Part shown: in pieces, positions 1-64,000 of the stretch
How positions within the stretch are numbered: the stretch's first letter is position 1
Layout: every line of letters starts with the position of its first letter
NCBI GenBank assembly: GCA_023229985.1
Contig: JALNYF010000003.1
Coordinates: 650-64,649 of the forward strand
DNA length: 64,000 nucleotides
Reading direction: 5' to 3'
Origin: Bacteroidales bacterium
GTDB taxonomy: Bacteria; Bacteroidota; Bacteroidia; Bacteroidales; WCHB1-69
Program-made: the position numbers and the translations under genes
Notes under the pieces: model-generated
The model's input: the letters and a program-made list of their open reading frames with translations, nothing else
What the model was told of the DNA's origin: nothing
Database searches by the model: none

Positions 1-1
1 A

Positions 2-1771
2 TTTTGTTTACTTTATCGTGACATGTGGCAGTCCTCGGGCAAATATGTTCCACGTGTAGATCAATTAGTGAGAATTGCACCCGCAATTATTGAGATGGGG
101 TGTTTTGCCAGAGTGGAAACCAACGGTGGAGCCGCCGAGCAAGTCAATTTACTCTATGGGGAAAATCCCAACAAAGCTGTCAGAGAATGGACTAAGCCGT
201 TCAACGAAGCCGGGATTCAAACACAAATGCTGGAAAGAGCTTTGAATGGTTTGCGAATGTATCCCGTTCCCGCGGATGTTCGGCGTCTGATGTTTCAAGT
301 CAAAAAAGCACAAGGGGTGGACATAGCCCGCTCTTTTTGCGGACTCAACGACCCCAGAAACTTGGAACTCTCCGTCAAATATGCCAAAGAAGCCGGCATG
401 ATTTCCCAAGCCGCGCTCAGTATCACCCACTCCGAAATTCATACCGTTGAATATTACATGGATATTGTTGATAAAGTGGTGGAATATGGGGCTGACGAAA
501 TTGCTTTGAAAGATATGGCAGGCGTAGGACGTCCGGTCACTTTAGGACGTTTGGTAAAAGCCATTAAAGAGAAATATCCGCATATTATCGTTCAATATCA
601 CGGACATAGTGGTCCCGGGTTCTCCGTTGCTTCTACTTTGGAAGTCGCTAAAAACGGTGCCGATATCATTGATGTTGCTATGGAACCGCTCTCTTGGGGA
701 ATGGTCCACCCCGACGTTATCACCATTCAGGCAATGCTCAAAGATGCCGGCTTCGATGTACCGGAAATCAATATGAATGCATACATGGAAGCACGCCGAC
801 TGACCCAAGAATTTATGGATGACTTCTTGGGCTATTTTATGGACGCGAAAAATAAAGTAATGAGTTCATTATTAGTGGGTTGCGGACTACCGGGCGGTAT
901 GATGGGATCCATGATGGCTGACCTGAAAGGAGTTCACAACGGAATTAACATGTTCCTCCGTAATGGCGGTAAGAAAGAACTTTCTGAAGATGAATTATTG
1001 GTTAATTTATTTGAAGAAGTCGCTTATGTATGGCCTAAAATGGGGAATCCTCCTTTGGTAACGCCTTTTAGTCAATATGTTAAGAATACTGCCCTGATGA
1101 ATATCATGCAGATGGCGCAAGGGAAAGAGCGGTTTTCACAAATGGATAAAAATACATGGGATATGATTCTGGGTAAAACCGGAAAACTCCCCGGCACGCT
1201 GGCACCCGAAATCGTGGAACTTGCCCAACAAAAAGGATATGAATTTTTTGCAGGAAACCCACAAGACAACTACCCCGACGAATTACCTAAATTCCGTGAA
1301 CAAATGAAAGAAAATGGATGGGATTGCGGGCAAGATGACGAAGAATTATTTGAAATTGCCATGCACGAACGGCAGTACTTGGATTATAAAAATGGGACAG
1401 CAAAAAAGAAGTTTGAAGAAGAGTTGGAAAAAGCGAAAAAAGCCTCAAATGTTCAAGTCATTATCAAAGAAGTAAAGACACCGGAAGTTAAACGCGAGGA
1501 ACTCATTGCTGCCATCACTGAGAAAGAACCGGATGCTAAACCCGTTGTTGCAACGACCGCCGGAATTGTTATCTGGGAATTGGCTGTGAATGAGCCATCG
1601 ATGGCAGCTCCGATCGGCACATCCTATCGTGAAGGCGATTGCATTTGCCACATAGATGCCTATTTCGGAATGGACGAAATAATATCTTTGTTCACCGGAA
1701 AGCTTATTTCCGTAATCGCACAACAAGGTGATAAAGTAAGAAAAGGTGACATCATTGCTTTTATAAAATAA
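2..1771 (+). CDS. Oxaloacetate decarboxylase alpha / pyruvate carboxylase subunit B-like carboxyltransferase with C-terminal biotinyl/lipoyl-like domain; 5' end cut by window edge
   Basis: Frame is open from nt 2 (FCLLYRD precedes the ATG at 23; RDMWQS aligns with the N-terminal RDAHQS motif of the family). LKDMAGVG (carbamyl-Lys region) and YHGHSG (H-x-H) are present. The last ~70 aa follow the biotinyl-domain pattern but have AYFGM instead of AMKM. Confidence 0.75.
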   Translation, partial: FCLLYRDMWQSSGKYVPRVDQLVRIAPAIIEMGCFARVETNGGAAEQVNLLYGENPNKAVREWTKPFNEAGIQTQMLERALNGLRMYPVPADVRRLMFQVKKAQGVDIARSFCGLNDPRNLELSVKYAKEAGMISQAALSITHSEIHTVEYYMDIVDKVVEYGADEIALKDMAGVGRPVTLGRLVKAIKEKYPHIIVQYHGHSGPGFSVASTLEVAKNGADIIDVAMEPLSWGMVHPDVITIQAMLKDAGFDVPEINMNAYMEARRLTQEFMDDFLGYFMDAKNKVMSSLLVGCGLPGGMMGSMMADLKGVHNGINMFLRNGGKKELSEDELLVNLFEEVAYVWPKMGNPPLVTPFSQYVKNTALMNIMQMAQGKERFSQMDKNTWDMILGKTGKLPGTLAPEIVELAQQKGYEFFAGNPQDNYPDELPKFREQMKENGWDCGQDDEELFEIAMHERQYLDYKNGTAKKKFEEELEKAKKASNVQVIIKEVKTPEVKREELIAAITEKEPDAKPVVATTAGIVIWELAVNEPSMAAPIGTSYREGDCICHIDAYFGMDEIISLFTGKLISVIAQQGDKVRKGDIIAFIK

Positions 1772-1775
1772 CAAT

Positions 1776-2720
1776 ATGCAAGAACAAGTTAAGTGCTTAA
1801 TTATCGGTTCGGGACCGGCAGGTTATACTGCCGGTATCTATGCTTCCCGCGCCGACCTCAAACCTGTCCTGATTGAAGGAATCATGCCGGGCGGCCAATT
1901 GACCATCACCACAGATGTAGAGAATTTCCCGGGCTACCCGGAAGGCATAGGCGGTACTGAAATTATGCAGGATATTCGCCAACAAGCCCTTCGCTTCGGA
2001 ACCGACATCCGCACCGGAATGGTGACGAAAGTGGATTTTTCCAAACACCCCTTCCTCTGCACCATTGATGAAGAAAAGGAAATCATTGCCGAAACGGTAA
2101 TTATTGCAACGGGAGCTACTGCCCGTTGGTTAGGGTTGGAATCGGAAAAGACATACCGCGGCTTCGGAGTATCGGCTTGCGCCACTTGCGACGGCTTTTT
2201 CTACCGCGGAAAAGACGTTGCCGTCATTGGCGGCGGCGATACAGCTTTGGAAGAAGCCCTGTACCTTGCCAAATTGTGCAATAAAGTGTATCTTATTCAC
2301 CGCCGAGACGAGTTCCGCGCCTCCAAAGCAATGCAAAAAAGAGTGTTTGAAACTGCCAATTTGGAAGTGCTTTGGAATAAAATCCCCGCCGAAATATTGG
2401 GCGAAAAACAAGGCTTTATGAAAAAAGTTACCGGCTTGCAATTAACAGATACTCAAACAAAAAACAAGAGCCAAATTGCCATTGACGGCGTTTTCGTCGC
2501 CATCGGACATACGCCCGTTACGGACTTATTTGTCGGACAAATCGACTTGGATGCGCAAGGTTACATTCAGACTAAACCGGGAACTACGCAGACCAATATT
2601 GCAGGCGTATTTGCCGCCGGAGATGTTCAAGACCCCCATTTCCGTCAAGCTATTACTGCCGCCGCTTCCGGTTGCAAAGCCGCCATCGAAGCGGAACATT
2701 TTATTATGAACCAAAACTGA
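1776..2720 (+). CDS. trxB: Thioredoxin-disulfide reductase
   Basis: GSGPAGYTAGIYA FAD motif, redox-active CATCDG, GGGDTALEEA NADPH motif; 314 aa. Confidence 0.95.
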   Translation: MQEQVKCLIIGSGPAGYTAGIYASRADLKPVLIEGIMPGGQLTITTDVENFPGYPEGIGGTEIMQDIRQQALRFGTDIRTGMVTKVDFSKHPFLCTIDEEKEIIAETVIIATGATARWLGLESEKTYRGFGVSACATCDGFFYRGKDVAVIGGGDTALEEALYLAKLCNKVYLIHRRDEFRASKAMQKRVFETANLEVLWNKIPAEILGEKQGFMKKVTGLQLTDTQTKNKSQIAIDGVFVAIGHTPVTDLFVGQIDLDAQGYIQTKPGTTQTNIAGVFAAGDVQDPHFRQAITAAASGCKAAIEAEHFIMNQN

Positions 2721-2735
2721 TGTGGGGTTGTTGGA

Positions 2736-3485
2736 ATGAAAGAGTTTATTAGAGGGATCAAAACAGGATTCCCTATCTGTTTAGGATATATCCCTGTTGC
2801 GTTTACTTTTGGAATTTTGGCAGTCAAAATGGGCTTTGACCCAATGGTCGCTACTTTTGTCGCCTTTACCAATATGGCTTCTGCCGGACAGTTTGCAGGA
2901 ATCCGCTTAATAGACGGCGGAGCACCTTATATCGAATTGGTAATGACCACTTTAGTCATTAATTTGCGCTACATGCTCATGTCTTTTTCTCTTACGCAGA
3001 AAATCGCACCCAAAATGCCCTTATATAAAAGATGTATCATCGCTTTTTGCATTACCGATGAGGTTTTTGCGCTGGCATCCATGCAAAAACAAGATGTCTC
3101 TTTTTCTTTCTTTACCGGCTTAATGGCTACTCCCATTTTCGGCTGGACATTCGGGACTTTTTTGGGCGCATTTGCATCGGGTTTGCTATCACCGATGTTG
3201 CAAGGTTGTATGGGAATTGCTCTGTATTGTATGTTCATCGCCATTATCATTCCCGAAGCCAAAAAAAGCCGAAAAGTAGCCTTAGCAATTGTGGCAGCAA
3301 GCCTGCTTTCCTGTATCTTTAAATATGTCCCGGGCATTAACGTTCTGTCCCAAGTGGGCGGCGGCGGCTGGGCCATCATCACCTCGGCGGTAATAGCAGC
3401 CGCCGGCGCAGCATCCATCAAAGAAATAAACCGCCGCAAAAAACGACAACAAATCCTTATGGCAGAAGAAAGGAGCGAAGCATGA
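2736..3485 (+). CDS. azlC: AzlC-family branched-chain amino acid exporter subunit
   Basis: N-terminal GIKTGFPICLGYIPVAFTFGILA and ASAGQFA motifs typical of AzlC; polytopic hydrophobic profile; followed by an overlapping azlD-like gene. Confidence 0.8.
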   Translation: MKEFIRGIKTGFPICLGYIPVAFTFGILAVKMGFDPMVATFVAFTNMASAGQFAGIRLIDGGAPYIELVMTTLVINLRYMLMSFSLTQKIAPKMPLYKRCIIAFCITDEVFALASMQKQDVSFSFFTGLMATPIFGWTFGTFLGAFASGLLSPMLQGCMGIALYCMFIAIIIPEAKKSRKVALAIVAASLLSCIFKYVPGINVLSQVGGGGWAIITSAVIAAAGAASIKEINRRKKRQQILMAEERSEA

Positions 3486-3823
3486 GTTATTTGGTGATTT
3501 GTTTAATTATCATGGCAGGTACTACCTACCTGATTCGGGTCGCCCCGATCGCTTTTTTTCAAAAGAAAATCGAAAATTTGTGGGTGCAGGATTTCTTTTA
3601 TTACATTCCTTTCTGCGTATTGGCGGCAATGACTTTCCCCGATGTTATTTACTCCACTACCCCATCCGGCGACTTGTCCCCCCACTTCTTATCTGCCATC
3701 CTCGCAGCACAAGTGGCTCTCATTTCGGCATGGAAAGAAAAAGGATTGGTGCTCGTGGCTTTCTTAGCTGTGCTAACCGCCATCGCTGTGGAATTAGTGC
3801 TCAAATATATGGTAAGTTTTTAA
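3482..3823 (+). CDS. azlD: AzlD-family small membrane subunit
   Basis: 113-aa hydrophobic protein; its ATG overlaps the azlC stop (ATGA); canonical azlC-azlD pairing. Confidence 0.7.
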   Translation: MSYLVICLIIMAGTTYLIRVAPIAFFQKKIENLWVQDFFYYIPFCVLAAMTFPDVIYSTTPSGDLSPHFLSAILAAQVALISAWKEKGLVLVAFLAVLTAIAVELVLKYMVSF

Positions 3824-4019
3824 CGGACTGCTCGTTGCGAGATGATCAAATCAGTCGCATTTTTGATTTTTTTCTGTCCGGTAAATTGATTCAATATCGT
3901 TTATTAAAACATAATATGCTTAATGCTAATCCATTAAGTAATAATTCCTATTATTTACTAAAAAGCAATATTTTGAAATAAATGACTGGACTGAATGCAG
4001 TTGGCTTCTCTATTCGAGA

Positions 4020-4328
4020 CTATATAAACTCTAAAACTGCGAACAAGATACCAATAACAAAGGTAATTAAAAGGATTCCGCGACCGGTCAAATCAAATTT
4101 TAATTTTAGCAAATAATACCGGAGAATAAATACATTGGGAATGATGCTCAACAAAATAAGTTTTTGAGCAGAGACCATATCAAACACATTCATGTTTTTG
4201 CCGGACACGGCTAATATCAAAACAATGATTCCAAAAATAATGCCAAACAAAATAGCAGGAATTGCTATGCCCATGATGATGCCCATCCAAAGCGAATCAC
4301 GACGAAGTTTTTCAAGTAATTTTCTCAT
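4020..4328 (-). CDS. Small hypothetical membrane protein (about 3 TM helices)
   Basis: 102-aa ORF; start overlaps the surE stop by 4 nt (translational coupling); strongly hydrophobic segments; no family recognised. Confidence 0.5.
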   Translation of the reverse strand: MRKLLEKLRRDSLWMGIIMGIAIPAILFGIIFGIIVLILAVSGKNMNVFDMVSAQKLILLSIIPNVFILRYYLLKLKFDLTGRGILLITFVIGILFAVLEFI

Positions 4329-5095
4329 TCTTCTAAAAATTTAAGTGTGTTGATATATTGGTGTGCTGTCAAGTCAAACTGCACCGGTTGTAATGAGACA
4401 TAATTGTGTTTGAGTGCCCATTCGCAAGTATCTTCGTGCGGGTCGTTATCCACTAACCAGCCATCGAGCCAATAATATTTGCGACCATAGCAATCCACCC
4501 GTTCTTCCAAAACTTCATGCCAATATCCATGCGTTTGGCGCGTAATTTTAATTCCTTTAATCTCTTCTAACGGAACTTTGGGAATGTTCACGTTCAACGA
4601 AATATATTCCGGCAATTCGTGTTGCAGTGTCTGACCGATGATTTTCTTGGCTATCGCGATTGCGGCAGTAAAATCGGCATGGGGAGAATAATCCAAGAGC
4701 GAAAAACCGATGGATTTATAATTCTCAACACTTCCTTCTATGGCGGCTGCCATGGTGCCGGAATAGATAATGCTGATAGAAGAATTGGAACCATGATTAA
4801 TGCCGGAGAGTATTAAATCAATTTTTCTGTCTTTCAGAATCACTTTTTGACCTAATTTCACGCAATCGACAGGAGTGCCATTCGTACGATAATAATCAAC
4901 GCCGTCGGCATCAGTTTTGTATTGTTTTAAACGCAGCGGAACGTTCATCGTAATCCCATGAGCGTAACCGGAGCGCGGTCCGTCGGGGGTCACTACAACC
5001 ACTTCTCCAAATTCTTTGGCAGCTTCTACTAAGGCATACAAGCCTTTCGCTTCGTAGCCATCATCATTTACAATTAAAATCAAAGGTTTACTCAT
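4325..5095 (-). CDS. surE: 5'/3'-nucleotidase SurE
   Basis: ILIVNDDGYEAKGL and SGINHGSN motifs. Start moved to the internal ATG (MSKPLILIVNDDG) at 5095, which overlaps the rng stop by 4 nt. Confidence 0.9.
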   Translation of the reverse strand: MSKPLILIVNDDGYEAKGLYALVEAAKEFGEVVVVTPDGPRSGYAHGITMNVPLRLKQYKTDADGVDYYRTNGTPVDCVKLGQKVILKDRKIDLILSGINHGSNSSISIIYSGTMAAAIEGSVENYKSIGFSLLDYSPHADFTAAIAIAKKIIGQTLQHELPEYISLNVNIPKVPLEEIKGIKITRQTHGYWHEVLEERVDCYGRKYYWLDGWLVDNDPHEDTCEWALKHNYVSLQPVQFDLTAHQYINTLKFLEE

Positions 5096-6690
5096 AATTC
5101 GTTTTCCTTGTGTAATGCCTGTTGGGTATCCCAAATGACAATTTCCTCATTATCTTTATTATAGAATTTGTGTTGTAACAAATGTGTTTCAGGATTCTCT
5201 CTTAAATGTATCCATCTTTTATACTTAAAAAACCATTTTACCTGCTTAGAAATAATGCCTTTGGTAAAATAGGCATATAAAAACGGATGTAAATCGATGG
5301 TAATAGTGGACTCTACCTGCTTTTGAATGAGAAAATCAATCATATTTTCCAAGTTCTCCTCAACCAAAATGGTAGGTTTCACTTTGCCGGTTCCATAACA
5401 TACCGGACACTGTTCCAGTGTATCGATGGTCGTCACTTGGCGAACGCGTTGCCGCGTAATTTGCATCAATCCGAACTTACTTAGCTGTAAAACAGTATGT
5501 TTCGCACGGTCTGCCACCATTAATTCACACATTCGGCGATAAAGGGCTGCCCTATTCAATGATTTGGACATATCAATAAAATCTATCACGATGATACCGC
5601 CAATATCGCGCAGTCGGAGCTGTCGCGCAATTTCTGCCGCCGAATCCATATTGACTTGCAAGGCATTCTCTTCCTGAGAGTTAGATGATTTCACGCGATT
5701 TCCGCTATTGACATCAATCACGCACATGGCTTCGGTTTGTTCTATAATAAGATAGATTCCATTTTTAATGGTCACAATTTTTCCAAATGACGCTTTGATT
5801 TGCTTCGCCACGTTAAAATACTCAAAGATAGGTATTTTATCTTTGTAGAGTTTAACGATATCGGCATCATTTTTATCATCTGAAAAGGACTTGATATAGT
5901 TTTTTACTTCGAGGAAAAGGTCTTTATCATCAACATGAATGGCTTGGAAAGAATCATTCAAGAGGTCACGGATGAGTGATGAGGTGCGGTCTAATTCGCT
6001 GGCTACTTTGTAAGGAGCTTGCGAAACTGCCAATTTATCGACCATTAACTTCCATCGAAGTACTAATTGTTCAATATCTTTAGAAATATCTTCCGCTTTT
6101 TTTCGTTCGGCACTTGTACGAATAATAATGCCAAAATTTTTGGGTTTAACCCCCGAAACAATTTGTCTTAATCTTTTTCGTTCTTCGCCACCCTTAATTT
6201 TTTGGGAGACAAAAACTTTATCATTGAAAGGGACAAGGACGGCATATCTACCGGCGAAAGATATTTCGGTAGTTACGCGCGGACCTTTGGTAGAGATGGG
6301 CTCCTTGGCAACTTGCACCAAGATTTGTTGCCCTGCAGTTAGAATATCTGCAATTTTTCCAACTTTTTGGACTTGGGGCTGGTTGGAAATGGCGGACATG
6401 CTTCGCTTGTTACCGGACATCACCATTTTTACATATTCACTAATAGTAAGTGAATTAGGACCAATATCCAAGTAATGAAGGAAGGCATCCTTTTCGCTGC
6501 CTATACTGATAAAAGCAGCATTGAGACCGGGCATAATTTTGCGGACACGTCCTAGATAGACATTGCCGACACAAAACTGTTCCGTCATTTTTTCCCGATG
6601 GATTTCTACTAATTTCTTATCCTCGAGAAGAGCGATCTGAACTTCGGTAGGGTGTGAGGTTATGATTAATTCTTTGGTTATTTCGGACAT
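5092..6690 (-). CDS. rng: Ribonuclease E/G family endoribonuclease (RNase G-like)
   Basis: N-terminal S1 domain (GNVYLGRVRKIMPGLNAAFISIG), catalytic core (VIDVNSG, IIVIDFIDM) and Zn-link CPVCYGTG; 532 aa. Confidence 0.85.
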   Translation of the reverse strand: MSEITKELIITSHPTEVQIALLEDKKLVEIHREKMTEQFCVGNVYLGRVRKIMPGLNAAFISIGSEKDAFLHYLDIGPNSLTISEYVKMVMSGNKRSMSAISNQPQVQKVGKIADILTAGQQILVQVAKEPISTKGPRVTTEISFAGRYAVLVPFNDKVFVSQKIKGGEERKRLRQIVSGVKPKNFGIIIRTSAERKKAEDISKDIEQLVLRWKLMVDKLAVSQAPYKVASELDRTSSLIRDLLNDSFQAIHVDDKDLFLEVKNYIKSFSDDKNDADIVKLYKDKIPIFEYFNVAKQIKASFGKIVTIKNGIYLIIEQTEAMCVIDVNSGNRVKSSNSQEENALQVNMDSAAEIARQLRLRDIGGIIVIDFIDMSKSLNRAALYRRMCELMVADRAKHTVLQLSKFGLMQITRQRVRQVTTIDTLEQCPVCYGTGKVKPTILVEENLENMIDFLIQKQVESTITIDLHPFLYAYFTKGIISKQVKWFFKYKRWIHLRENPETHLLQHKFYNKDNEEIVIWDTQQALHKENEL

Positions 6691-6715
6691 AATATAGTTT
6701 TATGAGAATAAATAG

Positions 6716-6756
6716 AAAAAACTAAATTACATAATGGTCATGTAATTTAGTTTTTT
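6716..6756 (-). terminator. 17-bp perfect hairpin flanked by A/T tracts (intrinsic terminator after the hup/bS22-like unit, or rng leader structure)
   Basis: AAAAAACTAAATTACAT-AATGGTC-ATGTAATTTAGTTTTTT. Lies 25 nt after the small-gene stop (6781) and 25 nt before the rng start (6690). Confidence 0.6.
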
Positions 6757-6780
6757 GATTGGGTGACATAATTCCGAACA

Positions 6781-6870
6781 TTACTTCTTCTTATGTCTGT
6801 TCTTTCTGAGGCGTTTTTTCCTCTTATGGGTTGACATCTTGTGTCTTTTTCTTTTTTTACCGCTTGGCAT
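6781..6870 (-). CDS. 29-aa highly basic peptide, bS22-like (AURKAIP1/COX24-like small ribosomal protein family)
   Basis: Absent from the ORF track (too short). Reverse strand reads ATG..TAA = MPSGKKRKRHKMSTHKRKKRLRKNRHKKK. Sits 22 nt downstream of hup on the same strand and is followed by the terminator hairpin. Confidence 0.6.
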   Translation of the reverse strand: MPSGKKRKRHKMSTHKRKKRLRKNRHKKK

Positions 6871-6892
6871 TTTAGTAAAATTTAAAGGTTAA

Positions 6893-7174
6893 TTATTGAT
6901 TTTTTTTAACGACGTTCACAAAAGTTTTGCATGGTTTGAATGCCGGGATTTTATGAGCGGGTATAACGATGGTAGTTTTCTTTGAAATATTACGAGCCGT
7001 TTTTTGGGCGCGTTCTTTAACGATAAAGCTACCGAATCCTCTTAAATAAACGTTATCATCTTGCGAAAGAGATACTTTTACGGTTGTCATAAATGATTCA
7101 ACAACGGTTTGAACAGCATTCTTGTCAATACCTGTTTTGTTTGCAATTTCGTTTACGATTTCTGCTTTGGTCAT
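6893..7174 (-). CDS. hup: HU-family DNA-binding protein
   Basis: MTKAEIVNEIA...LRGFGSF.V..R..K.ARN; 93 aa, typical HU/IHF fold signature. Confidence 0.9.
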   Translation of the reverse strand: MTKAEIVNEIANKTGIDKNAVQTVVESFMTTVKVSLSQDDNVYLRGFGSFIVKERAQKTARNISKKTTIVIPAHKIPAFKPCKTFVNVVKKNQ

Positions 7175-7241
7175 AATTTTAAAATTAAATTGTTCAACAA
7201 TATATTATATTCATTTTATTAATCCTCAATAAATGAGTTTG

Positions 7242-7249
7242 CAAAAATA
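7242..7249 (-). promoter_or_regulatory. Bacteroidota -7 box TATTTTTG upstream of hup
   Basis: Plus strand CAAAAATA is TAnnTTTG on the gene strand; 68 nt upstream of the ATG. Confidence 0.45.
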
Positions 7250-7299
7250 CAACTTTTATTTTATTCTGTATCTACATTTTACAAAAAAAACAAAAAAAA

Positions 7300-8145
7300 T
7301 TATATTTCATTATATATCTTATCGGCGAGGCGACTTGCCCCAATTCTAAAATAACGATTCGTTAGCCATTTTTCACCCAAAACATTTTCCAATATCTTCA
7401 AGAAATAGATCGCAGTTTCGGCATCTGCAATTCCACCGGCAGGTTTCATGCCGATCATCACGCCCGTTGCTTCATAATGCGCTTTGATGGCATCTAACAT
7501 GACCAAAAATGACTTCGGCGTAGCATTCTCATCAATTTTTCCGGTAGAAGTTTTAATAAAATCCGCTCCGGCAGCTATGGCGATCTGCGATGCTTTGTAA
7601 ATATTGTCGGCTGTTTGCAACTCGCCGGTTTCCAATATCACTTTCAAATGCGCCTGCCCACACGCTGCTTTGATGGCTGCTATTTCGTTATATACCGTCT
7701 GATAATCCCCTTCTAAAAACTTGCCCCGCGAAATGACCATGTCAATCTCGTCTGCCCCTTGCGCTACTGTATAGGCTACTTCGGCGATCTTAATCTCTAT
7801 CGGAGACTGTCCGGCAGGAAATGCTCCCGCTACACTTGCTACTTGAACTCCCGTGCCTTTTAATAAAGACTTGGCTTGCGCTACAAAAGGAGGATACACA
7901 CAAACCGCTGCCGTGGTCGGAATATTCTTGGCTTCAGATTGATAACTCAATGCCTTTTCGCATAATTTGGCAATCGTTGCCGTATTGTCCGAGCCCGACA
8001 AGGTCGTCAAATCGATCACATTCAAAATAAACCGATAAGCGGACGGATAATCAAAATAATTGAGGTTAAGTAATTGATATTGAGCTAATCTCTCTTGTAT
8101 TTCCGCATCTGTGTACGGATAACTTTTGGGTTCTGTGTATGCCAT
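7300..8145 (-). CDS. deoC: Deoxyribose-phosphate aldolase
   Basis: Schiff-base lysine context FIKTSTGK and the ADEIDMVI motif. Start set to MAYTEP (8145) because the -7 box at 8180-8187 lies inside the longer track ORF. Confidence 0.85.
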   Translation of the reverse strand: MAYTEPKSYPYTDAEIQERLAQYQLLNLNYFDYPSAYRFILNVIDLTTLSGSDNTATIAKLCEKALSYQSEAKNIPTTAAVCVYPPFVAQAKSLLKGTGVQVASVAGAFPAGQSPIEIKIAEVAYTVAQGADEIDMVISRGKFLEGDYQTVYNEIAAIKAACGQAHLKVILETGELQTADNIYKASQIAIAAGADFIKTSTGKIDENATPKSFLVMLDAIKAHYEATGVMIGMKPAGGIADAETAIYFLKILENVLGEKWLTNRYFRIGASRLADKIYNEI

Positions 8146-8179
8146 AATTTTAATAAATTTTAGTGTATCTTTGAAGCCG

Positions 8180-8187
8180 CAAAAATA
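8180..8187 (-). promoter_or_regulatory. -7 box TATTTTTG upstream of deoC
   Basis: CAAAAATA on plus strand, 35 nt upstream of the chosen ATG. Confidence 0.45.
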
Positions 8188-8220
8188 CACATTTTTAATG
8201 AGATAACATTCTATTTGTGA

Positions 8221-9609
8221 CTATTTTTTGCACATCTTTTCCGCTACAACATATTGGTCAAAATCCGCTTCGGAAACAAATTGCAATTTCAAGGCTGCTT
8301 CTTTCAATGTCAGACCGTGCTCAAACGCATACTGCGCAATTTCCGCCGACTTGGCATAGCCAATGAGCGGATTGAGTGCCGTTACCAACATCAACGAATT
8401 CTCTAAATGTTCTGCAATCCGCTCTTGATTGGGCTGAACTCCCACCATACAATGTTGTCGAAACGAACAAACCGCGTCTGCCATTAACTCCGCTGAATTC
8501 ATCAAATTACTGCCAATCAACGGCATAAACACATTCAACTGAAGATGTCCCTGAAATGCGCCGCTGGTGATGGCAACATCATTCCCAATAATCTGACAAC
8601 AAACCATGGAAAGAGCTTCGCACTGAGTCGGATTCACCTTCCCCGGCATAATCGACGACCCTGGTTCATTCGCAGGCAACACCAACTCGCCAATTCCACA
8701 CCGCGGTCCCGACCCCAACAACCGCATGTCGTTCGCGATTTTCATCAAGGAGACAGCCGTCTTTTTCAATGCACCGGACACCTCCACCAACGAATCATGA
8801 CTCGCCATCGCCTCAAATTTATTCTCACACAACGTAAACCGCTCTCCCGTAAACTGATTAATGTATGCCACGGCTTTTTCATCATAGCCGTCCGGAGTAT
8901 TAAGACCGGTCCCGACTGCCGTCCCTCCAATAGGCAATTCCATGGCATGTTCCATCGCAAAATGCAATAAATCAATACTATGCTGCATTTGCGAAACATA
9001 AGCCGAAAATTCCTGCCCCAAGGTAAGCGGCGTAGCATCCATCAAATGAGTACGTCCAATTTTGACAATATCCCTAAATATTTGTGATTTTTCTTCAAAA
9101 ATATCGCGCAATGCTTCCAATGCCGGCAAGGTCTTGTCTATCAAGGTTTTCGCCACCGCAATCCGCATCGCTGTAGGAAATATATCGTTGGTAGATTGAG
9201 ATTTATTCACATCATCATTCGGGTGTATAAAACGTGTTATCTCTGCTATTTCGCCATTCTTAATCATCTCAGCACGATTGGATATAACCTCATTGACATT
9301 CATGTTGGTTTGCGTGCCTGAACCGGTTTGCCAGATCCGTAATGGAAACTCGGAATCCCATTTCCCGGCTATTATTTCATCGCAACAAGTCGCTATCAAG
9401 TCCCGCTTTTCCGGCGATAACGCCCCACAATCGCAATTACTGTAGGCTGCTGCTTTCTTGGCAAGTGCCAACGCATAAATGATTCCAAGCGGCATCCGCT
9501 CTTCGCCGATTTTAAAATTTTGCACGGCGCGTTCCGTCTGTGCGCCCCACATTCTGTTGGCCGGTATCTGGACTTCTCCAAAGCTGTCTTTTTCTATTCT
9601 GTTACTCAT
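8221..9609 (-). CDS. fumC: Class II fumarate hydratase
   Basis: GSSIMPGKVNPTQCE signature; 462 aa; full-length match to the FumC pattern. Confidence 0.95.
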   Translation of the reverse strand: MSNRIEKDSFGEVQIPANRMWGAQTERAVQNFKIGEERMPLGIIYALALAKKAAAYSNCDCGALSPEKRDLIATCCDEIIAGKWDSEFPLRIWQTGSGTQTNMNVNEVISNRAEMIKNGEIAEITRFIHPNDDVNKSQSTNDIFPTAMRIAVAKTLIDKTLPALEALRDIFEEKSQIFRDIVKIGRTHLMDATPLTLGQEFSAYVSQMQHSIDLLHFAMEHAMELPIGGTAVGTGLNTPDGYDEKAVAYINQFTGERFTLCENKFEAMASHDSLVEVSGALKKTAVSLMKIANDMRLLGSGPRCGIGELVLPANEPGSSIMPGKVNPTQCEALSMVCCQIIGNDVAITSGAFQGHLQLNVFMPLIGSNLMNSAELMADAVCSFRQHCMVGVQPNQERIAEHLENSLMLVTALNPLIGYAKSAEIAQYAFEHGLTLKEAALKLQFVSEADFDQYVVAEKMCKK

Positions 9610-9638
9610 TTCCGTCTCTTTATTTTGTAAATGAATCG

Positions 9639-9646
9639 CAAAAGTA
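9639..9646 (-). promoter_or_regulatory. -7 box TACTTTTG upstream of fumC
   Basis: CAAAAGTA on plus strand, 30 nt upstream of the ATG. Confidence 0.45.
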
Positions 9647-9687
9647 CAACAATTTTTTCATCGGAACACGATTTGTTTTCTTTTTTT

Positions 9688-9860
9688 GGGCGAGCCGGCT
9701 TTCCCACCCACCAGCCACCCACGCCGTCGGGCTGTCCGCTCCTACTCCACGCGGCTTCTTCCCCGTCGCAAAACAGCACCTAAATAATGCCATAAGTGAC
9801 TCCTCTTTCAACTCGTGCCGCGTGGGGTATCCGCTCCCATCCCTCTCGCAATCGGAATGT
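9688..9860. other. GC-rich non-coding island with a degenerate 20-nt direct repeat and a 9-bp inverted repeat (candidate structured RNA or REP-like element)
   Basis: GGGCTGTCCGCTCCTACTCC (9729-9748) vs GGGGTATCCGCTCCCATCCC (9824-9843) match at 15/20. CCACGCGGC (9747-9755) pairs with GCCGCGTGG (9817-9825). Composition contrasts sharply with the AT-rich flanks. Confidence 0.3.
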
Positions 9861-9881
9861 CAATTCATTTCCAACTCATCG

Positions 9882-11603
9882 CTATTCGCCCACCACTAGA
9901 ACACGCTTTATCCAAAGTCCCAGCGGCTCAAGCGCATCACACGGCGAAGCCGATTGAAGTTGAAAAGCAGTCTTCCCTTCTTTCAATTCAAAAGTCCCGA
10001 CAAAAGCGGTTTGCAAAACATCGTCAACCCCCGGCAATATGGCTTTAACTGTTTGATTGCCAAATGAAAATAGATAATTCTTAGAAATAAACATGGGATA
10101 ATACTCAATCCAGACCTTGTATTTTCCGGCTGTTTGAATCGATAAATTCCACTCTTTCCAAGAATCATTTTGTAAAGAAACATATCCCATACCATCAAAA
10201 GCCGCATGTGTCAGCCCATTATCGGGAGTTAAGACAAAGTTGTTCTTTTCAGGTAAAAGATAATAGGATTGAATGATAGGATTTTCCGCAAATTCCAGAA
10301 CCAATACGTGCCAACCCTCCCCAACCGGTGCCACAAATCTCAAGGCACAACCTTGGTCTATCGGGGTCACAGTTACCTTATTCTTAGCATAAAGGAAATA
10401 TGCTTTTTCAACCTTAGTGATTAAATTTCGACATTCTATCACTGTATCTGACTGTCGTACAAAGAAATAAATTTTATTGTCTTTTTGTGTACAATAGGCA
10501 TTTTTTAAATGAGGGAATGGACAGGCTGTCGTGGCATAAATACTCTCCTGATTTTGTGCTATCCACTGACCCATTTCTTGCAGGACATCCTTTTCAAAAT
10601 CAATTACTTTCCCATCTCCATCCGGACCAATATTCAATAGAAAAACACCCCCGTGACTGACTGTATTAATCAGTCGTTCTATTTGCAAAAGGGCTTTAAG
10701 GTGAGAATCTCCGCGGTTTTCCCACGAACGATAACCCCACGTGCCATACATTGAAGCCGGATTATCCCAAGGAATATCGCTAAAACCGACCATTTGACTA
10801 TTGTCGGTGAGTGTATAATAATCACCCTGATTATTCATTAATCTGCCATTAATCAAGCAATTAGGTTGATAACGAAGCACAGTTTGTCGAAACCTGCTAC
10901 TTTGTTCGGGAGTAGCCAATCCCATATCGAACCATAAAGTCACTAAATCTCCATATTGCGTAAGCAATTCTTGAAGTTGTGCATCAATATAGTTTTCCAA
11001 TTCGGGGGTAATCTGCTCCAACGGACTATACAATTGATTGATGTGTTGGGTACAATTTGTCAATGTGTCAACCGGATTTCGTGGAATCCCGCCGGCATAA
11101 TACCAATCGGGAAGGGAGTAATAGAGTCCCAACTGCAAATTGTATTTTTTGCAAGCGGCGGCAAGTTCCTGAATTGGGTCACGGGCAAAAGGAGTAGCCT
11201 CCACCACATTGTACGGAGTGGTTCTCGTTCTGAACATACAAAAACCGTCGTGATGTTTCGCCGTAAAGACAATATATTTCATACCGGCATCTTTGGCGAG
11301 GCGGACAATTTCATCGGCATTCCAATCGGGTGCTTCGAATTGAGCAGCAATTGTGGCATACTCGGCGGTATCAATTCGCGCATGATTCATGATTTGCTCG
11401 GCATAATAAGGAATATTTTGTCCCTTCCACACTCCGCCCGGCACCGAATAAAGCCCCCAATGGATAAACATTCCAAACTTACAATCTTGCCATTTCCGCA
11501 AAACCACTTGACGTTCAGAATTGACAGATTGTGGAAATAATGAAAAATGGCAGAAATTGAGAAACAATAAGCTCAATAGCAACCCAACAATGTATTTTCT
11601 CAT
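9882..11603 (-). CDS. GH29 alpha-L-fucosidase with C-terminal carbohydrate-binding-like domain, signal peptide
   Basis: FGMFIHWGLYSVPG and HHDGFCMF motifs. Start set to MRKYIVGLLLSLLFL (11603) because the -7 box at 11624-11631 lies inside the longer track ORF. Confidence 0.85.
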   Translation of the reverse strand: MRKYIVGLLLSLLFLNFCHFSLFPQSVNSERQVVLRKWQDCKFGMFIHWGLYSVPGGVWKGQNIPYYAEQIMNHARIDTAEYATIAAQFEAPDWNADEIVRLAKDAGMKYIVFTAKHHDGFCMFRTRTTPYNVVEATPFARDPIQELAAACKKYNLQLGLYYSLPDWYYAGGIPRNPVDTLTNCTQHINQLYSPLEQITPELENYIDAQLQELLTQYGDLVTLWFDMGLATPEQSSRFRQTVLRYQPNCLINGRLMNNQGDYYTLTDNSQMVGFSDIPWDNPASMYGTWGYRSWENRGDSHLKALLQIERLINTVSHGGVFLLNIGPDGDGKVIDFEKDVLQEMGQWIAQNQESIYATTACPFPHLKNAYCTQKDNKIYFFVRQSDTVIECRNLITKVEKAYFLYAKNKVTVTPIDQGCALRFVAPVGEGWHVLVLEFAENPIIQSYYLLPEKNNFVLTPDNGLTHAAFDGMGYVSLQNDSWKEWNLSIQTAGKYKVWIEYYPMFISKNYLFSFGNQTVKAILPGVDDVLQTAFVGTFELKEGKTAFQLQSASPCDALEPLGLWIKRVLVVGE

Positions 11604-11623
11604 AAGTATAATATTTAAGACGA

Positions 11624-11631
11624 CAAAGATA
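11624..11631 (-). promoter_or_regulatory. -7 box TATCTTTG upstream of the fucosidase gene
   Basis: CAAAGATA on plus strand, 21 nt upstream of the ATG at 11603. Confidence 0.45.
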
Positions 11632-11662
11632 GAAAAACTTTTCAAAGAAAAGAAAAAATATG

Positions 11663-13444
11663 CTATCTGAGCGATTTGGAATCTTCAACTTTCCGTTTGG
11701 CAAACAAAGCAGCACCGTAGGCACCCATCAACTCGGGCATATCGGAAACGTGGACTTTACACTGTGTCAAAAGTTCGAGACAGCGCACGATAGAAAAATT
11801 CTTAAATGTCCCACCTTGCACAACAATACAGGGACCCAACTCAGCGAAAGTCTTCACTTTCAATACTTTAAACAGACAATTTTTAATAACGGAATAGGAC
11901 AATCCGGCGGCGATATCTTCAATCTTGGCACCTTCGCGGAGGATTTGTTTTACTTTCGAGTTCATAAAAACGGTGCAGCGCGTCCCCAAGTCAGCCGGTT
12001 GTTGCGAACGGCAAGCCATCGAAGCAAAATCCTCGACCTTCATACCGAGCATACCGGCAAAACCTTCAATGAAAGAACCGCAGCCGGAAGAGCAAGCTTC
12101 GTTAATTTCTAATCTGCGAATAGCACCATTTTCCACAAAAATGGCTTTCATATCTTGTCCGCCAATGTCCAAAATAAAGCTAACATCGGGCGAGATAGCA
12201 TGAGCAGCCACATAATGAGCCATCGTTTCAACTATCCCAAAATGAAGATTATAGGCTGTTTTGATTAAATTCTCTCCATAGCCGGTCACGGCACTCCCGA
12301 TAAAGGAGATATTTTTTTTCAATTTTGACAGTTCCTGCTTCAAACAGTCCATACCGGTATGAAAAACTTTTAGTGCATCGCCCTGATTCTTGGCATAATA
12401 GTCAAATACCACCTCTTCATTATGATTAATAACGACAATTTTAGTAGTCGTTGAGCCGGAATCAATGCCCAAGAAACATTGTTCCTGCTGATTTTCGGCA
12501 AGGGAAAGTCTGGGAATATGGACGTTCACTTTATCATTTTTCCACCGAACAAACTCATCATCTGATTTAAAAAGAGGAAGCAGCGAGGATTGCGGGGTAA
12601 ATTCTGTCATTCTGGTTTGCAGTTCATCCACTTTCTGAATCAGCTCTTGAAGCGAATGAGTGCTTTGATGCTCATCAATGGAGAGGGCTGTCCCGTGTGC
12701 GGGAACTAATTCGGGGTGAGCTGTACTAATCACATCGCTCTCGTCGATTTGCAAAAGATGTAAGTATGATTTTTTCAGTTCGGGGAGATATGCAAACGGA
12801 GCCCCACAGAAAAAGAGCTTCGGTTTCACATCGTACCCGCGCGACAAAGAGCTGATGGTTTGCAGAGCAACGGCGTGAAAAATAGACGCAACGATGTCGG
12901 TCTTGTCCACATTGCGGCTCACCAGATTTTGAATATCGGTTTTTGAAAAAACGCCACACCTCGAAGCAATGGAATAGATAGTTTCGGCTCGGCGGGCAAA
13001 ATCATTCAATTCTTCCATGGGAATTGCAAGCAAAGTCGCCATTTGGTCAATAAAAGCTCCTGTTCCGCCGGCACAACTCCCATTCATACGAATATCGGGC
13101 TGTTGATTGGGGTTAAAAAATATCATTTTGGCATCTTCCCCGCCAATATCAATAAAGGTTGAAACTCCCGGTACACAAGTCTGAACAAAACGAATGGAAG
13201 AAATAACTTCCTGATTAAAAGGAAGATTCAATTTTTCGGAAATGCCCATTCCAATTGAACCGGTGAACATAACCTGAAGAGACAGATCCCCGATTTGCTG
13301 TTTCATGTCAAGTAAAACATCTTTCAGAACGGGTAAAATCGCAGCTTGATGACGCTCATATTTTTGAAAAACGACGTTATCTTTTTCATCAATTAAAACG
13401 CACTTTATGCTGGTTGAACCAATATCTATTCCTAATCGCATCAT
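11663..13444 (-). CDS. Tandem-fused BcrAD/BadFG-family ATPase (2-hydroxyacyl-CoA dehydratase / benzoyl-CoA reductase type activase, two ASKHA modules)
   Basis: Two repeats of the activase pattern: [11 protein letters not shown]...[10 protein letters not shown]...[10 protein letters not shown] and [11 protein letters not shown]...[10 protein letters not shown]...TRCTVFMNS. The track start is a TTG; the ATG pair MMRLGIDIG at 13444/13441 is more likely. Confidence 0.8.
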
Positions 13445-13501
13445 TCTATATCCATTTAACAACAAGCGTTCGTTTTCTTACATATTTGAGAAATTTGGCG
13501 G

Positions 13502-13509
13502 CAAAATTA
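13502..13509 (-). promoter_or_regulatory. -7 box TAATTTTG upstream of the activase gene
   Basis: CAAAATTA on plus strand, 58 nt upstream of the ATG. Confidence 0.4.
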
Positions 13510-13571
13510 CACTATTTTATTCAAAAAACGGCCATCTGCAAATAAATTTTATACATATAAAATAATTTTAG

Positions 13572-13579
13572 TATTTTTG
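13572..13579 (+). promoter_or_regulatory. -7 box TATTTTTG upstream of the TPR gene pair
   Basis: 36 nt upstream of the ATG at 13615. Confidence 0.45.
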
Positions 13580-13614
13580 CAACTTCAAAAAATGAGTCTT
13601 TTAAAAGTAAAATA

Positions 13615-14799
13615 ATGAAAAGAAACATCCTTATAAGTCTGATATTGTTCTCATGTTGCGGACTTATGGCTCAGAAATATTCTCCAATGAGAGCTTATAA
13701 TCTTTACTTTGAGCAAAATTATACAGCCGCTAAAGAGTGTATTGATTGGTGCATTCAAGATGAAAAATACAATACGAAAGCCAATACATGGTTGTATAAA
13801 GCCAATATCTATTATCGTTTGGCAAGTGAGGAGTATTCCAAAAAGCAACAAGACACGACCTTTCACATCACCGTGCCCACTGCACCGCAAGAATCATTTG
13901 CTGCCTTTCAAAAAGCAGTTGAGTTGAATAAGGATATCGAAGCCTCCGATATGCTTTCCCCACAGGAAGCCCTTCCCCGTCTCTACCCCCTCCTTTTTCT
14001 CGAAGGCGTAAACAGCATTATTGCCCAAAATTGGGCTAACGCAAAGTCTATTTTGGAAAAAGCAATTACCAGCTATGAAATTCAACAACCCGAATATCCG
14101 TTAGATGGCGAGTTATACTACTATTACGCTTACACTTTGGAGATGCTCAATTTGCCCGAGCAAGCTCAAGTCAATTATCAAAAAGCAATCAATGATAATT
14201 CTAACAATATCAATGTTTATTTAAGATTGATAGAGAGTTATAAAAAAGCGGGCGACAAAAAAGCCGTCACGGATTTAATACAAAAAGGCAAACAAAAGAA
14301 TCCGAATAATCCCAATATTTTGGTAGCAGAGGCAGATTATTATTTTTGGAATAATGAAAAAGAAAAAGGAAGAACACTCCTAAAACAACTGCCGCCCTCT
14401 GTTTATGGCTCAATTGATGCAATTGTAAACATCGCTAATTTGTATATTTCTGACAGTAATTTTATTGAAGCAGAATCATTGTTAAAACGTGCCTATCAAA
14501 GCATGCCCGACAATCACATTATTGCCCATAACTTAGGCGTTTGCTGCGATTATATCGGAAACGTCAAATACTTGGAAGCCAATAAATTAGACCTTCAAGG
14601 TAAAAAAGATGAAGCAAACCAGATCAAGAAACAGGCTGATGATTATCTCCAACAAGCCGCCATCTATTTTGAAAAAGTCGTTGCTCACGATTCAACAGAT
14701 ATTATGATATTGCGTAAACTAAAAGAGATCTATTCGCGTTTAATGTTAGATGATAAAATTCAACAAACAGAGAGTCGGATTCAAAAATTGGAAAAATAA
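13615..14799 (+). CDS. Secreted TPR-repeat protein (paralogue 1)
   Basis: Signal peptide MKRNILISLILFSCCGLMAQ; repeated A-x-x-Y-Y/N-L-G helical-repeat pattern; shares motifs with the next gene. Confidence 0.6.
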   Translation: MKRNILISLILFSCCGLMAQKYSPMRAYNLYFEQNYTAAKECIDWCIQDEKYNTKANTWLYKANIYYRLASEEYSKKQQDTTFHITVPTAPQESFAAFQKAVELNKDIEASDMLSPQEALPRLYPLLFLEGVNSIIAQNWANAKSILEKAITSYEIQQPEYPLDGELYYYYAYTLEMLNLPEQAQVNYQKAINDNSNNINVYLRLIESYKKAGDKKAVTDLIQKGKQKNPNNPNILVAEADYYFWNNEKEKGRTLLKQLPPSVYGSIDAIVNIANLYISDSNFIEAESLLKRAYQSMPDNHIIAHNLGVCCDYIGNVKYLEANKLDLQGKKDEANQIKKQADDYLQQAAIYFEKVVAHDSTDIMILRKLKEIYSRLMLDDKIQQTESRIQKLEK

Positions 14800-14828
14800 T
14801 ATAACTCACATTAAAATATAAAAAATTT

Positions 14829-16016
14829 ATGAAAAAATTGTTTTTATTAGCTCTTATCGGAGTGTTGGTAAGCAGCAGTTATGCTCAAAGTTGTTTGGGA
14901 GATGTTTGGCAATCTCTTCAAAATCATAAAATTATGGAAGCCAAGAAAAAAATTGACGAATGCATGGTCGGCAATGAACAGAGTGCAAAAGCTTGGTTAT
15001 ACAAAGGAAATGTCTATTTAAGTGTCTTCAATCAAGATGAAGAAAGATTGAAGAAAAACCCTGAATATGTATCCAAAAACCCGGATGCCATTTGGGTAGC
15101 CTACGAAAGTTTTTACAAAGCATTGGAAATCAACAAGGATATTGCAGGGGAAGATGGTTTAATCAGTGCCAAAGAAGGGCAGTTGCTTTGCGGAAAGCCT
15201 TTTTATGAAAGAGGAATTGCCGCCAAAGATGCCAAAGATTATCCAAATGCAGAGAAACTTCTGAGAGCCGCCATTAGATGTTTCAACTTGGACGACGGTT
15301 ATAAAAAATATTTAGGCTATTTGTACTATGATTTAGCCAACGTTACATTAGAATTAAAAGGAGAAGAAGCCTATAAAGAAATTTTGGAAGAAGCCTACAA
15401 AGCCAATACCGACAGAGTTCAGATTTATCATCTTCTCTATCAAATTTATTCAAATGAAAAGGATTCTGTAAAATGCGGGGCACTTATCAAAAAAGCAAAA
15501 AAGAATGTCGCAGAAAAAGATCAAACCAGCATTTTTGTTTTAGAGCTGAGTTATTGGGCTAACATTGGCGATACTACCAACCTATATAAAACTGTAGCTG
15601 AAATTGGAACAAAATTTGATTCGATTCCTGCCATCATTACCGATGCAGCAACATATTTGATTGATGCAAAGCAATTTGAAAAAGCAACTGAACTTACTCA
15701 AAAAGGACTGGAAAAAAATCCCAATGATTTCTCACTCAACAGTATCATGGCATATTGTTACTATAAAGAAACCAACGAGTTTATCAAATTAGGAAACGCA
15801 GCTGTTATGGCCCAAGACTTTGAATTGGCAAATCACTATAAAACTTTGAAAGATAGCTGCCTTATGAAAGCTCACGACTGGGCAGAAAAAGCCTATCAGA
15901 TTCAGCCCAGAGATTTTTCTAACGCCTCGATGTTAAAGCAATTAAAATTGCAATTGATGAAAGAAGTTCCGGCAGAATTAAATGCCATTATTGAAGAAAC
16001 AAAACCCAAACAATAG
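14829..16016 (+). CDS. Secreted TPR-like repeat protein (paralogue 2)
   Basis: Signal peptide MKKLFLLALIGVLVSSSYAQ. AKAWLYKGNVYLSVF and FYKALEINKDIAG parallel KANTWLYKANIYYRLA and FQKAVELNKDIEA of the upstream gene. Confidence 0.6.
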   Translation: MKKLFLLALIGVLVSSSYAQSCLGDVWQSLQNHKIMEAKKKIDECMVGNEQSAKAWLYKGNVYLSVFNQDEERLKKNPEYVSKNPDAIWVAYESFYKALEINKDIAGEDGLISAKEGQLLCGKPFYERGIAAKDAKDYPNAEKLLRAAIRCFNLDDGYKKYLGYLYYDLANVTLELKGEEAYKEILEEAYKANTDRVQIYHLLYQIYSNEKDSVKCGALIKKAKKNVAEKDQTSIFVLELSYWANIGDTTNLYKTVAEIGTKFDSIPAIITDAATYLIDAKQFEKATELTQKGLEKNPNDFSLNSIMAYCYYKETNEFIKLGNAAVMAQDFELANHYKTLKDSCLMKAHDWAEKAYQIQPRDFSNASMLKQLKLQLMKEVPAELNAIIEETKPKQ

Positions 16017-16022
16017 TTTTCT

Positions 16023-16829
16023 ATGAAGAGAATTCTCGTTCTGCTCCTTATTGCGTTTGCTTTCAATCAATTAAATTTATCGGCAACCAATACGGTTTCT
16101 ACAGACACTTCCACCAATACAATATCCAATGATACAATTAAACCGGCTCAGGAAGCCGGTTTAATTGTTAGGATCGGAAATTGGTACACCGAAAATCTGA
16201 ATTATTACAGTGTCACAGCATTGATGACGATTGAAAGTTCTTTCATTCCGTTCCCGTCGGAAATCGTTGTTCCACCCGCCACTTATGCCGCCTGCACTCC
16301 CGGTTCCTCTCTGTATGTTACCGAATCTGAAATCCTGAATGTGATTATAGTTATACTTTTTGCCACCTTAGGTGCTCTCATTGGTGCAATTATCAACTAC
16401 ATCCTCGCCTATTATTTGGGACGTCCCATCATCTATTGGTTCGCGGACAGTAAATTAGGTCGCTTTTTTTTATTAAGTAGTGATAAAATAAAAAATGCGG
16501 AATCTTATTTCGTAAAGCATGGAAAATCCTCTACACTTATTGGAAGATTAGTGCCCGGAATCCGACAACTCATTTCCATTCCTGCCGGCTTAGCCAAAAT
16601 GCCCTTTGCCCCATTTATCCTCTTTACCACCATCGGTGCCACGCTTTGGAATACTATTCTCGCCGTACTCGGCTACATTGCTCACGGCAGAAAAGATTTG
16701 ATTGACCAATACAGCAATGAACTTTCTTGGGGACTCTTAGGTCTCGGCATCGTTTTCGTTCTATACTTAATTTATAAAGGTTATAAAAGCCGTAAGAAAA
16801 AAAATCTTCAACCGGAAACAAACGAATGA
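16023..16829 (+). CDS. DedA/VTT-domain membrane protein with Thr/Ser-rich N-terminal extension
   Basis: LIGRLVPGIRQLISIPAGLAKMPFAPFILFTTIGATLWN is the DedA signature region. Confidence 0.8.
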   Translation: MKRILVLLLIAFAFNQLNLSATNTVSTDTSTNTISNDTIKPAQEAGLIVRIGNWYTENLNYYSVTALMTIESSFIPFPSEIVVPPATYAACTPGSSLYVTESEILNVIIVILFATLGALIGAIINYILAYYLGRPIIYWFADSKLGRFFLLSSDKIKNAESYFVKHGKSSTLIGRLVPGIRQLISIPAGLAKMPFAPFILFTTIGATLWNTILAVLGYIAHGRKDLIDQYSNELSWGLLGLGIVFVLYLIYKGYKSRKKKNLQPETNE

Positions 16830-17569
16830 CAACTTTCGGGATAATCGGATCACCCCTTCAGCAGAGCTTCTCACCCCTCTTTTTTCAAAATAAATTTAAA
16901 AAAGAACACCTCGATGACTATAACTACCAACTGTTCCCGCTGAATACCATTAACGATTTCCCCGCTCTTATTGCGCAACACCGCGATTTGGCAGGACTGA
17001 ATGTCACCATTCCCTTTAAACAATCGATTATCTCTTTTTTAGACAACATTGACCCGACAGCAGAGGCTATTGGCGCAGTGAATGTTGTCAAAATTATGAG
17101 AAACGGTGATACAATCACCACTTTCGGTTACAATAGCGATTGCATCGGATTCGAAAAAGCACTGCTATCCTTTATGCCCGTTCTGCCACCGCAAGCGTTG
17201 ATTTTGGGTAGCGGAGGCGCAGCACAAGCCGTGGCCTTCACCTTCAAAAAATTAAACGTTTCTTTTCAATTTGTATCCAGAAAAAATAATTCTAATTATC
17301 TTTCATACAATAGCTTAACAAAAGAAATCATTCACAATTATCCCCTAATTGTGAACACCACCCCGCTGGGAATGTTTCCGCATATCTCGGAATGTCCCGC
17401 CATTCCATACTCCTTTTTATCTCCGAACCACTATTTGTTTGATTTAATCTATCATCCTAATTGTACTTTATTTATGGAAAACGGGAAGAAATATGGTGCC
17501 CAAACTTGCAACGGATTAGAAATATTACGAGAACAAGCCGAAGAGAGTTGGCGCATTTGGCAGAGCTAA
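16826..17569 (+). CDS. aroE: Shikimate dehydrogenase
   Basis: FGIIGSPLQQSFSP, GLNVTIPFK and LGSGGAAQAV motifs; start overlaps the dedA stop (ATGA). Confidence 0.85.
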   Translation: MTTFGIIGSPLQQSFSPLFFQNKFKKEHLDDYNYQLFPLNTINDFPALIAQHRDLAGLNVTIPFKQSIISFLDNIDPTAEAIGAVNVVKIMRNGDTITTFGYNSDCIGFEKALLSFMPVLPPQALILGSGGAAQAVAFTFKKLNVSFQFVSRKNNSNYLSYNSLTKEIIHNYPLIVNTTPLGMFPHISECPAIPYSFLSPNHYLFDLIYHPNCTLFMENGKKYGAQTCNGLEILREQAEESWRIWQS

Positions 17570-17616
17570 AAATGCAAAATCAAGACATTTTTTTTCGCCC
17601 AAACCATTTTTTATCG

Positions 17617-17624
17617 TAAATTTG
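17617..17624 (+). promoter_or_regulatory. -7 box TAAATTTG upstream of ribE
   Basis: 24 nt upstream of the ATG at 17648. The leader is too short for an FMN riboswitch. Confidence 0.4.
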
Positions 17625-17647
17625 CCGCAATTTTTAATACCACCATT

Positions 17648-18259
17648 ATGTTTACAGGAATCGTAGAAAAAACAGGAAAAATTGTTAGAATTGAGAAAGA
17701 AAACAGTAACTACCATTTTACCATTGAAGTAGATTTTGCCGATGAACTTAAAATTGACCAAAGTATGGCTCACGACGGCTGCTGCTTGACCATCATTAAA
17801 ATTGACCCGAAACTTAAACAATATGTCGTTACGGCAATGGACGAAACAATGTTGAAAACCAACCTCAGAAATTGGAAAGTGGGCTATGAAGTGAACTTGG
17901 AACGCAGCATGAAATTGGACGGACGCTTCGACGGACACATTGTTCAAGGTCACGTGGACCAAACCGCAACCTGCGAAAAAGTAATAGATGACAACGGAAG
18001 CTGGCGTTACTACTTCAATTATGAACCGATGCAAAACAATATCACCGTTCCGAAAGGTTCTATTTCCGTCAATGGCGTGAGTCTGACAGTAGTAGATTCC
18101 GAAATCGGACATTTTTCGGTAGCCATTATTCCTTACACACAAAAAGTTACAAATTTCCACAACTTTGCAATAGGAACCATCGTGAATATCGAATTTGATG
18201 TCTTCGGGAAATACGTGCAACGACTTTTGGAGCAATACGGCTACATGAATAAACAATAA
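17648..18259 (+). CDS. ribE: Riboflavin synthase
   Basis: MFTGIVE start and duplicated lumazine-binding repeats (GSISVNGVSLTV). Confidence 0.9.
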   Translation: MFTGIVEKTGKIVRIEKENSNYHFTIEVDFADELKIDQSMAHDGCCLTIIKIDPKLKQYVVTAMDETMLKTNLRNWKVGYEVNLERSMKLDGRFDGHIVQGHVDQTATCEKVIDDNGSWRYYFNYEPMQNNITVPKGSISVNGVSLTVVDSEIGHFSVAIIPYTQKVTNFHNFAIGTIVNIEFDVFGKYVQRLLEQYGYMNKQ

Positions 18260-18262
18260 ATT

Positions 18263-19207
18263 ATGAAATCAGGATTTGCCATTGGCATAGATATTGGCGG
18301 GACCAATACCGATATGGGCATTGTAAACCCTAACGGAGAGTGCATCAAAAGAATGAATATCCCGACACAATCGTTCACTAAGGTAGAGGATTACGCTGAC
18401 GAGATAGCGAATGTCATTCGTAAAATGCTATTATCTAATAATATAACAAATATTGATGGCATTGGCATTGGAGCTCCTAACGGGAATTATTTTTCGGGAA
18501 CCATTGACTATGCACCCAATCTTCCATTTAAAGGGAAGATTTTCCTTAAGCAACTTATCAACGAGAGATTGCAAACAAAGGTGGTTTTGACCAACGATGC
18601 CAATGCAGCCGCTTATGGAGAAAAGATTTACGGAAATGCCAAAAACATGAATGATTTTATCATTATCACCATGGGAACGGGCATCGGAAGCGGTATTTTC
18701 GTGGATGGGAAATTAGTATATGGGCACGACGGATTTGCCGGAGAACTGGGACATTGTATTCTTTTTCCCGATGGAAGAAAATGCAGTTGTGGACGCAAAG
18801 GTTGTTTGGAACAATACGCCGCTGCACGCGGTATTCAACAGACATACATAGAGTTACGAAACAACAATGAAGATAAAGGTCTTTTGGCAGATATCGAGAA
18901 CCCCAGCTGTCAAGAATTGTCAAAAGCCGCCAATGAGGGCGACCCACTTGCCATTCAAACGTGGGCTTATACAGGCTATTTATTAGGTATTGCCCTCTCC
19001 AATGCAGTTGCTTTTTCCTCACCGGAAGCCATTTTCCTGATGGGCGGTCCTATGAAAGCCGGAAAATGGCTCTTAGACCCGCTTCGTCAATCTTTTGAAG
19101 AACATCTTTTACCCATTTATCAAAATAAAATTACCATTGCGACTTCGCAACTGAAAGAAAATGATGTCGCCATTTTGGGCGCAGCTGCCTTGGTTTACGA
19201 AAAGTAA
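18263..19207 (+). CDS. ROK-family sugar kinase (glucokinase-like)
   Basis: GIDIGGTNTD ATP motif and the ROK zinc motif CSCGRKGCLEQY. Confidence 0.8.
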   Translation: MKSGFAIGIDIGGTNTDMGIVNPNGECIKRMNIPTQSFTKVEDYADEIANVIRKMLLSNNITNIDGIGIGAPNGNYFSGTIDYAPNLPFKGKIFLKQLINERLQTKVVLTNDANAAAYGEKIYGNAKNMNDFIIITMGTGIGSGIFVDGKLVYGHDGFAGELGHCILFPDGRKCSCGRKGCLEQYAAARGIQQTYIELRNNNEDKGLLADIENPSCQELSKAANEGDPLAIQTWAYTGYLLGIALSNAVAFSSPEAIFLMGGPMKAGKWLLDPLRQSFEEHLLPIYQNKITIATSQLKENDVAILGAAALVYEK

Positions 19208-19211
19208 TAAA

Positions 19212-20537
19212 ATGAATTGGAAACAACTTTTAACGGAAAACAGGATTCGCGAATCAAAGCGACAACAAGATGCACGCAGTGCCTTTGAAAGCGACTTCGG
19301 AAGAATTGTCTTCAGTCCGGCAATGCGAAGAATGCACGACAAAACACAGGTCTTTCCCTTAACCCACGATGACAACATTCACTCCCGCCTGACACACTCC
19401 ATGGAAGTAATGGCTTTAGGGTATTCCTTTAGCATTCTTTTCTGTGAAAGTGAAATTTTCCAGCTAAAAACGAATAAAACACAATACGAACTCTTTCGTG
19501 AGATTCCTATCATTTTAAAAAACAGCTGCCTGATTCATGACATCGGAAATCCACCTTTCGGGCACTTTGGGGAAACCGTCATCCAAGATTTTTTTACAAA
19601 TTTTTTCAAAAAAGAAAATCCTCAACTTCATCTCTCGAACGATGAACAACGGGAATTTATTCACTTCGACGGAAACGCACAAGGACTTCGTGTTTTAACC
19701 AAACTCGAATACATAGATGATTGCTTTGGGCTGAATCTCACTTGTCCTACTTTAGCATCTTGCATCAAATATCCTAATTATCAAGAAATTGACAAATCAC
19801 GAATAGAGACCAAAAAAATCGGGGTCTATCAATCCGAGAAAAAATATTTGGAAAACATCGCCCAAAACTGCGGACTAATCATTGATGGACGAATTGTCAG
19901 ACACCCGCTCTGCTACTTGGTAGAAGCCGCCGATTCCATCTGTTATCTGACCATGGATTTAGATGACGGCTATAACAAAGGTTTGTACACTTTAGATGAA
20001 CTGCATTCCTGCATCGGCAAAGACATTCCCATCATCAACAACATCATGACAAGTGTTGAGACCAATACTGCCAAAATTGCCAAAATCCGCAACGCGCTCA
20101 TCACAGAATTGGTCAATATCGCTTTTCAAAACTTTGAAAATAATATTGAGCAAATTGAAAACGGGACTTTTAATCAAGAACTAATATTTTTCAATTCTCT
20201 CTTAGCCCACCATTTACAAAAATTCTGCATTGAAAAAATCTTCTCTATCGAAGAAATCTATTCTTTAGAACTCATCGGGCATTCGGTCATAACGGGACTA
20301 TTGGATTTTTACATGGATTGTCTTTTTTTCAGAAGTCCGGAATACCGCAAAAGAGCCATCAAGTTAATACCTGAAAGCATTATCAATCTTGCCATAAAGG
20401 AAAATGCGCCCCACGCACAATCCTTCAACGACTTAACAGATTATTACAAATTACGTATTTTGGTAGATTATATTTCCGGTATGACCGACAAATATGCGCT
20501 TCGTCACTTCCAAGATATCAGCGGACAGAGACGATAA
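19212..20537 (+). CDS. dgt: dGTP triphosphohydrolase-like HD-domain protein
   Basis: FESDFGRIVFSPAMRRM, HSRLTHSMEV and HDIGNPPFGH motifs. Start set to MNWKQLL (19212), just after the ROK stop, instead of the overlapping track start. Confidence 0.8.
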   Translation: MNWKQLLTENRIRESKRQQDARSAFESDFGRIVFSPAMRRMHDKTQVFPLTHDDNIHSRLTHSMEVMALGYSFSILFCESEIFQLKTNKTQYELFREIPIILKNSCLIHDIGNPPFGHFGETVIQDFFTNFFKKENPQLHLSNDEQREFIHFDGNAQGLRVLTKLEYIDDCFGLNLTCPTLASCIKYPNYQEIDKSRIETKKIGVYQSEKKYLENIAQNCGLIIDGRIVRHPLCYLVEAADSICYLTMDLDDGYNKGLYTLDELHSCIGKDIPIINNIMTSVETNTAKIAKIRNALITELVNIAFQNFENNIEQIENGTFNQELIFFNSLLAHHLQKFCIEKIFSIEEIYSLELIGHSVITGLLDFYMDCLFFRSPEYRKRAIKLIPESIINLAIKENAPHAQSFNDLTDYYKLRILVDYISGMTDKYALRHFQDISGQRR

Positions 20538-20556
20538 TCATTGCGATCCGTTTTTC

Positions 20557-21912
20557 CTATTGTTTCTCAACCAAAACAGTTGCAAAATCTTCCAAATTGA
20601 TACCGCCAAAATCGCCGGAACTCATCAGCAAAAAAACAGATTTTTGATGTTTTATTTCCAATAATCGGGTTTTTAATAATTCCGAATCATTAAAGATTTC
20701 CAAATCGCGGCGAGCAAAAGAGTTATATACCATTTCTTCCGTAATTGGAGGTAATTTCTTATGTTCCACTGCTTTGTGCTCAAAGAAAATCATGGCAGTA
20801 TCGGCGTCATCCATCACATTCCGATACTCTTTCAGGAATGTTTCGGAAAGACTGCTGAAAGTATGCAGCTCCATACAAGCAATTAAATGATAATCGGGAT
20901 ACTGTTCGCGGACTGCCTGAATGGTTGCTTTCAACTTGGAAGGGGAATGTGCAAAATCCTTATAGACAACAGTTTCCTTACTTTTTCCAATCAACTCCAG
21001 CCGTTTTGATGCGCCTTTAAAAGACTGAATGGCGGCATAAAATTGTTCATCGGTAACGCCAATTGCGTGGCACGCAAAACGAGCAGCGTTCAAATTTGCC
21101 AGATTATGTTTACCAAAAATCTGAAGAGGAATTTCACCCGTTTCCGTTTTAAGATATGTGATTCCCGCGCGAATAACGTAGGGGTGAACAGTATAAGCAA
21201 TCTTGAACGGAGTGTCAATCTTCTCACTCATTATTTTCAAAACAGGATCATCTGCACAATAAATATAGGTGTCGTCAATCATTTCGGCAAATATCCTAAA
21301 TTGGTCAATGTAAATATCAAAGGTCGGAAAGACATTGATGTGGTCCCACGCTATCCCGCTAATAATTCCCACATTAGGTTTGTAAAGGTGAAATTTTGAT
21401 CTTCGGTCAATCGGCGAGGTTAAGTATTCGTCGCCTTCCATTATCATCAATTGGGCACTCTCCGACAATTTCACCATCACCTCAAAACCAGCCAATTGTG
21501 CTCCTACCATATAATCGCACTCCACATGATTAAATTGCAAAACGTGAATAATCATCGCGGTAATGGTTGTTTTGCCGTGACTTCCGCCCACAACGACCCG
21601 CGTTTTATTCTTGCTTTGCTCATATAAAAATTCGGGATAGGAGTATATTGTCAAACCTAATTCCTTAGCTCTCAGCAATTCCGGATTATCAATACGCGCG
21701 TGCATTCCTAAAATCACAGCGTCTAAGTCGGGGGTAATTTTGTCCGGATTCCAACCAATGGCTGCAGGAAGTAATCCATATTTTTCTAATCTCCCTTTAG
21801 CCGGATTAAAAATTTCGTCATCAGAACCGGTAATTCTATACCCTTTTAAATGTAAGGCTATTGCCAAATTATGCATGGCACTTCCACCAATGGCAATAAA
21901 ATGAATTTTCAT
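20557..21912 (-). CDS. mpl: Mur-ligase family protein, Mpl-like (UDP-N-acetylmuramate:tripeptide ligase type)
   Basis: MKIHFIAIGGSAMHNLA...TGSDD N-terminal domain and the GGSHGKTTITAM P-loop. Confidence 0.7.
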   Translation of the reverse strand: MKIHFIAIGGSAMHNLAIALHLKGYRITGSDDEIFNPAKGRLEKYGLLPAAIGWNPDKITPDLDAVILGMHARIDNPELLRAKELGLTIYSYPEFLYEQSKNKTRVVVGGSHGKTTITAMIIHVLQFNHVECDYMVGAQLAGFEVMVKLSESAQLMIMEGDEYLTSPIDRRSKFHLYKPNVGIISGIAWDHINVFPTFDIYIDQFRIFAEMIDDTYIYCADDPVLKIMSEKIDTPFKIAYTVHPYVIRAGITYLKTETGEIPLQIFGKHNLANLNAARFACHAIGVTDEQFYAAIQSFKGASKRLELIGKSKETVVYKDFAHSPSKLKATIQAVREQYPDYHLIACMELHTFSSLSETFLKEYRNVMDDADTAMIFFEHKAVEHKKLPPITEEMVYNSFARRDLEIFNDSELLKTRLLEIKHQKSVFLLMSSGDFGGINLEDFATVLVEKQ

Positions 21913-21929
21913 ATATAATTATCAATTAG

Positions 21930-22364
21930 TTATTTAATTCCACTGCTTCCAAATCCCCCACTACTTCTGTCGGTCTCCGACAACGTCTGCACCAATTCCC
22001 ACTCCACCGTTTCGTGTTTAGCAATCACCATTTGCGCAATTCTCTCTCCATGCTCAATTTTAAAAGAGACATTCGACAAATTAACAAGGAGAATTTTGAT
22101 TTCTCCACGATAATCTGCATCAATGGTACCCGGCGAATTAAGCACGGTAATTCCATTTTTCATTGCTAAGCCGCTGCGGGGACGTATTTGCGCTTCGTAG
22201 CCTAACGGAAGTTCAATAAAAAGACCTGTAGGCACTAACGCACGCTCCAGCGGTTGAAGAACGATCAGAGCGTCTAAATTGGCACGCAAATCTACTCCTG
22301 CCGCTCCTTGAGTCGCATACTGCGGCAATTGATTGTTTGATTGATTAACGATTTTACACTTCAT
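21930..22364 (-). CDS. dut: dUTP diphosphatase
   Basis: [14 protein letters not shown] and [10 protein letters not shown] motifs; 144 aa. Confidence 0.95.
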
Positions 22365-22540
22365 AATTTCAATATATCTACGTAATAATAGTACTATTTG
22401 CTGAAAATCTCAATAAAATCAGTCAAACCGTAAGGTATTTTTTTACTGACATGATAAAAAGTTTGCAACAACGATACGATTTTTTAATTGAATGACAGAA
22501 TAAATATTTCAGAGTTATGAAAAAAAACAAATAATCGGAA

Positions 22541-23284
22541 TCAATTTGAACCGACGGACTCTTTCAGATATTTTCGTGAGAAAACATTATATTTCAAGAT
22601 ACAGTACAATGCTCTGAAACCATCTTTCCAACCTATTTTTTTCCCTTCTTTGTATGTTCTTCCATAATAAGAAATTCCGACTTCATAAATTCTAATATGT
22701 TCAAAACGAGCAATTTTAGCAGTTACCTCGGGTTCAAATCCAAATCTGTTTTCCTTAAATAAAATGCGTTTAACAATGTCTGCGCGAAAAAGTTTGTAAC
22801 ATGTTTCCATGTCGGTGAGATTTAAGTTGGTAAACATATTGGAAATGAATGTCAGAAATTGATTTCCGATAGAGTGCCAGAAAAAGAGAATCCGATGTGG
22901 ATTACCACCTAAAAATCGAGAGCCATAAACAACATCAGCGAAGCCACGTACAATAGGTACCAATAAAAGGTTGTATTCATTCGGGTCATATTCAAGATCA
23001 GCATCTTGAATAATAATATAATTGCCGGTAGCGACCTCAATACCCCGATGCAGGGCTGCTCCTTTCCCCTGATTATAAGGCTGCTCAACCAATTTAATAT
23101 TCACATTAGTATGAAGTGTGATATATTGTACCACAATGGAGGAGGTCTCATCTTTGGAACAATCATTGACAACAATAATTTCTTTTTCAAAATTGTTGAT
23201 CAATTCAACTGCTAATACAGCATCTAAAATCTGTTGTATGGTTTGCGCCTCATTGTAGGCCGGAATAATAATCGAAAGTACCAT
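22541..23284 (-). CDS. Family 2 glycosyltransferase (polyprenol-phosphate sugar transferase-like)
   Basis: [18 protein letters not shown] and [11 protein letters not shown] motifs. Start set to MVLSIIIP (23284), supported by the -7 box at 23307-23314 inside the longer track ORF. Confidence 0.8.
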
Positions 23285-23306
23285 TATTTTTATCTCTATT
23301 AAGTGG

Positions 23307-23314
23307 CAAAAATA
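23307..23314 (-). promoter_or_regulatory. -7 box TATTTTTG upstream of the GT2 gene
   Basis: CAAAAATA on plus strand, 23 nt upstream of the ATG at 23284. Confidence 0.45.
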
Positions 23315-23544
23315 CAAAAAATAATTTCTGTTACAACACCTTGTTTTGTTTATTTTCAAACAATGCTTTTTAACTGCTCAAGCGTGTTTGATTAAAAAAA
23401 ATGTCACTTACGCTTAAAATCTGCTTATTTATTCCAAATAAACATACCTATCATTATTTCTCACTATTACTGTCCGGTAAATGATAGAAAAACTTCGATA
23501 GGTTTAATAACCGATGTTAATCAATCAAACAGCTATTTATAAGC

Positions 23545-23584
23545 AATAAAAAGCCTTACCACCTCAAAAGAAGTAGTAAGGTTT
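23545..23584 (-). terminator. Intrinsic terminator after rpsJ
   Basis: On the gene strand: AAACCTTACTAC-loop-GTGGTAAGGCTT followed by TTTATT (12-bp stem, one mismatch, one G-U); 27 nt after the rpsJ stop. Confidence 0.6.
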
Positions 23585-23610
23585 AATTGAACACAGCAAA
23601 AGGCAAATAC

Positions 23611-23925
23611 TTAAGCTTTGATTTCTACATCTACACCACTGGGCAATTCCAAACGCATCAAAGCGTCAATGGTTTTAGAAGTAGTACCGTAAATATCCAA
23701 TAATCTTTTGTAAGTAGAGAGTTCAAATTGCTCTCTAGATTTTTTATTTACAAAAGTAGAACGGTTTACCGTAAAGATTTTTTTATGGGTTGGAAGTGGA
23801 ATAGGTCCTACCAAAACCACTTTGCTGTCTTTAACGGCATTGACGGTTTTCACGATTTTCTCAGCTGATTTGTCAACCAAATTGTGGTCAAACGATTTTA
23901 ATTTAATTCTAATTCTTTCGCTCAC
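23611..23925 (-). CDS. rpsJ: 30S ribosomal protein S10
   Basis: (M)[17 protein letters not shown]...; GTG start codon at 23923-23925; 104 aa. Confidence 0.95.
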
Positions 23926-23969
23926 TGTTTTTTAGTTTTAATTTATCGAATAATTATGTTTAATTTCTT

Positions 23970-26069
23970 TTATAAAAGGGCATATCTCCCTACGTTTAAT
24001 ATATATTCTTGAATGTCTGCCGGAACTTCTGCATATTTCAGAAACTCCATAGAGTAAGTAGCTCTTCCTGAGGTAATTGAGCGTAAATTAGTTACATAAC
24101 CAAACATTTCAGCAAGGGGCACTTGCGCCTTGATAATTTGGAAACCAATTTTAGCATCAATTTGTTCAAGCACAGCTCTTTTTCTGTTCAAATCGCTCGT
24201 TACGTTTCCAATATACTCATCCGGCGTAACGATTTCAATTTTCATAATAGGTTCCAAAATAATGGATTTCACTTTACGAGAAGCCTCACGAAAACCAATT
24301 TTGGCACAAATTTCAAAAGATAAAGCATCGGAATCTACACTGTGAAAACTACCATCTTTGAGAGTAACCTTCAAATTCTCAAGTGGAAATCCGGCTAAAA
24401 CACCGTTTAACATAGCAATTTTGAACCCTTTTTCCACTGCGGGGACAAATTCTTTCGGAAGGTTGCCGCCCTTCACTTCACTGACAAATTGCAAACCGCG
24501 TTGGCTCAATGGGAGTGGCTCCATCTCGAAATCTATTTCAGCGAATGAACCCTTACCACCGGTCTGTTTTTTGTAAGTTTCGTGATGCGTAATTGACTCT
24601 CTAATAGCTTCTTTGTATGCAACACGGGGTTTCCCATGATTGCACGCCACATTAAACTCACGTTTAAGTCTGTCTAACAAAATATCCAAATGCAACTCAC
24701 CCATTCCGTTAATGACGGTTTGACCGGAATCGGGATCCACTTTAACGGTAAAAGTAGGATCTTCTTCTGCCAAACGCGCCAAGGCGTTCATCAGTTTGTC
24801 GTCGTCGTCTTTGGTTTTCGGTTCAATGGCAACATGGATAACGGGGTCTGGAAAATTGATATTTTCGAGCAGAATCGGATGTTTTTCTTCTGTCAGGCTG
24901 TCTCCGGTATGGATTTCTTTCATACCGACCAAGGCCACAATATTTCCCGCGGAAACACTTTCCAAGAGTTGTTGTTTATTGGAGTGCATTTGCAGGATTT
25001 TAGCCACGCGCTCCCGTTTTTCGGTATTGGCATTCCAAACCACGTCCCCTGATTTCAGTTCGCCGGAATAGACTTTAATAAAAGTCAGTTTCCCAACATA
25101 CGGGTCAGTAGCAATTTTGAAAGCCAAAGCGGAGAAAGGAGCCTGTACATCGCAATTTCGGGTTTCTTCTTTTTCGGTTTTAGGGTTAATACCTTGAATG
25201 GCAGGCATGTCTTGCGGAGATGGCAAATACATGACTACGGCATCAATTAATTTTTGTACCCCTTTATTTTTAAAAGATGAACCGCATAAAACGGGGTTAA
25301 TTTGTCGATTGATGGTAGCGTTGCGAATAATTCGTATCAGTTCTTCGGCAGTAATGCTATCGGGATCCTCGAAATATTTCTCCATCAGGGAATCGTCGAA
25401 GCCTGCCAATGTTTCGATTAATTTTGTTCGATACTCGGCAGCATCTTGTTCCATATCTTCGGGAATGTCATAGACTTCAAACGTCGCACCTTTATCTTCT
25501 TCGTTCCAGATATAGGATTTCATTTCGATAAGGTCCACAATTCCTGCGAATGAATCTTCGGCACCGATAGGCAGGGAAAGGACGACGGGATTTGCATCTA
25601 ACTTCTCACGCAGTTGGTCAACCACGGAGAAGAAGTTAGCACCTTGTCTGTCCATTTTATTGACATAGCAGATACGAGCAACGTTATACCTATTAGCTTG
25701 CCGCCAAACGGTTTCGGATTGAGGTTGAACGCCACCCACCGCACAAAAGAGTGCAACGGCACCGTCCAAAATCCGCAAAGAACGTTCTACTTCAACCGTA
25801 AAATCAACGTGTCCGGGGGTATCAATGATATTAATCTTGAACTCCTCGGACTTGTATTTCCACAGTACGGTAGTGGCGGCGCTGGTGATGGTGATACCGC
25901 GTTCTTGCTCCTGCACCATCCAATCCATGGTTGCGGTACCTTCATCAACCTCGCCTATTTTGTAATTTTTTCCGGTATAAAAAAGGATTCTTTCGGTAGT
26001 GGTTGTCTTACCGGCATCAATGTGAGCCATAATACCGATATTTCTTATATTCGACAACTTATCCGACAT
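23970..26069 (-). CDS. fusA: Elongation factor G
   Basis: [13 protein letters not shown]1 motif, DTPGHVDF; 699 aa; str-operon position. Confidence 0.97.
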
Positions 26070-26105
26070 AAAACCCTTCTTTCCTTAACTTATTAAAAGC
26101 TAACA

Positions 26106-26573
26106 TTAAAATCTGAAATGAGAGAAAGCTTTATTGGCTTCAGCCATTCTGTGAGTATCTTCTTTACGTTTGAAAGCAGCACCTTCTTCTTTGTATGCAG
26201 CCATGATTTCGGCGGCTAATTTGGCAGCCATTGATTTTTCGTGGCGTTTGCGGGCAAAATTAATCAAGTTTTTCATGCCGACTGATTGTTTTCTTGCCGG
26301 ACGCAATTCGGTTGGTATTTGGAAAGTGGCACCACCGATTCTTCTACTCTTTACTTCCAATGCAGGAGTAACGTTTGCCAAGGCTTGTTTCCAAACTTCA
26401 ACTCCGTTTTCTTTCGTTTTTTCTTCTACAATGTCAATAGCATCATAAAAAATCTCGAAAGCAGTTTGTTTTTTTCCCATTAACATGATGTTGTTGGCAA
26501 ATTTGGTTACCATTACATCATTAAATTTAGGATCCGGGAGGATTATCCTACTTTTTGGTTTTGATTTTCTCAT
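26106..26573 (-). CDS. rpsG: 30S ribosomal protein S7
   Basis: [16 protein letters not shown]...; 155 aa; between rpsL and fusA. Confidence 0.97.
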
Positions 26574-26650
26574 AGTTTTGTAACTTCAATATGATTATTT
26601 ACTCTTGAGAACACCCATTTTGGTGCTCAATTTACATTAATTAATTCGGT

Positions 26651-27031
26651 TTATGCTTTTTTCTTGGGACGTTTTGCACCATATTTGGAGCGACCTTGCA
26701 ATCTACCTTCAACGCCGGCAGAATCCAATGCGCCTCTTACAATGTGATATCTAACACCCGGTAAGTCTTTTACACGACCTCCACGTACCAAAACAATGGA
26801 GTGTTCCTGCAAATTGTGACCTTCGCCCGGAATGTAAGCATTCACTTCTTTTTGATTTTGTAAACGAACCCTCGCTACTTTTCGCATAGCTGAATTAGGT
26901 TTTTTGGGAGTGGTTGTATAAACTCTTAAACAAACTCCACGTTTTTGTGGACATGCGTCCAACGCTCTTGACTTGCTTTGCGAAGTCAATTTCTTTCTTC
27001 CTTTTCTTACTAATTGTTGTATTGTCGGCAT
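26651..27031 (-). CDS. rpsL: 30S ribosomal protein S12
   Basis: [12 protein letters not shown]...[17 protein letters not shown]. Confidence 0.97.
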
Positions 27032-27100
27032 ACTATTAAATGATTAAATCTGTAATTTTCAATAATTTTCGATGATAAAGTTCTCAATTTTTTAAGGCTG

Positions 27101-27108
27101 CAAAAATA
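27101..27108 (-). promoter_or_regulatory. -7 box TATTTTTG upstream of rpsL (str operon promoter)
   Basis: CAAAAATA on plus strand, 70 nt upstream of the ATG. Confidence 0.5.
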
Positions 27109-27219
27109 CACTTTTTTTTCATACAGACAATCATCATTTTAAAAAAAATAAAATAATTAATAGAAAGTACAAAAAAGGAGCTACAGAACCCTGAAATTGC
27201 AGGTAGTAGGCGCATCAAT

Positions 27220-27708
27220 TTATTTTTTGATGGTAACACTTGCTATCACGGCAACCCCTTCGCCACTTCCAACAAAACCCATTTGCTCGTTTGTTTTTGC
27301 CTTAATGGAAACAACGTCCGGAGTAATCTGCAAAATTGTTGCCAACAAATTTTGCATCGCCACTTTATACGGAGACAACTTCGGCTTTTCTAAAATAATG
27401 GTAATATCTACATTATTCACTACCCAACGATGTTGGTGTAAAAGCATTACTGTTTTTTCCAAAAGAATGGTACTGTCAATATTTTTAAAGGCGGGATCAT
27501 TATCGGGGAAATGAGTGCCGATATCTTGGAGAGCAGCTGCGCCCAACAGAGCGTCGCATAAGGCATGAATAACCACGTCGCCGTCTGAATGAGCAACACA
27601 ACCTTTGTTAAATGGAATCGGAACACCGGCTAATCGCAAGGGCAAATTGTCAGCCAAACGATGGGAATCATACCCTAAACCAACCCTAAAATCGACGCTA
27701 TCTTGCAT
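27220..27708 (-). CDS. ispF: 2-C-methyl-D-erythritol 2,4-cyclodiphosphate synthase
   Basis: RVGLGYDSHRL and HSDGDV motifs; its start overlaps the porV stop by 11 nt. Confidence 0.9.
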   Translation of the reverse strand: MQDSVDFRVGLGYDSHRLADNLPLRLAGVPIPFNKGCVAHSDGDVVIHALCDALLGAAALQDIGTHFPDNDPAFKNIDSTILLEKTVMLLHQHRWVVNNVDITIILEKPKLSPYKVAMQNLLATILQITPDVVSIKAKTNEQMGFVGSGEGVAVIASVTIKK

Positions 27709-28948
27709 TCAGTTTTCCTTGTTCTTTGATCTCTTGTTTATCAAAAGAGGCAAAATCGAAAGTAAGGGTGAAGCGCAAAGTATTTTCCAGCGGGTGATGT
27801 TGATCAACAGTGAACAAATAAGCCACATCTAAGCCGAAAACACTATAATGAAGTCCGGCACCAATGGTAATAAACTGACGGTTTCCTTTATAAGGGCTTT
27901 CGAAGAAATATCCGGCTCTAACAGCCAAAAGTTCTCGATAAGTATATTCAATACCAACGGAATAATTAATTTCCCGCATTTCTTCTCTGAAACCACCGGG
28001 GGCATCTCCAAAAGATTGAAAAATACCTTCAACGACCGAAACATCAGGATTTTTTCCGCGTGCAATGATGCGATTTCCGGCAGCATCATATACATAATGG
28101 TCAGCAGAATCCAATTGATAAACCGGCGGGGTGGGGACTAATAATTTGTTGATTTCCGCACCAAACATCAGGGAATTATATTTATCGAAATCCATCGTAT
28201 AAGAGAGCCCCAATTTAAGATTGGTCGGGAGGAAGTCACGGCGCAATGTACCGGACGAATAGGAAATTTTATTTCCGATATTAGAAATATTTAAACCTGC
28301 TCTTAAAGTGCTGTTTTCTAATCTTTTTGTTCTGAAATCCTGTTCATAGAAGAGGGATAAATCGGCTGCACCGGCTAAGCCCGCCTCGGTATCCTGCCCA
28401 CCTACATTTTGACCCGCAGTCAAATTGGAGTAGATAAAGCGCGGGGTTAAAGAGATGGAGAGTTCGTCTATCAACTTGCGGGAGTAGCCCAAATCAATCG
28501 CAAATTCGTTTGGTTTTTGGTTACCCATCGATTCGCCGTTGATGTCGGTAAAAGCGATGTCACCCAAAGAGAAATATCTCAAAGAGAAAGAGATAGCATC
28601 ATTATCTGTTATTTTATAGTAGGAGGAGAGGTATAACAGGTTAATATCGTTTACCAATTTACGCAGCCATGGGCTATAGGAAATGGAGATGCCAAATATA
28701 TTGTCGTTAAAGACATATTTTGCCGGATTATGGTGTTGTGAATTGGCATCGGCAGATGTTGCCACGCCCATATCTCCCATTGCGCCGGCACGTGAGTCCG
28801 GAGCCACCAACAAGAAAGGAACTGCAGTCGTAATCGTGTTCAAATAACCGCGTCCAAGGTAATCATAATTTTTTCCATCAATAGTTTGAGCTAAAAGAGA
28901 GTTGCATAAGAGGATGACCACAGCTGACAAACAAAATAATTTCTTCAT
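27698..28948 (-). CDS. porV: T9SS outer-membrane shuttle protein PorV (LptO)
   Basis: TAVPFLLVAPDSRAGAMGDMGVATSADANSQHHNPAKY is the PorV N-terminal signature; beta-barrel-like alternating pattern; adjacent to porU. Confidence 0.85.
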   Translation of the reverse strand: MKKLFCLSAVVILLCNSLLAQTIDGKNYDYLGRGYLNTITTAVPFLLVAPDSRAGAMGDMGVATSADANSQHHNPAKYVFNDNIFGISISYSPWLRKLVNDINLLYLSSYYKITDNDAISFSLRYFSLGDIAFTDINGESMGNQKPNEFAIDLGYSRKLIDELSISLTPRFIYSNLTAGQNVGGQDTEAGLAGAADLSLFYEQDFRTKRLENSTLRAGLNISNIGNKISYSSGTLRRDFLPTNLKLGLSYTMDFDKYNSLMFGAEINKLLVPTPPVYQLDSADHYVYDAAGNRIIARGKNPDVSVVEGIFQSFGDAPGGFREEMREINYSVGIEYTYRELLAVRAGYFFESPYKGNRQFITIGAGLHYSVFGLDVAYLFTVDQHHPLENTLRFTLTFDFASFDKQEIKEQGKLNAR

Positions 28949-29006
28949 TCTAATTATTATTTAGATTTATAAAACGATAGAGTAACGTAATTTTTATATT
29001 CTTATT

Positions 29007-32000
29007 TTATAAGATGACAATTTTTTCAATTTTTTCGGCAGATTGTTGATTGGGGGTTCTCACCTTTAAACGATAAATATAGGTCCCCTTCGCCAACTTA
29101 TCGCCAAAATCATCGCGGGCATCCCAAGGAATCGGGCTGCTGCGATAACCGTCTGACAACTCGGAAGTTTCGATGGTTTTTACCAATTTACCGGAAATGG
29201 TATAAATCGAAATCATCACATCGAGCATCACGCCGGGTTGGTTATGTTCAAAGTAGAAAGCGGTTTGCGTCGTAAACGGATTGGGGTAGTTCAAGACGTG
29301 GTCAATGGTTAATGCTTCATCGGAAGCAACAGTAAATTCTATCGTTTGTTCCGAAACATTATTGAGAATATCCCAAGCACGGACTTTAATTTTATGAGTT
29401 CCGACTTTCAATTTTTCGTATGGATAACGCACTTGGCCGCAATTAAAACTATCGCGCGCGGCTTCGTAATGATTGTTCAAAATAATTTGGGTATTATCAT
29501 CCATGATGGCGACTAAATCGTGTCCTATGCCGTTTCCGGTCGTATTGATGCCATATTCGTCCTTCAATTTCACGATTAAAGTAGGTGACTGATTGACAGT
29601 GCCGCCGCTGACAAAGTTTTCATCATTCATAAACAATTCAATATCAGGACCTTTTACATCATTAAAAGATTCATTACTCATACTACCAATCACGGCATCC
29701 CCAAAAGCACCGGCAGCTTCAGCAGTACGACTATAGGCATAATAACTAAATTTCCCTTTTCCATAAGAATAATTAATATCTTTCGGAATAATAAACGAGA
29801 AACGGAATTGTCCGTTTTTTACAGTCACATTTCCTTTAAAAAGAATATTTTTTTGAACTTCAAATTCAAAATAACTACTGCCCACATCATTTTGCAACGT
29901 ATTGTTAATCACTTTTTTATCAAATATCGAAGGATACAGACCTCCGGAGAAATCGGATAAAATATTTCCAAAATCGTCGGCGATATGTCCAACAATCGTA
30001 ACACGCGAAAGGGCCTGAAGGGTATCTATTCCGTCGGCGACGGCTTTTCCGTTAACGGAATCGGTAACGACGTGGTATCTCGGCATAGCCAAACGCATGG
30101 AAGGGTCGCCCATTACATATATCATGTTAAGGGTATTGGCGGCACCGCCGGCAGAATTTTTGGCTACGCGATTTATTTCGCCGATGGTTTTCGGGGTTCC
30201 ATTATCCTCCATAAAAATATTGGAATAGAAAGCGGTAGCATATTGTTGATTAGAGCCGGTAAAAGCCACGCGGGAAGTAGTAACCAAACCGGCAGCTCCA
30301 CCATTGGCGTTCAGGAAGACTAATTCTGCGGGCGAAATCAGCGAGCGGTCATACCAACCGAACTCACACGTCAAAGTGATCATCCAAGGCTGATTATATC
30401 GATTACTCCATTTTTTGATGTCAGTCAATTCAACAATACGTTCGGTAGCCCAGCCGTTTTTACCGCCATGCCCCACGTATGCAAACAACAAACAGCCGGC
30501 ATTCATGCGATGATTGATGGCGGCGGCTGCTTCAGGATAACGTTGTGAAGCAGAATAAGTTACTTGCTGATACGCATCTAAATAAATTTTATCCAGATTG
30601 ATATTCGGATTATTTTGACCTGCCAATGTTGCCGCCAAATCAGCTGCCCGAATGTGGGTAGTACCGTCTTCATCATCTGCCACGAATGTTGCAACATTCT
30701 TCCAATCCCCGAAATTGGAGGTCAAGGGGTGGTCTTCACCCAGTATCTCGGTTGCGCTGTAATTAATTGACTTATTGACCGCTATTTGCGATTGAGCGAG
30801 GGTCGTCACTGGGAAGCGTCCCACCGAAATATCCAAAAAACCGACGCAATTCTCTCCTTCGTTATCATCTAATAGTGCAAAATAATCATCATTGGAACGA
30901 AGACTACTTTCATTGACGGCAGAACTAGTTTGATAATTGGGAACATATAATTTACAAGTATTCTCGCGTCCCCGATAATCGTAGGAAGGGCGACCAAACA
31001 ACAAGAGATATCTTGGATATACACCACCTGATTTATCATAAATCATCTTCATATAATCGCGAATGGCAGTAACATCTTGCGCCCCACTTGAAAATTCGTT
31101 ATAAATCTGCGCCGGGGTCACAATTTTGACCGAAAGGCCATCTTTTTCAGCACGAAAAGCGGCGAGCCGTTCCGCTTGAGAATTAAACTCAGGATAAGTA
31201 ACAATAATCATATCTACCTGACTTGTAGCATGTAAATTTTGATTTTCCACGCGCCCCACCCTATTCACGGAATAGAAAGCAGCACCATTAAAAGCAACAA
31301 AGCGGCGCATAGAATCACTCACGGCATTAAAAGCAAAAGTATTTCCCAATAAATCACCCTGCATTTGAACCGGTGAAGTCGGGTTTGTCACGTCCCAAAC
31401 ACGCACATTATTAGAAGCATCCGCAATGACATAGCGTGCAACATCGCTATTTAGCACTAATTCCACATTACAAAATGGAAATTGAGACGCATACATTTGC
31501 AACTGTCCCTGCATTTGCCATTCCATATAATTCAAGTAACCAACAGAAGAAGTAGTTGGTTTACTGTAAGTTAATGTAATATTCATGGTGGTACTGTTAG
31601 GAATGAACGTAAAATCGCGTGTCTCAGATTCCACCATGTTGGCACCGGATAATGCCGGTATGGAGGCTACCCCCAAAGTCGCGTTATTCAGTGCCACCGT
31701 AAAGTTTGATACCCTTGCCGATTGCGCCGCCACCGACAAATTCAGCACTGCTTGTTGCCCTGTGGAAGGCGGCAAAGCAAATGAATAACTCCGCACGGTT
31801 GTTGCATCATAAGCATCTCCCAACCAACATCTTCCTGCCTCTCCAATATTCAGAATATCCACTTCGTGATAACCATAATGAGTAAACGTATTGACAGTTT
31901 GAGCAGGTGCCAATGCCGAATTATCCAAAACGGTAATTCTTTTCTTAATCCCCACGCCAGGATCTAAATTGATGAAATAATAGGTATAATCACTGTAAAT

Positions 32001-32831
32001 ATTATACTGATGGTTAAAACGATGCGAATTTTGGCTATAGGTCCAAGAATGAGGACCTTGCGCATAAAAAACGAAATAATCGCCGGCATTAAAAACTTGA
32101 TCGTTCCCATCAACAATCAAAATGGGCAACTCACACAAATCATCATAACGGGGGGCATCATTACTCTCGGGAAGCATACCGCCGCCATTTCCGAAAATTG
32201 AAATAAGCGAGGAGCTTAGCTGGGAACCGGACGCTCCCATTGCCACTAAATCCTCATAAGTAACTTTGAACATGCCCGTTTGCGCCACCCCTACTTTGTA
32301 CCAACTGCCACTTGCCAACACCGATTGGGCAGCATAAGTCCTATCGGCTTTTGTTCCCTTCGTTGACAAACGCGGGGATATTGAAATCGTCACATCCATC
32401 AACTTTTCATAGCCGCCGGCGCGAGTTTTGCGAATGGGGACAAACGTGAGAACAGCGTAATTCTGTTTCTTCTCAACTACCGTTTTCACACTAACGCTCA
32501 ATTGATGAGCTTGAAAATCGGAAGGAATGAGGGCTTCCTCGTACGAACTCATTTTTTCGTAACGCTCTCCCGAAACGGTAACATCATAATCCTCAAAATA
32601 GGTTGAAACAGGCATTCTTTCAAAATACATGGGCAATTGCGGGAAATCGGGCGAGCCAATGGCACCGTCAAAATATAAAAGTTCCTTTTTATCTCCATTT
32701 TCCTGCTCAAAAATCAGCGTTTGATTCCACGTAACATTAATTTGTTTTTGAAAATTTTGAGCCTGAATATCAATAAATTGCAAGAAAAAAACAAAAACAA
32801 CAGACAAGGCTGCCCCAAAAAACCTATTCAT
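29007..32831 (-). CDS. porU: T9SS C-terminal signal peptidase/sortase PorU (gingipain-type C25 peptidase fold)
   Basis: About 1,274 aa with a signal peptide from MNRFFGAALSVVFVFFL (ATG 32831). Central C25-like region (YVGHGG..., TLTCEFG) and a C-terminal CTD-like beta-sandwich (YPNPFTTQTAFYFEHNQ...YIYRLKV). Immediately upstream of porV. Confidence 0.8.
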   Translation of the reverse strand: MNRFFGAALSVVFVFFLQFIDIQAQNFQKQINVTWNQTLIFEQENGDKKELLYFDGAIGSPDFPQLPMYFERMPVSTYFEDYDVTVSGERYEKMSSYEEALIPSDFQAHQLSVSVKTVVEKKQNYAVLTFVPIRKTRAGGYEKLMDVTISISPRLSTKGTKADRTYAAQSVLASGSWYKVGVAQTGMFKVTYEDLVAMGASGSQLSSSLISIFGNGGGMLPESNDAPRYDDLCELPILIVDGNDQVFNAGDYFVFYAQGPHSWTYSQNSHRFNHQYNIYSDYTYYFINLDPGVGIKKRITVLDNSALAPAQTVNTFTHYGYHEVDILNIGEAGRCWLGDAYDATTVRSYSFALPPSTGQQAVLNLSVAAQSARVSNFTVALNNATLGVASIPALSGANMVESETRDFTFIPNSTTMNITLTYSKPTTSSVGYLNYMEWQMQGQLQMYASQFPFCNVELVLNSDVARYVIADASNNVRVWDVTNPTSPVQMQGDLLGNTFAFNAVSDSMRRFVAFNGAAFYSVNRVGRVENQNLHATSQVDMIIVTYPEFNSQAERLAAFRAEKDGLSVKIVTPAQIYNEFSSGAQDVTAIRDYMKMIYDKSGGVYPRYLLLFGRPSYDYRGRENTCKLYVPNYQTSSAVNESSLRSNDDYFALLDDNEGENCVGFLDISVGRFPVTTLAQSQIAVNKSINYSATEILGEDHPLTSNFGDWKNVATFVADDEDGTTHIRAADLAATLAGQNNPNINLDKIYLDAYQQVTYSASQRYPEAAAAINHRMNAGCLLFAYVGHGGKNGWATERIVELTDIKKWSNRYNQPWMITLTCEFGWYDRSLISPAELVFLNANGGAAGLVTTSRVAFTGSNQQYATAFYSNIFMEDNGTPKTIGEINRVAKNSAGGAANTLNMIYVMGDPSMRLAMPRYHVVTDSVNGKAVADGIDTLQALSRVTIVGHIADDFGNILSDFSGGLYPSIFDKKVINNTLQNDVGSSYFEFEVQKNILFKGNVTVKNGQFRFSFIIPKDINYSYGKGKFSYYAYSRTAEAAGAFGDAVIGSMSNESFNDVKGPDIELFMNDENFVSGGTVNQSPTLIVKLKDEYGINTTGNGIGHDLVAIMDDNTQIILNNHYEAARDSFNCGQVRYPYEKLKVGTHKIKVRAWDILNNVSEQTIEFTVASDEALTIDHVLNYPNPFTTQTAFYFEHNQPGVMLDVMISIYTISGKLVKTIETSELSDGYRSSPIPWDARDDFGDKLAKGTYIYRLKVRTPNQQSAEKIEKIVIL

Positions 32832-33309
32832 ACTGCACGATAATAAAATGATTAAAACAGTACCATCATAAACGCAAAACAGTTCACAAAATTGCAAAAC
32901 GAGAATACTTTTTATACAATATCAATGATATGAACCATCATTGCCGCTACAAAACGCGCGCAACAGAAACGCACAAACATACAAACATCATAAAATTTCC
33001 CGTCAACCCGCAGAATAATCAAGAGATCATGCAAAACATTCATAGCGAATAAATTGTCCGATGACACGTTTGATTCCATACAGGACAGCCATCAAACGTC
33101 AATTTGAATAAAATTTATAGTCTGATAATCAATGCTTTATAAAAAATACTAAAAAAACAGAAGGAAACACCCAAGAAATGCGGAAAAAGTTACGTTAAGA
33201 ATGAATAATCAAAAGCTCATAATAGCACCCTAAAAAAAATAAAAAGCATAAAAATAGAAATGTTGATAACTTTTGATAAAAAAAGGCGTAAAGGTAAGAG
33301 ATAAAGTAT

Positions 33310-33317
33310 TAATTTTG
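33310..33317 (+). promoter_or_regulatory. -7 box TAATTTTG upstream of the porP/sprF-family gene
   Basis: 42 nt upstream of the ATG at 33359. Confidence 0.45.
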
Positions 33318-33358
33318 CGACTTGCATTTTGAAGTGAAAAGAACAAACAATAAATTCT

Positions 33359-34348
33359 ATGAATAGAAAGATAATATACGTACTAGGAATAATTGCACTC
33401 TTGCTCGGAAGCACGAAAGTTTCCGCGCAAGATCCGCATTTTTCGCAGTTTTATGCAAATCCGCTTTATTTAAATCCCGCTTTTGCAGGCAGCAATGTTT
33501 GTCCGCGCGTTACCGCTCATTTTCGTGATCAATGGCCTAACATACATGGCACCTACATTACTTATTCTGCATCTTACGATCAACATTTTGATAAAATTGC
33601 CGGTGGTATCGGTGTTTTATTGATGGGTGACCGTCAAGGTCAGGGTGTTATTAATACGTATGCAGCAAGTTTTATCTATTCTTATAAATTGAAAATATCC
33701 AGAAAATTCAATATGCGTTTTGCTTTGCAAGCTACCTATCAACAAAAGAGCTTGGATTGGAGTAAATTGACTTTCAATGATATGATTGACCCCAAATATG
33801 GGTTTGTATATGAAACGAATGAAGTTGCTCCCGCCAAACAATCGAAAGGGGTTGCGGACTTCTCCGCCGGTTTTATCGGATACACCAATAACTTGTATTT
33901 CGGCGTAGCTGCCAACCACGTAACTCGCCCTTACGAAGGATTTATTTCCGTTACCAGACTCCCCGTTAAATGGACTGCACACTTTGGCGGCTATTTTGAT
34001 TTAAAACGTAAAAGTAGAAAAAGTCGCTCCTTCGGCGATATCTCCATCAGCCCGAATATCATTTATCAACATCAACTCGAGTTCCATCAATTAAACTACG
34101 GTTTATACCTCAACTATTATCCTTTCGTAGTCGGGACTTGGTTCCGCCAAAGTTTCAGAAATTCGGACGCCGTTATCTTTATGTTCGGATTACAACACGA
34201 AATGATACGCGTGGCTTATTCTTACGATTTAACCGTCTCTAAATTGGCAAACTTGTCCGGCGGCTCTCATGAAGTTTCCCTACAATTCTTATTCCCATGT
34301 CCGGAAAGAAGAGTGGTGAAAAAAGATCTGAATTGTCCGACATTCTAA
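33359..34348 (+). CDS. PorP/SprF-family T9SS outer-membrane protein
   Basis: AQDPHFSQFYANPLYLNPAFAG family signature after a signal peptide; 329 aa beta-barrel-like. Confidence 0.8.
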   Translation: MNRKIIYVLGIIALLLGSTKVSAQDPHFSQFYANPLYLNPAFAGSNVCPRVTAHFRDQWPNIHGTYITYSASYDQHFDKIAGGIGVLLMGDRQGQGVINTYAASFIYSYKLKISRKFNMRFALQATYQQKSLDWSKLTFNDMIDPKYGFVYETNEVAPAKQSKGVADFSAGFIGYTNNLYFGVAANHVTRPYEGFISVTRLPVKWTAHFGGYFDLKRKSRKSRSFGDISISPNIIYQHQLEFHQLNYGLYLNYYPFVVGTWFRQSFRNSDAVIFMFGLQHEMIRVAYSYDLTVSKLANLSGGSHEVSLQFLFPCPERRVVKKDLNCPTF

Positions 34349-34415
34349 ACAAACTATACATAATTATAATATAAATAAAAAATCATCGTTCAACTTATTG
34401 AAAAAATCAACAAAA

Positions 34416-35912
34416 ATGAATAGAATAACAAGAATTTCAAGTTTAATACTGGTAGTAGCTGTTGCGTTATTATTTAATTCATGCAAGAAGGAGTATTCAC
34501 ATACTACCGGTTGGGAATACAACAACGCCGAAAATGGCGGTTTTGAAGTATATCCTTTCGTAGAACAAGCCACCGGTCCCGGACTTATATTGGTAGAAGG
34601 CGGTAGATTCGAGTTCGGAAGAGTGGAGCAAGATGTAATGTACGATTGGGGAAACACCGCACGCAGCGTGACCATTTCCTCATTTTACATGGACGAAACC
34701 GAAGTCAGCAACTTAGATTACAGAGAATACCTCTATTGGTTGGAACGCGTATTCCTCCCCGCCGACCTGAAAACTGTGGTCGATAACGCTCAACCGGATC
34801 CCAATGTTTGGAGAGAAAAATTGTCTTTTGCTGAAACACAAGTAGAATATTACTTCAGATATCCCGCTTATGACCACTATCCGGTAGTAGGTGTCAGTTG
34901 GCTGCAAGCTGTCAATTATGCCGCTTGGCGTACCGACCGCGTAAACGAACAAATCTTAGTAGATTTAGGTTTTGTAGATTGGAATCCGGATCCGTCACCT
35001 GAATTGTATTTCAACACCGATGCCTATTATACTTACGAATCTTATGAAATGGAAACCGATAACCGTTTGCAAAACATCTCTACCGGCGACTATAGAAACG
35101 TAAAAATGGAAGATGGTATTCTTTTGCCGAAATATAGACTCCCCACCGAAGCTGAATGGGAATATGCCGCTTACGCTTTAATTGGTAATACATTAGGTGA
35201 GAGAGTTTTGGAACGAAAATTATATCCTTGGAATGGTCACTATACCCGTACAGACGACAAACGCTACTATGGCGACTTCGTTGCCAATACCAGACGCGGA
35301 CGCGGCGACCTGATGGGCGTTGCAGGATACTTGAACGATGCTTCCGATATCCCAGCACCCGTTAATTCATACTGGCCTAACGACTATGGTCTCTACAACA
35401 TGGGCGGCAATGTGGCAGAATGGGTAATGGACGTTTACAGACAAACCACCCACGAAGAAGCCTACGAATTTAACCCGTTCAGAGGTAACTATTATGAAAC
35501 CAAAAAATTATTGGAAGATGGTACCGTTGAAGATAGAGACAGCGTAGGTAAAATTCCAATGGTTCCCGTATCTGACTTCAAAAACGACAGAAGACGCAAT
35601 TACAGACAAGCCGACAATATCAACTATTTAGACGGCGACTGGGCATCTCAATTGGAAATGGACGTTTGGAAGAACAACTCCTCAGATGCTACGAATGAGA
35701 TGTACCCGAAAGATATCAATACTGCCTTCGGATATTCTTTAGTCGGCGACCATGCCAGAGTTTACAAAGGCGGCTCTTGGATTGACGAGCAATATTACGC
35801 AGCTCCGGGGCAAAGACGTCACTTGGAAGAAGATGAATCAACCAAATACATCGGATTCAGATGCGCTATGGCAAGATTGGGAACTCCTTCCGGCGGTGGT
35901 GTTACAAGATAA
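34416..35912 (+). CDS. gldJ: Gliding-motility lipoprotein GldJ (FGE/sulfatase-modifying-factor fold)
   Basis: Lipobox LLFNSC, then TGWEYNN..GGFEV, GLILVEGGRF, FYMDETEVSN, YPVVGVSWLQA and RVNEQ blocks typical of GldJ. No gldLMN follows, so not gldK. ATG at 34416 preferred over the TTG at 34398. Confidence 0.85.
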   Translation: MNRITRISSLILVVAVALLFNSCKKEYSHTTGWEYNNAENGGFEVYPFVEQATGPGLILVEGGRFEFGRVEQDVMYDWGNTARSVTISSFYMDETEVSNLDYREYLYWLERVFLPADLKTVVDNAQPDPNVWREKLSFAETQVEYYFRYPAYDHYPVVGVSWLQAVNYAAWRTDRVNEQILVDLGFVDWNPDPSPELYFNTDAYYTYESYEMETDNRLQNISTGDYRNVKMEDGILLPKYRLPTEAEWEYAAYALIGNTLGERVLERKLYPWNGHYTRTDDKRYYGDFVANTRRGRGDLMGVAGYLNDASDIPAPVNSYWPNDYGLYNMGGNVAEWVMDVYRQTTHEEAYEFNPFRGNYYETKKLLEDGTVEDRDSVGKIPMVPVSDFKNDRRRNYRQADNINYLDGDWASQLEMDVWKNNSSDATNEMYPKDINTAFGYSLVGDHARVYKGGSWIDEQYYAAPGQRRHLEEDESTKYIGFRCAMARLGTPSGGGVTR

Positions 35913-35921
35913 TAACAGAAC

Positions 35922-36887
35922 ATGATTGTAATTACAGGTGCTGCCGGATTTATCGGCAGCTGCATGATAACAAAACTCAACGAATCAGGTCACTCCGACC
36001 TGATTCTTGTTGATGACTTTACCAAAGAGCATAAAAAGAAAAATTGGATCAATAAGAGATATATTGATAAAATCCAACGCGATGTTTTCTACCAATGGGC
36101 AAACAACAACGCAAAACACATTGATTTGATTATCCATTTGGGCGCAAGAACAGATACCACAGAAATGGATTATAGTATCTTTGAAGAACTCAACGTGGGC
36201 TATTCGCAACAGATGTGGAGCTTTGCCACCCAACACGGAATACCCTTATTATACGCTTCATCCGCAGCAACTTATGGCGACGGAAAATTCGGATATACGG
36301 ACGATATGCAGACCATTTCCCAATTGGTTCCCCTGAATCCGTATGGAAAATCAAAAAATGAGTTCGACAAATGGCTTCTCAAACAAACTTCCACCCCGCC
36401 ATTATGGTACGGGTTCAAATTCTTCAATGTTTTTGGTCCTAACGAATATCACAAAGGCAGAATGGCATCTGTCATTTTTCACGCCTTTAACCAAATCAAC
36501 GAAACCGGCAAGGTGCAACTCTTTCGCTCCCATCGCCCCGATTTCGAAGACGGGAAACAGAATCGCGACTTTGTCTATGTAAAAGATGTCGTCAATGTGC
36601 TCTATTGGTTTAGCAAACATTACAAACAAAGTGGAATATATAATTTGGGAACGGGTTTTGCCCGCACATTTTTAGCCTTGACCACCTCCACTTTTAAAGC
36701 CATGGGGTTGGAACCAACCATCGAATTTATTGATATTCCCCAAGATATTAGAGATAAATATCAATATTACACTCAAGCAGACATTCAAAAATTGCGTAAA
36801 GTGGGATATAAAAAATCTTTTTACTCATTGGAAAATGGTGTAACTGATTATGTATCAAACTATTTGATAAATAGAGACGTTTTCTGA
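35922..36887 (+). CDS. hldD: ADP-L-glycero-D-manno-heptose 6-epimerase
   Basis: ITGAAGFIGS, YASSAATYG, YGKSK and FFNVFGPNEYHKGRMASV blocks, collinear with RfaD/HldD. Confidence 0.85.
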   Translation: MIVITGAAGFIGSCMITKLNESGHSDLILVDDFTKEHKKKNWINKRYIDKIQRDVFYQWANNNAKHIDLIIHLGARTDTTEMDYSIFEELNVGYSQQMWSFATQHGIPLLYASSAATYGDGKFGYTDDMQTISQLVPLNPYGKSKNEFDKWLLKQTSTPPLWYGFKFFNVFGPNEYHKGRMASVIFHAFNQINETGKVQLFRSHRPDFEDGKQNRDFVYVKDVVNVLYWFSKHYKQSGIYNLGTGFARTFLALTTSTFKAMGLEPTIEFIDIPQDIRDKYQYYTQADIQKLRKVGYKKSFYSLENGVTDYVSNYLINRDVF

Positions 36888-36902
36888 AAACTTTTCTTTA
36901 TT

Positions 36903-36931
36903 TTTTCAATAAAAATACTTTTTATTGAAAA
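36903..36931 (+). terminator. AT-rich hairpin after hldD
   Basis: TTTTCAATAAAAA-TAC-TTTTTATTGAAAA (13-bp stem, almost all A-T), 16 nt after the stop. Confidence 0.35.
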
Positions 36932-36937
36932 TTTTTA

Positions 36938-36945
36938 TACTTTTG
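36938..36945 (+). promoter_or_regulatory. -7 box TACTTTTG upstream of recQ
   Basis: 50 nt upstream of the ATG at 36995. Confidence 0.45.
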
Positions 36946-36994
36946 TATTCCCATTGTGAGGATATGCAGATTTAAGTACTATAAAATTTAGTGT

Positions 36995-39196
36995 ATGCAG
37001 AATTTTACGGAGAAAGACATTTTTAAAATGCTAAAGAAGTTTTTTGGCTTTAGCAATTTTAAGGGAAATCAGTTAGCCATCATTCAATCCTTGTTATCAG
37101 GGAAAGATTGCTTTGTGATAATGCCTACAGGAGGTGGAAAATCATTGTGTTATCAACTGCCCGCATTAATGAGTGAAGGAACCGCCATCATCATTTCCCC
37201 TCTGATTGCCTTGATGAAGAATCAGGTAGATGCCATCCGCAACTATAGCAGCGTATCGGGAGTTGCCCATTTTTTAAATTCCTCTCTATCCAAAGCGGAA
37301 ATTGCCATCGTTCGGGAAGATTTACTTGCGGGCAAGACAAAATTGCTATATGTAGCACCGGAATCGCTCACCAAAGAGACCAACATTGATTTCTTCCAAT
37401 CCATCAATATTTCGTTTTATGCGATTGACGAAGCGCACTGTATTTCGGAGTGGGGACACGACTTTCGTCCCGAATACGGAAAAATACGCTCCATCATCAA
37501 TGCCATCGGTAAACAAGTCCCCGTCATTGCCTTAACGGCAACGGCAACCCCAAAAGTTCAAAACGACATTCAAAAGAACTTGGGAATGGGCAACGCAGAA
37601 ATATTCATTTCCTCTTTCAATCGTAGTAATTTATATTACGAAATCAGAGAAAAAACCAAAGACATAGATAAAGATATTGTCAAATTTATCAAAGACCATC
37701 CGGGAAAATCAGGGATTATTTATTGTTTGAGTCGGAAAAAAGTGGAGGAATTTGCAAGTTTTCTGCAAGTAAACAAAATACGTGCACTCCCCTACCACGC
37801 CGGACTTGACTCCCACACCCGCGTGGAAAATCAAGATGCTTTCCTCATGGAAAAAGCCGATGTGATTGTCGCTACCATCGCTTTCGGAATGGGCATCGAT
37901 AAACCGGACGTGCGTTTCGTCATTCACTATGATATGCCGAAAAGCTTGGAAGGCTATTATCAAGAGACCGGGCGCGCCGGACGCGACGATGGCGAAGGCA
38001 TCTGCTTGGCTTTCTACGACTATAAAGATTTAAACAAATTAGAAAAATTTTCGAATAAAAAAGCCGTCGCCGAACAAGAAATTGTCAAACAACTATTAGC
38101 AGAAACGGCTGCTTACGCAGAATCATCAAGCTGTCGACGGAAACACCTGCTGCACTACTTTGGCGAAAACTATGAAACCGAAAACTGCCAAAATTGCGAC
38201 AGCTGTCTCCACCCGAAGCCTAAAATGAACGCGTCAGAACAAGTCCAATTGGCTATCGAAGTCATTCAAACCGTTAAACAACAATTCAAAGAAGACCATA
38301 TTATTGACATTCTGACCGGTAATAAAACAACCTCCATCGCGAAATACAAGCATCAAAAATTGAAACAATTTGGCGAAGGCGAAGAGTTCGATGCCAAATT
38401 CTGGTCCAATGTTGTTCGTTTAGCCATCTTCGATGAATTAGTATATAAAGACATCGAAAACTACGGAATTTTGCGTATTTCTCCAAAAGGCGAACGCTAT
38501 CTTATCAATCCATACACCATCATGATCACCAAACCGGTAAAAGACACCAATGACGATGACATGGATGATATGAACGAAATGGTCCCCAACAAGGGTGAAG
38601 CCATTGATAGAACACTTTTTGCCCTGCTCCGAGACCTCCGCAAAATCATTGCCCAAAAAGAGAGTATTCCCCCATTCGTGATTTTCCAAGATCCCTCATT
38701 GGAAGATATGTGCATCCAATATCCGACCACGATGGAAGAGATGACCCACATCAGCGGCGTCGGCACCGGAAAAGCTCAAAAATACGGACAACCCTTCATC
38801 GACCTGATCAAAAAATATGTGGAAGATAACGAAATTGAACGCCCATTGGACCTCGTCGTCAAATCCGTTGTCAATAAATCTGCCATCAAAGTATATATTA
38901 TTCAAAATATTGACCGAAAAATAAGCTTTGAAGATATTGCCATCGCCAAAGGCTTTGATATGGACGAACTGCTCACCGAAATAGAAAGTATTGTATCTTC
39001 CGGCACAAAATTAGATATTAACTATTATATAGAGGAAAATATCGAACCCTACCATCAAGAAGAGATTTTAGACTACTTCGGAGAAGCAGAATCCGATTCC
39101 ATACAAGATGCCATCGATGCACTCGGCGAAGACGAATATTCCACAGAAGAAATCCGCATTATGCGAATTAAATTCATGTCCGATTTAGGCAACTAA
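36995..39196 (+). CDS. recQ: ATP-dependent DNA helicase RecQ
   Basis: MPTGGGKSLCYQ, DEAHCISEWGHDFRP, Zn-finger CRRK...CQNCDSC, C-terminal HRDC region; 733 aa. Confidence 0.95.
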   Translation: MQNFTEKDIFKMLKKFFGFSNFKGNQLAIIQSLLSGKDCFVIMPTGGGKSLCYQLPALMSEGTAIIISPLIALMKNQVDAIRNYSSVSGVAHFLNSSLSKAEIAIVREDLLAGKTKLLYVAPESLTKETNIDFFQSINISFYAIDEAHCISEWGHDFRPEYGKIRSIINAIGKQVPVIALTATATPKVQNDIQKNLGMGNAEIFISSFNRSNLYYEIREKTKDIDKDIVKFIKDHPGKSGIIYCLSRKKVEEFASFLQVNKIRALPYHAGLDSHTRVENQDAFLMEKADVIVATIAFGMGIDKPDVRFVIHYDMPKSLEGYYQETGRAGRDDGEGICLAFYDYKDLNKLEKFSNKKAVAEQEIVKQLLAETAAYAESSSCRRKHLLHYFGENYETENCQNCDSCLHPKPKMNASEQVQLAIEVIQTVKQQFKEDHIIDILTGNKTTSIAKYKHQKLKQFGEGEEFDAKFWSNVVRLAIFDELVYKDIENYGILRISPKGERYLINPYTIMITKPVKDTNDDDMDDMNEMVPNKGEAIDRTLFALLRDLRKIIAQKESIPPFVIFQDPSLEDMCIQYPTTMEEMTHISGVGTGKAQKYGQPFIDLIKKYVEDNEIERPLDLVVKSVVNKSAIKVYIIQNIDRKISFEDIAIAKGFDMDELLTEIESIVSSGTKLDINYYIEENIEPYHQEEILDYFGEAESDSIQDAIDALGEDEYSTEEIRIMRIKFMSDLGN

Positions 39197-39216
39197 TCAC
39201 TGCCACCAAACTATCG

Positions 39217-41284
<2,068 letters not shown>

Positions 41285-41296
41285 AATTCAAGTATA

Positions 41297-42100
41297 ATGG
41301 AAGAAGAAGCCATCATTTCCCAAAACGAGAATATCGATTCATTTCAAGAAAATGTATCAGAAGAAATGAATGAACAAAATTCTGATAAACAGACTGATAC
41401 AGAAGAAATTGCACCTGTGAACACGGATGATTCTCCTATCATTGTACTGAAGAACTTGGACATCTATCAAAAAAAACTATTGATACTTTCTAAGATCAAT
41501 ATCTCCGTCAAAAGAGGCGAGTTTGTCTATTTAATCGGGAAAACAGGAAGTGGGAAATCTTCCATTCTTAAAATATTGTTCGCCGATTTACCATCTGTAG
41601 CCGACGAAGCAACTTGCGCTGGTTTTGATTTATTGAAAATAAAAACAAAAAAAATTCCTTATCTGCGCAGAAAAATAGGGATTGTCTTCCAAGACTATCA
41701 ACTTCTGTCCGATAAAACCGTTATTGACAATTTGTTATTTGCACTGAGAGCATCCGGATGGAAAGATAAAAACAGCATGCTGGACAGAGCCGAAGAAGTA
41801 TTGACGTTAGTGGGATTAGAAACCAAAGATTTCAAATATCCGCACCAATTGTCTGGCGGCGAACAACAACGCGTTTGCATTGCCCGTGCTCTGCTCAACT
41901 CACCGGAAGTAATCTTGGCTGACGAACCCACCGGCAATTTAGACCCAATCACTGCTGAAGAAATATTCTCTATCCTTCACAAAATCAATAAAAACGGCAC
42001 TACCGTCATCATGGCAACCCACAATTTTACCATGATCGACAAATTCGCTTCCCGAACGATATGTATAGAAGATGGGAAAATTATTGATTCATTAGTATAA
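41297..42100 (+). CDS. ftsE: FtsE-like ABC ATPase with ~55-aa acidic N-terminal extension
   Basis: GKTGSGKSS Walker [16 protein letters not shown] signature, [11 protein letters not shown] Walker B. The block [18 protein letters not shown] is typical of FtsE. Confidence 0.7.
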
Positions 42101-42105
42101 TATAG

Positions 42106-43002
42106 ATGATTTCAATTTGCATCGGAATTTATAATTATGATGTAACGGAATTGGTAAATGACCTTGTCAAACAAGCCAACGAAGAAAAAATCGCGTACGA
42201 AATTATTCTATTGGACGATGCCTCAGAAAGATATTTTCAACTGATTAATGCCAAGCTTGATTTCTTCCCTAACGTTACTTACTTACAGAATTTTATCAAC
42301 GTAGGCAGAGCGGTCATTCGCAATACATTAGCCTCCAAAGCAAAATACCCATACCTCCTTTTTTTAGATTGTGACGCGCAAATCTCCCACCCCGATTATC
42401 TTAAAAAATATTTTGCAGAAATACCAACCACAATCGTTTCCGGCGGCACCGAATACAGTAGCGAAAAACCGGCAAAAAATTGCAGATTGCGTTGGACATA
42501 TGGAATAAAAAGAGAGCAAAAAAGTGCAAAATTAAGAATGATCAATCCGAATTTTTCCTTTACGCCCTTCAATTTTATGATTCGCGCCGATATCTTTAAT
42601 GAAACTGCTTTTGATGAATCGGTAAAAGGCTACGGACACGAAGACACCCTATTCGGTATTGAATTGCTCCGTAAAGGAATTACCGTTCGGCATATTGACA
42701 ACCCGCTCATACACTTGGGATTAAATACGACTGACCAATATCTTCTACAAATTGAAAATGCCATTCAAAACTTGATTATTATTCAACAAAAAATAGCCGA
42801 CTCACAACAATTTATTGATAGCGTTGCTTTACTCAAAACATACCACAAACTTCGAAAAATCGGACTTGTTTCCCTGTACAAAAAATTCTATAAAATATTC
42901 AAATCACTCATAATTAAGAACCTAAAATCATCTCACCCTTCTATATTATTCTTCGATTTATATAAATTAGGATATTTATGCCAATTAAACCCCAAATTAT
43001 GA
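42106..43002 (+). CDS. Family 2 glycosyltransferase
   Basis: ISICIGIYNY..., LLDDASE and FLDCDA (DxD) motifs. Confidence 0.75.
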   Translation: MISICIGIYNYDVTELVNDLVKQANEEKIAYEIILLDDASERYFQLINAKLDFFPNVTYLQNFINVGRAVIRNTLASKAKYPYLLFLDCDAQISHPDYLKKYFAEIPTTIVSGGTEYSSEKPAKNCRLRWTYGIKREQKSAKLRMINPNFSFTPFNFMIRADIFNETAFDESVKGYGHEDTLFGIELLRKGITVRHIDNPLIHLGLNTTDQYLLQIENAIQNLIIIQQKIADSQQFIDSVALLKTYHKLRKIGLVSLYKKFYKIFKSLIIKNLKSSHPSILFFDLYKLGYLCQLNPKL

Positions 43003-44867
43003 AAAAAATATTTTTAATTACCATTATAAGTATTTGTATATCAAATATTTATTCACAGAATTTATATCGTGCGGTTCCTGATGGCAGAGTAGACAGTGTA
43101 CAAGCCGGTATTGATTTACCGATGGCATATACTGGCAAAGATGTCATCATTGGCTTCACCGATTGGGGGTTTGATTATACCCATCCTGTTTTTTATGACA
43201 CGCTGATGACCGACTACCGGATTTTGCGCGCGTGGGACCAATACCGCACGAGCGGGCCGGCACCGGACGGATTTAATTATGGGACAGAAATCATCGGACA
43301 AGCGCAACTATTAGCAGCTCAATGCGATACGTCCAATGTTTATGGATATCACTATCATGGAACGCACGCTGCTTCGATTGCCGGTGGTGCAGGCGCAGGT
43401 ACTAAATATCGCGGAGTTGCGCCGGACGCAAACTTCCTTTTTGCCTCTTTCTTAATTAGCGAACAAGCCGTTATTGATGCTTTTCATTGGATGTATAATG
43501 TGGCACAACAAGAGCAAAAACGCTTGGTTATCAACATGAGCTGGGGTCTTTATTACATGGATAACTTAGAAGGAACCGGTCGGATTGCGCAAACAATGAG
43601 GGAGCTGAGTGAACAAGGGGTCGTTTTTGTAACAAGTGCCGGCAACAATGGAGACGTGAATTTCCATCTTGGACACAGTTTTACAGGTGCAAATGATACC
43701 TTACGCAGCCAATTTCTATTCAGCAGCGATTATCCCAATATGTACGGGCAGTCGCTTTCGATGACGAACTCTCCCAATGCGCCCTTCGCAGTTGCCCTCC
43801 ACTGGATGGATAACAGTTTTAACACGTTGACAATCAGTCCTTTCTATGAAACATCAGCAGGGGACCACTACATTGATACTTTTCTCTGCGCAGGAAACGA
43901 TACTATTTTCTATAATATTGAAATAACAGCTCAAGACCCCGAGTGCAATCGACCGGAAGTGCGGCTGCGTGTGAAGAAACCGGACAACAGTAATTGGAAA
44001 ATGGGAATAACGGTAGTGGCAAATACGGGCGACTTTCACGCTTGGAACCTGATTGAATTGACGACTGACGTCGGCAACTGGGGTGAGGCATTCGCGGCTC
44101 CGAAGCAAGGCTGGACTGCCGGTGATAAGCACTACGGATTAGGTGCACCCGCCAATGTGGATTGTGCGATTTCGGTAGCAGCTCACGCTTCGCGCTATCA
44201 GTCCAATAATAACTGGTACGGTGGAAATATTTGCAATTTCTCAAGTTACGGCCCCACCATTGACCAACGCGCCAAACCGGAAATATCTGCCCCTGGTTAC
44301 AGCGTGGGTTCAGCCATCTCCAGCTATACCAACAACACTGTTTCGCGCATCAATCCCATCATTTTTCAAGGCAAATATTACTATTTTTCACTTCTCTCCG
44401 GTACTTCCATGTCATCGCCTTTTGTTGCGGGCGTCGTAGCACTCATTCTTCAAGCCAACCCGTATCTCACACCCGACCAAATCAAAGAAATCCTGATGGA
44501 AACTGCCCGACAAGATAACTTTACGGAACTAGGAGGCAGCGAGCGATTCGGAGCCGGGAAAGTCAACGCCTATCAAGCCGTCAACAAAGCATTGGAATTA
44601 GTTGGCATTCAAGATTTTAAAACAAATACCAACCGCTATTCCATATTCCCCAATCCTACCAATGATATAATTTACATTTCGGCACAAAACGACCGGACAC
44701 CCACTACCGTAGAAATTTTTAACTTTAATGGGCAAATGCTGTTCCAAACAAATCTCCATATCGGAGTTAACAAATTGAATATGAGCGACTATCCTGCAGG
44801 GTGTTACTTACTAAAAATCAGCAATATACATTATTCCTCCGTCAATAAAATAATAAAAGCACAATAA
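42999..44867 (+). CDS. S8 (subtilisin-family) serine peptidase with T9SS C-terminal sorting domain
   Basis: Triad contexts IGFTDWGFD, YHGTHAASIAGG, SAGNNG and SGTSMSSPFVAG. C-terminal YSIFPNPTNDIIYIS...GCYLLKIS CTD. ATG at 42999 (MKKIFLITIIS signal peptide) overlaps the GT2 stop (ATGA). Confidence 0.85.
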   Translation: MKKIFLITIISICISNIYSQNLYRAVPDGRVDSVQAGIDLPMAYTGKDVIIGFTDWGFDYTHPVFYDTLMTDYRILRAWDQYRTSGPAPDGFNYGTEIIGQAQLLAAQCDTSNVYGYHYHGTHAASIAGGAGAGTKYRGVAPDANFLFASFLISEQAVIDAFHWMYNVAQQEQKRLVINMSWGLYYMDNLEGTGRIAQTMRELSEQGVVFVTSAGNNGDVNFHLGHSFTGANDTLRSQFLFSSDYPNMYGQSLSMTNSPNAPFAVALHWMDNSFNTLTISPFYETSAGDHYIDTFLCAGNDTIFYNIEITAQDPECNRPEVRLRVKKPDNSNWKMGITVVANTGDFHAWNLIELTTDVGNWGEAFAAPKQGWTAGDKHYGLGAPANVDCAISVAAHASRYQSNNNWYGGNICNFSSYGPTIDQRAKPEISAPGYSVGSAISSYTNNTVSRINPIIFQGKYYYFSLLSGTSMSSPFVAGVVALILQANPYLTPDQIKEILMETARQDNFTELGGSERFGAGKVNAYQAVNKALELVGIQDFKTNTNRYSIFPNPTNDIIYISAQNDRTPTTVEIFNFNGQMLFQTNLHIGVNKLNMSDYPAGCYLLKISNIHYSSVNKIIKAQ

Positions 44868-44870
44868 ATT

Positions 44871-45071
44871 ATGGTAAAAGAAAATCCCAACTATACGGAA
44901 GCTTTTCAAGAGCTTCAAACCATTGTACAAAAAATGGAAGATGCTAACATTTCCGTTGATGAATTGACCCAAAATATTGAAAGAGCGACGTTTTTAATCA
45001 ATATTTGCAAAAATAAATTAACCAAAACGGAAGAAGAAGTAAACAAAATTATAGAAAAGAATAACGACTAA
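44871..45071 (+). CDS. xseB: Exodeoxyribonuclease VII small subunit
   Basis: 66-aa helical protein; FQELQTIVQKMEDANISVDEL matches the XseB pattern. Confidence 0.8.
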   Translation: MVKENPNYTEAFQELQTIVQKMEDANISVDELTQNIERATFLINICKNKLTKTEEEVNKIIEKNND

Positions 45072-45074
45072 CCG

Positions 45075-45719
45075 ATGCATGCAGAAATTACGCAAGAAAT
45101 AGAAGAATATTGCGAGGCACACTCCACGTCGGAAGACGATTTGCTCAATCGTTTGGATAGAGAAACGAACTTAAAAGTGCTGCGTCCGCGAATGATTTCC
45201 GGGCATTTGCAAGGTGCTTTTTTGTCATTTATTTCACGACTTTTGCGTCCTACTTCTATTTTGGAAATTGGCACATACACCGGCTACGCTGCACTCTGTT
45301 TGGCAGAAGGATTGTCGCCCGACGGAACACTGGACACCATTGAAATTGACGAAGAATTGGAAGATATTATCCAAAAATATTTCAACCAATCGCGCTATAA
45401 GGAGCAAATCATCTTACACATTGGAGATGCTCGAACCATCATTCCCACGCTGAACAAAAAATGGGATTTGGTATTTATTGATGCCGAAAAAAAAGAGTAT
45501 TTCGACTATTACGAAGCCATCCTTCCGCAAATTCAACAAGGCGGTATTATATTGATTGATAATGTATTGTGGAGTGGCAAAGTCATACAGGAGGTCAAAG
45601 AAAACGACAAAGACACCCAGTCCATCATTGATTTCAACAAGTATATACAAAACGATCAGCGAGTTAGAAATTTGCTTTTACCGCTTCGGGACGGCATTAT
45701 GATCATTGAAAAATTGTAA
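45075..45719 (+). CDS. Class I SAM-dependent O-methyltransferase (caffeoyl-CoA OMT-like)
   Basis: [15 protein letters not shown] motif [23 protein letters not shown]. Confidence 0.8.
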
Positions 45720-45721
45720 CT

Positions 45722-46402
45722 ATGCGAATAGATATATTAACTTTATTTCCTGAAATGTTTGACGCTGTTTTTTCGCTTTCCATCATCAAGAAGGCGGTTA
45801 CACGCAATGAATTGGAGTTGCATTTGCATAATATCCGCGATTATTCGCAAGACAAGCACAAGCGGGTGGATGATTATCCCTTTGGCGGTGGTGCCGGCAT
45901 GGTAATGATGATACAACCGATTGCCGACTGCATACAAAAATTAAAAGCTGAAAGAAGCTACGACGCGGTACTTTTTATGGCACCGGACGGGCATACCTTT
46001 AACCAACAAAAAGCGAATCAGTTATCTCTATATGAGAATATTATAATCTTATGCGGGCACTATAAAGGCGTAGACGAACGAGTACGGGAACTCTTTATTA
46101 CGGAAGAAATCAGTATTGGGGACTATGTGCTTTCGGGAGGCGAAATAGCCGCCATGACCATTGTAGATGCCATTGCACGGCTTCTTCCCGGCGTATTAAA
46201 CGACGCGACCTCTGCCCTTTCAGATTCCTTTCAAGATGGGTTGTTATCTCCGCCGGTTTACACGCGTCCCGCTGATTATCAAGGATATAAAGTTCCCGAT
46301 GTTTTATTGTCCGGCAACGAGCGCCTCATTAACGAATGGAAATTTGAACAACAATTGGAACGCACCCGCAACCGCCGACCCGACCTATTAACCGAAATAT
46401 AA
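45722..46402 (+). CDS. trmD: tRNA (guanine37-N1)-methyltransferase
   Basis: [37 protein letters not shown] and [11 protein letters not shown] blocks. Confidence 0.95.
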
Positions 46403-46582
46403 TTTAGGGCATCATCTGCTTCGGTTTTATGTTTAAAATACTTTTGCATCTAAAAAAATGCTTCTCTAAAATAAAGACTATAAGCCAAAATGGCAATCGA
46501 TTTTATGTAAAACTCTGATTTACAATAAATTTTAATGATAAAAATTGTTGATAAAAAATCTGTCTGTTTTAATTTTTTTTTG

Positions 46583-46590
46583 TACTTTTG
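46583..46590 (+). promoter_or_regulatory. -7 box TACTTTTG upstream of the tRNA gene
   Basis: 13 nt upstream of tRNA position 1. Confidence 0.5.
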
Positions 46591-46602
46591 CAGCTCCAAA
46601 AA

Positions 46603-46676
46603 GGCGGGGTAGCTCAGATGGTTAGAGCGTCGGATTCATAACCCGGAGGTCTCGAGTTCAACTCTCGATCCCGCCA
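46603..46676 (+). tRNA. tRNA with CAT anticodon (elongator Met, or Ile2 if lysidinylated); CCA not encoded
   Basis: Manual cloverleaf: acceptor GGCGGGG/TCCCGCC, D arm GCTC-AGATGGTTA-GAGC, anticodon arm TCGGA-TTCATAA-CCCGG (one A-C mismatch at 31:39), variable AGGTC, T arm TCGAG-TTCAACT-CTCGA, discriminator A. The G1-C72 pair argues against an initiator. Confidence 0.85.
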
Positions 46677-46700
46677 CAAAACTCAAATATTGTTATACAC

Positions 46701-46741
46701 AAAATAATGCTGCTGCATATTGGCATGCACAGCATTATTTT
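46701..46741 (+). terminator. Hairpin terminator after the tRNA
   Basis: AAAATAATGCTG...CAGCATTATTTT (12-bp outer stem plus inner TGCAT/ATGCA), ending in a T-run. Confidence 0.6.
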
Positions 46742-47034
46742 GCAAGTTAGTATTCTGAAAGTTCCTCAAAAACATCAAAAAGAAATCCCCTCAACTCAAA
46801 CACTAATTACAATCAGTATTATTTTCCCCATCCATCCCTCCATTTCTCCCACAAAAAATCACAAATCATCTGACCATTACAATAATATAATAATCCCCAT
46901 ACTTTACTAATTTTGACAAGAATCATTTATATTAATCTAAATCAGGTATTTATATAGAAATAGCATAAGATTTTGGCAAAAGAAAAAATTATTTCAAAAA
47001 AAATAAAAATAGTCGCAAATTCAAAAAAAAAGTG

Positions 47035-47042
47035 TATTTTTG
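47035..47042 (+). promoter_or_regulatory. -7 box TATTTTTG upstream of rpmG
   Basis: 47 nt upstream of the ATG at 47089. Confidence 0.5.
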
Positions 47043-47088
47043 CAGCCTGAAATTAAAGAAAAGTTTGACTGATTAAAAGCAGAACAAA

Positions 47089-47277
47089 ATGGCAAAGAAG
47101 AATAAAGAAGCACGGCAACAAATAATTATGGAATGCACGGAACAAAAAGCAAGCGGAGTTCCCGGTATGTCAAGATACATTACCACCAAAAACCGTAAAA
47201 ATACAACTGAAAGATTGGAATTGAAAAAATACAATCCGTATTTGAAAAAAGTTACTGTTCATAAAGAAATTAAATAA
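47089..47277 (+). CDS. rpmG: 50S ribosomal protein L33
   Basis: [48 protein letters not shown]. Confidence 0.95.
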
Positions 47278-47296
47278 TCGAAAAATACACTGAGAA

Positions 47297-47452
47297 ATGG
47301 CAAAGAAAGTTGTTGCAACATTAAAAAAAGAAGGCGGCGTATCTTATACGCGCGTTATCAAAATGGAACGCTCTCCCAAAACAGGTGCTTATACCTTTAA
47401 AGAAGCAATTGTTGAGTCTTCCACTGTAAAAGACTTTTTATCTAAAAAGTAA
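47297..47452 (+). CDS. DUF4295-family small protein (conserved L33 neighbour in Bacteroidota)
   Basis: Absent from the ORF track (51 aa): MAKKVVATLKKEGGVSYTRVIKMERSPKTGAYTFKEAIVESSTVKDFLSKK. Starts 19 nt after rpmG and is followed by a terminator. Confidence 0.7.
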   Translation: MAKKVVATLKKEGGVSYTRVIKMERSPKTGAYTFKEAIVESSTVKDFLSKK

Positions 47453-47472
47453 TATTTTTTTTCATGGCGTGG

Positions 47473-47510
47473 GAAGAGCTAAGATGTAAATCTTGGCTCT
47501 TTCTTTTTAT
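47473..47510 (+). terminator. Intrinsic terminator after rpmG-DUF4295
   Basis: AGAGCTAAGA-TGTAAA-TCTTGGCTCT (10 bp, one G-U) followed by TTCTTTTTAT. Confidence 0.6.
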
Positions 47511-47555
47511 ACCATAACATTTTTTCAAAATTATATATATTTGCATTTTTTCATG

Positions 47556-47563
47556 TAAATTTG
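47556..47563 (+). promoter_or_regulatory. -7 box TAAATTTG upstream of leuS (a second TATATTTG lies at 47536-47543)
   Basis: 38 nt upstream of the ATG at 47601. It lies upstream of the track's TTG start (47568), which is rejected. Confidence 0.45.
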
Positions 47564-47600
47564 CAGCTTGTTTCTAAATCATTTATCATACTTATTACCT

Positions 47601-50363
47601 ATGGAATACAATTTTACAGATGTCGAAAAACGGTGGCAACAGTATTGGAAAGACCACCATATCTACCACGTTGACGAAATAGAAAATCGCCCCAAGTTTT
47701 ATGTCTTGGACATGTTCCCCTACCCGTCCGGCGCAGGCTTGCACGTGGGACACCCGCTCGGCTACATCGCCTCCGACATCTACGCGCGCTATAAACGACA
47801 AAAAGGCTTCAACGTCCTACATCCCATGGGCTACGACGCTTTCGGACTTCCCGCCGAACAATATGCCATCCAAACCGGACAACACCCCGCCATCACGACG
47901 AAACAAAATATAACCCGCTACCGCGAACAATTGGATAAAATCGGCTTCTCCTTCGACTGGGACAGAGAATTTAAAACCTCCGACCCCGACTATTACAAAT
48001 GGACACAATGGGTTTTTATCCAACTTTTTAACCATTACTACTGTACAAAGTGCCAAAAAGCAAAACCTATCGCCGAACTGCAACAACACCTCGCTACGCA
48101 AGGGACCAACGAATTGCACGCCGCGCAATCTAAACCCCTCTCCTTTACTGCCGACGAATGGAACGCTAAAACTGAAACCGAACAACAGAATATTTTACTC
48201 AATTACCGCTTGGCATACCTCGCCGACTCGTGGGTTAATTGGTGCCCCAAGCTGGGAACCGTACTCGCTAACGACGAAGTGGTCAATGGTGTTTCAGAAC
48301 GCGGCGGATTTCCGGTAGAGCGTAAACTGATGAAACAGTGGATTTTACGCGTATCCGCTTACGCCGACCGACTTCTCAAAGGCTTGGAAACTGTGGAATG
48401 GAGCGAATCTATCAAAGAGATCCAACGCAATTGGATTGGACGTAGCGAAGGCGCATTCATCCGTTTTCAAATTGATGATAAGCCCGCCACATTAGATGTC
48501 TTTACCACAAGACCTGATACGATTTTCGGTGTTTCTTTTATGGTAATGTGTCCGGAACACGCTTTAATAGAGCAAATTACGACAGCAGAACAAAAAGCCG
48601 AAGTCGATAGTTACGTCTTTTGGGCACGCAATCGCACCGAAACGGAGCGACAAACTGAAGTTAAAAAAGTGAGTGGCGTGTTTACAGGTGCTTACGCCAT
48701 CAATCCCTTCAACGGTGAGAAAATTCCGATTTGGGTAGCCGAATATGTGCTGTCCGGCTACGGAACCGGCGGCATTATGGCTGTGCCGGCACACGATAGC
48801 CGCGACTACGCTTTCGCAAAACATTTTAACCTGCCCATTCGCGAAGTTATCGCCGGCGGCGACATCACCAAAGAAGCGTTTGAAACAAAAGAGGGAACTT
48901 GCATTAACTCCGATTTTATTAATGACCTCCCCGTAAAAGAAGGCGCCAAAAAGGTTATTGAAAAAGTTATTAGTCTTGGAATTGGCTATGGAACAGTAAA
49001 TTATAGATTGAGAGATGCTATTTTCAGCCGTCAAAGGTATTGGGGCGAACCATTTCCGGTTTATTATAAAAATGGCGTTCCATACGTGTTGCCCGAAGAA
49101 GAATTGCCTTTGCTACTTCCCGAAGTCGATAAATATCTGCCAACGGAGACCGGCGAACCGCCATTGGCACGCGCCGAAAATTGGAAAACAAAAGAGGGAT
49201 ATCCGTTGGAAAGTAGCACCATGCCCGGATTTGCAGGCTCCAGCGGCTATTATCTGAGATATATGGACCCGCATAATCCTAACGAATTGGTTTCTAAAAA
49301 GAAAAATGAATATTGGCAAAATGTGGACTTGTACGTCGGGGGGGCCGAACACGCTACCGGACACCTGATTTATTCCCGCTTTTGGAATAAATTCCTCTTT
49401 GACATCAACATCGTTTGCAAAGATGAACCCTACAAAAAGTTGATTAACCAAGGAATGATTCAGGGACGTACCAACTTCGTTTACCGTATTATCAACACCA
49501 ACCGTTTCGTCTCTTTCGGATTAAAAGATGATTATGAAGTAACTCCTATCCGCGTAGATGTCAATATTGTACACAATGATATATTGGATATTGAAGCATT
49601 TAAACATTGGCGTCCGGAATTTTTAGATGCCGACTTTATCTTGGAAGATGGGAAATATGTTTGCGGCTGGGAAGTCGAAAAGATGTCCAAGTCGAAGTAT
49701 AATGTGCAAAATCCGGATGACTTAATAGAAAGATACGGAGCGGATACTTTGAGAATGTACGAAATGTTCCTGGGACCGGTCGAATTGTCGAAACCATGGG
49801 ACACCAACGGCATTGAAGGTGTTTTCCGTTTTATCAAAAAATTCTGGAGACTTTATCACGATAAAGAGAATAATTTTGCGGTTTGTGATGACGAGCCAAC
49901 CGCTGAAGAGTACAGAATTTTGCACAAAACCATTAAAAAAATTGAGGAAGACAACGAGCGTTTCTCATTCAATACTGCGGTGAGCGCGTTTATGATTTCG
50001 GTCAATGAACTAACTGATTTAAAGTGCAATAAGCGTAAAATTTTGGAACCGATGTCCATTCTGATTTCTGCGTATGCACCCCATTTGGCAGAAGAATTAT
50101 GGCATCTTTTGGGAAATACCGATTCCGTAGTTACAGCCGATTTCCCTGCCTTTGTTGCGGATTATTTGGTAGAAACCTCCACTAAATATCCCGTATCTTT
50201 TAATGGCAAAACCCGACTACAACGTGTATTTCCGGCGGACATGTCCGTAAAAGATATTGAAAATGAGATTCTTAAAGATAGCGAAGTGATCAAATGGTTA
50301 GATGGAAAATCGCCGAGAAAAATAATTATTGTCCCTAAAAAAATTATCAACATTGTAATTTAA
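47601..50363 (+). CDS. leuS: Leucine--tRNA ligase
   Basis: [16 protein letters not shown] start, HVGHPLGY (HIGH) and KMSKSK motifs; about 920 aa. Confidence 0.97.
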
Positions 50364-50367
50364 TCTT

Positions 50368-51816
50368 TTGAAACAAAAAGATTTCATCTTTAATATTGCC
50401 TTACTCATCTTTCTAAATCTGCTAATCAAGCCGTTTTGGATTTTGGGAATAGATGTTGCCGTACAGAACAGGGTCGGGGCGGAAAACTACGGACTTTATT
50501 TTGCTATTTTCAATTTTACCTATATCTTCAACGCCATTCTGGATATGGGTATTACCAATTTCAATAACCGGAATATTGCGCGCCATACCAGCCTGCTAAC
50601 TAAACACTTATCTGGAATAATTTCCCTTAAATTGCTTTTGGGAGTTGCCTATTTGCTGATAACATTTGGGGTTGCGCTCACTATCGGCTATGATTCCCTG
50701 CACCTGAAATTGCTCTTCTGGATGGCTATCAATCAGTTTTTTAATACGTTTATTCTCTATCTGCGGTCCAATATTTCTGCCCTTTTGATGTTCAAAACCG
50801 ACAGTTTTTTGTCGATTTTGGATAGATTACTGATGATTTTATTTTGCGGGGTTTTACTATGGAGTAACTGGCTCAAATCACCCTTTAAGATTGAGTATTT
50901 CGTTTACACACAAACAATTGCGTATTTTATTTCCGCACTGATTGCACTTTTTGTTGTGATAAAAAAATCTCATCTTCGAAAACTTAATTGGAATCCGGCT
51001 TTTTTTGTCCTAATTTTGAAAAAAAGTTTTCCTTTTGCGCTTCTTTACTTATTGATGTCATTCTATAACCGCATTGATTCGGTCATGATAGAGCGAATTT
51101 TGCCGGGTGAAATATCTACGATGCAAGCGGGAGTTTACGCCTCTGCATTTCGATTGTTAGATGCCTTGGTGATGATTTCCTACCTGTTTTCCGTTATTTT
51201 ATTGCCGCTTTTTTCTAAAATGCTCAAAGATAAAGATGATTTGTCTTCCATCATCAGAAGTTCTTTTGCATTGCTTTTCTTTTTCTCTGTAACCGCTGTG
51301 GTATTGTTGTTGAATTATCGGATTCCTATTTTGGAATTACTTTACAATGAGCATATTGCAGAAAGTGCAGCCGTTTTCAGTTTTTTGATACCGTGCCTGA
51401 TTCCCATTTCATTCACCTATATTTTTGGCACATTACTGACCGCGAACGGCAACATGCGATTATTGAATTGGTCGGCGGTGGTCGGCATTGTAATCAATTT
51501 AATCGTCAATTTTATTTTGATACCGCGATTGTATGCGCAGGGAGCCGCCATTGCAAGTTTAGCCACACAATCAATGATGGCTGTAATACAGACCGTTATT
51601 GCTTTTAGAATTTTAAAAATACCGTTATCGAACATACCGTTGCTTCGCAGTATTTTGTTTGCCGCGATTCTCATCATTGGCACGCATTATTTTGCCATTT
51701 ATTTTCATGGGAATCTGATTATTTCTCTATCCATTTGCGCATTATTTGCCTGTATTACAGCTTTTTGTACGAAATTGATATCATTCAATTTCTGGAAAGA
51801 GTTTTCGCGGAAGTAA
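50368..51816 (+). CDS. Wzx-like oligosaccharide/polysaccharide flippase (MOP superfamily), TTG start
   Basis: About 12-14 hydrophobic helices with N-terminal KDFIFNIALLIFLNLLIKPFW.... The only in-frame start near the 5' end is a TTG 4 nt after the leuS stop. Confidence 0.65.
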   Translation: MKQKDFIFNIALLIFLNLLIKPFWILGIDVAVQNRVGAENYGLYFAIFNFTYIFNAILDMGITNFNNRNIARHTSLLTKHLSGIISLKLLLGVAYLLITFGVALTIGYDSLHLKLLFWMAINQFFNTFILYLRSNISALLMFKTDSFLSILDRLLMILFCGVLLWSNWLKSPFKIEYFVYTQTIAYFISALIALFVVIKKSHLRKLNWNPAFFVLILKKSFPFALLYLLMSFYNRIDSVMIERILPGEISTMQAGVYASAFRLLDALVMISYLFSVILLPLFSKMLKDKDDLSSIIRSSFALLFFFSVTAVVLLLNYRIPILELLYNEHIAESAAVFSFLIPCLIPISFTYIFGTLLTANGNMRLLNWSAVVGIVINLIVNFILIPRLYAQGAAIASLATQSMMAVIQTVIAFRILKIPLSNIPLLRSILFAAILIIGTHYFAIYFHGNLIISLSICALFACITAFCTKLISFNFWKEFSRK

Positions 51817-51843
51817 GCATCTCAACAGTATCGAAACTTCATG

Positions 51844-51851
51844 TATCTTTG
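51844..51851 (+). promoter_or_regulatory. -7 box TATCTTTG upstream of the deacetylase-like gene
   Basis: 24 nt upstream of the ATG at 51875. Confidence 0.45.
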
Positions 51852-51874
51852 CACATAATTTCAAAACAATCAAT

Positions 51875-53194
51875 ATGAAACTAACCCCATCGGCACTTAC
51901 CTATACCTTAGAAAATTTGATGGAAATAGCATTCCCGGAATTGCCCCATACCATTGAGTTAGGTAAAAATGATGCCCTCGTCACCCTACTCGGGGATATT
52001 CAATTACGCTTTATGTTGATGGACAGCGAACAGAACGAAAACCTTCTAAGCGGGACTTTGCGGCTTAGCACGCTCCATACTTCGTGGGGGCATGCTGTCC
52101 CGATATATCATTTTTATGCAAGTGAGAACTTCTATACAATTGATAATAGAGAAGTTACATTTCTGTGTGACTTGGTTACCATTCCATTTATGATGTTATC
52201 GCGCTACGAAGAGAGTTTGACAGATAAGACCGATATTCATGATCGCTATCAATTTGAGAACAGTCTTGCGGCGCGTTATGATTTTATTGATTATCCAATT
52301 GTGGATGAATATGCGCTGATGATTCGGCATTGGGCAAAATCATTATTCCCTCAACTGCCTGTTAATGAACGAAAAGGGCAACTAATTGCGACACACGACA
52401 TTGATATTATTTCGAGATTTGGTCATCTAATCAAGAACATTCGTACTATTTTAGGTGGAGATTTACTCAACCGGAGAAGTTGGACAATGGCAAAGAAATC
52501 GTTCCGGCAGTATCACGATTATCGTGGGGACAAGAACAAAGACCCCTATATCGTCGCTATAGAAATGTTTCTTAAACTATCGCTTAACGCACAAGTATCA
52601 TCCAAATTCTTTTTTAAGGGATTAGTTGATAATGAGTATGATGCGACCTATAACATTTATCACCCGGAAGCGAAATACATTATTACCAAAATAGAAGAAG
52701 CCGGCATGGAAGTGGGACTGCACGGTGGTTATCGTTCATACGATGACACGGCAACTTTTGGCATGGAGAAATCTCGTTTAGAAGAAGTTTGCGGGCATGC
52801 CATTCATAGTCAGCGACAACATTTTTTGCGTTTTGATATTCGGAAAACCATCCGTGTATGGGAAGAATCTGACATTAAGCATGACTACACATTGGGTTAT
52901 GCCGAGCGCGAGGGCTTCCGCTGTGGCACGGCACACCCCTATAAACTGTATGATATTGTCAACGACCGTCCAACTCAAATCGTGGAACACCCTTTGATTG
53001 CAATGGACGGGACTTTTTTCCAGTATCGAAAAATAGATTGTCAAGAAGCCTTAGAAAAAATCAGGGAGTTGTATGAAACCTGTCTGCAAACGGAAGGAGA
53101 TTTTGTTATTTTATGGCATAACACTACTGTTTTCCGCGAATACGAGAATTGGTATCAGGAAGTTTTCAGAAGATTGATGGAGAGTATCCATTAG
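51875..53194 (+). CDS. Polysaccharide deacetylase-like (NodB/CE4-type) protein with N-terminal uncharacterised domain
   Basis: ATHDIDII (D-x-D type), GLHGGYRSY and QRQHFLRF blocks resemble CE4 metal and catalytic motifs. Assignment is tentative. Confidence 0.45.
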   Translation: MKLTPSALTYTLENLMEIAFPELPHTIELGKNDALVTLLGDIQLRFMLMDSEQNENLLSGTLRLSTLHTSWGHAVPIYHFYASENFYTIDNREVTFLCDLVTIPFMMLSRYEESLTDKTDIHDRYQFENSLAARYDFIDYPIVDEYALMIRHWAKSLFPQLPVNERKGQLIATHDIDIISRFGHLIKNIRTILGGDLLNRRSWTMAKKSFRQYHDYRGDKNKDPYIVAIEMFLKLSLNAQVSSKFFFKGLVDNEYDATYNIYHPEAKYIITKIEEAGMEVGLHGGYRSYDDTATFGMEKSRLEEVCGHAIHSQRQHFLRFDIRKTIRVWEESDIKHDYTLGYAEREGFRCGTAHPYKLYDIVNDRPTQIVEHPLIAMDGTFFQYRKIDCQEALEKIRELYETCLQTEGDFVILWHNTTVFREYENWYQEVFRRLMESIH

Positions 53195-53236
53195 CATACG
53201 ACATTCATTAAATTGCTTTTATTAAGTTTCATTGCA

Positions 53237-53267
53237 TAAAAAAACGGGAGGTCAAAAACCTCCCGTT
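53237..53267 (-). terminator. GC-clamp hairpin plus U-tract terminating the giant gene (convergent with the deacetylase-like gene)
   Basis: Gene strand: AACGGGAGG-TTTTTGA-CCTCCCGTT followed by TTTTTAT; 20 nt after the stop at 53287. Confidence 0.75.
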
Positions 53268-53286
53268 ACATTATTGGATAATCAGT

Positions 53287-56200
53287 CTATTTGGTAATGA
53301 CCAATTTCTTCGTAGTGAAATTAGCACCGTCGTTCAAAGTGACGAAATAAACGCCTTGTGCCCATTGAGCTATATCAACACGAACTTGATTATCGTTAAC
53401 GTTAGAAACATCATATTGAGACATCAATTTTCCATTAACATCAGTAATCGTGATATTTGCTTCTTCGCCCAACTCACCCAGGGTCATCACGAAATAGGTT
53501 TGTGCCGGGTTCGGATAAAGATCAATGAGAGTATTTCCATCATTTTCATTATCTTCAATGCCGGTTGGTGCAGTCAACGGATCTACTCCAATGTTATAGT
53601 GCAACGTTTCGGTAGCCAATAACAAGCCGGTGCTTTGAGCATTTTTACCACCTAAGCGTTTGCCGGTTGTCCAAGTCAAACCAAAATCAGTACCAGCGGT
53701 CATTTCAACCAAGTTGAAGACAATCGAATAATCGCCCGGAGCTGCCCACGTTGTGATAATTCTGCTGTGAGTACTATTCAGGAAGTGTAAGTAGAAATAG
53801 TTGTATAAATAGGTGGTAGTTGGAGCAAAGGTATTGCCCGGAATATTTCCTGTTCCTTCGGTCAAGTTCTTACCAATGTAACGCGACATATTGCCATAAT
53901 ACGTTTCCATTCTGATATTGGCAACATTTGACAACATCGAGATTGGTTCTTCACCGTCATAAATGGTGTATTCAATACTTACCTTGGTATTTTCTTCATA
54001 CGCATTTTTGCTGCAAATTAACGTATCGATAGAAGTAGCCTCATTAATAAGATCGGTGGTCAAAGACAAGGTCGGATTACCTATCGGGAACTCAGGAGTA
54101 CCAGGACCGTCACCGCCGGATTCTCCTTCAATGGTAAAGAAGATACTGCGAGTAGCCAAAATCGGATACAAATCAGTACTGTTCTTACCTCCAACATATT
54201 CGAGAGTATTGAAGTCGGAAGTGTAAGTCAGTGAGTAATCTGTACCACCTTCTTGTTGCAACAGGTCAAATACTATTTCGTACTCGCCCGGAGTGGTGAA
54301 TGTATGAGAAACAAGATTAGGACGTCTGTTAAAGAAATGGAAATAGAAGTAGTTGTATTGGTTATTACCCACACTAAACGTATTGGTAGGAATACTTCCC
54401 ATCGGAATATTCACACTGCGTCCTACGTAGCTGTTCAAGAAATAGGTAGAGAGATTCAATCTACCTCCACAAGCATCTTCCAAGTTGCTGACTACTTGAC
54501 CATCTTTATAAACGGTGTAAAGAAGTGCGACTTTCATATTTTGATCCATTTGGTTGGCATAAGCCGTCAGTTCATACGTTTGTTCATCTACTGAATCAAG
54601 AAGGATAAATGCATTCTCACCATAATCATTTGTAATGGTCAGATTGAAACGGATAATCATATCGCAGTTGTTACCTGCGGTTCTGACATAATAGGTACCG
54701 CTTTCACTATACAACTGATCAAAGAAACGATAAGGTACGTCGATAATCGAAATCGTTTGATCGACATCAACGGTATCCATTGGGATTACATTCATCGCAA
54801 GGAAGACAGTACTATCGCAACCGTTCTGAGCAGTCAGGTCTAATACATACTCGTACTCACCAGCCACATCCGGCACTTCAATATCAAAACCATAATCGGT
54901 AAAATATGTATCAGCGCACGTTTCGGCATCCAAATAGGTAACAATTTCAGGAATTACCGTAATCAACAGATTGGTAGTCGTTGTACATTGACCCAATGTA
55001 GCAACGAAATCAAGATTGAGAGACACTGTCATATTGTCAATAGTCAAACTACTGCCCTCAAACTGATCCGCATCTATTTGCCAATTCGTTTCTGTAGCAT
55101 TGGTAGCGGCTTCTAATTGCAGCGTTCCGCCATAACATAATGTTGTTTCGCCGATAATTTCAACGGTTGGAAGAGGCATTACATAAACTTGGATGTAATC
55201 GATACTATCACAACCATTGGCGAGAGTGAATTGGTCTGTAATCAAAGTATCGGCAAGAACCGTGAATTCGCGGATGTCATCAGAGTAAGTGCTACCGTAG
55301 CAAACATTTACATCTTGGTAGTGATAAACAGTAGGATTAACGTGCAGGGTTAAGCGGGTAATGCTATCGCAGCCTTGGGAAGATTCGCCATAAGAGTAGA
55401 AATAAGTATTATTTTCTGCATCCAAGTTACGGAGGCTGTCTTGTGGAATTACGAAGCCATAACCTTGATAGTCGCTGCCTTCACATACTTCTGCATTAAC
55501 TTCTACATAGCCAAATGTTTGATTATAAACAGGTAATACCCTCAATTCTAAAGCAGCGCGGTAAGTGCCGCAATAGTTTGTTCCGGTGATGATCGTATCT
55601 CTGACAACACCCGGCAATTGGGTTTCAGCCGCGGAAATATCAAATCCATTTTCCGTATAAGGCTCACCCTGACAAACAGTTGCATAGAAATCAGCAACAG
55701 AATCTAACGGTATAACTGTAACATAAACTGAATCGAGTGCCATACAAGTAGCTGTCGTTTCGTATAAATAATTCTGACTAGGAGTAACTGTACTAATAGC
55801 ATTGACATGGAAAATTGAATCTTTAGGAATGATCATTAATCCATCCGTTAGTAAATCAACAGCATAACAAGAACTTAGACTATTTTCAGTAGAAGTTAAG
55901 AAAGTATGAACAATCGGAGATAATCCTGCGGTAATCAAAGACTGGTCGATGTAATTCGCCGTAGTTGCATCATAAACTTCATCAACAGCAGGCAAATACC
56001 AATCACCATAAGTATTAATAGTGAGTGTATCGCAATAGTTAAATGCAGGATAAATGCTACGCCAGCCACCAATTGCACGAACTGCGGCCATATTATCGCG
56101 TCCGTTGGTCATACTGCCGGCATTAATGACGGTAATATCATCACCACTCCACTTCGCTAATTTTCCGCGAAGAGCAACCATATAGATCAAATCGGCAGTT

Positions 56201-59200
56201 GAGTCGATACGATATACAACGCCAACAGCGGTTTTACCCGATTCTGTAAAGTTGGCAGGTGATACAAAGAAATTATCGTTCGTCATGATGTCGCCAATAT
56301 GAACCTGATTGACACTTGCCAATAGGTGATACTCTTTATAACCGGTGACAGCGTAAGTGGCATCATGTAGTAGGTTATACAATGTATCAGTTGGTCCTGA
56401 AGCACCTGATTCCCAATTGTAATAATCGCAACCGGTTGCAGATAATACTGCATCTCCATTAGCACAGATTGTTATATCATTAGCCGACAGCGGAACATTA
56501 GGCATTACCGTTAAGTACAATGTAACAGTACTATCACAACCTAAGGCTGTATTGTAATAATGATGAAGAACAATTTGATATGGGCGGGTTGCATTTCCCA
56601 CTAAGGAATCAATTGCTCCTGCCGTCAGATGGAAACCATGATTTTGATATTCGCTACCTGCGCAAACATTATCGGAATATATAAAATCATAGGACTGATT
56701 GATAGTCAGATTCAGATGAACAATGGTATCATTTACACCATAAGCATCAGTAAAGGTGAGGTCAGTTTGAGTAGCTACATTATATTCTTCTCCGGAATAA
56801 ATGAATGGGAGATTTGACGAACAAACGACTGTATCCACATATAATTCAACGGTTTGTTCTGGAATGTTCATCGTAATTTCACGAGTTGCGAATTCCGTTT
56901 GAGTAGCCAATGCGCCACTACCACCAATACGTCTTGCCGGATTTCCGTATTCCGGTGAAACGTCGGTTCCACCTGCATACTCTCTCAAAATAAATTTGAT
57001 GGTATAAGATCCCGGTACATTCCAAGTAGCAGTCAGACGATTTTGGGTTGCATCCATAAAATGGAGATAGAAATAATTGTAATAGAAATAGATAACATTA
57101 AACGTATTCGTTGGAACAGAGCCTAAACCGTTCAATAAATCTCTTCCTATATATCTGTTCAAATCAGGATATCTTGTATCGAAATGAACGGTGCCGTATC
57201 TGCTAACATCGTCGATTAATACGCCATTGCGAGTGATTTCATAATCCAAAGCAACTTTGGTATTCAAATCGAGAGCAGCGGCATCCACACCAAGGGTGAA
57301 GCGATTAACCACACCGACAAGAGGACTGAGTGTAGTGGTATCAACCATAATAATAGGATCAGAAACAACGAAATCCAAGATAACCACACTATCACATCCG
57401 TGAATTGTTGGGAGGACATAAGTATAGGTTCCGGTACTTGTTAGTAAATTGCCATAATAGTTATATGGTAGCTGTGATGAAGCAACTGCCAATGATTCGC
57501 GAGTGGTATCGGAGTAGTTAACAGTCAAGTGGAGGGTTAACAAAGTATCACAATCCATCGTACCATCGCCGTCGCTATCAATATTTTCTGCGTAATTAAA
57601 ATAGGTATAATCACCACTTTCCGTATAGGTAATACCGGTTACGTCCCAAGTATATTCGTTACAAGCATTGATATTAATTTCCTCTTCAAATTGCGTATTA
57701 TTGAGTGTTAAGAAGAGAGAAACGATACTATCGCAACCAGCTTCGGATTGATAAATGCGAACGTGAGGATCCAAGTAAGAATCTGTGTTATAGGTAACTC
57801 CGTCCCAAACATAATCGTCTTGACAAGTACGAACAGTGAAAGATGTATAAAGCGTTGGAGCTACATTCACATGAAGCAATCTCATTTCATAATTTTCTTC
57901 TTCCTCAAACATGATGTGATAGTCACCGGCGCGAGAGATTTCATTTCCATAGTAGTCGTATGGAAGTTGGCTTTCGCAAAGGGTGATTTCTTCTGTGGTA
58001 GTATCCACCGGACTAACGATGATGGTAAGTGAATCGTATTCAAACATACGACCAGAATGTGTACTACCGGCACCACCTAAACGGTAAGTGTCATCATATA
58101 AATAAGGATAATCGTTACCACCGGTCATTTCGACTAATCTGAATACAAATTTATACTCACCGGGTTCTGTCCAAGTGGCACGTAATGTGTTATTGGTAGT
58201 GGTAAAGAAGCTAAAATAGAAGAAGTTGTAATCGTAATTATACATTGAATAAGTGGTACCGGGTATTGATCCCAATCCGCTTTGGAGAATATTACCAAAT
58301 TCCTCGTGAATCAATGGATATTCCGTTTCAATTCGAATGCGACCGAAAGTGTCCATTGGACCAACGGCTACGCCATCTTTGTATAATTGGAAATCCATTG
58401 CCAATTTAATATCGGAATTATATTCACAAGCGGTACGACAGTTAATCGGCACTTCCATTTCGGCATAAACCGGAACAGCAACACGGCGGCTCGCGATGTC
58501 AATATATGGTTGATTACCAATACGCAAATCCAAGTAATAAACAATACTATCACAGCCATTTTGTCTCAAAATGCGAACAGTATCCATGGCAGATTCCGTA
58601 TAGTTTTCACCATTAACATACCAATGATAGGTTTCGCCTTCGCAGAGACGTTTTACCACACGACTTTCTACCGGATATAAAACTGACAAGTGCAAAGTAA
58701 CAACGCTGTCGCAGCCGGTAGAAGATTGGAAGGTCAAATAATAGTCGCCGGAGCGATTACAAATGACGCGGTTATCGTCATCTCCGAATACGAGCGGAAG
58801 TTCGCTGGCGCAAACCGTTCTATACTCTTCGCTGCCAATGGCAATCACCTCTACTTGGCTGACCGCTGTTTCCGAACAGCCCGTAGTTCTGTCGGTAACT
58901 ACAACCTCATATCGTTGAGTACCCACGGCGGGACGCAAAGCTCCCACAACGGAAGTGTTGAAGCTGACCAAATGCCCGCCATCGGTTTGTGACCATTGGT
59001 AATCTGAATTATCATCCAAATCAGTATAACTGAAAATTTCGACATTGCTTCCGAAGCATACGGTTGTATCGACAGGAGTGAGATACAGATGATGAGCGGG
59101 GTGTACCATCACCTCAACGGCGCGGCTGTAGGTGATACCACATCCATTTTCAACTCTGTAGCGAACCCAGCTTCCACGCCACGTATCATAAACAGGATCT

Positions 59201-62200
59201 GTAATATTAAATGCCGTGAACGGAGTATTTTCATTAATTAGGCTGTCGGGTGATTGAACCCAGCCTTCGGTACAAGGCAATCCACCGTTACTAATAATGG
59301 TAGAAGGAGTCATCACTAATGGCGATCCGGAGCATATTTCACGTGGATTCGGGTCAGTAATATCAGTCAATTGCGGTATATCATTTACAATAATTTGAAT
59401 GAAATTACTACGTGCCGTACCGCAGACATTGGAAATAGCATATTTGATGTAATATTCGTCCATTCCATAATCTATCACGGAATCGATCGGGAAAGTAGTA
59501 TAAACACCTGCATTATAAATGGGTGAATATTCCCATGATTCCGAGTATTCGGTGTTCCCATTGTCGATAATGGCAGGAGCTGTAACAGGCAATGGGATAC
59601 CGGCGCAGATAGGAGCTATCTCAGCCAAGTTTCCGATACGCGGAATATTGTAAATCGTAATATTCACATAATTTGAATAGGTTATGCCGCAATAATTTTG
59701 TGCCCAATAACGTACAGTAATATCATGGCCGTATGGCAGAATCATGTCAGCACTATAGTTAACCATGACTCCATCTACGTAAACTTCCCAACCTTCTGAT
59801 GTCACAGCACCGCTGTTATTATGGAAATCTACTTGCGGTTGGAATGCAGCCCAATTCATCTGATTTCCGTAGCAGATAGGATCAGGGGTGAGCAACGTAG
59901 CAATTGCGGGCATTGAATCAACGGTGATTATTACGTCATTGCTATAGCCAAATCCACAATGGTTTTGTACCATATAATGAATACTGCTACCGTTCAATTC
60001 TTCGGTAATTGTCAAATCTGTCAAATCCACGTAATTCGAACCATCGGTTGTATATTGCCAACCATTGCTCCAGGCGATTACATCATCCATTCCGACATAA
60101 TCCCATGAAGGAGTATTAATTGGTAATTGATCTCCATCACAGATAGTAGCCGGTTGAATAATATCAGACACAATCGGAACAGTAGTTACATACACGGTTT
60201 TGGCTATACATTCGGTAGGATCGCAGAAATCACTTTTACGTCTTACATAATAAGTAGTAGTTTGGAAAGGAGATACGGTAACAGATTCAGTAGTTTCGTT
60301 TAATAGATTTGTTCCACATTCATCTTCGAACCATTCATAATAACCGTTGTCCCCGAGGAAACCGCCATTAGCGGTAAGGGTGACAGATTCTCCTTGGCAA
60401 ATGGTTGTATCGCCAAATATGGTATCAATCGGCTCGGGAGGTACTCCTACATTCACTTGAATAGGATATCTATTTTCAGAAATACAGCCAAAAATAGTCA
60501 CATCATTCAATTCATAGCCTATCTGTCCAACGTAATTACGGTGCTCTAAGTTGTCATAAAAACCGCCTGCGTCGGTAGAAGGCGTGTTGGGAACACCATA
60601 GCCTTGATAAAGCGTCAAGAAACGGGAAGATCTCAACACATCAGTACCGATTTCGGAATGAGGATTATATTGAATCCCTGCATCGGTCGATACATAAATA
60701 GAATATAACTGATCGGCAGGTATTTCAAATGGTGTTAGCAATGAAATTGTAAGGTCGCCATTAGTAGATGTATTGAAGTTACGATTTTCAACAAGTGTCC
60801 AAGCACTTGGGAAGCCGGTAAAGCTTTCGCAAGTACCGGATTTATAATAAATATAAATAGGATAATTACCCTCATTAACGGTCGTAACTTTTATTTCTTG
60901 AATAGAAACCGCAGAAGCACCGGCTTGAACATCAAAGAAGCAACCTAAGCCGTTGAGTTCTTGGGTATAAGGAGGTGTAGCTATCTCAAAATAACCGGAA
61001 GCCGTCAACATATCTGTAGCTGCAGCCGCATAGTATATGGTTGTATCTAACGGATTGACAACCAATCCACCCACTTCCGGATTGGTAAATCCGAGAGATT
61101 CGGTAGTATTGGCATCTGCATACCACAATATCATCGGGAGTTCAGCATCGGGGTCTTGCTGATAATCTGCCATAGCAAAAGCAGATATAGTAGCTTCAGA
61201 GCCGGTACAGATGGTTGGGGGTTCTGAATAACCGTAGAAAGGTCCCTCAATAGGAGTTACGGAAACTGTAACGGGAATTGTATCCGATGTGCAGAGGAAT
61301 CCGCCTTGTTGATTAACCATTGGAATAATTCGGGCAAAGCCGTTTCCTTGTCTGCCGATTTGCAATTCACCGGTTGGGGTAGGCATTTCTTGGTTACCGG
61401 CAATCATTTGGGCATCATACATACCGGTTACGAAGCTTCTACCGCCGCCGCCACCGGAAGCATAGTTACCTGCGCCGCCACCGCCGTAATAGCCGCCACC
61501 GCCACCACCGGAGCCACCGGCAGAAGAACTGCATCCACCGGAGCCACCGACGCCACCGGCATAAGTGCTTCCATTGCCACTACTACCGCTACTATAACCG
61601 CTTGCGCCGCCGCCGTAAAGATAACCACCGGAAGAACCGCCGGAACCGGCTGCACCACCACTATTTTCGGTAGCACCATAGCCAAAATAGCCATTACCGC
61701 TGCTCGGGCTTCCGTTGATACCATTCAATGCACCACCGGCACCACCGGCACCGCCGGAACCATGTTGTGATCCACCGGAGGATGAGCCGCCACCGCCGCC
61801 ACCGCCGCCGGCTGCTACCATCAAAATAGAGGAGTTAAGTTGTACCATGGAGAAACCTCCACCGCCGCCGCCACCGGCTGCATTATCGCTGCACCATCCG
61901 CCGCTGCCACCGCCGCCGCCACCGTAGCCACCGTTACCACCGGGACAATTCGGGCAAATCGGATTAGAAGCAGTTGAACCACCTTGTTGTCCTACGACTA
62001 CAGTAAATTGATCATTCAAGTTAACATCTATTATACCTTCTACATAAGCGCCCTTACCACCGGCAGATCCGAGATAAGGTCCGTCGCCACCGTTACCGCC
62101 TTGGGCTCCCCAAAGCTGTAATTTCAAATGCTCAACTCCCGGAGGTACAATATAAGATTGCGGAGATCCACTATATGTAAATTCTATGGGCTCTCCTTCA

Positions 62201-64000
62201 ACCAATCCACCCTCGATCTCACCGGAATAAGCAACCAAATAGAAAGTAGTTTGGTTAACCACTTGCGGAGTTTCATACAAAGCACCTTCGTAAAGCAGCT
62301 CTGTACATTCCGGATCGGCATACCAACGATAAGTAAAATCATTATTAACATTCGTTGGAGCAAGGTTTCCAACAGTACCACAAAGAGTGGTAACATCTTC
62401 TAATATAGGATTTTCTATTGGATTAACGGTAATATTAACCTCAGCAACATCGGAAACGCAAAGCGTTAATAAATCATTATAAATGATTCGGGCATAGCCG
62501 TTGCCTTCACGTCCGGTCATCGTACCACCCGCAGGATTGGGCATGGATTGATTACCGGCAATGGTTTGACCATTGTTGACGCCGCCAATGTAGCCGGAAC
62601 CACCGCTACCACCACCGCCATCAGCACCCAAGCTTTCCGAACCGGAAGGAGAGGCACCGCCGTACCAGCCGCCGCCGCCGCCACCACCGTCTCCAATAGT
62701 ATTGCCGCCTTGACCAAATGAGCCATTGGCACTTGAATTAGAGGAATTTGTTCCTCCGCCACTCTGTGTCCCTGCGGTTGCTGGATAGGACTGACCGGAT
62801 CCCTGAACACCGACAGTACCACCACCGGCACCACCTTGTTCATCATCTTCTCCGTGACCACCGCCACCGCCGGCAACTATTAACACTGAAGGACGATTAC
62901 CTGACAAAGAAGATAACAATCCTGACACGGTAGCAATATGCGTTGCACCACCACCGGAACTGCCATATTCACCACTTGTGCTTAATGAACGATAACCACC
63001 ACCATTATAACCACCGGCTAATATGGTGTTAGATGCAGTACTGCCGACCGGAATACTGGTACCGGCACCGGCGACATTAATATAAACGGTTTGTCCCGCA
63101 TTGAGTGTTATTTCACCGGAAGAATATCCACCTTTTCCACCATTAGTGGTTACAGCATTATAATCGCTTGAACTTCCATTTCCACCGGCACCGCCCCATA
63201 CTTGAAGAGAATAGGTTGTGGTTACGGGTGCAGTAAAGGTCTGTTCCCCACCGGTATAGCTGAACTCGATAGTATCGGCAAGTGGAGCCAAGACCATGGA
63301 TTTAACATAATAGGTTGTATTGTCGCCTAACATAGGGATATCCCAAGTGCTGCCAGTGTGTACTTCTTGTGTACATTGGGGATCAGAGTACCAAATATAG
63401 GTATAACCCGGCACAGCGTCTGCAACTGCAAGGTGAGTGGTTTCGCCGCAAGTGATTTCCACATCTTGCACTTCCGGAGCTTGTGGAGGCACAACCGAGA
63501 CATGAACCGATGCCACGGGGGATTCACACATTTCACCACCACCAATGACGGTAATTCTGGCAAAGCCGTTGCCTTCACGTCCGGTCATAGTTCCACCGGC
63601 CGGATTAGGCATCGTTTGGTTACCGGCGATTGTTTGCGCGTTGGTTACACCGTCAATATAACCGGATCCACCGGTACCTCCTTCACCATCATCATTATCT
63701 AAAAAAGACGGATAGTCTCCACCCGAACCGGCGCCGCCATACCAGCCGCCGCCACCACCTGAACCGGACGTGCCATATTCTCCGGCACCTCCTTGTCCAA
63801 ATGAACCGGAACCACCACCCATACTAGATGTTCCTCCACCACTTTGGGTTGCTCCATAATTGGTACCTCTTGAGGTTGTACTGGGCGTCGTAAGTCCACC
63901 ACCAACACCACCGGCAGCACTGGTACCAGACGTACCACCTCCACCACCGGCTACTATCAAAACTGCATTGCGATTGCCTGAAAGAGATGATAAAACTCCT
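53287..64000 (-). CDS. Giant mosaic T9SS cargo / surface protein (more than 3,570 aa in window; N-terminus beyond the window edge)
   Basis: Uninterrupted frame from 64000 to the TAG at 53287-53289. The track start (63960) is an internal TTG: the upstream in-frame residues GVLSSLSGNRNAVL continue a repeat seen again at SGLLSSLSGNRPSVL. C-terminal T9SS CTD. Internal repeat families are listed separately. Confidence 0.9.
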   Translation of the reverse strand, partial: GVLSSLSGNRNAVLIVAGGGGGTSGTSAAGGVGGGLTTPSTTSRGTNYGATQSGGGTSSMGGGSGSFGQGGAGEYGTSGSGGGGGWYGGAGSGGDYPSFLDNDDGEGGTGGSGYIDGVTNAQTIAGNQTMPNPAGGTMTGREGNGFARITVIGGGEMCESPVASVHVSVVPPQAPEVQDVEITCGETTHLAVADAVPGYTYIWYSDPQCTQEVHTGSTWDIPMLGDNTTYYVKSMVLAPLADTIEFSYTGGEQTFTAPVTTTYSLQVWGGAGGNGSSSDYNAVTTNGGKGGYSSGEITLNAGQTVYINVAGAGTSIPVGSTASNTILAGGYNGGGYRSLSTSGEYGSSGGGATHIATVSGLLSSLSGNRPSVLIVAGGGGGHGEDDEQGGAGGGTVGVQGSGQSYPATAGTQSGGGTNSSNSSANGSFGQGGNTIGDGGGGGGGWYGGASPSGSESLGADGGGGSGGSGYIGGVNNGQTIAGNQSMPNPAGGTMTGREGNGYARIIYNDLLTLCVSDVAEVNITVNPIENPILEDVTTLCGTVGNLAPTNVNNDFTYRWYADPECTELLYEGALYETPQVVNQTTFYLVAYSGEIEGGLVEGEPIEFTYSGSPQSYIVPPGVEHLKLQLWGAQGGNGGDGPYLGSAGGKGAYVEGIIDVNLNDQFTVVVGQQGGSTASNPICPNCPGGNGGYGGGGGGSGGWCSDNAAGGGGGGGFSMVQLNSSILMVAAGGGGGGGGSSSGGSQHGSGGAGGAGGALNGINGSPSSGNGYFGYGATENSGGAAGSGGSSGGYLYGGGASGYSSGSSGNGSTYAGGVGGSGGCSSSAGGSGGGGGGYYGGGGAGNYASGGGGGRSFVTGMYDAQMIAGNQEMPTPTGELQIGRQGNGFARIIPMVNQQGGFLCTSDTIPVTVSVTPIEGPFYGYSEPPTICTGSEATISAFAMADYQQDPDAELPMILWYADANTTESLGFTNPEVGGLVVNPLDTTIYYAAAATDMLTASGYFEIATPPYTQELNGLGCFFDVQAGASAVSIQEIKVTTVNEGNYPIYIYYKSGTCESFTGFPSAWTLVENRNFNTSTNGDLTISLLTPFEIPADQLYSIYVSTDAGIQYNPHSEIGTDVLRSSRFLTLYQGYGVPNTPSTDAGGFYDNLEHRNYVGQIGYELNDVTIFGCISENRYPIQVNVGVPPEPIDTIFGDTTICQGESVTLTANGGFLGDNGYYEWFEDECGTNLLNETTESVTVSPFQTTTYYVRRKSDFCDPTECIAKTVYVTTVPIVSDIIQPATICDGDQLPINTPSWDYVGMDDVIAWSNGWQYTTDGSNYVDLTDLTITEELNGSSIHYMVQNHCGFGYSNDVIITVDSMPAIATLLTPDPICYGNQMNWAAFQPQVDFHNNSGAVTSEGWEVYVDGVMVNYSADMILPYGHDITVRYWAQNYCGITYSNYVNITIYNIPRIGNLAEIAPICAGIPLPVTAPAIIDNGNTEYSESWEYSPIYNAGVYTTFPIDSVIDYGMDEYYIKYAISNVCGTARSNFIQIIVNDIPQLTDITDPNPREICSGSPLVMTPSTIISNGGLPCTEGWVQSPDSLINENTPFTAFNITDPVYDTWRGSWVRYRVENGCGITYSRAVEVMVHPAHHLYLTPVDTTVCFGSNVEIFSYTDLDDNSDYQWSQTDGGHLVSFNTSVVGALRPAVGTQRYEVVVTDRTTGCSETAVSQVEVIAIGSEEYRTVCASELPLVFGDDDNRVICNRSGDYYLTFQSSTGCDSVVTLHLSVLYPVESRVVKRLCEGETYHWYVNGENYTESAMDTVRILRQNGCDSIVYYLDLRIGNQPYIDIASRRVAVPVYAEMEVPINCRTACEYNSDIKLAMDFQLYKDGVAVGPMDTFGRIRIETEYPLIHEEFGNILQSGLGSIPGTTYSMYNYDYNFFYFSFFTTTNNTLRATWTEPGEYKFVFRLVEMTGGNDYPYLYDDTYRLGGAGSTHSGRMFEYDSLTIIVSPVDTTTEEITLCESQLPYDYYGNEISRAGDYHIMFEEEENYEMRLLHVNVAPTLYTSFTVRTCQDDYVWDGVTYNTDSYLDPHVRIYQSEAGCDSIVSLFLTLNNTQFEEEININACNEYTWDVTGITYTESGDYTYFNYAENIDSDGDGTMDCDTLLTLHLTVNYSDTTRESLAVASSQLPYNYYGNLLTSTGTYTYVLPTIHGCDSVVILDFVVSDPIIMVDTTTLSPLVGVVNRFTLGVDAAALDLNTKVALDYEITRNGVLIDDVSRYGTVHFDTRYPDLNRYIGRDLLNGLGSVPTNTFNVIYFYYNYFYLHFMDATQNRLTATWNVPGSYTIKFILREYAGGTDVSPEYGNPARRIGGSGALATQTEFATREITMNIPEQTVELYVDTVVCSSNLPFIYSGEEYNVATQTDLTFTDAYGVNDTIVHLNLTINQSYDFIYSDNVCAGSEYQNHGFHLTAGAIDSLVGNATRPYQIVLHHYYNTALGCDSTVTLYLTVMPNVPLSANDITICANGDAVLSATGCDYYNWESGASGPTDTLYNLLHDATYAVTGYKEYHLLASVNQVHIGDIMTNDNFFVSPANFTESGKTAVGVVYRIDSTADLIYMVALRGKLAKWSGDDITVINAGSMTNGRDNMAAVRAIGGWRSIYPAFNYCDTLTINTYGDWYLPAVDEVYDATTANYIDQSLITAGLSPIVHTFLTSTENSLSSCYAVDLLTDGLMIIPKDSIFHVNAISTVTPSQNYLYETTATCMALDSVYVTVIPLDSVADFYATVCQGEPYTENGFDISAAETQLPGVVRDTIITGTNYCGTYRAALELRVLPVYNQTFGYVEVNAEVCEGSDYQGYGFVIPQDSLRNLDAENNTYFYSYGESSQGCDSITRLTLHVNPTVYHYQDVNVCYGSTYSDDIREFTVLADTLITDQFTLANGCDSIDYIQVYVMPLPTVEIIGETTLCYGGTLQLEAATNATETNWQIDADQFEGSSLTIDNMTVSLNLDFVATLGQCTTTTNLLITVIPEIVTYLDAETCADTYFTDYGFDIEVPDVAGEYEYVLDLTAQNGCDSTVFLAMNVIPMDTVDVDQTISIIDVPYRFFDQLYSESGTYYVRTAGNNCDMIIRFNLTITNDYGENAFILLDSVDEQTYELTAYANQMDQNMKVALLYTVYKDGQVVSNLEDACGGRLNLSTYFLNSYVGRSVNIPMGSIPTNTFSVGNNQYNYFYFHFFNRRPNLVSHTFTTPGEYEIVFDLLQQEGGTDYSLTYTSDFNTLEYVGGKNSTDLYPILATRSIFFTIEGESGGDGPGTPEFPIGNPTLSLTTDLINEATSIDTLICSKNAYEENTKVSIEYTIYDGEEPISMLSNVANIRMETYYGNMSRYIGKNLTEGTGNIPGNTFAPTTTYLYNYFYLHFLNSTHSRIITTWAAPGDYSIVFNLVEMTAGTDFGLTWTTGKRLGGKNAQSTGLLLATETLHYNIGVDPLTAPTGIEDNENDGNTLIDLYPNPAQTYFVMTLGELGEEANITITDVNGKLMSQYDVSNVNDNQVRVDIAQWAQGVYFVTLNDGANFTTKKLVITK
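53290..53540 (-). other. T9SS type-A C-terminal sorting domain of the giant protein
   Basis: GNTLIDLYPNPAQTYFVMTL...ANITITDVNGKLMSQY...GVYFVTLNDGANFTTKKLVITK. Confidence 0.8.
53581..54078 (-). repeat. Unassigned ~166-aa domain, copy D
   Basis: KVSIEYTIYDG...GTGNIPGNTFAPTTTYLYNYFYLHFL...IITTWAAPGDYSIVFNLVEMTAGTD...RLGGKN. Confidence 0.55.
54121..54624 (-). repeat. Unassigned ~166-aa domain, copy C
   Basis: KVALLYTVYKDG...PMGSIPTNTFSVGNNQYNYFYFHFF...LVSHTFTTPGEYEIVFDLLQQEGGTD...YVGGKN. Confidence 0.55.
55795..56310 (-). other. DUF1566 / Lcl C-terminal-like domain embedded in the giant protein
   Basis: IGDIM...GKTAVGVVYRIDST.DLIYMVAL...W...TNGRDNMAAV...YPAFNYCDTL...YGDWYLPAVDEVY matches the DUF1566 pattern (G..VFY....GL.A..D..W....G..NT..I.....A...C.....DWYLPS..EL). 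Confidence 0.5.
56860..57357 (-). repeat. Unassigned ~166-aa domain, copy B
   Basis: KVALDYEITRNG...GLGSVPTNTFNVIYFYYNYFYLHFM...LTATWNVPGSYTIKFILREYAGGTD...RIGGSG. Confidence 0.55.
58009..58510 (-). repeat. Unassigned ~166-aa domain, copy A (YNYFY-type)
   Basis: KLAMDFQLYKDG...GLGSIPGTTYSMYNYDYNFFYFSFF...LRATWTEPGEYKFVFRLVEMTGGND...RLGGAG. Confidence 0.55.
59101..60156 (-). repeat. Four tandem ~88-aa Cys-containing repeats (Ig-like?)
   Basis: Each unit follows P-x-x-I-C-x-G...W(E/Q/V)...Y...(Q/S/E)N-x-CG(F/I/T)..S(N/R)-x-(V/I)-x-(I/V)-x-V. Example endings: QNHCGFGYSNDVIITV, QNYCGITYSNYVNITI, SNVCGTARSNFIQIIV, ENGCGITYSRAVEVMV. Confidence 0.6.
61318..62187 (-). repeat. Glycine-rich module 3 (complete, about 290 aa, most Gly-expanded)
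   Basis: IEFTYSGSPQSYIVPPGVEHLKLQLWGAQGGNGG...GGKGAYVEGIIDVNLNDQFTVVVGQQG...MVAAGGGGGGGG...GGGGGGYYGGGG...QMIAGNQEMPTPTGELQIGRQGNGFARIIPM. Confidence 0.6.
62476..63270 (-). repeat. Glycine-rich module 2 (complete, about 265 aa)
   Basis: IEFSYTGGEQTFTAP...YSLQVWGGAGGNG...GGKGGYSSGEITLNAGQTVYINVAGAG...LIVAGGGGG...GGGGGGGWYGG...QTIAGNQSMPNPAGGTMTGREGNGYARIIYN. Confidence 0.6.
63535..64000 (-). repeat. Glycine-rich module 1 (C-terminal part only; Gly_rich/ALK-LTK-like)
   Basis: ...LIVAGGGGG...GGGGGWYGGAGSGG...GSGYIDGV..AQTIAGNQTMPNPAGGTMTGREGNGFARITVIGGG. Confidence 0.6.

Follow-up and report, generated by a model that had tools for sequence, protein, structure and literature searches.

Giant mosaic proteins that end in a C-terminal sorting domain (CTD) are routine in Bacteroidota. 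[quoted passage not shown] A TNF-like/polyglycine fold, which also concerns this locus, forms the ligand-binding part of ALK and LTK. [quoted passage not shown] Our literature search on PF12810 and on giant glycine-rich adhesins of the T9SS brought up no bacterial member that has been characterised.

The giant gene, its sorting domain and its copies

The gene is real and intact, and its product is a predicted surface protein of very large size from a Bacteroidales bacterium that has not been cultured. It takes up 16.7% of the window, i.e. the whole stretch of 64,000 nucleotides that was analysed, in which the following features are relevant to expression and export:

53287..64000, minus strand: giant ORF, 3,570 codons plus TAG at 53287-53289, 5' end off the window
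53243..53267, minus strand: intrinsic-terminator-like hairpin and T-run, 20 nt past the stop, between two convergent genes
53296..53520, minus strand: type-A T9SS CTD (PF18962, TIGR04183)
29007..32897, minus strand: PorU, T9SS sortase (NF033707, 1240.8 bits, cut-off 420)
27698..28948, minus strand: PorV, T9SS outer-membrane shuttle (NF033710, 487.9 bits, cut-off 250)
33359-34348: PorP/SprF-family gene (236.7 bits, above the curated cut-off)
34398-35912: GldJ-like gene (442.5 bits, just below the cut-off of 458.2)

Translation of the minus strand from 63999 yields 3,570 sense codons and a single stop, and the chance of an open frame of this length is about 1e-98 (calculated with the window G+C of 41%). 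The start listed for the ORF (TTG, 63960) lies inside the longer frame, as the residues at the window edge (GVLSSLSGNRNAVLIVAGGGGG) repeat an internal segment (SGLLSSLSGNRPSVLIVAGGGGG). Past the stop, the terminator has an 11-bp stem with six G-C pairs and a T-run (53267-53243). Leaving aside the glycine-rich region, the G+C content of the gene is the same as in the remainder of the window, so that the gene looks native. The encoded protein is acidic and very low in lysine.

Both type-A CTD models exceeded their curated cut-offs (PF18962, 52.6 bits, cut-off 27; TIGR04183, 46.9 bits, cut-off 23). The domain covers residues 3494-3568 of 3570, i.e. the extreme C-terminus with the stop two residues on, and contains the motifs YPNP, GVYFV and KKLVITK. 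In the Pfam/NCBIfam scans the type-C model reached 11.8 bits against a cut-off of 40 and the type-B models gave no match. The four PorU, PorV, PorP/SprF-family and GldJ-like genes lie 17-26 kb from the giant gene; Sov/SprA and PorK/L/M/N are not within the window. PorU is presumed to be the processing and attachment enzyme for the giant protein. Two complete-looking homologues (P0005 and P0013) have signal-peptide-like starts, as judged by eye. A sequence-only reading of this stretch had put forward the unbroken frame from the window edge to the TAG, the internal TTG, the type-A CTD, the terminator and the distant export genes, and all of these are borne out here.

About 60% of the giant protein has no assigned family, so that it may hold an unrecognised enzymatic or other activity. 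Pfam/NCBIfam scans of the protein and its segments detected no catalytic or toxin domain, and toxin and enzyme readings were rejected for this reason.

Several assemblies obtained independently contain the same gene at 96-99% identity, which speaks against a pseudogene or artefact. The window ORF corresponds to P0001 (3,623 aa, cut by the end of its contig), whose exact look-up matched no contig; contigs of other assemblies were reached via a neighbouring gene and via the cluster members of the protein. Every copy examined ends inside the N-terminal repeats (lengths 3,190-4,132 aa), and the longest one, although it adds ~560 residues beyond the window edge, still runs off its contig. The earlier reading had rightly placed the N-terminus off the window; the part that is missing there amounts to these residues at least and not to a few, and the recovery of the 5' end that it had proposed was not achieved with any copy. 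From residue ~150 onward, independent assemblies (NCBI, ENA, JGI) match the protein at 90-100% identity. For the first glycine-rich unit, identity to the unit found at that position in two other assemblies drops to 57-66%, compared with 96-100% elsewhere.

Two proteins from Bacteroidales MAGs that NCBI names 'glycine-rich protein', HPT52251.1 (3,808 aa) and HNW67929.1 (3,721 aa), represent the same gene at ~96% identity from the same or a very close species and are known by annotation only. They agree with the window protein in domain order, are identical to it at the C-terminus and are likewise truncated. They differ by one additional glycine-rich-domain/Ig_7 unit on the N-terminal side and by a different sequence type of the glycine-rich unit at the position of unit 1 of the window.

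Glycine-rich domains and the Ig_7 array

Within the window, the protein comprises three glycine-rich modules (the first cut at the window edge), four Ig_7 domains, one unassigned segment of ~200 aa, four repeats of ~89 aa (R88), one PKD-like domain, 13 GCDS-type modules and four copies of a ~166-aa domain (D166). The overall order had been drawn essentially correctly in the first domain map, in which the 'Gly-rich module' is actually PF12810 and the DUF1566-like call is sub-threshold (see below). The N-terminal part is made up of:

63538..63999, minus strand: glycine-rich unit 1 of ALK/LTK type (predicted TNF-like and polyglycine parts), cut off at the window edge (PF12810; HMM from the window's own copies)
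63274..63522, minus strand: Ig_7 (CHU_C-associated Ig-like) domain 1 (PF19081, 87.8 bits, best stretch residues 172-234)
62464..63282, minus strand: glycine-rich unit 2, residues ~240-512 (Pfam best stretch 262-506; unit modelled)
62218..62454, minus strand: Ig_7 domain 2 (Pfam, self-BLAST, HMM of the window copies)
61303..62202, minus strand: glycine-rich unit 3, residues ~600-899, richest in glycine (also a weak Gly_rich_2 match)
60991..61287, minus strand: Ig_7 domain 3, longer variant (self-BLAST, HMM of the window copies)
60436..61032, minus strand: unassigned segment of ~200 aa, residues 990-1188 (no family match)
60190..60465, minus strand: Ig_7 domain 4 (PF19081, 44.6 bits on the isolated segment)

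As a whole, the N-terminal array contains at least five glycine-rich domains with an Ig_7 domain after each. The following results bear on the assignment of these domains: i) PF12810, the ALK/LTK glycine-rich domain, reached 185 bits in three stretches (gathering threshold 24.5), ii) a profile of the glycine-rich domains (alignment A3) matched ALK (7MZW, E 3.1e-13), LTK (7NX0, 1.4e-11) and SCD-2 (7LIR, 1.9e-7) in the PDB over profile positions 13-232, including the non-glycine β-strand parts, and iii) a confident AF2 model of unit 2 (pLDDT 91.9, pTM 0.92) retrieved glycine-rich domains of ALK, LTK and SCD-2 as all of its top 21 matches in a PDB fold search (E 7e-9 to 3e-6). The fold similarity is specific but moderate (TM 0.42-0.48, rmsd ~8 Å), and only the profile reached ALK/LTK at the sequence level, a single-sequence phmmer search of the PDB with unit 2 giving no match.

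Closer structural relatives are found among viruses. Against BFVD, the unit 2 model had 82 matches at E <= 0.001, most of them to proteins of phages and giant viruses, among them virion structural proteins of cyanophages; the top match (TM 0.81, rmsd 2.5 Å, 40% identity) is closer than ALK/LTK. Some of the virus proteins with this fold bear the name 'receptor protein-tyrosine kinase', presumably due to the glycine-rich domain. Within the window, the glycine-rich units share at most 80% DNA identity with each other. The segment at residues 990-1188, which the first map had as an unknown beta-sandwich, had no match in Pfam or among PDB sequences and recurs in a few other fetched proteins, including P0010, P0013 and P0132.

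The C-terminal cassette and its homologues

The remaining part of the protein, up to the CTD, consists mostly of repeated modules:

59095..60177, minus strand: four tandem ~89-aa two-cysteine repeats, R88 (self-BLAST, alignment A5)
58834..59082, minus strand: PKD-like/Ig-like domain, sub-threshold (PKD_6 20.7 bits, cut-off 25; Ig_7 18 bits)
58507..58863, minus strand: GCDS modules 1-2 (HMM from the window copies)
58000..58506, minus strand: D166 copy 1 (alignment A1; AF2 model)
57352..58035, minus strand: GCDS modules 3-6
56845..57357, minus strand: D166 copy 2 (self-BLAST, alignment A1)
56494..56883, minus strand: GCDS modules 7-8
55705..56397, minus strand: insert with weak similarity to Lcl_C, formerly DUF1566 (PF07603 sub-threshold)
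55168..55734, minus strand: GCDS modules 9-11
54622..54975, minus strand: GCDS modules 12-13
54115..54636, minus strand: D166 copy 3 (self-BLAST, alignment A1)
53566..54087, minus strand: D166 copy 4, directly upstream of the CTD (self-BLAST, alignment A1)

The GCDS modules (ten canonical and three degenerate) are ~55-65 aa long and have two cysteines in the pattern C...Y...GCDS..L.L.V. Neither these modules nor the R88 repeats matched Pfam, nor did their profiles match PDB sequences. Kinship of R88 with Ig_7, of GCDS with Ig_7 and of GCDS with R88 was considered, and with hhalign probabilities of 2-14% the three families are treated as unrelated at this depth. D166 is confidently predicted to fold as a β-sandwich, as its AF2 model is all-beta with a pLDDT of 96.5. 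The PDB fold search with this model returned generic Ig-V/β-sandwich matches only (TM <= 0.43, rmsd 5-15 Å), the D166 profile gave nothing but noise against PDB sequences (E >= 0.29), and 30 D166 copies showed sporadic weak PKD matches in Pfam; no family was assigned.

For the insert between GCDS modules 8 and 9, the DUF1566-like domain proposed earlier stayed below threshold: PF07603 reached 14.5 bits where 34.9 are required (E 0.044, residues ~2648-2719), and homology and PDB sequence searches with the segment were empty. The insert contains GDWYLPAVDE, which we take to resemble the Lcl_C family motif. Among the family members compared, it occurs only in the species of the window and is absent from P0002-P0013.

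The C-terminal order R88x4-GCDS-D166-GCDS-D166-GCDS-D166-D166-CTD is kept in about a dozen homologues, whose N-terminal parts differ. These metagenomic proteins (P0002-P0010, P0012, P0013 and P0127-P0132; 1.6-6.1 kaa) come from uncultured herbivore-gut Bacteroidales, are uncharacterised and are 30-35% identical to the window protein. They share Ig_7, R88x4, in part a PKD-like domain, GCDSx2, D166, GCDS, D166, GCDS, two D166 and a type-A CTD. Where the N-terminal region is assembled, most of them carry glycine-rich-domain/Ig_7 arrays; P0012 has Ig_7 domains and no glycine-rich domain. Other modules in their N-terminal regions are FN3, MAM and Flg_new_2, and none has the Lcl_C-like insert. A locus search of the genome collection, using a 5-sequence alignment, matched exclusively Bacteroidales MAGs from rumen, caecum or faeces of herbivores. 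Downstream genes in common were seen only between two ruminal MAGs that are close relatives. As operon partners, the DUF7033/VimE-like, flippase and tRNA-synthetase genes were considered and rejected, as they are not beside the homologues in other species. No neighbour is conserved across species. The view of a single gene that is not part of a multi-gene system is supported.

Proposed mode of action and comparison with known systems

We consider it most likely that the giant protein is an adhesin anchored via PorU whose binding modules form a distal array, a reading that we hold with moderate confidence. What has been observed is that the ORF is intact, that it ends in a CTD and that machinery genes are present, together with the identities and predicted folds of the domains and the conservation of their order. 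By analogy with the T9SS models of P. gingivalis and F. johnsoniae, the protein (>4,100 residues) would cross the inner membrane by Sec, its type-A CTD would be recognised by the T9SS, and upon passage through the outer membrane PorV would pass the cargo to the PorU sortase. As in P. gingivalis, PorU would then cut off the CTD and join the new C-terminus to a surface glycolipid. The conserved C-terminal cassette (four 89-aa repeats, 13 GCDS modules, four 166-aa β-sandwiches) would be placed cell-proximal, and the variable N-terminal glycine-rich/Ig_7 array would point outward. The glycine-rich domains might act as multivalent ligand-binding heads, which would make the protein an adhesin whose target could be a particle, a glycan or another cell. 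This role of the heads is suggested by the use of what is predicted to be the same fold as the ligand-binding part of ALK/LTK and at the tip of the cyanophage tail fibre.

A further-reaching version is tentative and, taken as a whole, rather unlikely. It would see the N-terminal array as a cellular counterpart of phage receptor-binding tips, with swappable, strain-variable TNF-like/polyglycine heads for microbes, protozoa, host or fibre, the bacterial/phage pool as the origin from which the ligand-binding domain of metazoan ALK/LTK evolved, and R88, GCDS and D166 as three new T9SS-cargo domain families, D166 being a new β-sandwich variant beside the CTD.

Rather unlikely, too, is a secreted or vesicle-associated substrate-capture protein, in which D166, the 990-1188 segment and the Lcl_C-like insert would serve as carbohydrate-binding modules and hold on to polysaccharides of plant fibre in the gut of herbivores. 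The origin of all genome-collection relatives fits this proposal, and so do the predicted β-sandwich of D166 without an assigned function and the weak Lcl_C similarity. In addition, rumen Bacteroidetes export multi-modular fibre-degrading proteins via the T9SS (PMC5831590). However, the Pfam/NCBIfam scans found no CBM, glycoside hydrolase or other carbohydrate-active family, and there are neither adjacent polysaccharide-utilisation genes nor neighbours conserved across species.

The extreme length and the tandem small disulfide-type modules (13 GCDS, four R88, at least four Ig_7), which are typical of stalk-like proteins, together with the low-lysine, acidic composition, could also point to a structural surface coat or fibril (S-layer-like, a spacer layer) or to cell-cell aggregation without a specific ligand. 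We regard this as improbable, since the N-terminal modules vary between homologues and the first glycine-rich unit between strains, which fits recognition better, and in the cases studied so far the glycine-rich fold serves in recognition.

A mobile gliding-motility adhesin of the SprB/RemA type is already disfavoured and highly improbable. The size of the protein is similar to that of SprB, and a GldJ-like and a PorP/SprF-family gene are in the window; however, the protein has neither an SprB repeat (PF13573) nor a type-B CTD (CHU_C/TIGR04131), its CTD being type A, the nearest PorP/SprF-family gene is 19 kb off and not adjacent, and the GldJ-like ORF stays below the GldJ cut-off.

Least credible is an assembly chimera or a decaying repeat-built pseudogene: every assembly breaks within the N-terminal repeat region and the divergent glycine-rich unit at the contig end could be a mis-join, but the 10.7-kb frame has no stop, independent assemblies match the protein from residue ~150 onward, the glycine-rich units of the window share at most 80% DNA identity, and domain boundaries are clean and models confident.

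If the adhesin mechanism is right, the locus is an example of how very long adhesins anchored by PorU are built in uncultured gut Bacteroidales, with a conserved cell-proximal cassette and an exchangeable distal array of ALK-like glycine-rich heads. D166, the GCDS module and the 89-aa repeat are unnamed and well delimited and could become three new family models. The protein also illustrates clearly that the 'ALK/LTK' glycine-rich domain occurs mainly in bacteria and phages, as an extracellular module. The gains are modest, as no new kind of system is opened and no long-standing question becomes directly testable. The giant protein is an uncharacterised member of a common class, and the sequence-only reading rated it too highly as new biology, giant mosaic CTD proteins being routine in this phylum. 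Its statement that the domain combination is not found in characterised adhesins stands, but uncharacterised metagenomic homologues share the C-terminal order. Of the findings by which it would have been overturned, none was obtained: there are no stops, the CTD models match and no characterised homologue has the same domain order.

Compared with known systems, SprB and RemA of Flavobacterium johnsoniae and the gingipains of P. gingivalis are also large T9SS-exported surface proteins. According to the Pfam/NCBIfam scans, the window protein differs from SprB/RemA in having no SprB repeats, type-B CTD or adjacent sprF, and from the gingipains in having no peptidase C25 or cleaved-adhesin domains. 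The extracellular domains of ALK, LTK and C. elegans SCD-2 belong to the same family by Pfam and profile and supply all of the top 21 fold matches. In contrast to these proteins, the window protein is a bacterial T9SS cargo and not a receptor kinase, it repeats the domain at least five times with an Ig_7 domain after each, the structural match is only ~0.45 in TM, and an ALKAL-type ligand is not expected. The receptor-binding fibres of cyanophage Pam3 (gp24) and Salmonella phage S16 (gp38), with their TNF-like plus glycine-rich tips, share the TNF-like/polyglycine fold predicted here; whereas phage fibres are trimeric with one distal module, the window protein carries its modules in tandem on one chain at a cellular surface.

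An intact giant gene that leaves the contig end

Translation of the minus strand from base 63999 gave 3,570 sense codons with only one stop codon, a TAG, closing the frame at 53287-53289, and the calculated chance probability of so long an open frame at 41% G+C is about 1e-98. The ORF list starts at a TTG at 63960; the frame is nevertheless open up to the window edge, and the N-terminal residues GVLSSLSGNRNAVLIVAGGGGG recur internally as SGLLSSLSGNRPSVLIVAGGGGG. This bears out a sequence-only reading, which had described an unbroken frame and taken the listed start as internal. The terminator it had placed behind the gene was found as a hairpin with an 11-bp stem and a T-run at 53267-53243, 20 nt past the stop and between two convergent genes. 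Since the G+C content outside the glycine-rich part (about 0.40) equals that of the remaining window (0.405), the gene looks native.

The window protein corresponds to P0001 of our homology searches (3,623 aa, encoded on a contig of 64,860 bases), which begins partway through a glycine-rich domain. No record of its exact sequence was found in the contig collection, where the neighbouring 439-aa protein is recorded in 154 blocks; on all six contigs listed via this neighbour, the giant gene exits the contig end, with copies of 3,190 to 4,132 residues. The same gene in two other Bacteroidales assemblies (HPT52251.1, 3,808 aa; HNW67929.1, 3,721 aa) has one extra unit of glycine-rich domain and CHU_C-associated Ig-like domain (Ig_7, PF19081), both copies still being truncated. 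From these truncated copies it follows that the giant protein exceeds 4,132 residues and that the number of such units is five or more; neither P0001 nor the six contigs listed or the two further assemblies contain the true start.

Compared with its orthologues, the protein shows a mosaic of long 100% blocks and blocks of 90-96% identity. Between strains, such blocks alternate at P0001 residues ~2000-2700 (window ~55900-58150), which suggests recombination within the gene. The first glycine-rich unit, at the contig end (window 63400-64000), is of another sequence type than the same-position unit of HPT52251.1 and only 57-66% identical to the corresponding unit in two other assemblies (P0122 and P0125, residues ~111-393), to which the following Ig_7 is about 96% identical with a few substitutions. 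Within the window, the glycine-rich units share at most 80% DNA identity. The divergent first unit may be due to strains exchanging cassettes, or else to a mis-join where the contig ends. The gene itself is intact, and an assembly chimera or a pseudogene is unlikely.

Domain architecture and unnamed modules

ALK-type glycine-rich domains alternate with Ig_7 domains and are followed, towards the C-terminus, by a conserved cassette whose modules are unnamed.

Table. Domain map of the giant protein (residues in window-protein numbering)
1-154: glycine-rich domain 1, partial
160-242: Ig_7
240-512: glycine-rich domain 2
516-594: Ig_7
600-899: glycine-rich domain 3
905-1003: Ig_7
990-1188: unassigned segment
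1179-1270: Ig_7 (44.6 bits)
1275-1635: R88, four ~89-aa two-cysteine repeats
1640-1722: PKD-like domain (sub-threshold)
1713-3478: cassette of 13 two-cysteine GCDS modules (10 canonical, 3 degenerate) around four D166 domains
1832-2000, 2215-2385, 3122-3295, 3305-3478: the four D166 copies (~166 aa)
2535-2765: Lcl_C-like insert (14.5 bits, cut-off 34.9, E 0.044)
3494-3568: T9SS C-terminal sorting domain (CTD)

The module order agrees with the earlier reading, except that its DUF1566-like (now Lcl_C) call falls below the cut-off; homology search returned no homologues of this segment. Between GCDS modules, short Cys-containing stretches (residues 2503-2535 and 2945-3008, at about 56395-56493 and 54975-55167) resemble additional domains of Ig_7/PKD type, showing the pattern C.G...W...C, and were assigned neither by our own HMMs nor by Pfam.

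The AlphaFold2 model of D166, built from a 30-sequence alignment, is all-β (pLDDT 96.5, pTM 0.89) and gave generic Ig-V/β-sandwich matches only in the PDB, with a TM of at most 0.43. The D166 profile retrieved only noise from the PDB sequences, and Pfam gave the 30 copies no family, the few matches being weak, sporadic ones to PKD. With 242 proteins at E ≤ 0.001 (25 at E ≤ 1e-30) among 1.84 billion cluster representatives, the domain is rare, and its matches often have a T9SS CTD in the same protein. Four small proteins (P0137, P0140, P0141, P0142; ~253-262 aa) consist of one D166 and a CTD and nothing else; therefore, D166 also exists as stand-alone T9SS cargo, and these proteins would be the easiest targets for work on its structure and function. 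For GCDS, R88, the 990-1188 segment and the Lcl_C-like segment, we found neither a PDB sequence relative nor a Pfam match, and hhalign detected no mutual relation of GCDS, R88 and Ig_7. The beta-sandwich fold that the earlier reading gave to residues 990-1188 is a guess.

The whole-protein search retrieved 727 proteins at E ≤ 1e-10, the majority sharing glycine-rich domains only, in some cases along with Ig_7 or a CTD. A subset (P0002-P0010, P0012, P0013, P0127-P0132), 30-35% identical to the window protein and up to 6,134 aa long, has the same order: Ig_7, four R88, (PKD-like), two GCDS, D166, GCDS, D166, GCDS, D166, D166, CTD. Among these relatives the N-terminal regions vary, the Lcl_C-like insert is present in the window lineage only, and P0005 and P0013 begin with signal-peptide-like sequences. 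None of the relatives bears a functional name, and no characterised bacterial member was found in the literature.

Export and genomic setting

As predicted for the protein end, two sorting-domain models match residues 3494-3568: Por_Secre_tail (PF18962) with 52.6 bits (cut-off 27) and the type-A model TIGR04183 with 46.9 bits (cut-off 23); the type-C model stays far under its cut-off and the type-B models gave no match. Attachment-complex genes share the genome with the giant gene, at the 17-26 kb correctly noted before. Besides PorV (487.9 bits) and a PorP/SprF-family protein (236.7 bits), the window encodes:

29007-32897, minus strand: PorU (1240.8 bits)
34398-35912, plus strand: GldJ-like ORF (442.5 bits, just under the GldJ equivalog cut-off of 458.2)
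42978-44867, plus strand: second T9SS cargo, a 629-aa S8 peptidase with type-A CTD (TIGR04183, 42.6 bits)

PorU is a long form with an additional N-terminal domain (NF052318, 58.2 bits) and itself matches TIGR04183 (27.7 bits, residues 1204-1290). The GldJ-like ORF, in a non-Flavobacteriia lineage, also resembles PorK/GldK (206 bits).

Following the established T9SS model, the giant protein would be exported by Sec, translocated in a CTD-dependent manner, shuttled by PorV, and then cleaved by PorU and anchored to a glycolipid, so that the conserved cassette would lie beside the cell with the N-terminal array pointing outward. The pair of genes convergent with the giant gene (50368-53194, plus strand) encodes a flippase-type Polysacc_synt protein and a DUF7033 protein that weakly resembles VimE (164.8 bits, cut-off 440). 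In P. gingivalis, VimE acts as a deacetylase in the synthesis of A-LPS, the glycolipid anchor of type-A cargos; the pair might be linked to anchor-glycan synthesis.

The 12 loci retrieved from the collection of species-representative genomes all lie in uncultured Bacteroidales MAGs, from rumen, abomasum, sheep caecum or horse faeces where the isolate name tells the source. Two MAGs have two separate D166-cassette loci apiece (L007/L008 in Tb.RUG.44, L010/L012 in RGIG5234); a single genome can therefore contain giant genes that are paralogues. Since no neighbour gene is conserved across species, the giant gene stands alone, in line with its earlier description as a single gene and not a multi-gene system.

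Glycine-rich domains and their ALK and phage counterparts

Pfam identifies the glycine-rich module as the ALK/LTK glycine-rich domain PF12810, at 185 bits and in three stretches. Single-sequence search found no PDB relatives; a 28-sequence profile matched human ALK (E 3.1e-13), LTK (1.4e-11) and C. elegans SCD-2 (1.9e-7) in alignments that take in non-glycine β-strand parts. Using the AlphaFold2 model of unit 2 (pLDDT 91.9, pTM 0.92), the best 21 PDB fold matches (E 7e-9 to 3e-6) are all glycine-rich domains of these three receptors, and a mycobacteriophage tail-tip protein ranks next. Among predicted viral structures (BFVD), 82 matches at E ≤ 0.001 are chiefly phage and giant-virus proteins, including cyanophage virion structural proteins. 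Several of these matches, which include A0A8S5SE10, A0A8S5QTR7 and A0A385EC16, are named 'receptor protein-tyrosine kinase' in UniProt, a name that is probably wrong and presumably stems from this domain. [quoted passage not shown] A preprint on polyproline-II-bundle domains includes ALK, LTK and the phage S16 gp38 tip and does not mention bacterial surface proteins.

Judged by the example of ALK/LTK and of phage fibres, the glycine-rich domains would act as binding heads, which would make the giant protein a putative multivalent adhesin. That it captures plant fibre as a substrate is a less probable reading, with perhaps one chance in five left to it in our estimate; a structural coat or fibril protein is more doubtful still, and a SprB-like gliding adhesin is very improbable, as its defining features were looked for and not found.

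Overall, the earlier reading described a real protein and largely got its anatomy right. The protein is uncharacterised and belongs to the giant mosaic T9SS cargos, which are a very common class; orthologues are already public as "glycine-rich protein [Bacteroidales bacterium]" and the key module is a known Pfam domain. Newness is limited to the C-terminal cassette, which is rare and conserved and contains three unnamed modules (for one there is a high-confidence model and no close solved structure), and to the evidence for tandem use of the ALK-type fold on a bacterial surface protein. ALK, LTK and SCD-2 have the same Pfam domain and supply all of the best 21 fold matches, at a TM of only 0.42-0.48, and predicted viral structures match the model of unit 2 more closely, the best of them reaching a TM of 0.81 (rmsd 2.5 Å, 40% identity).
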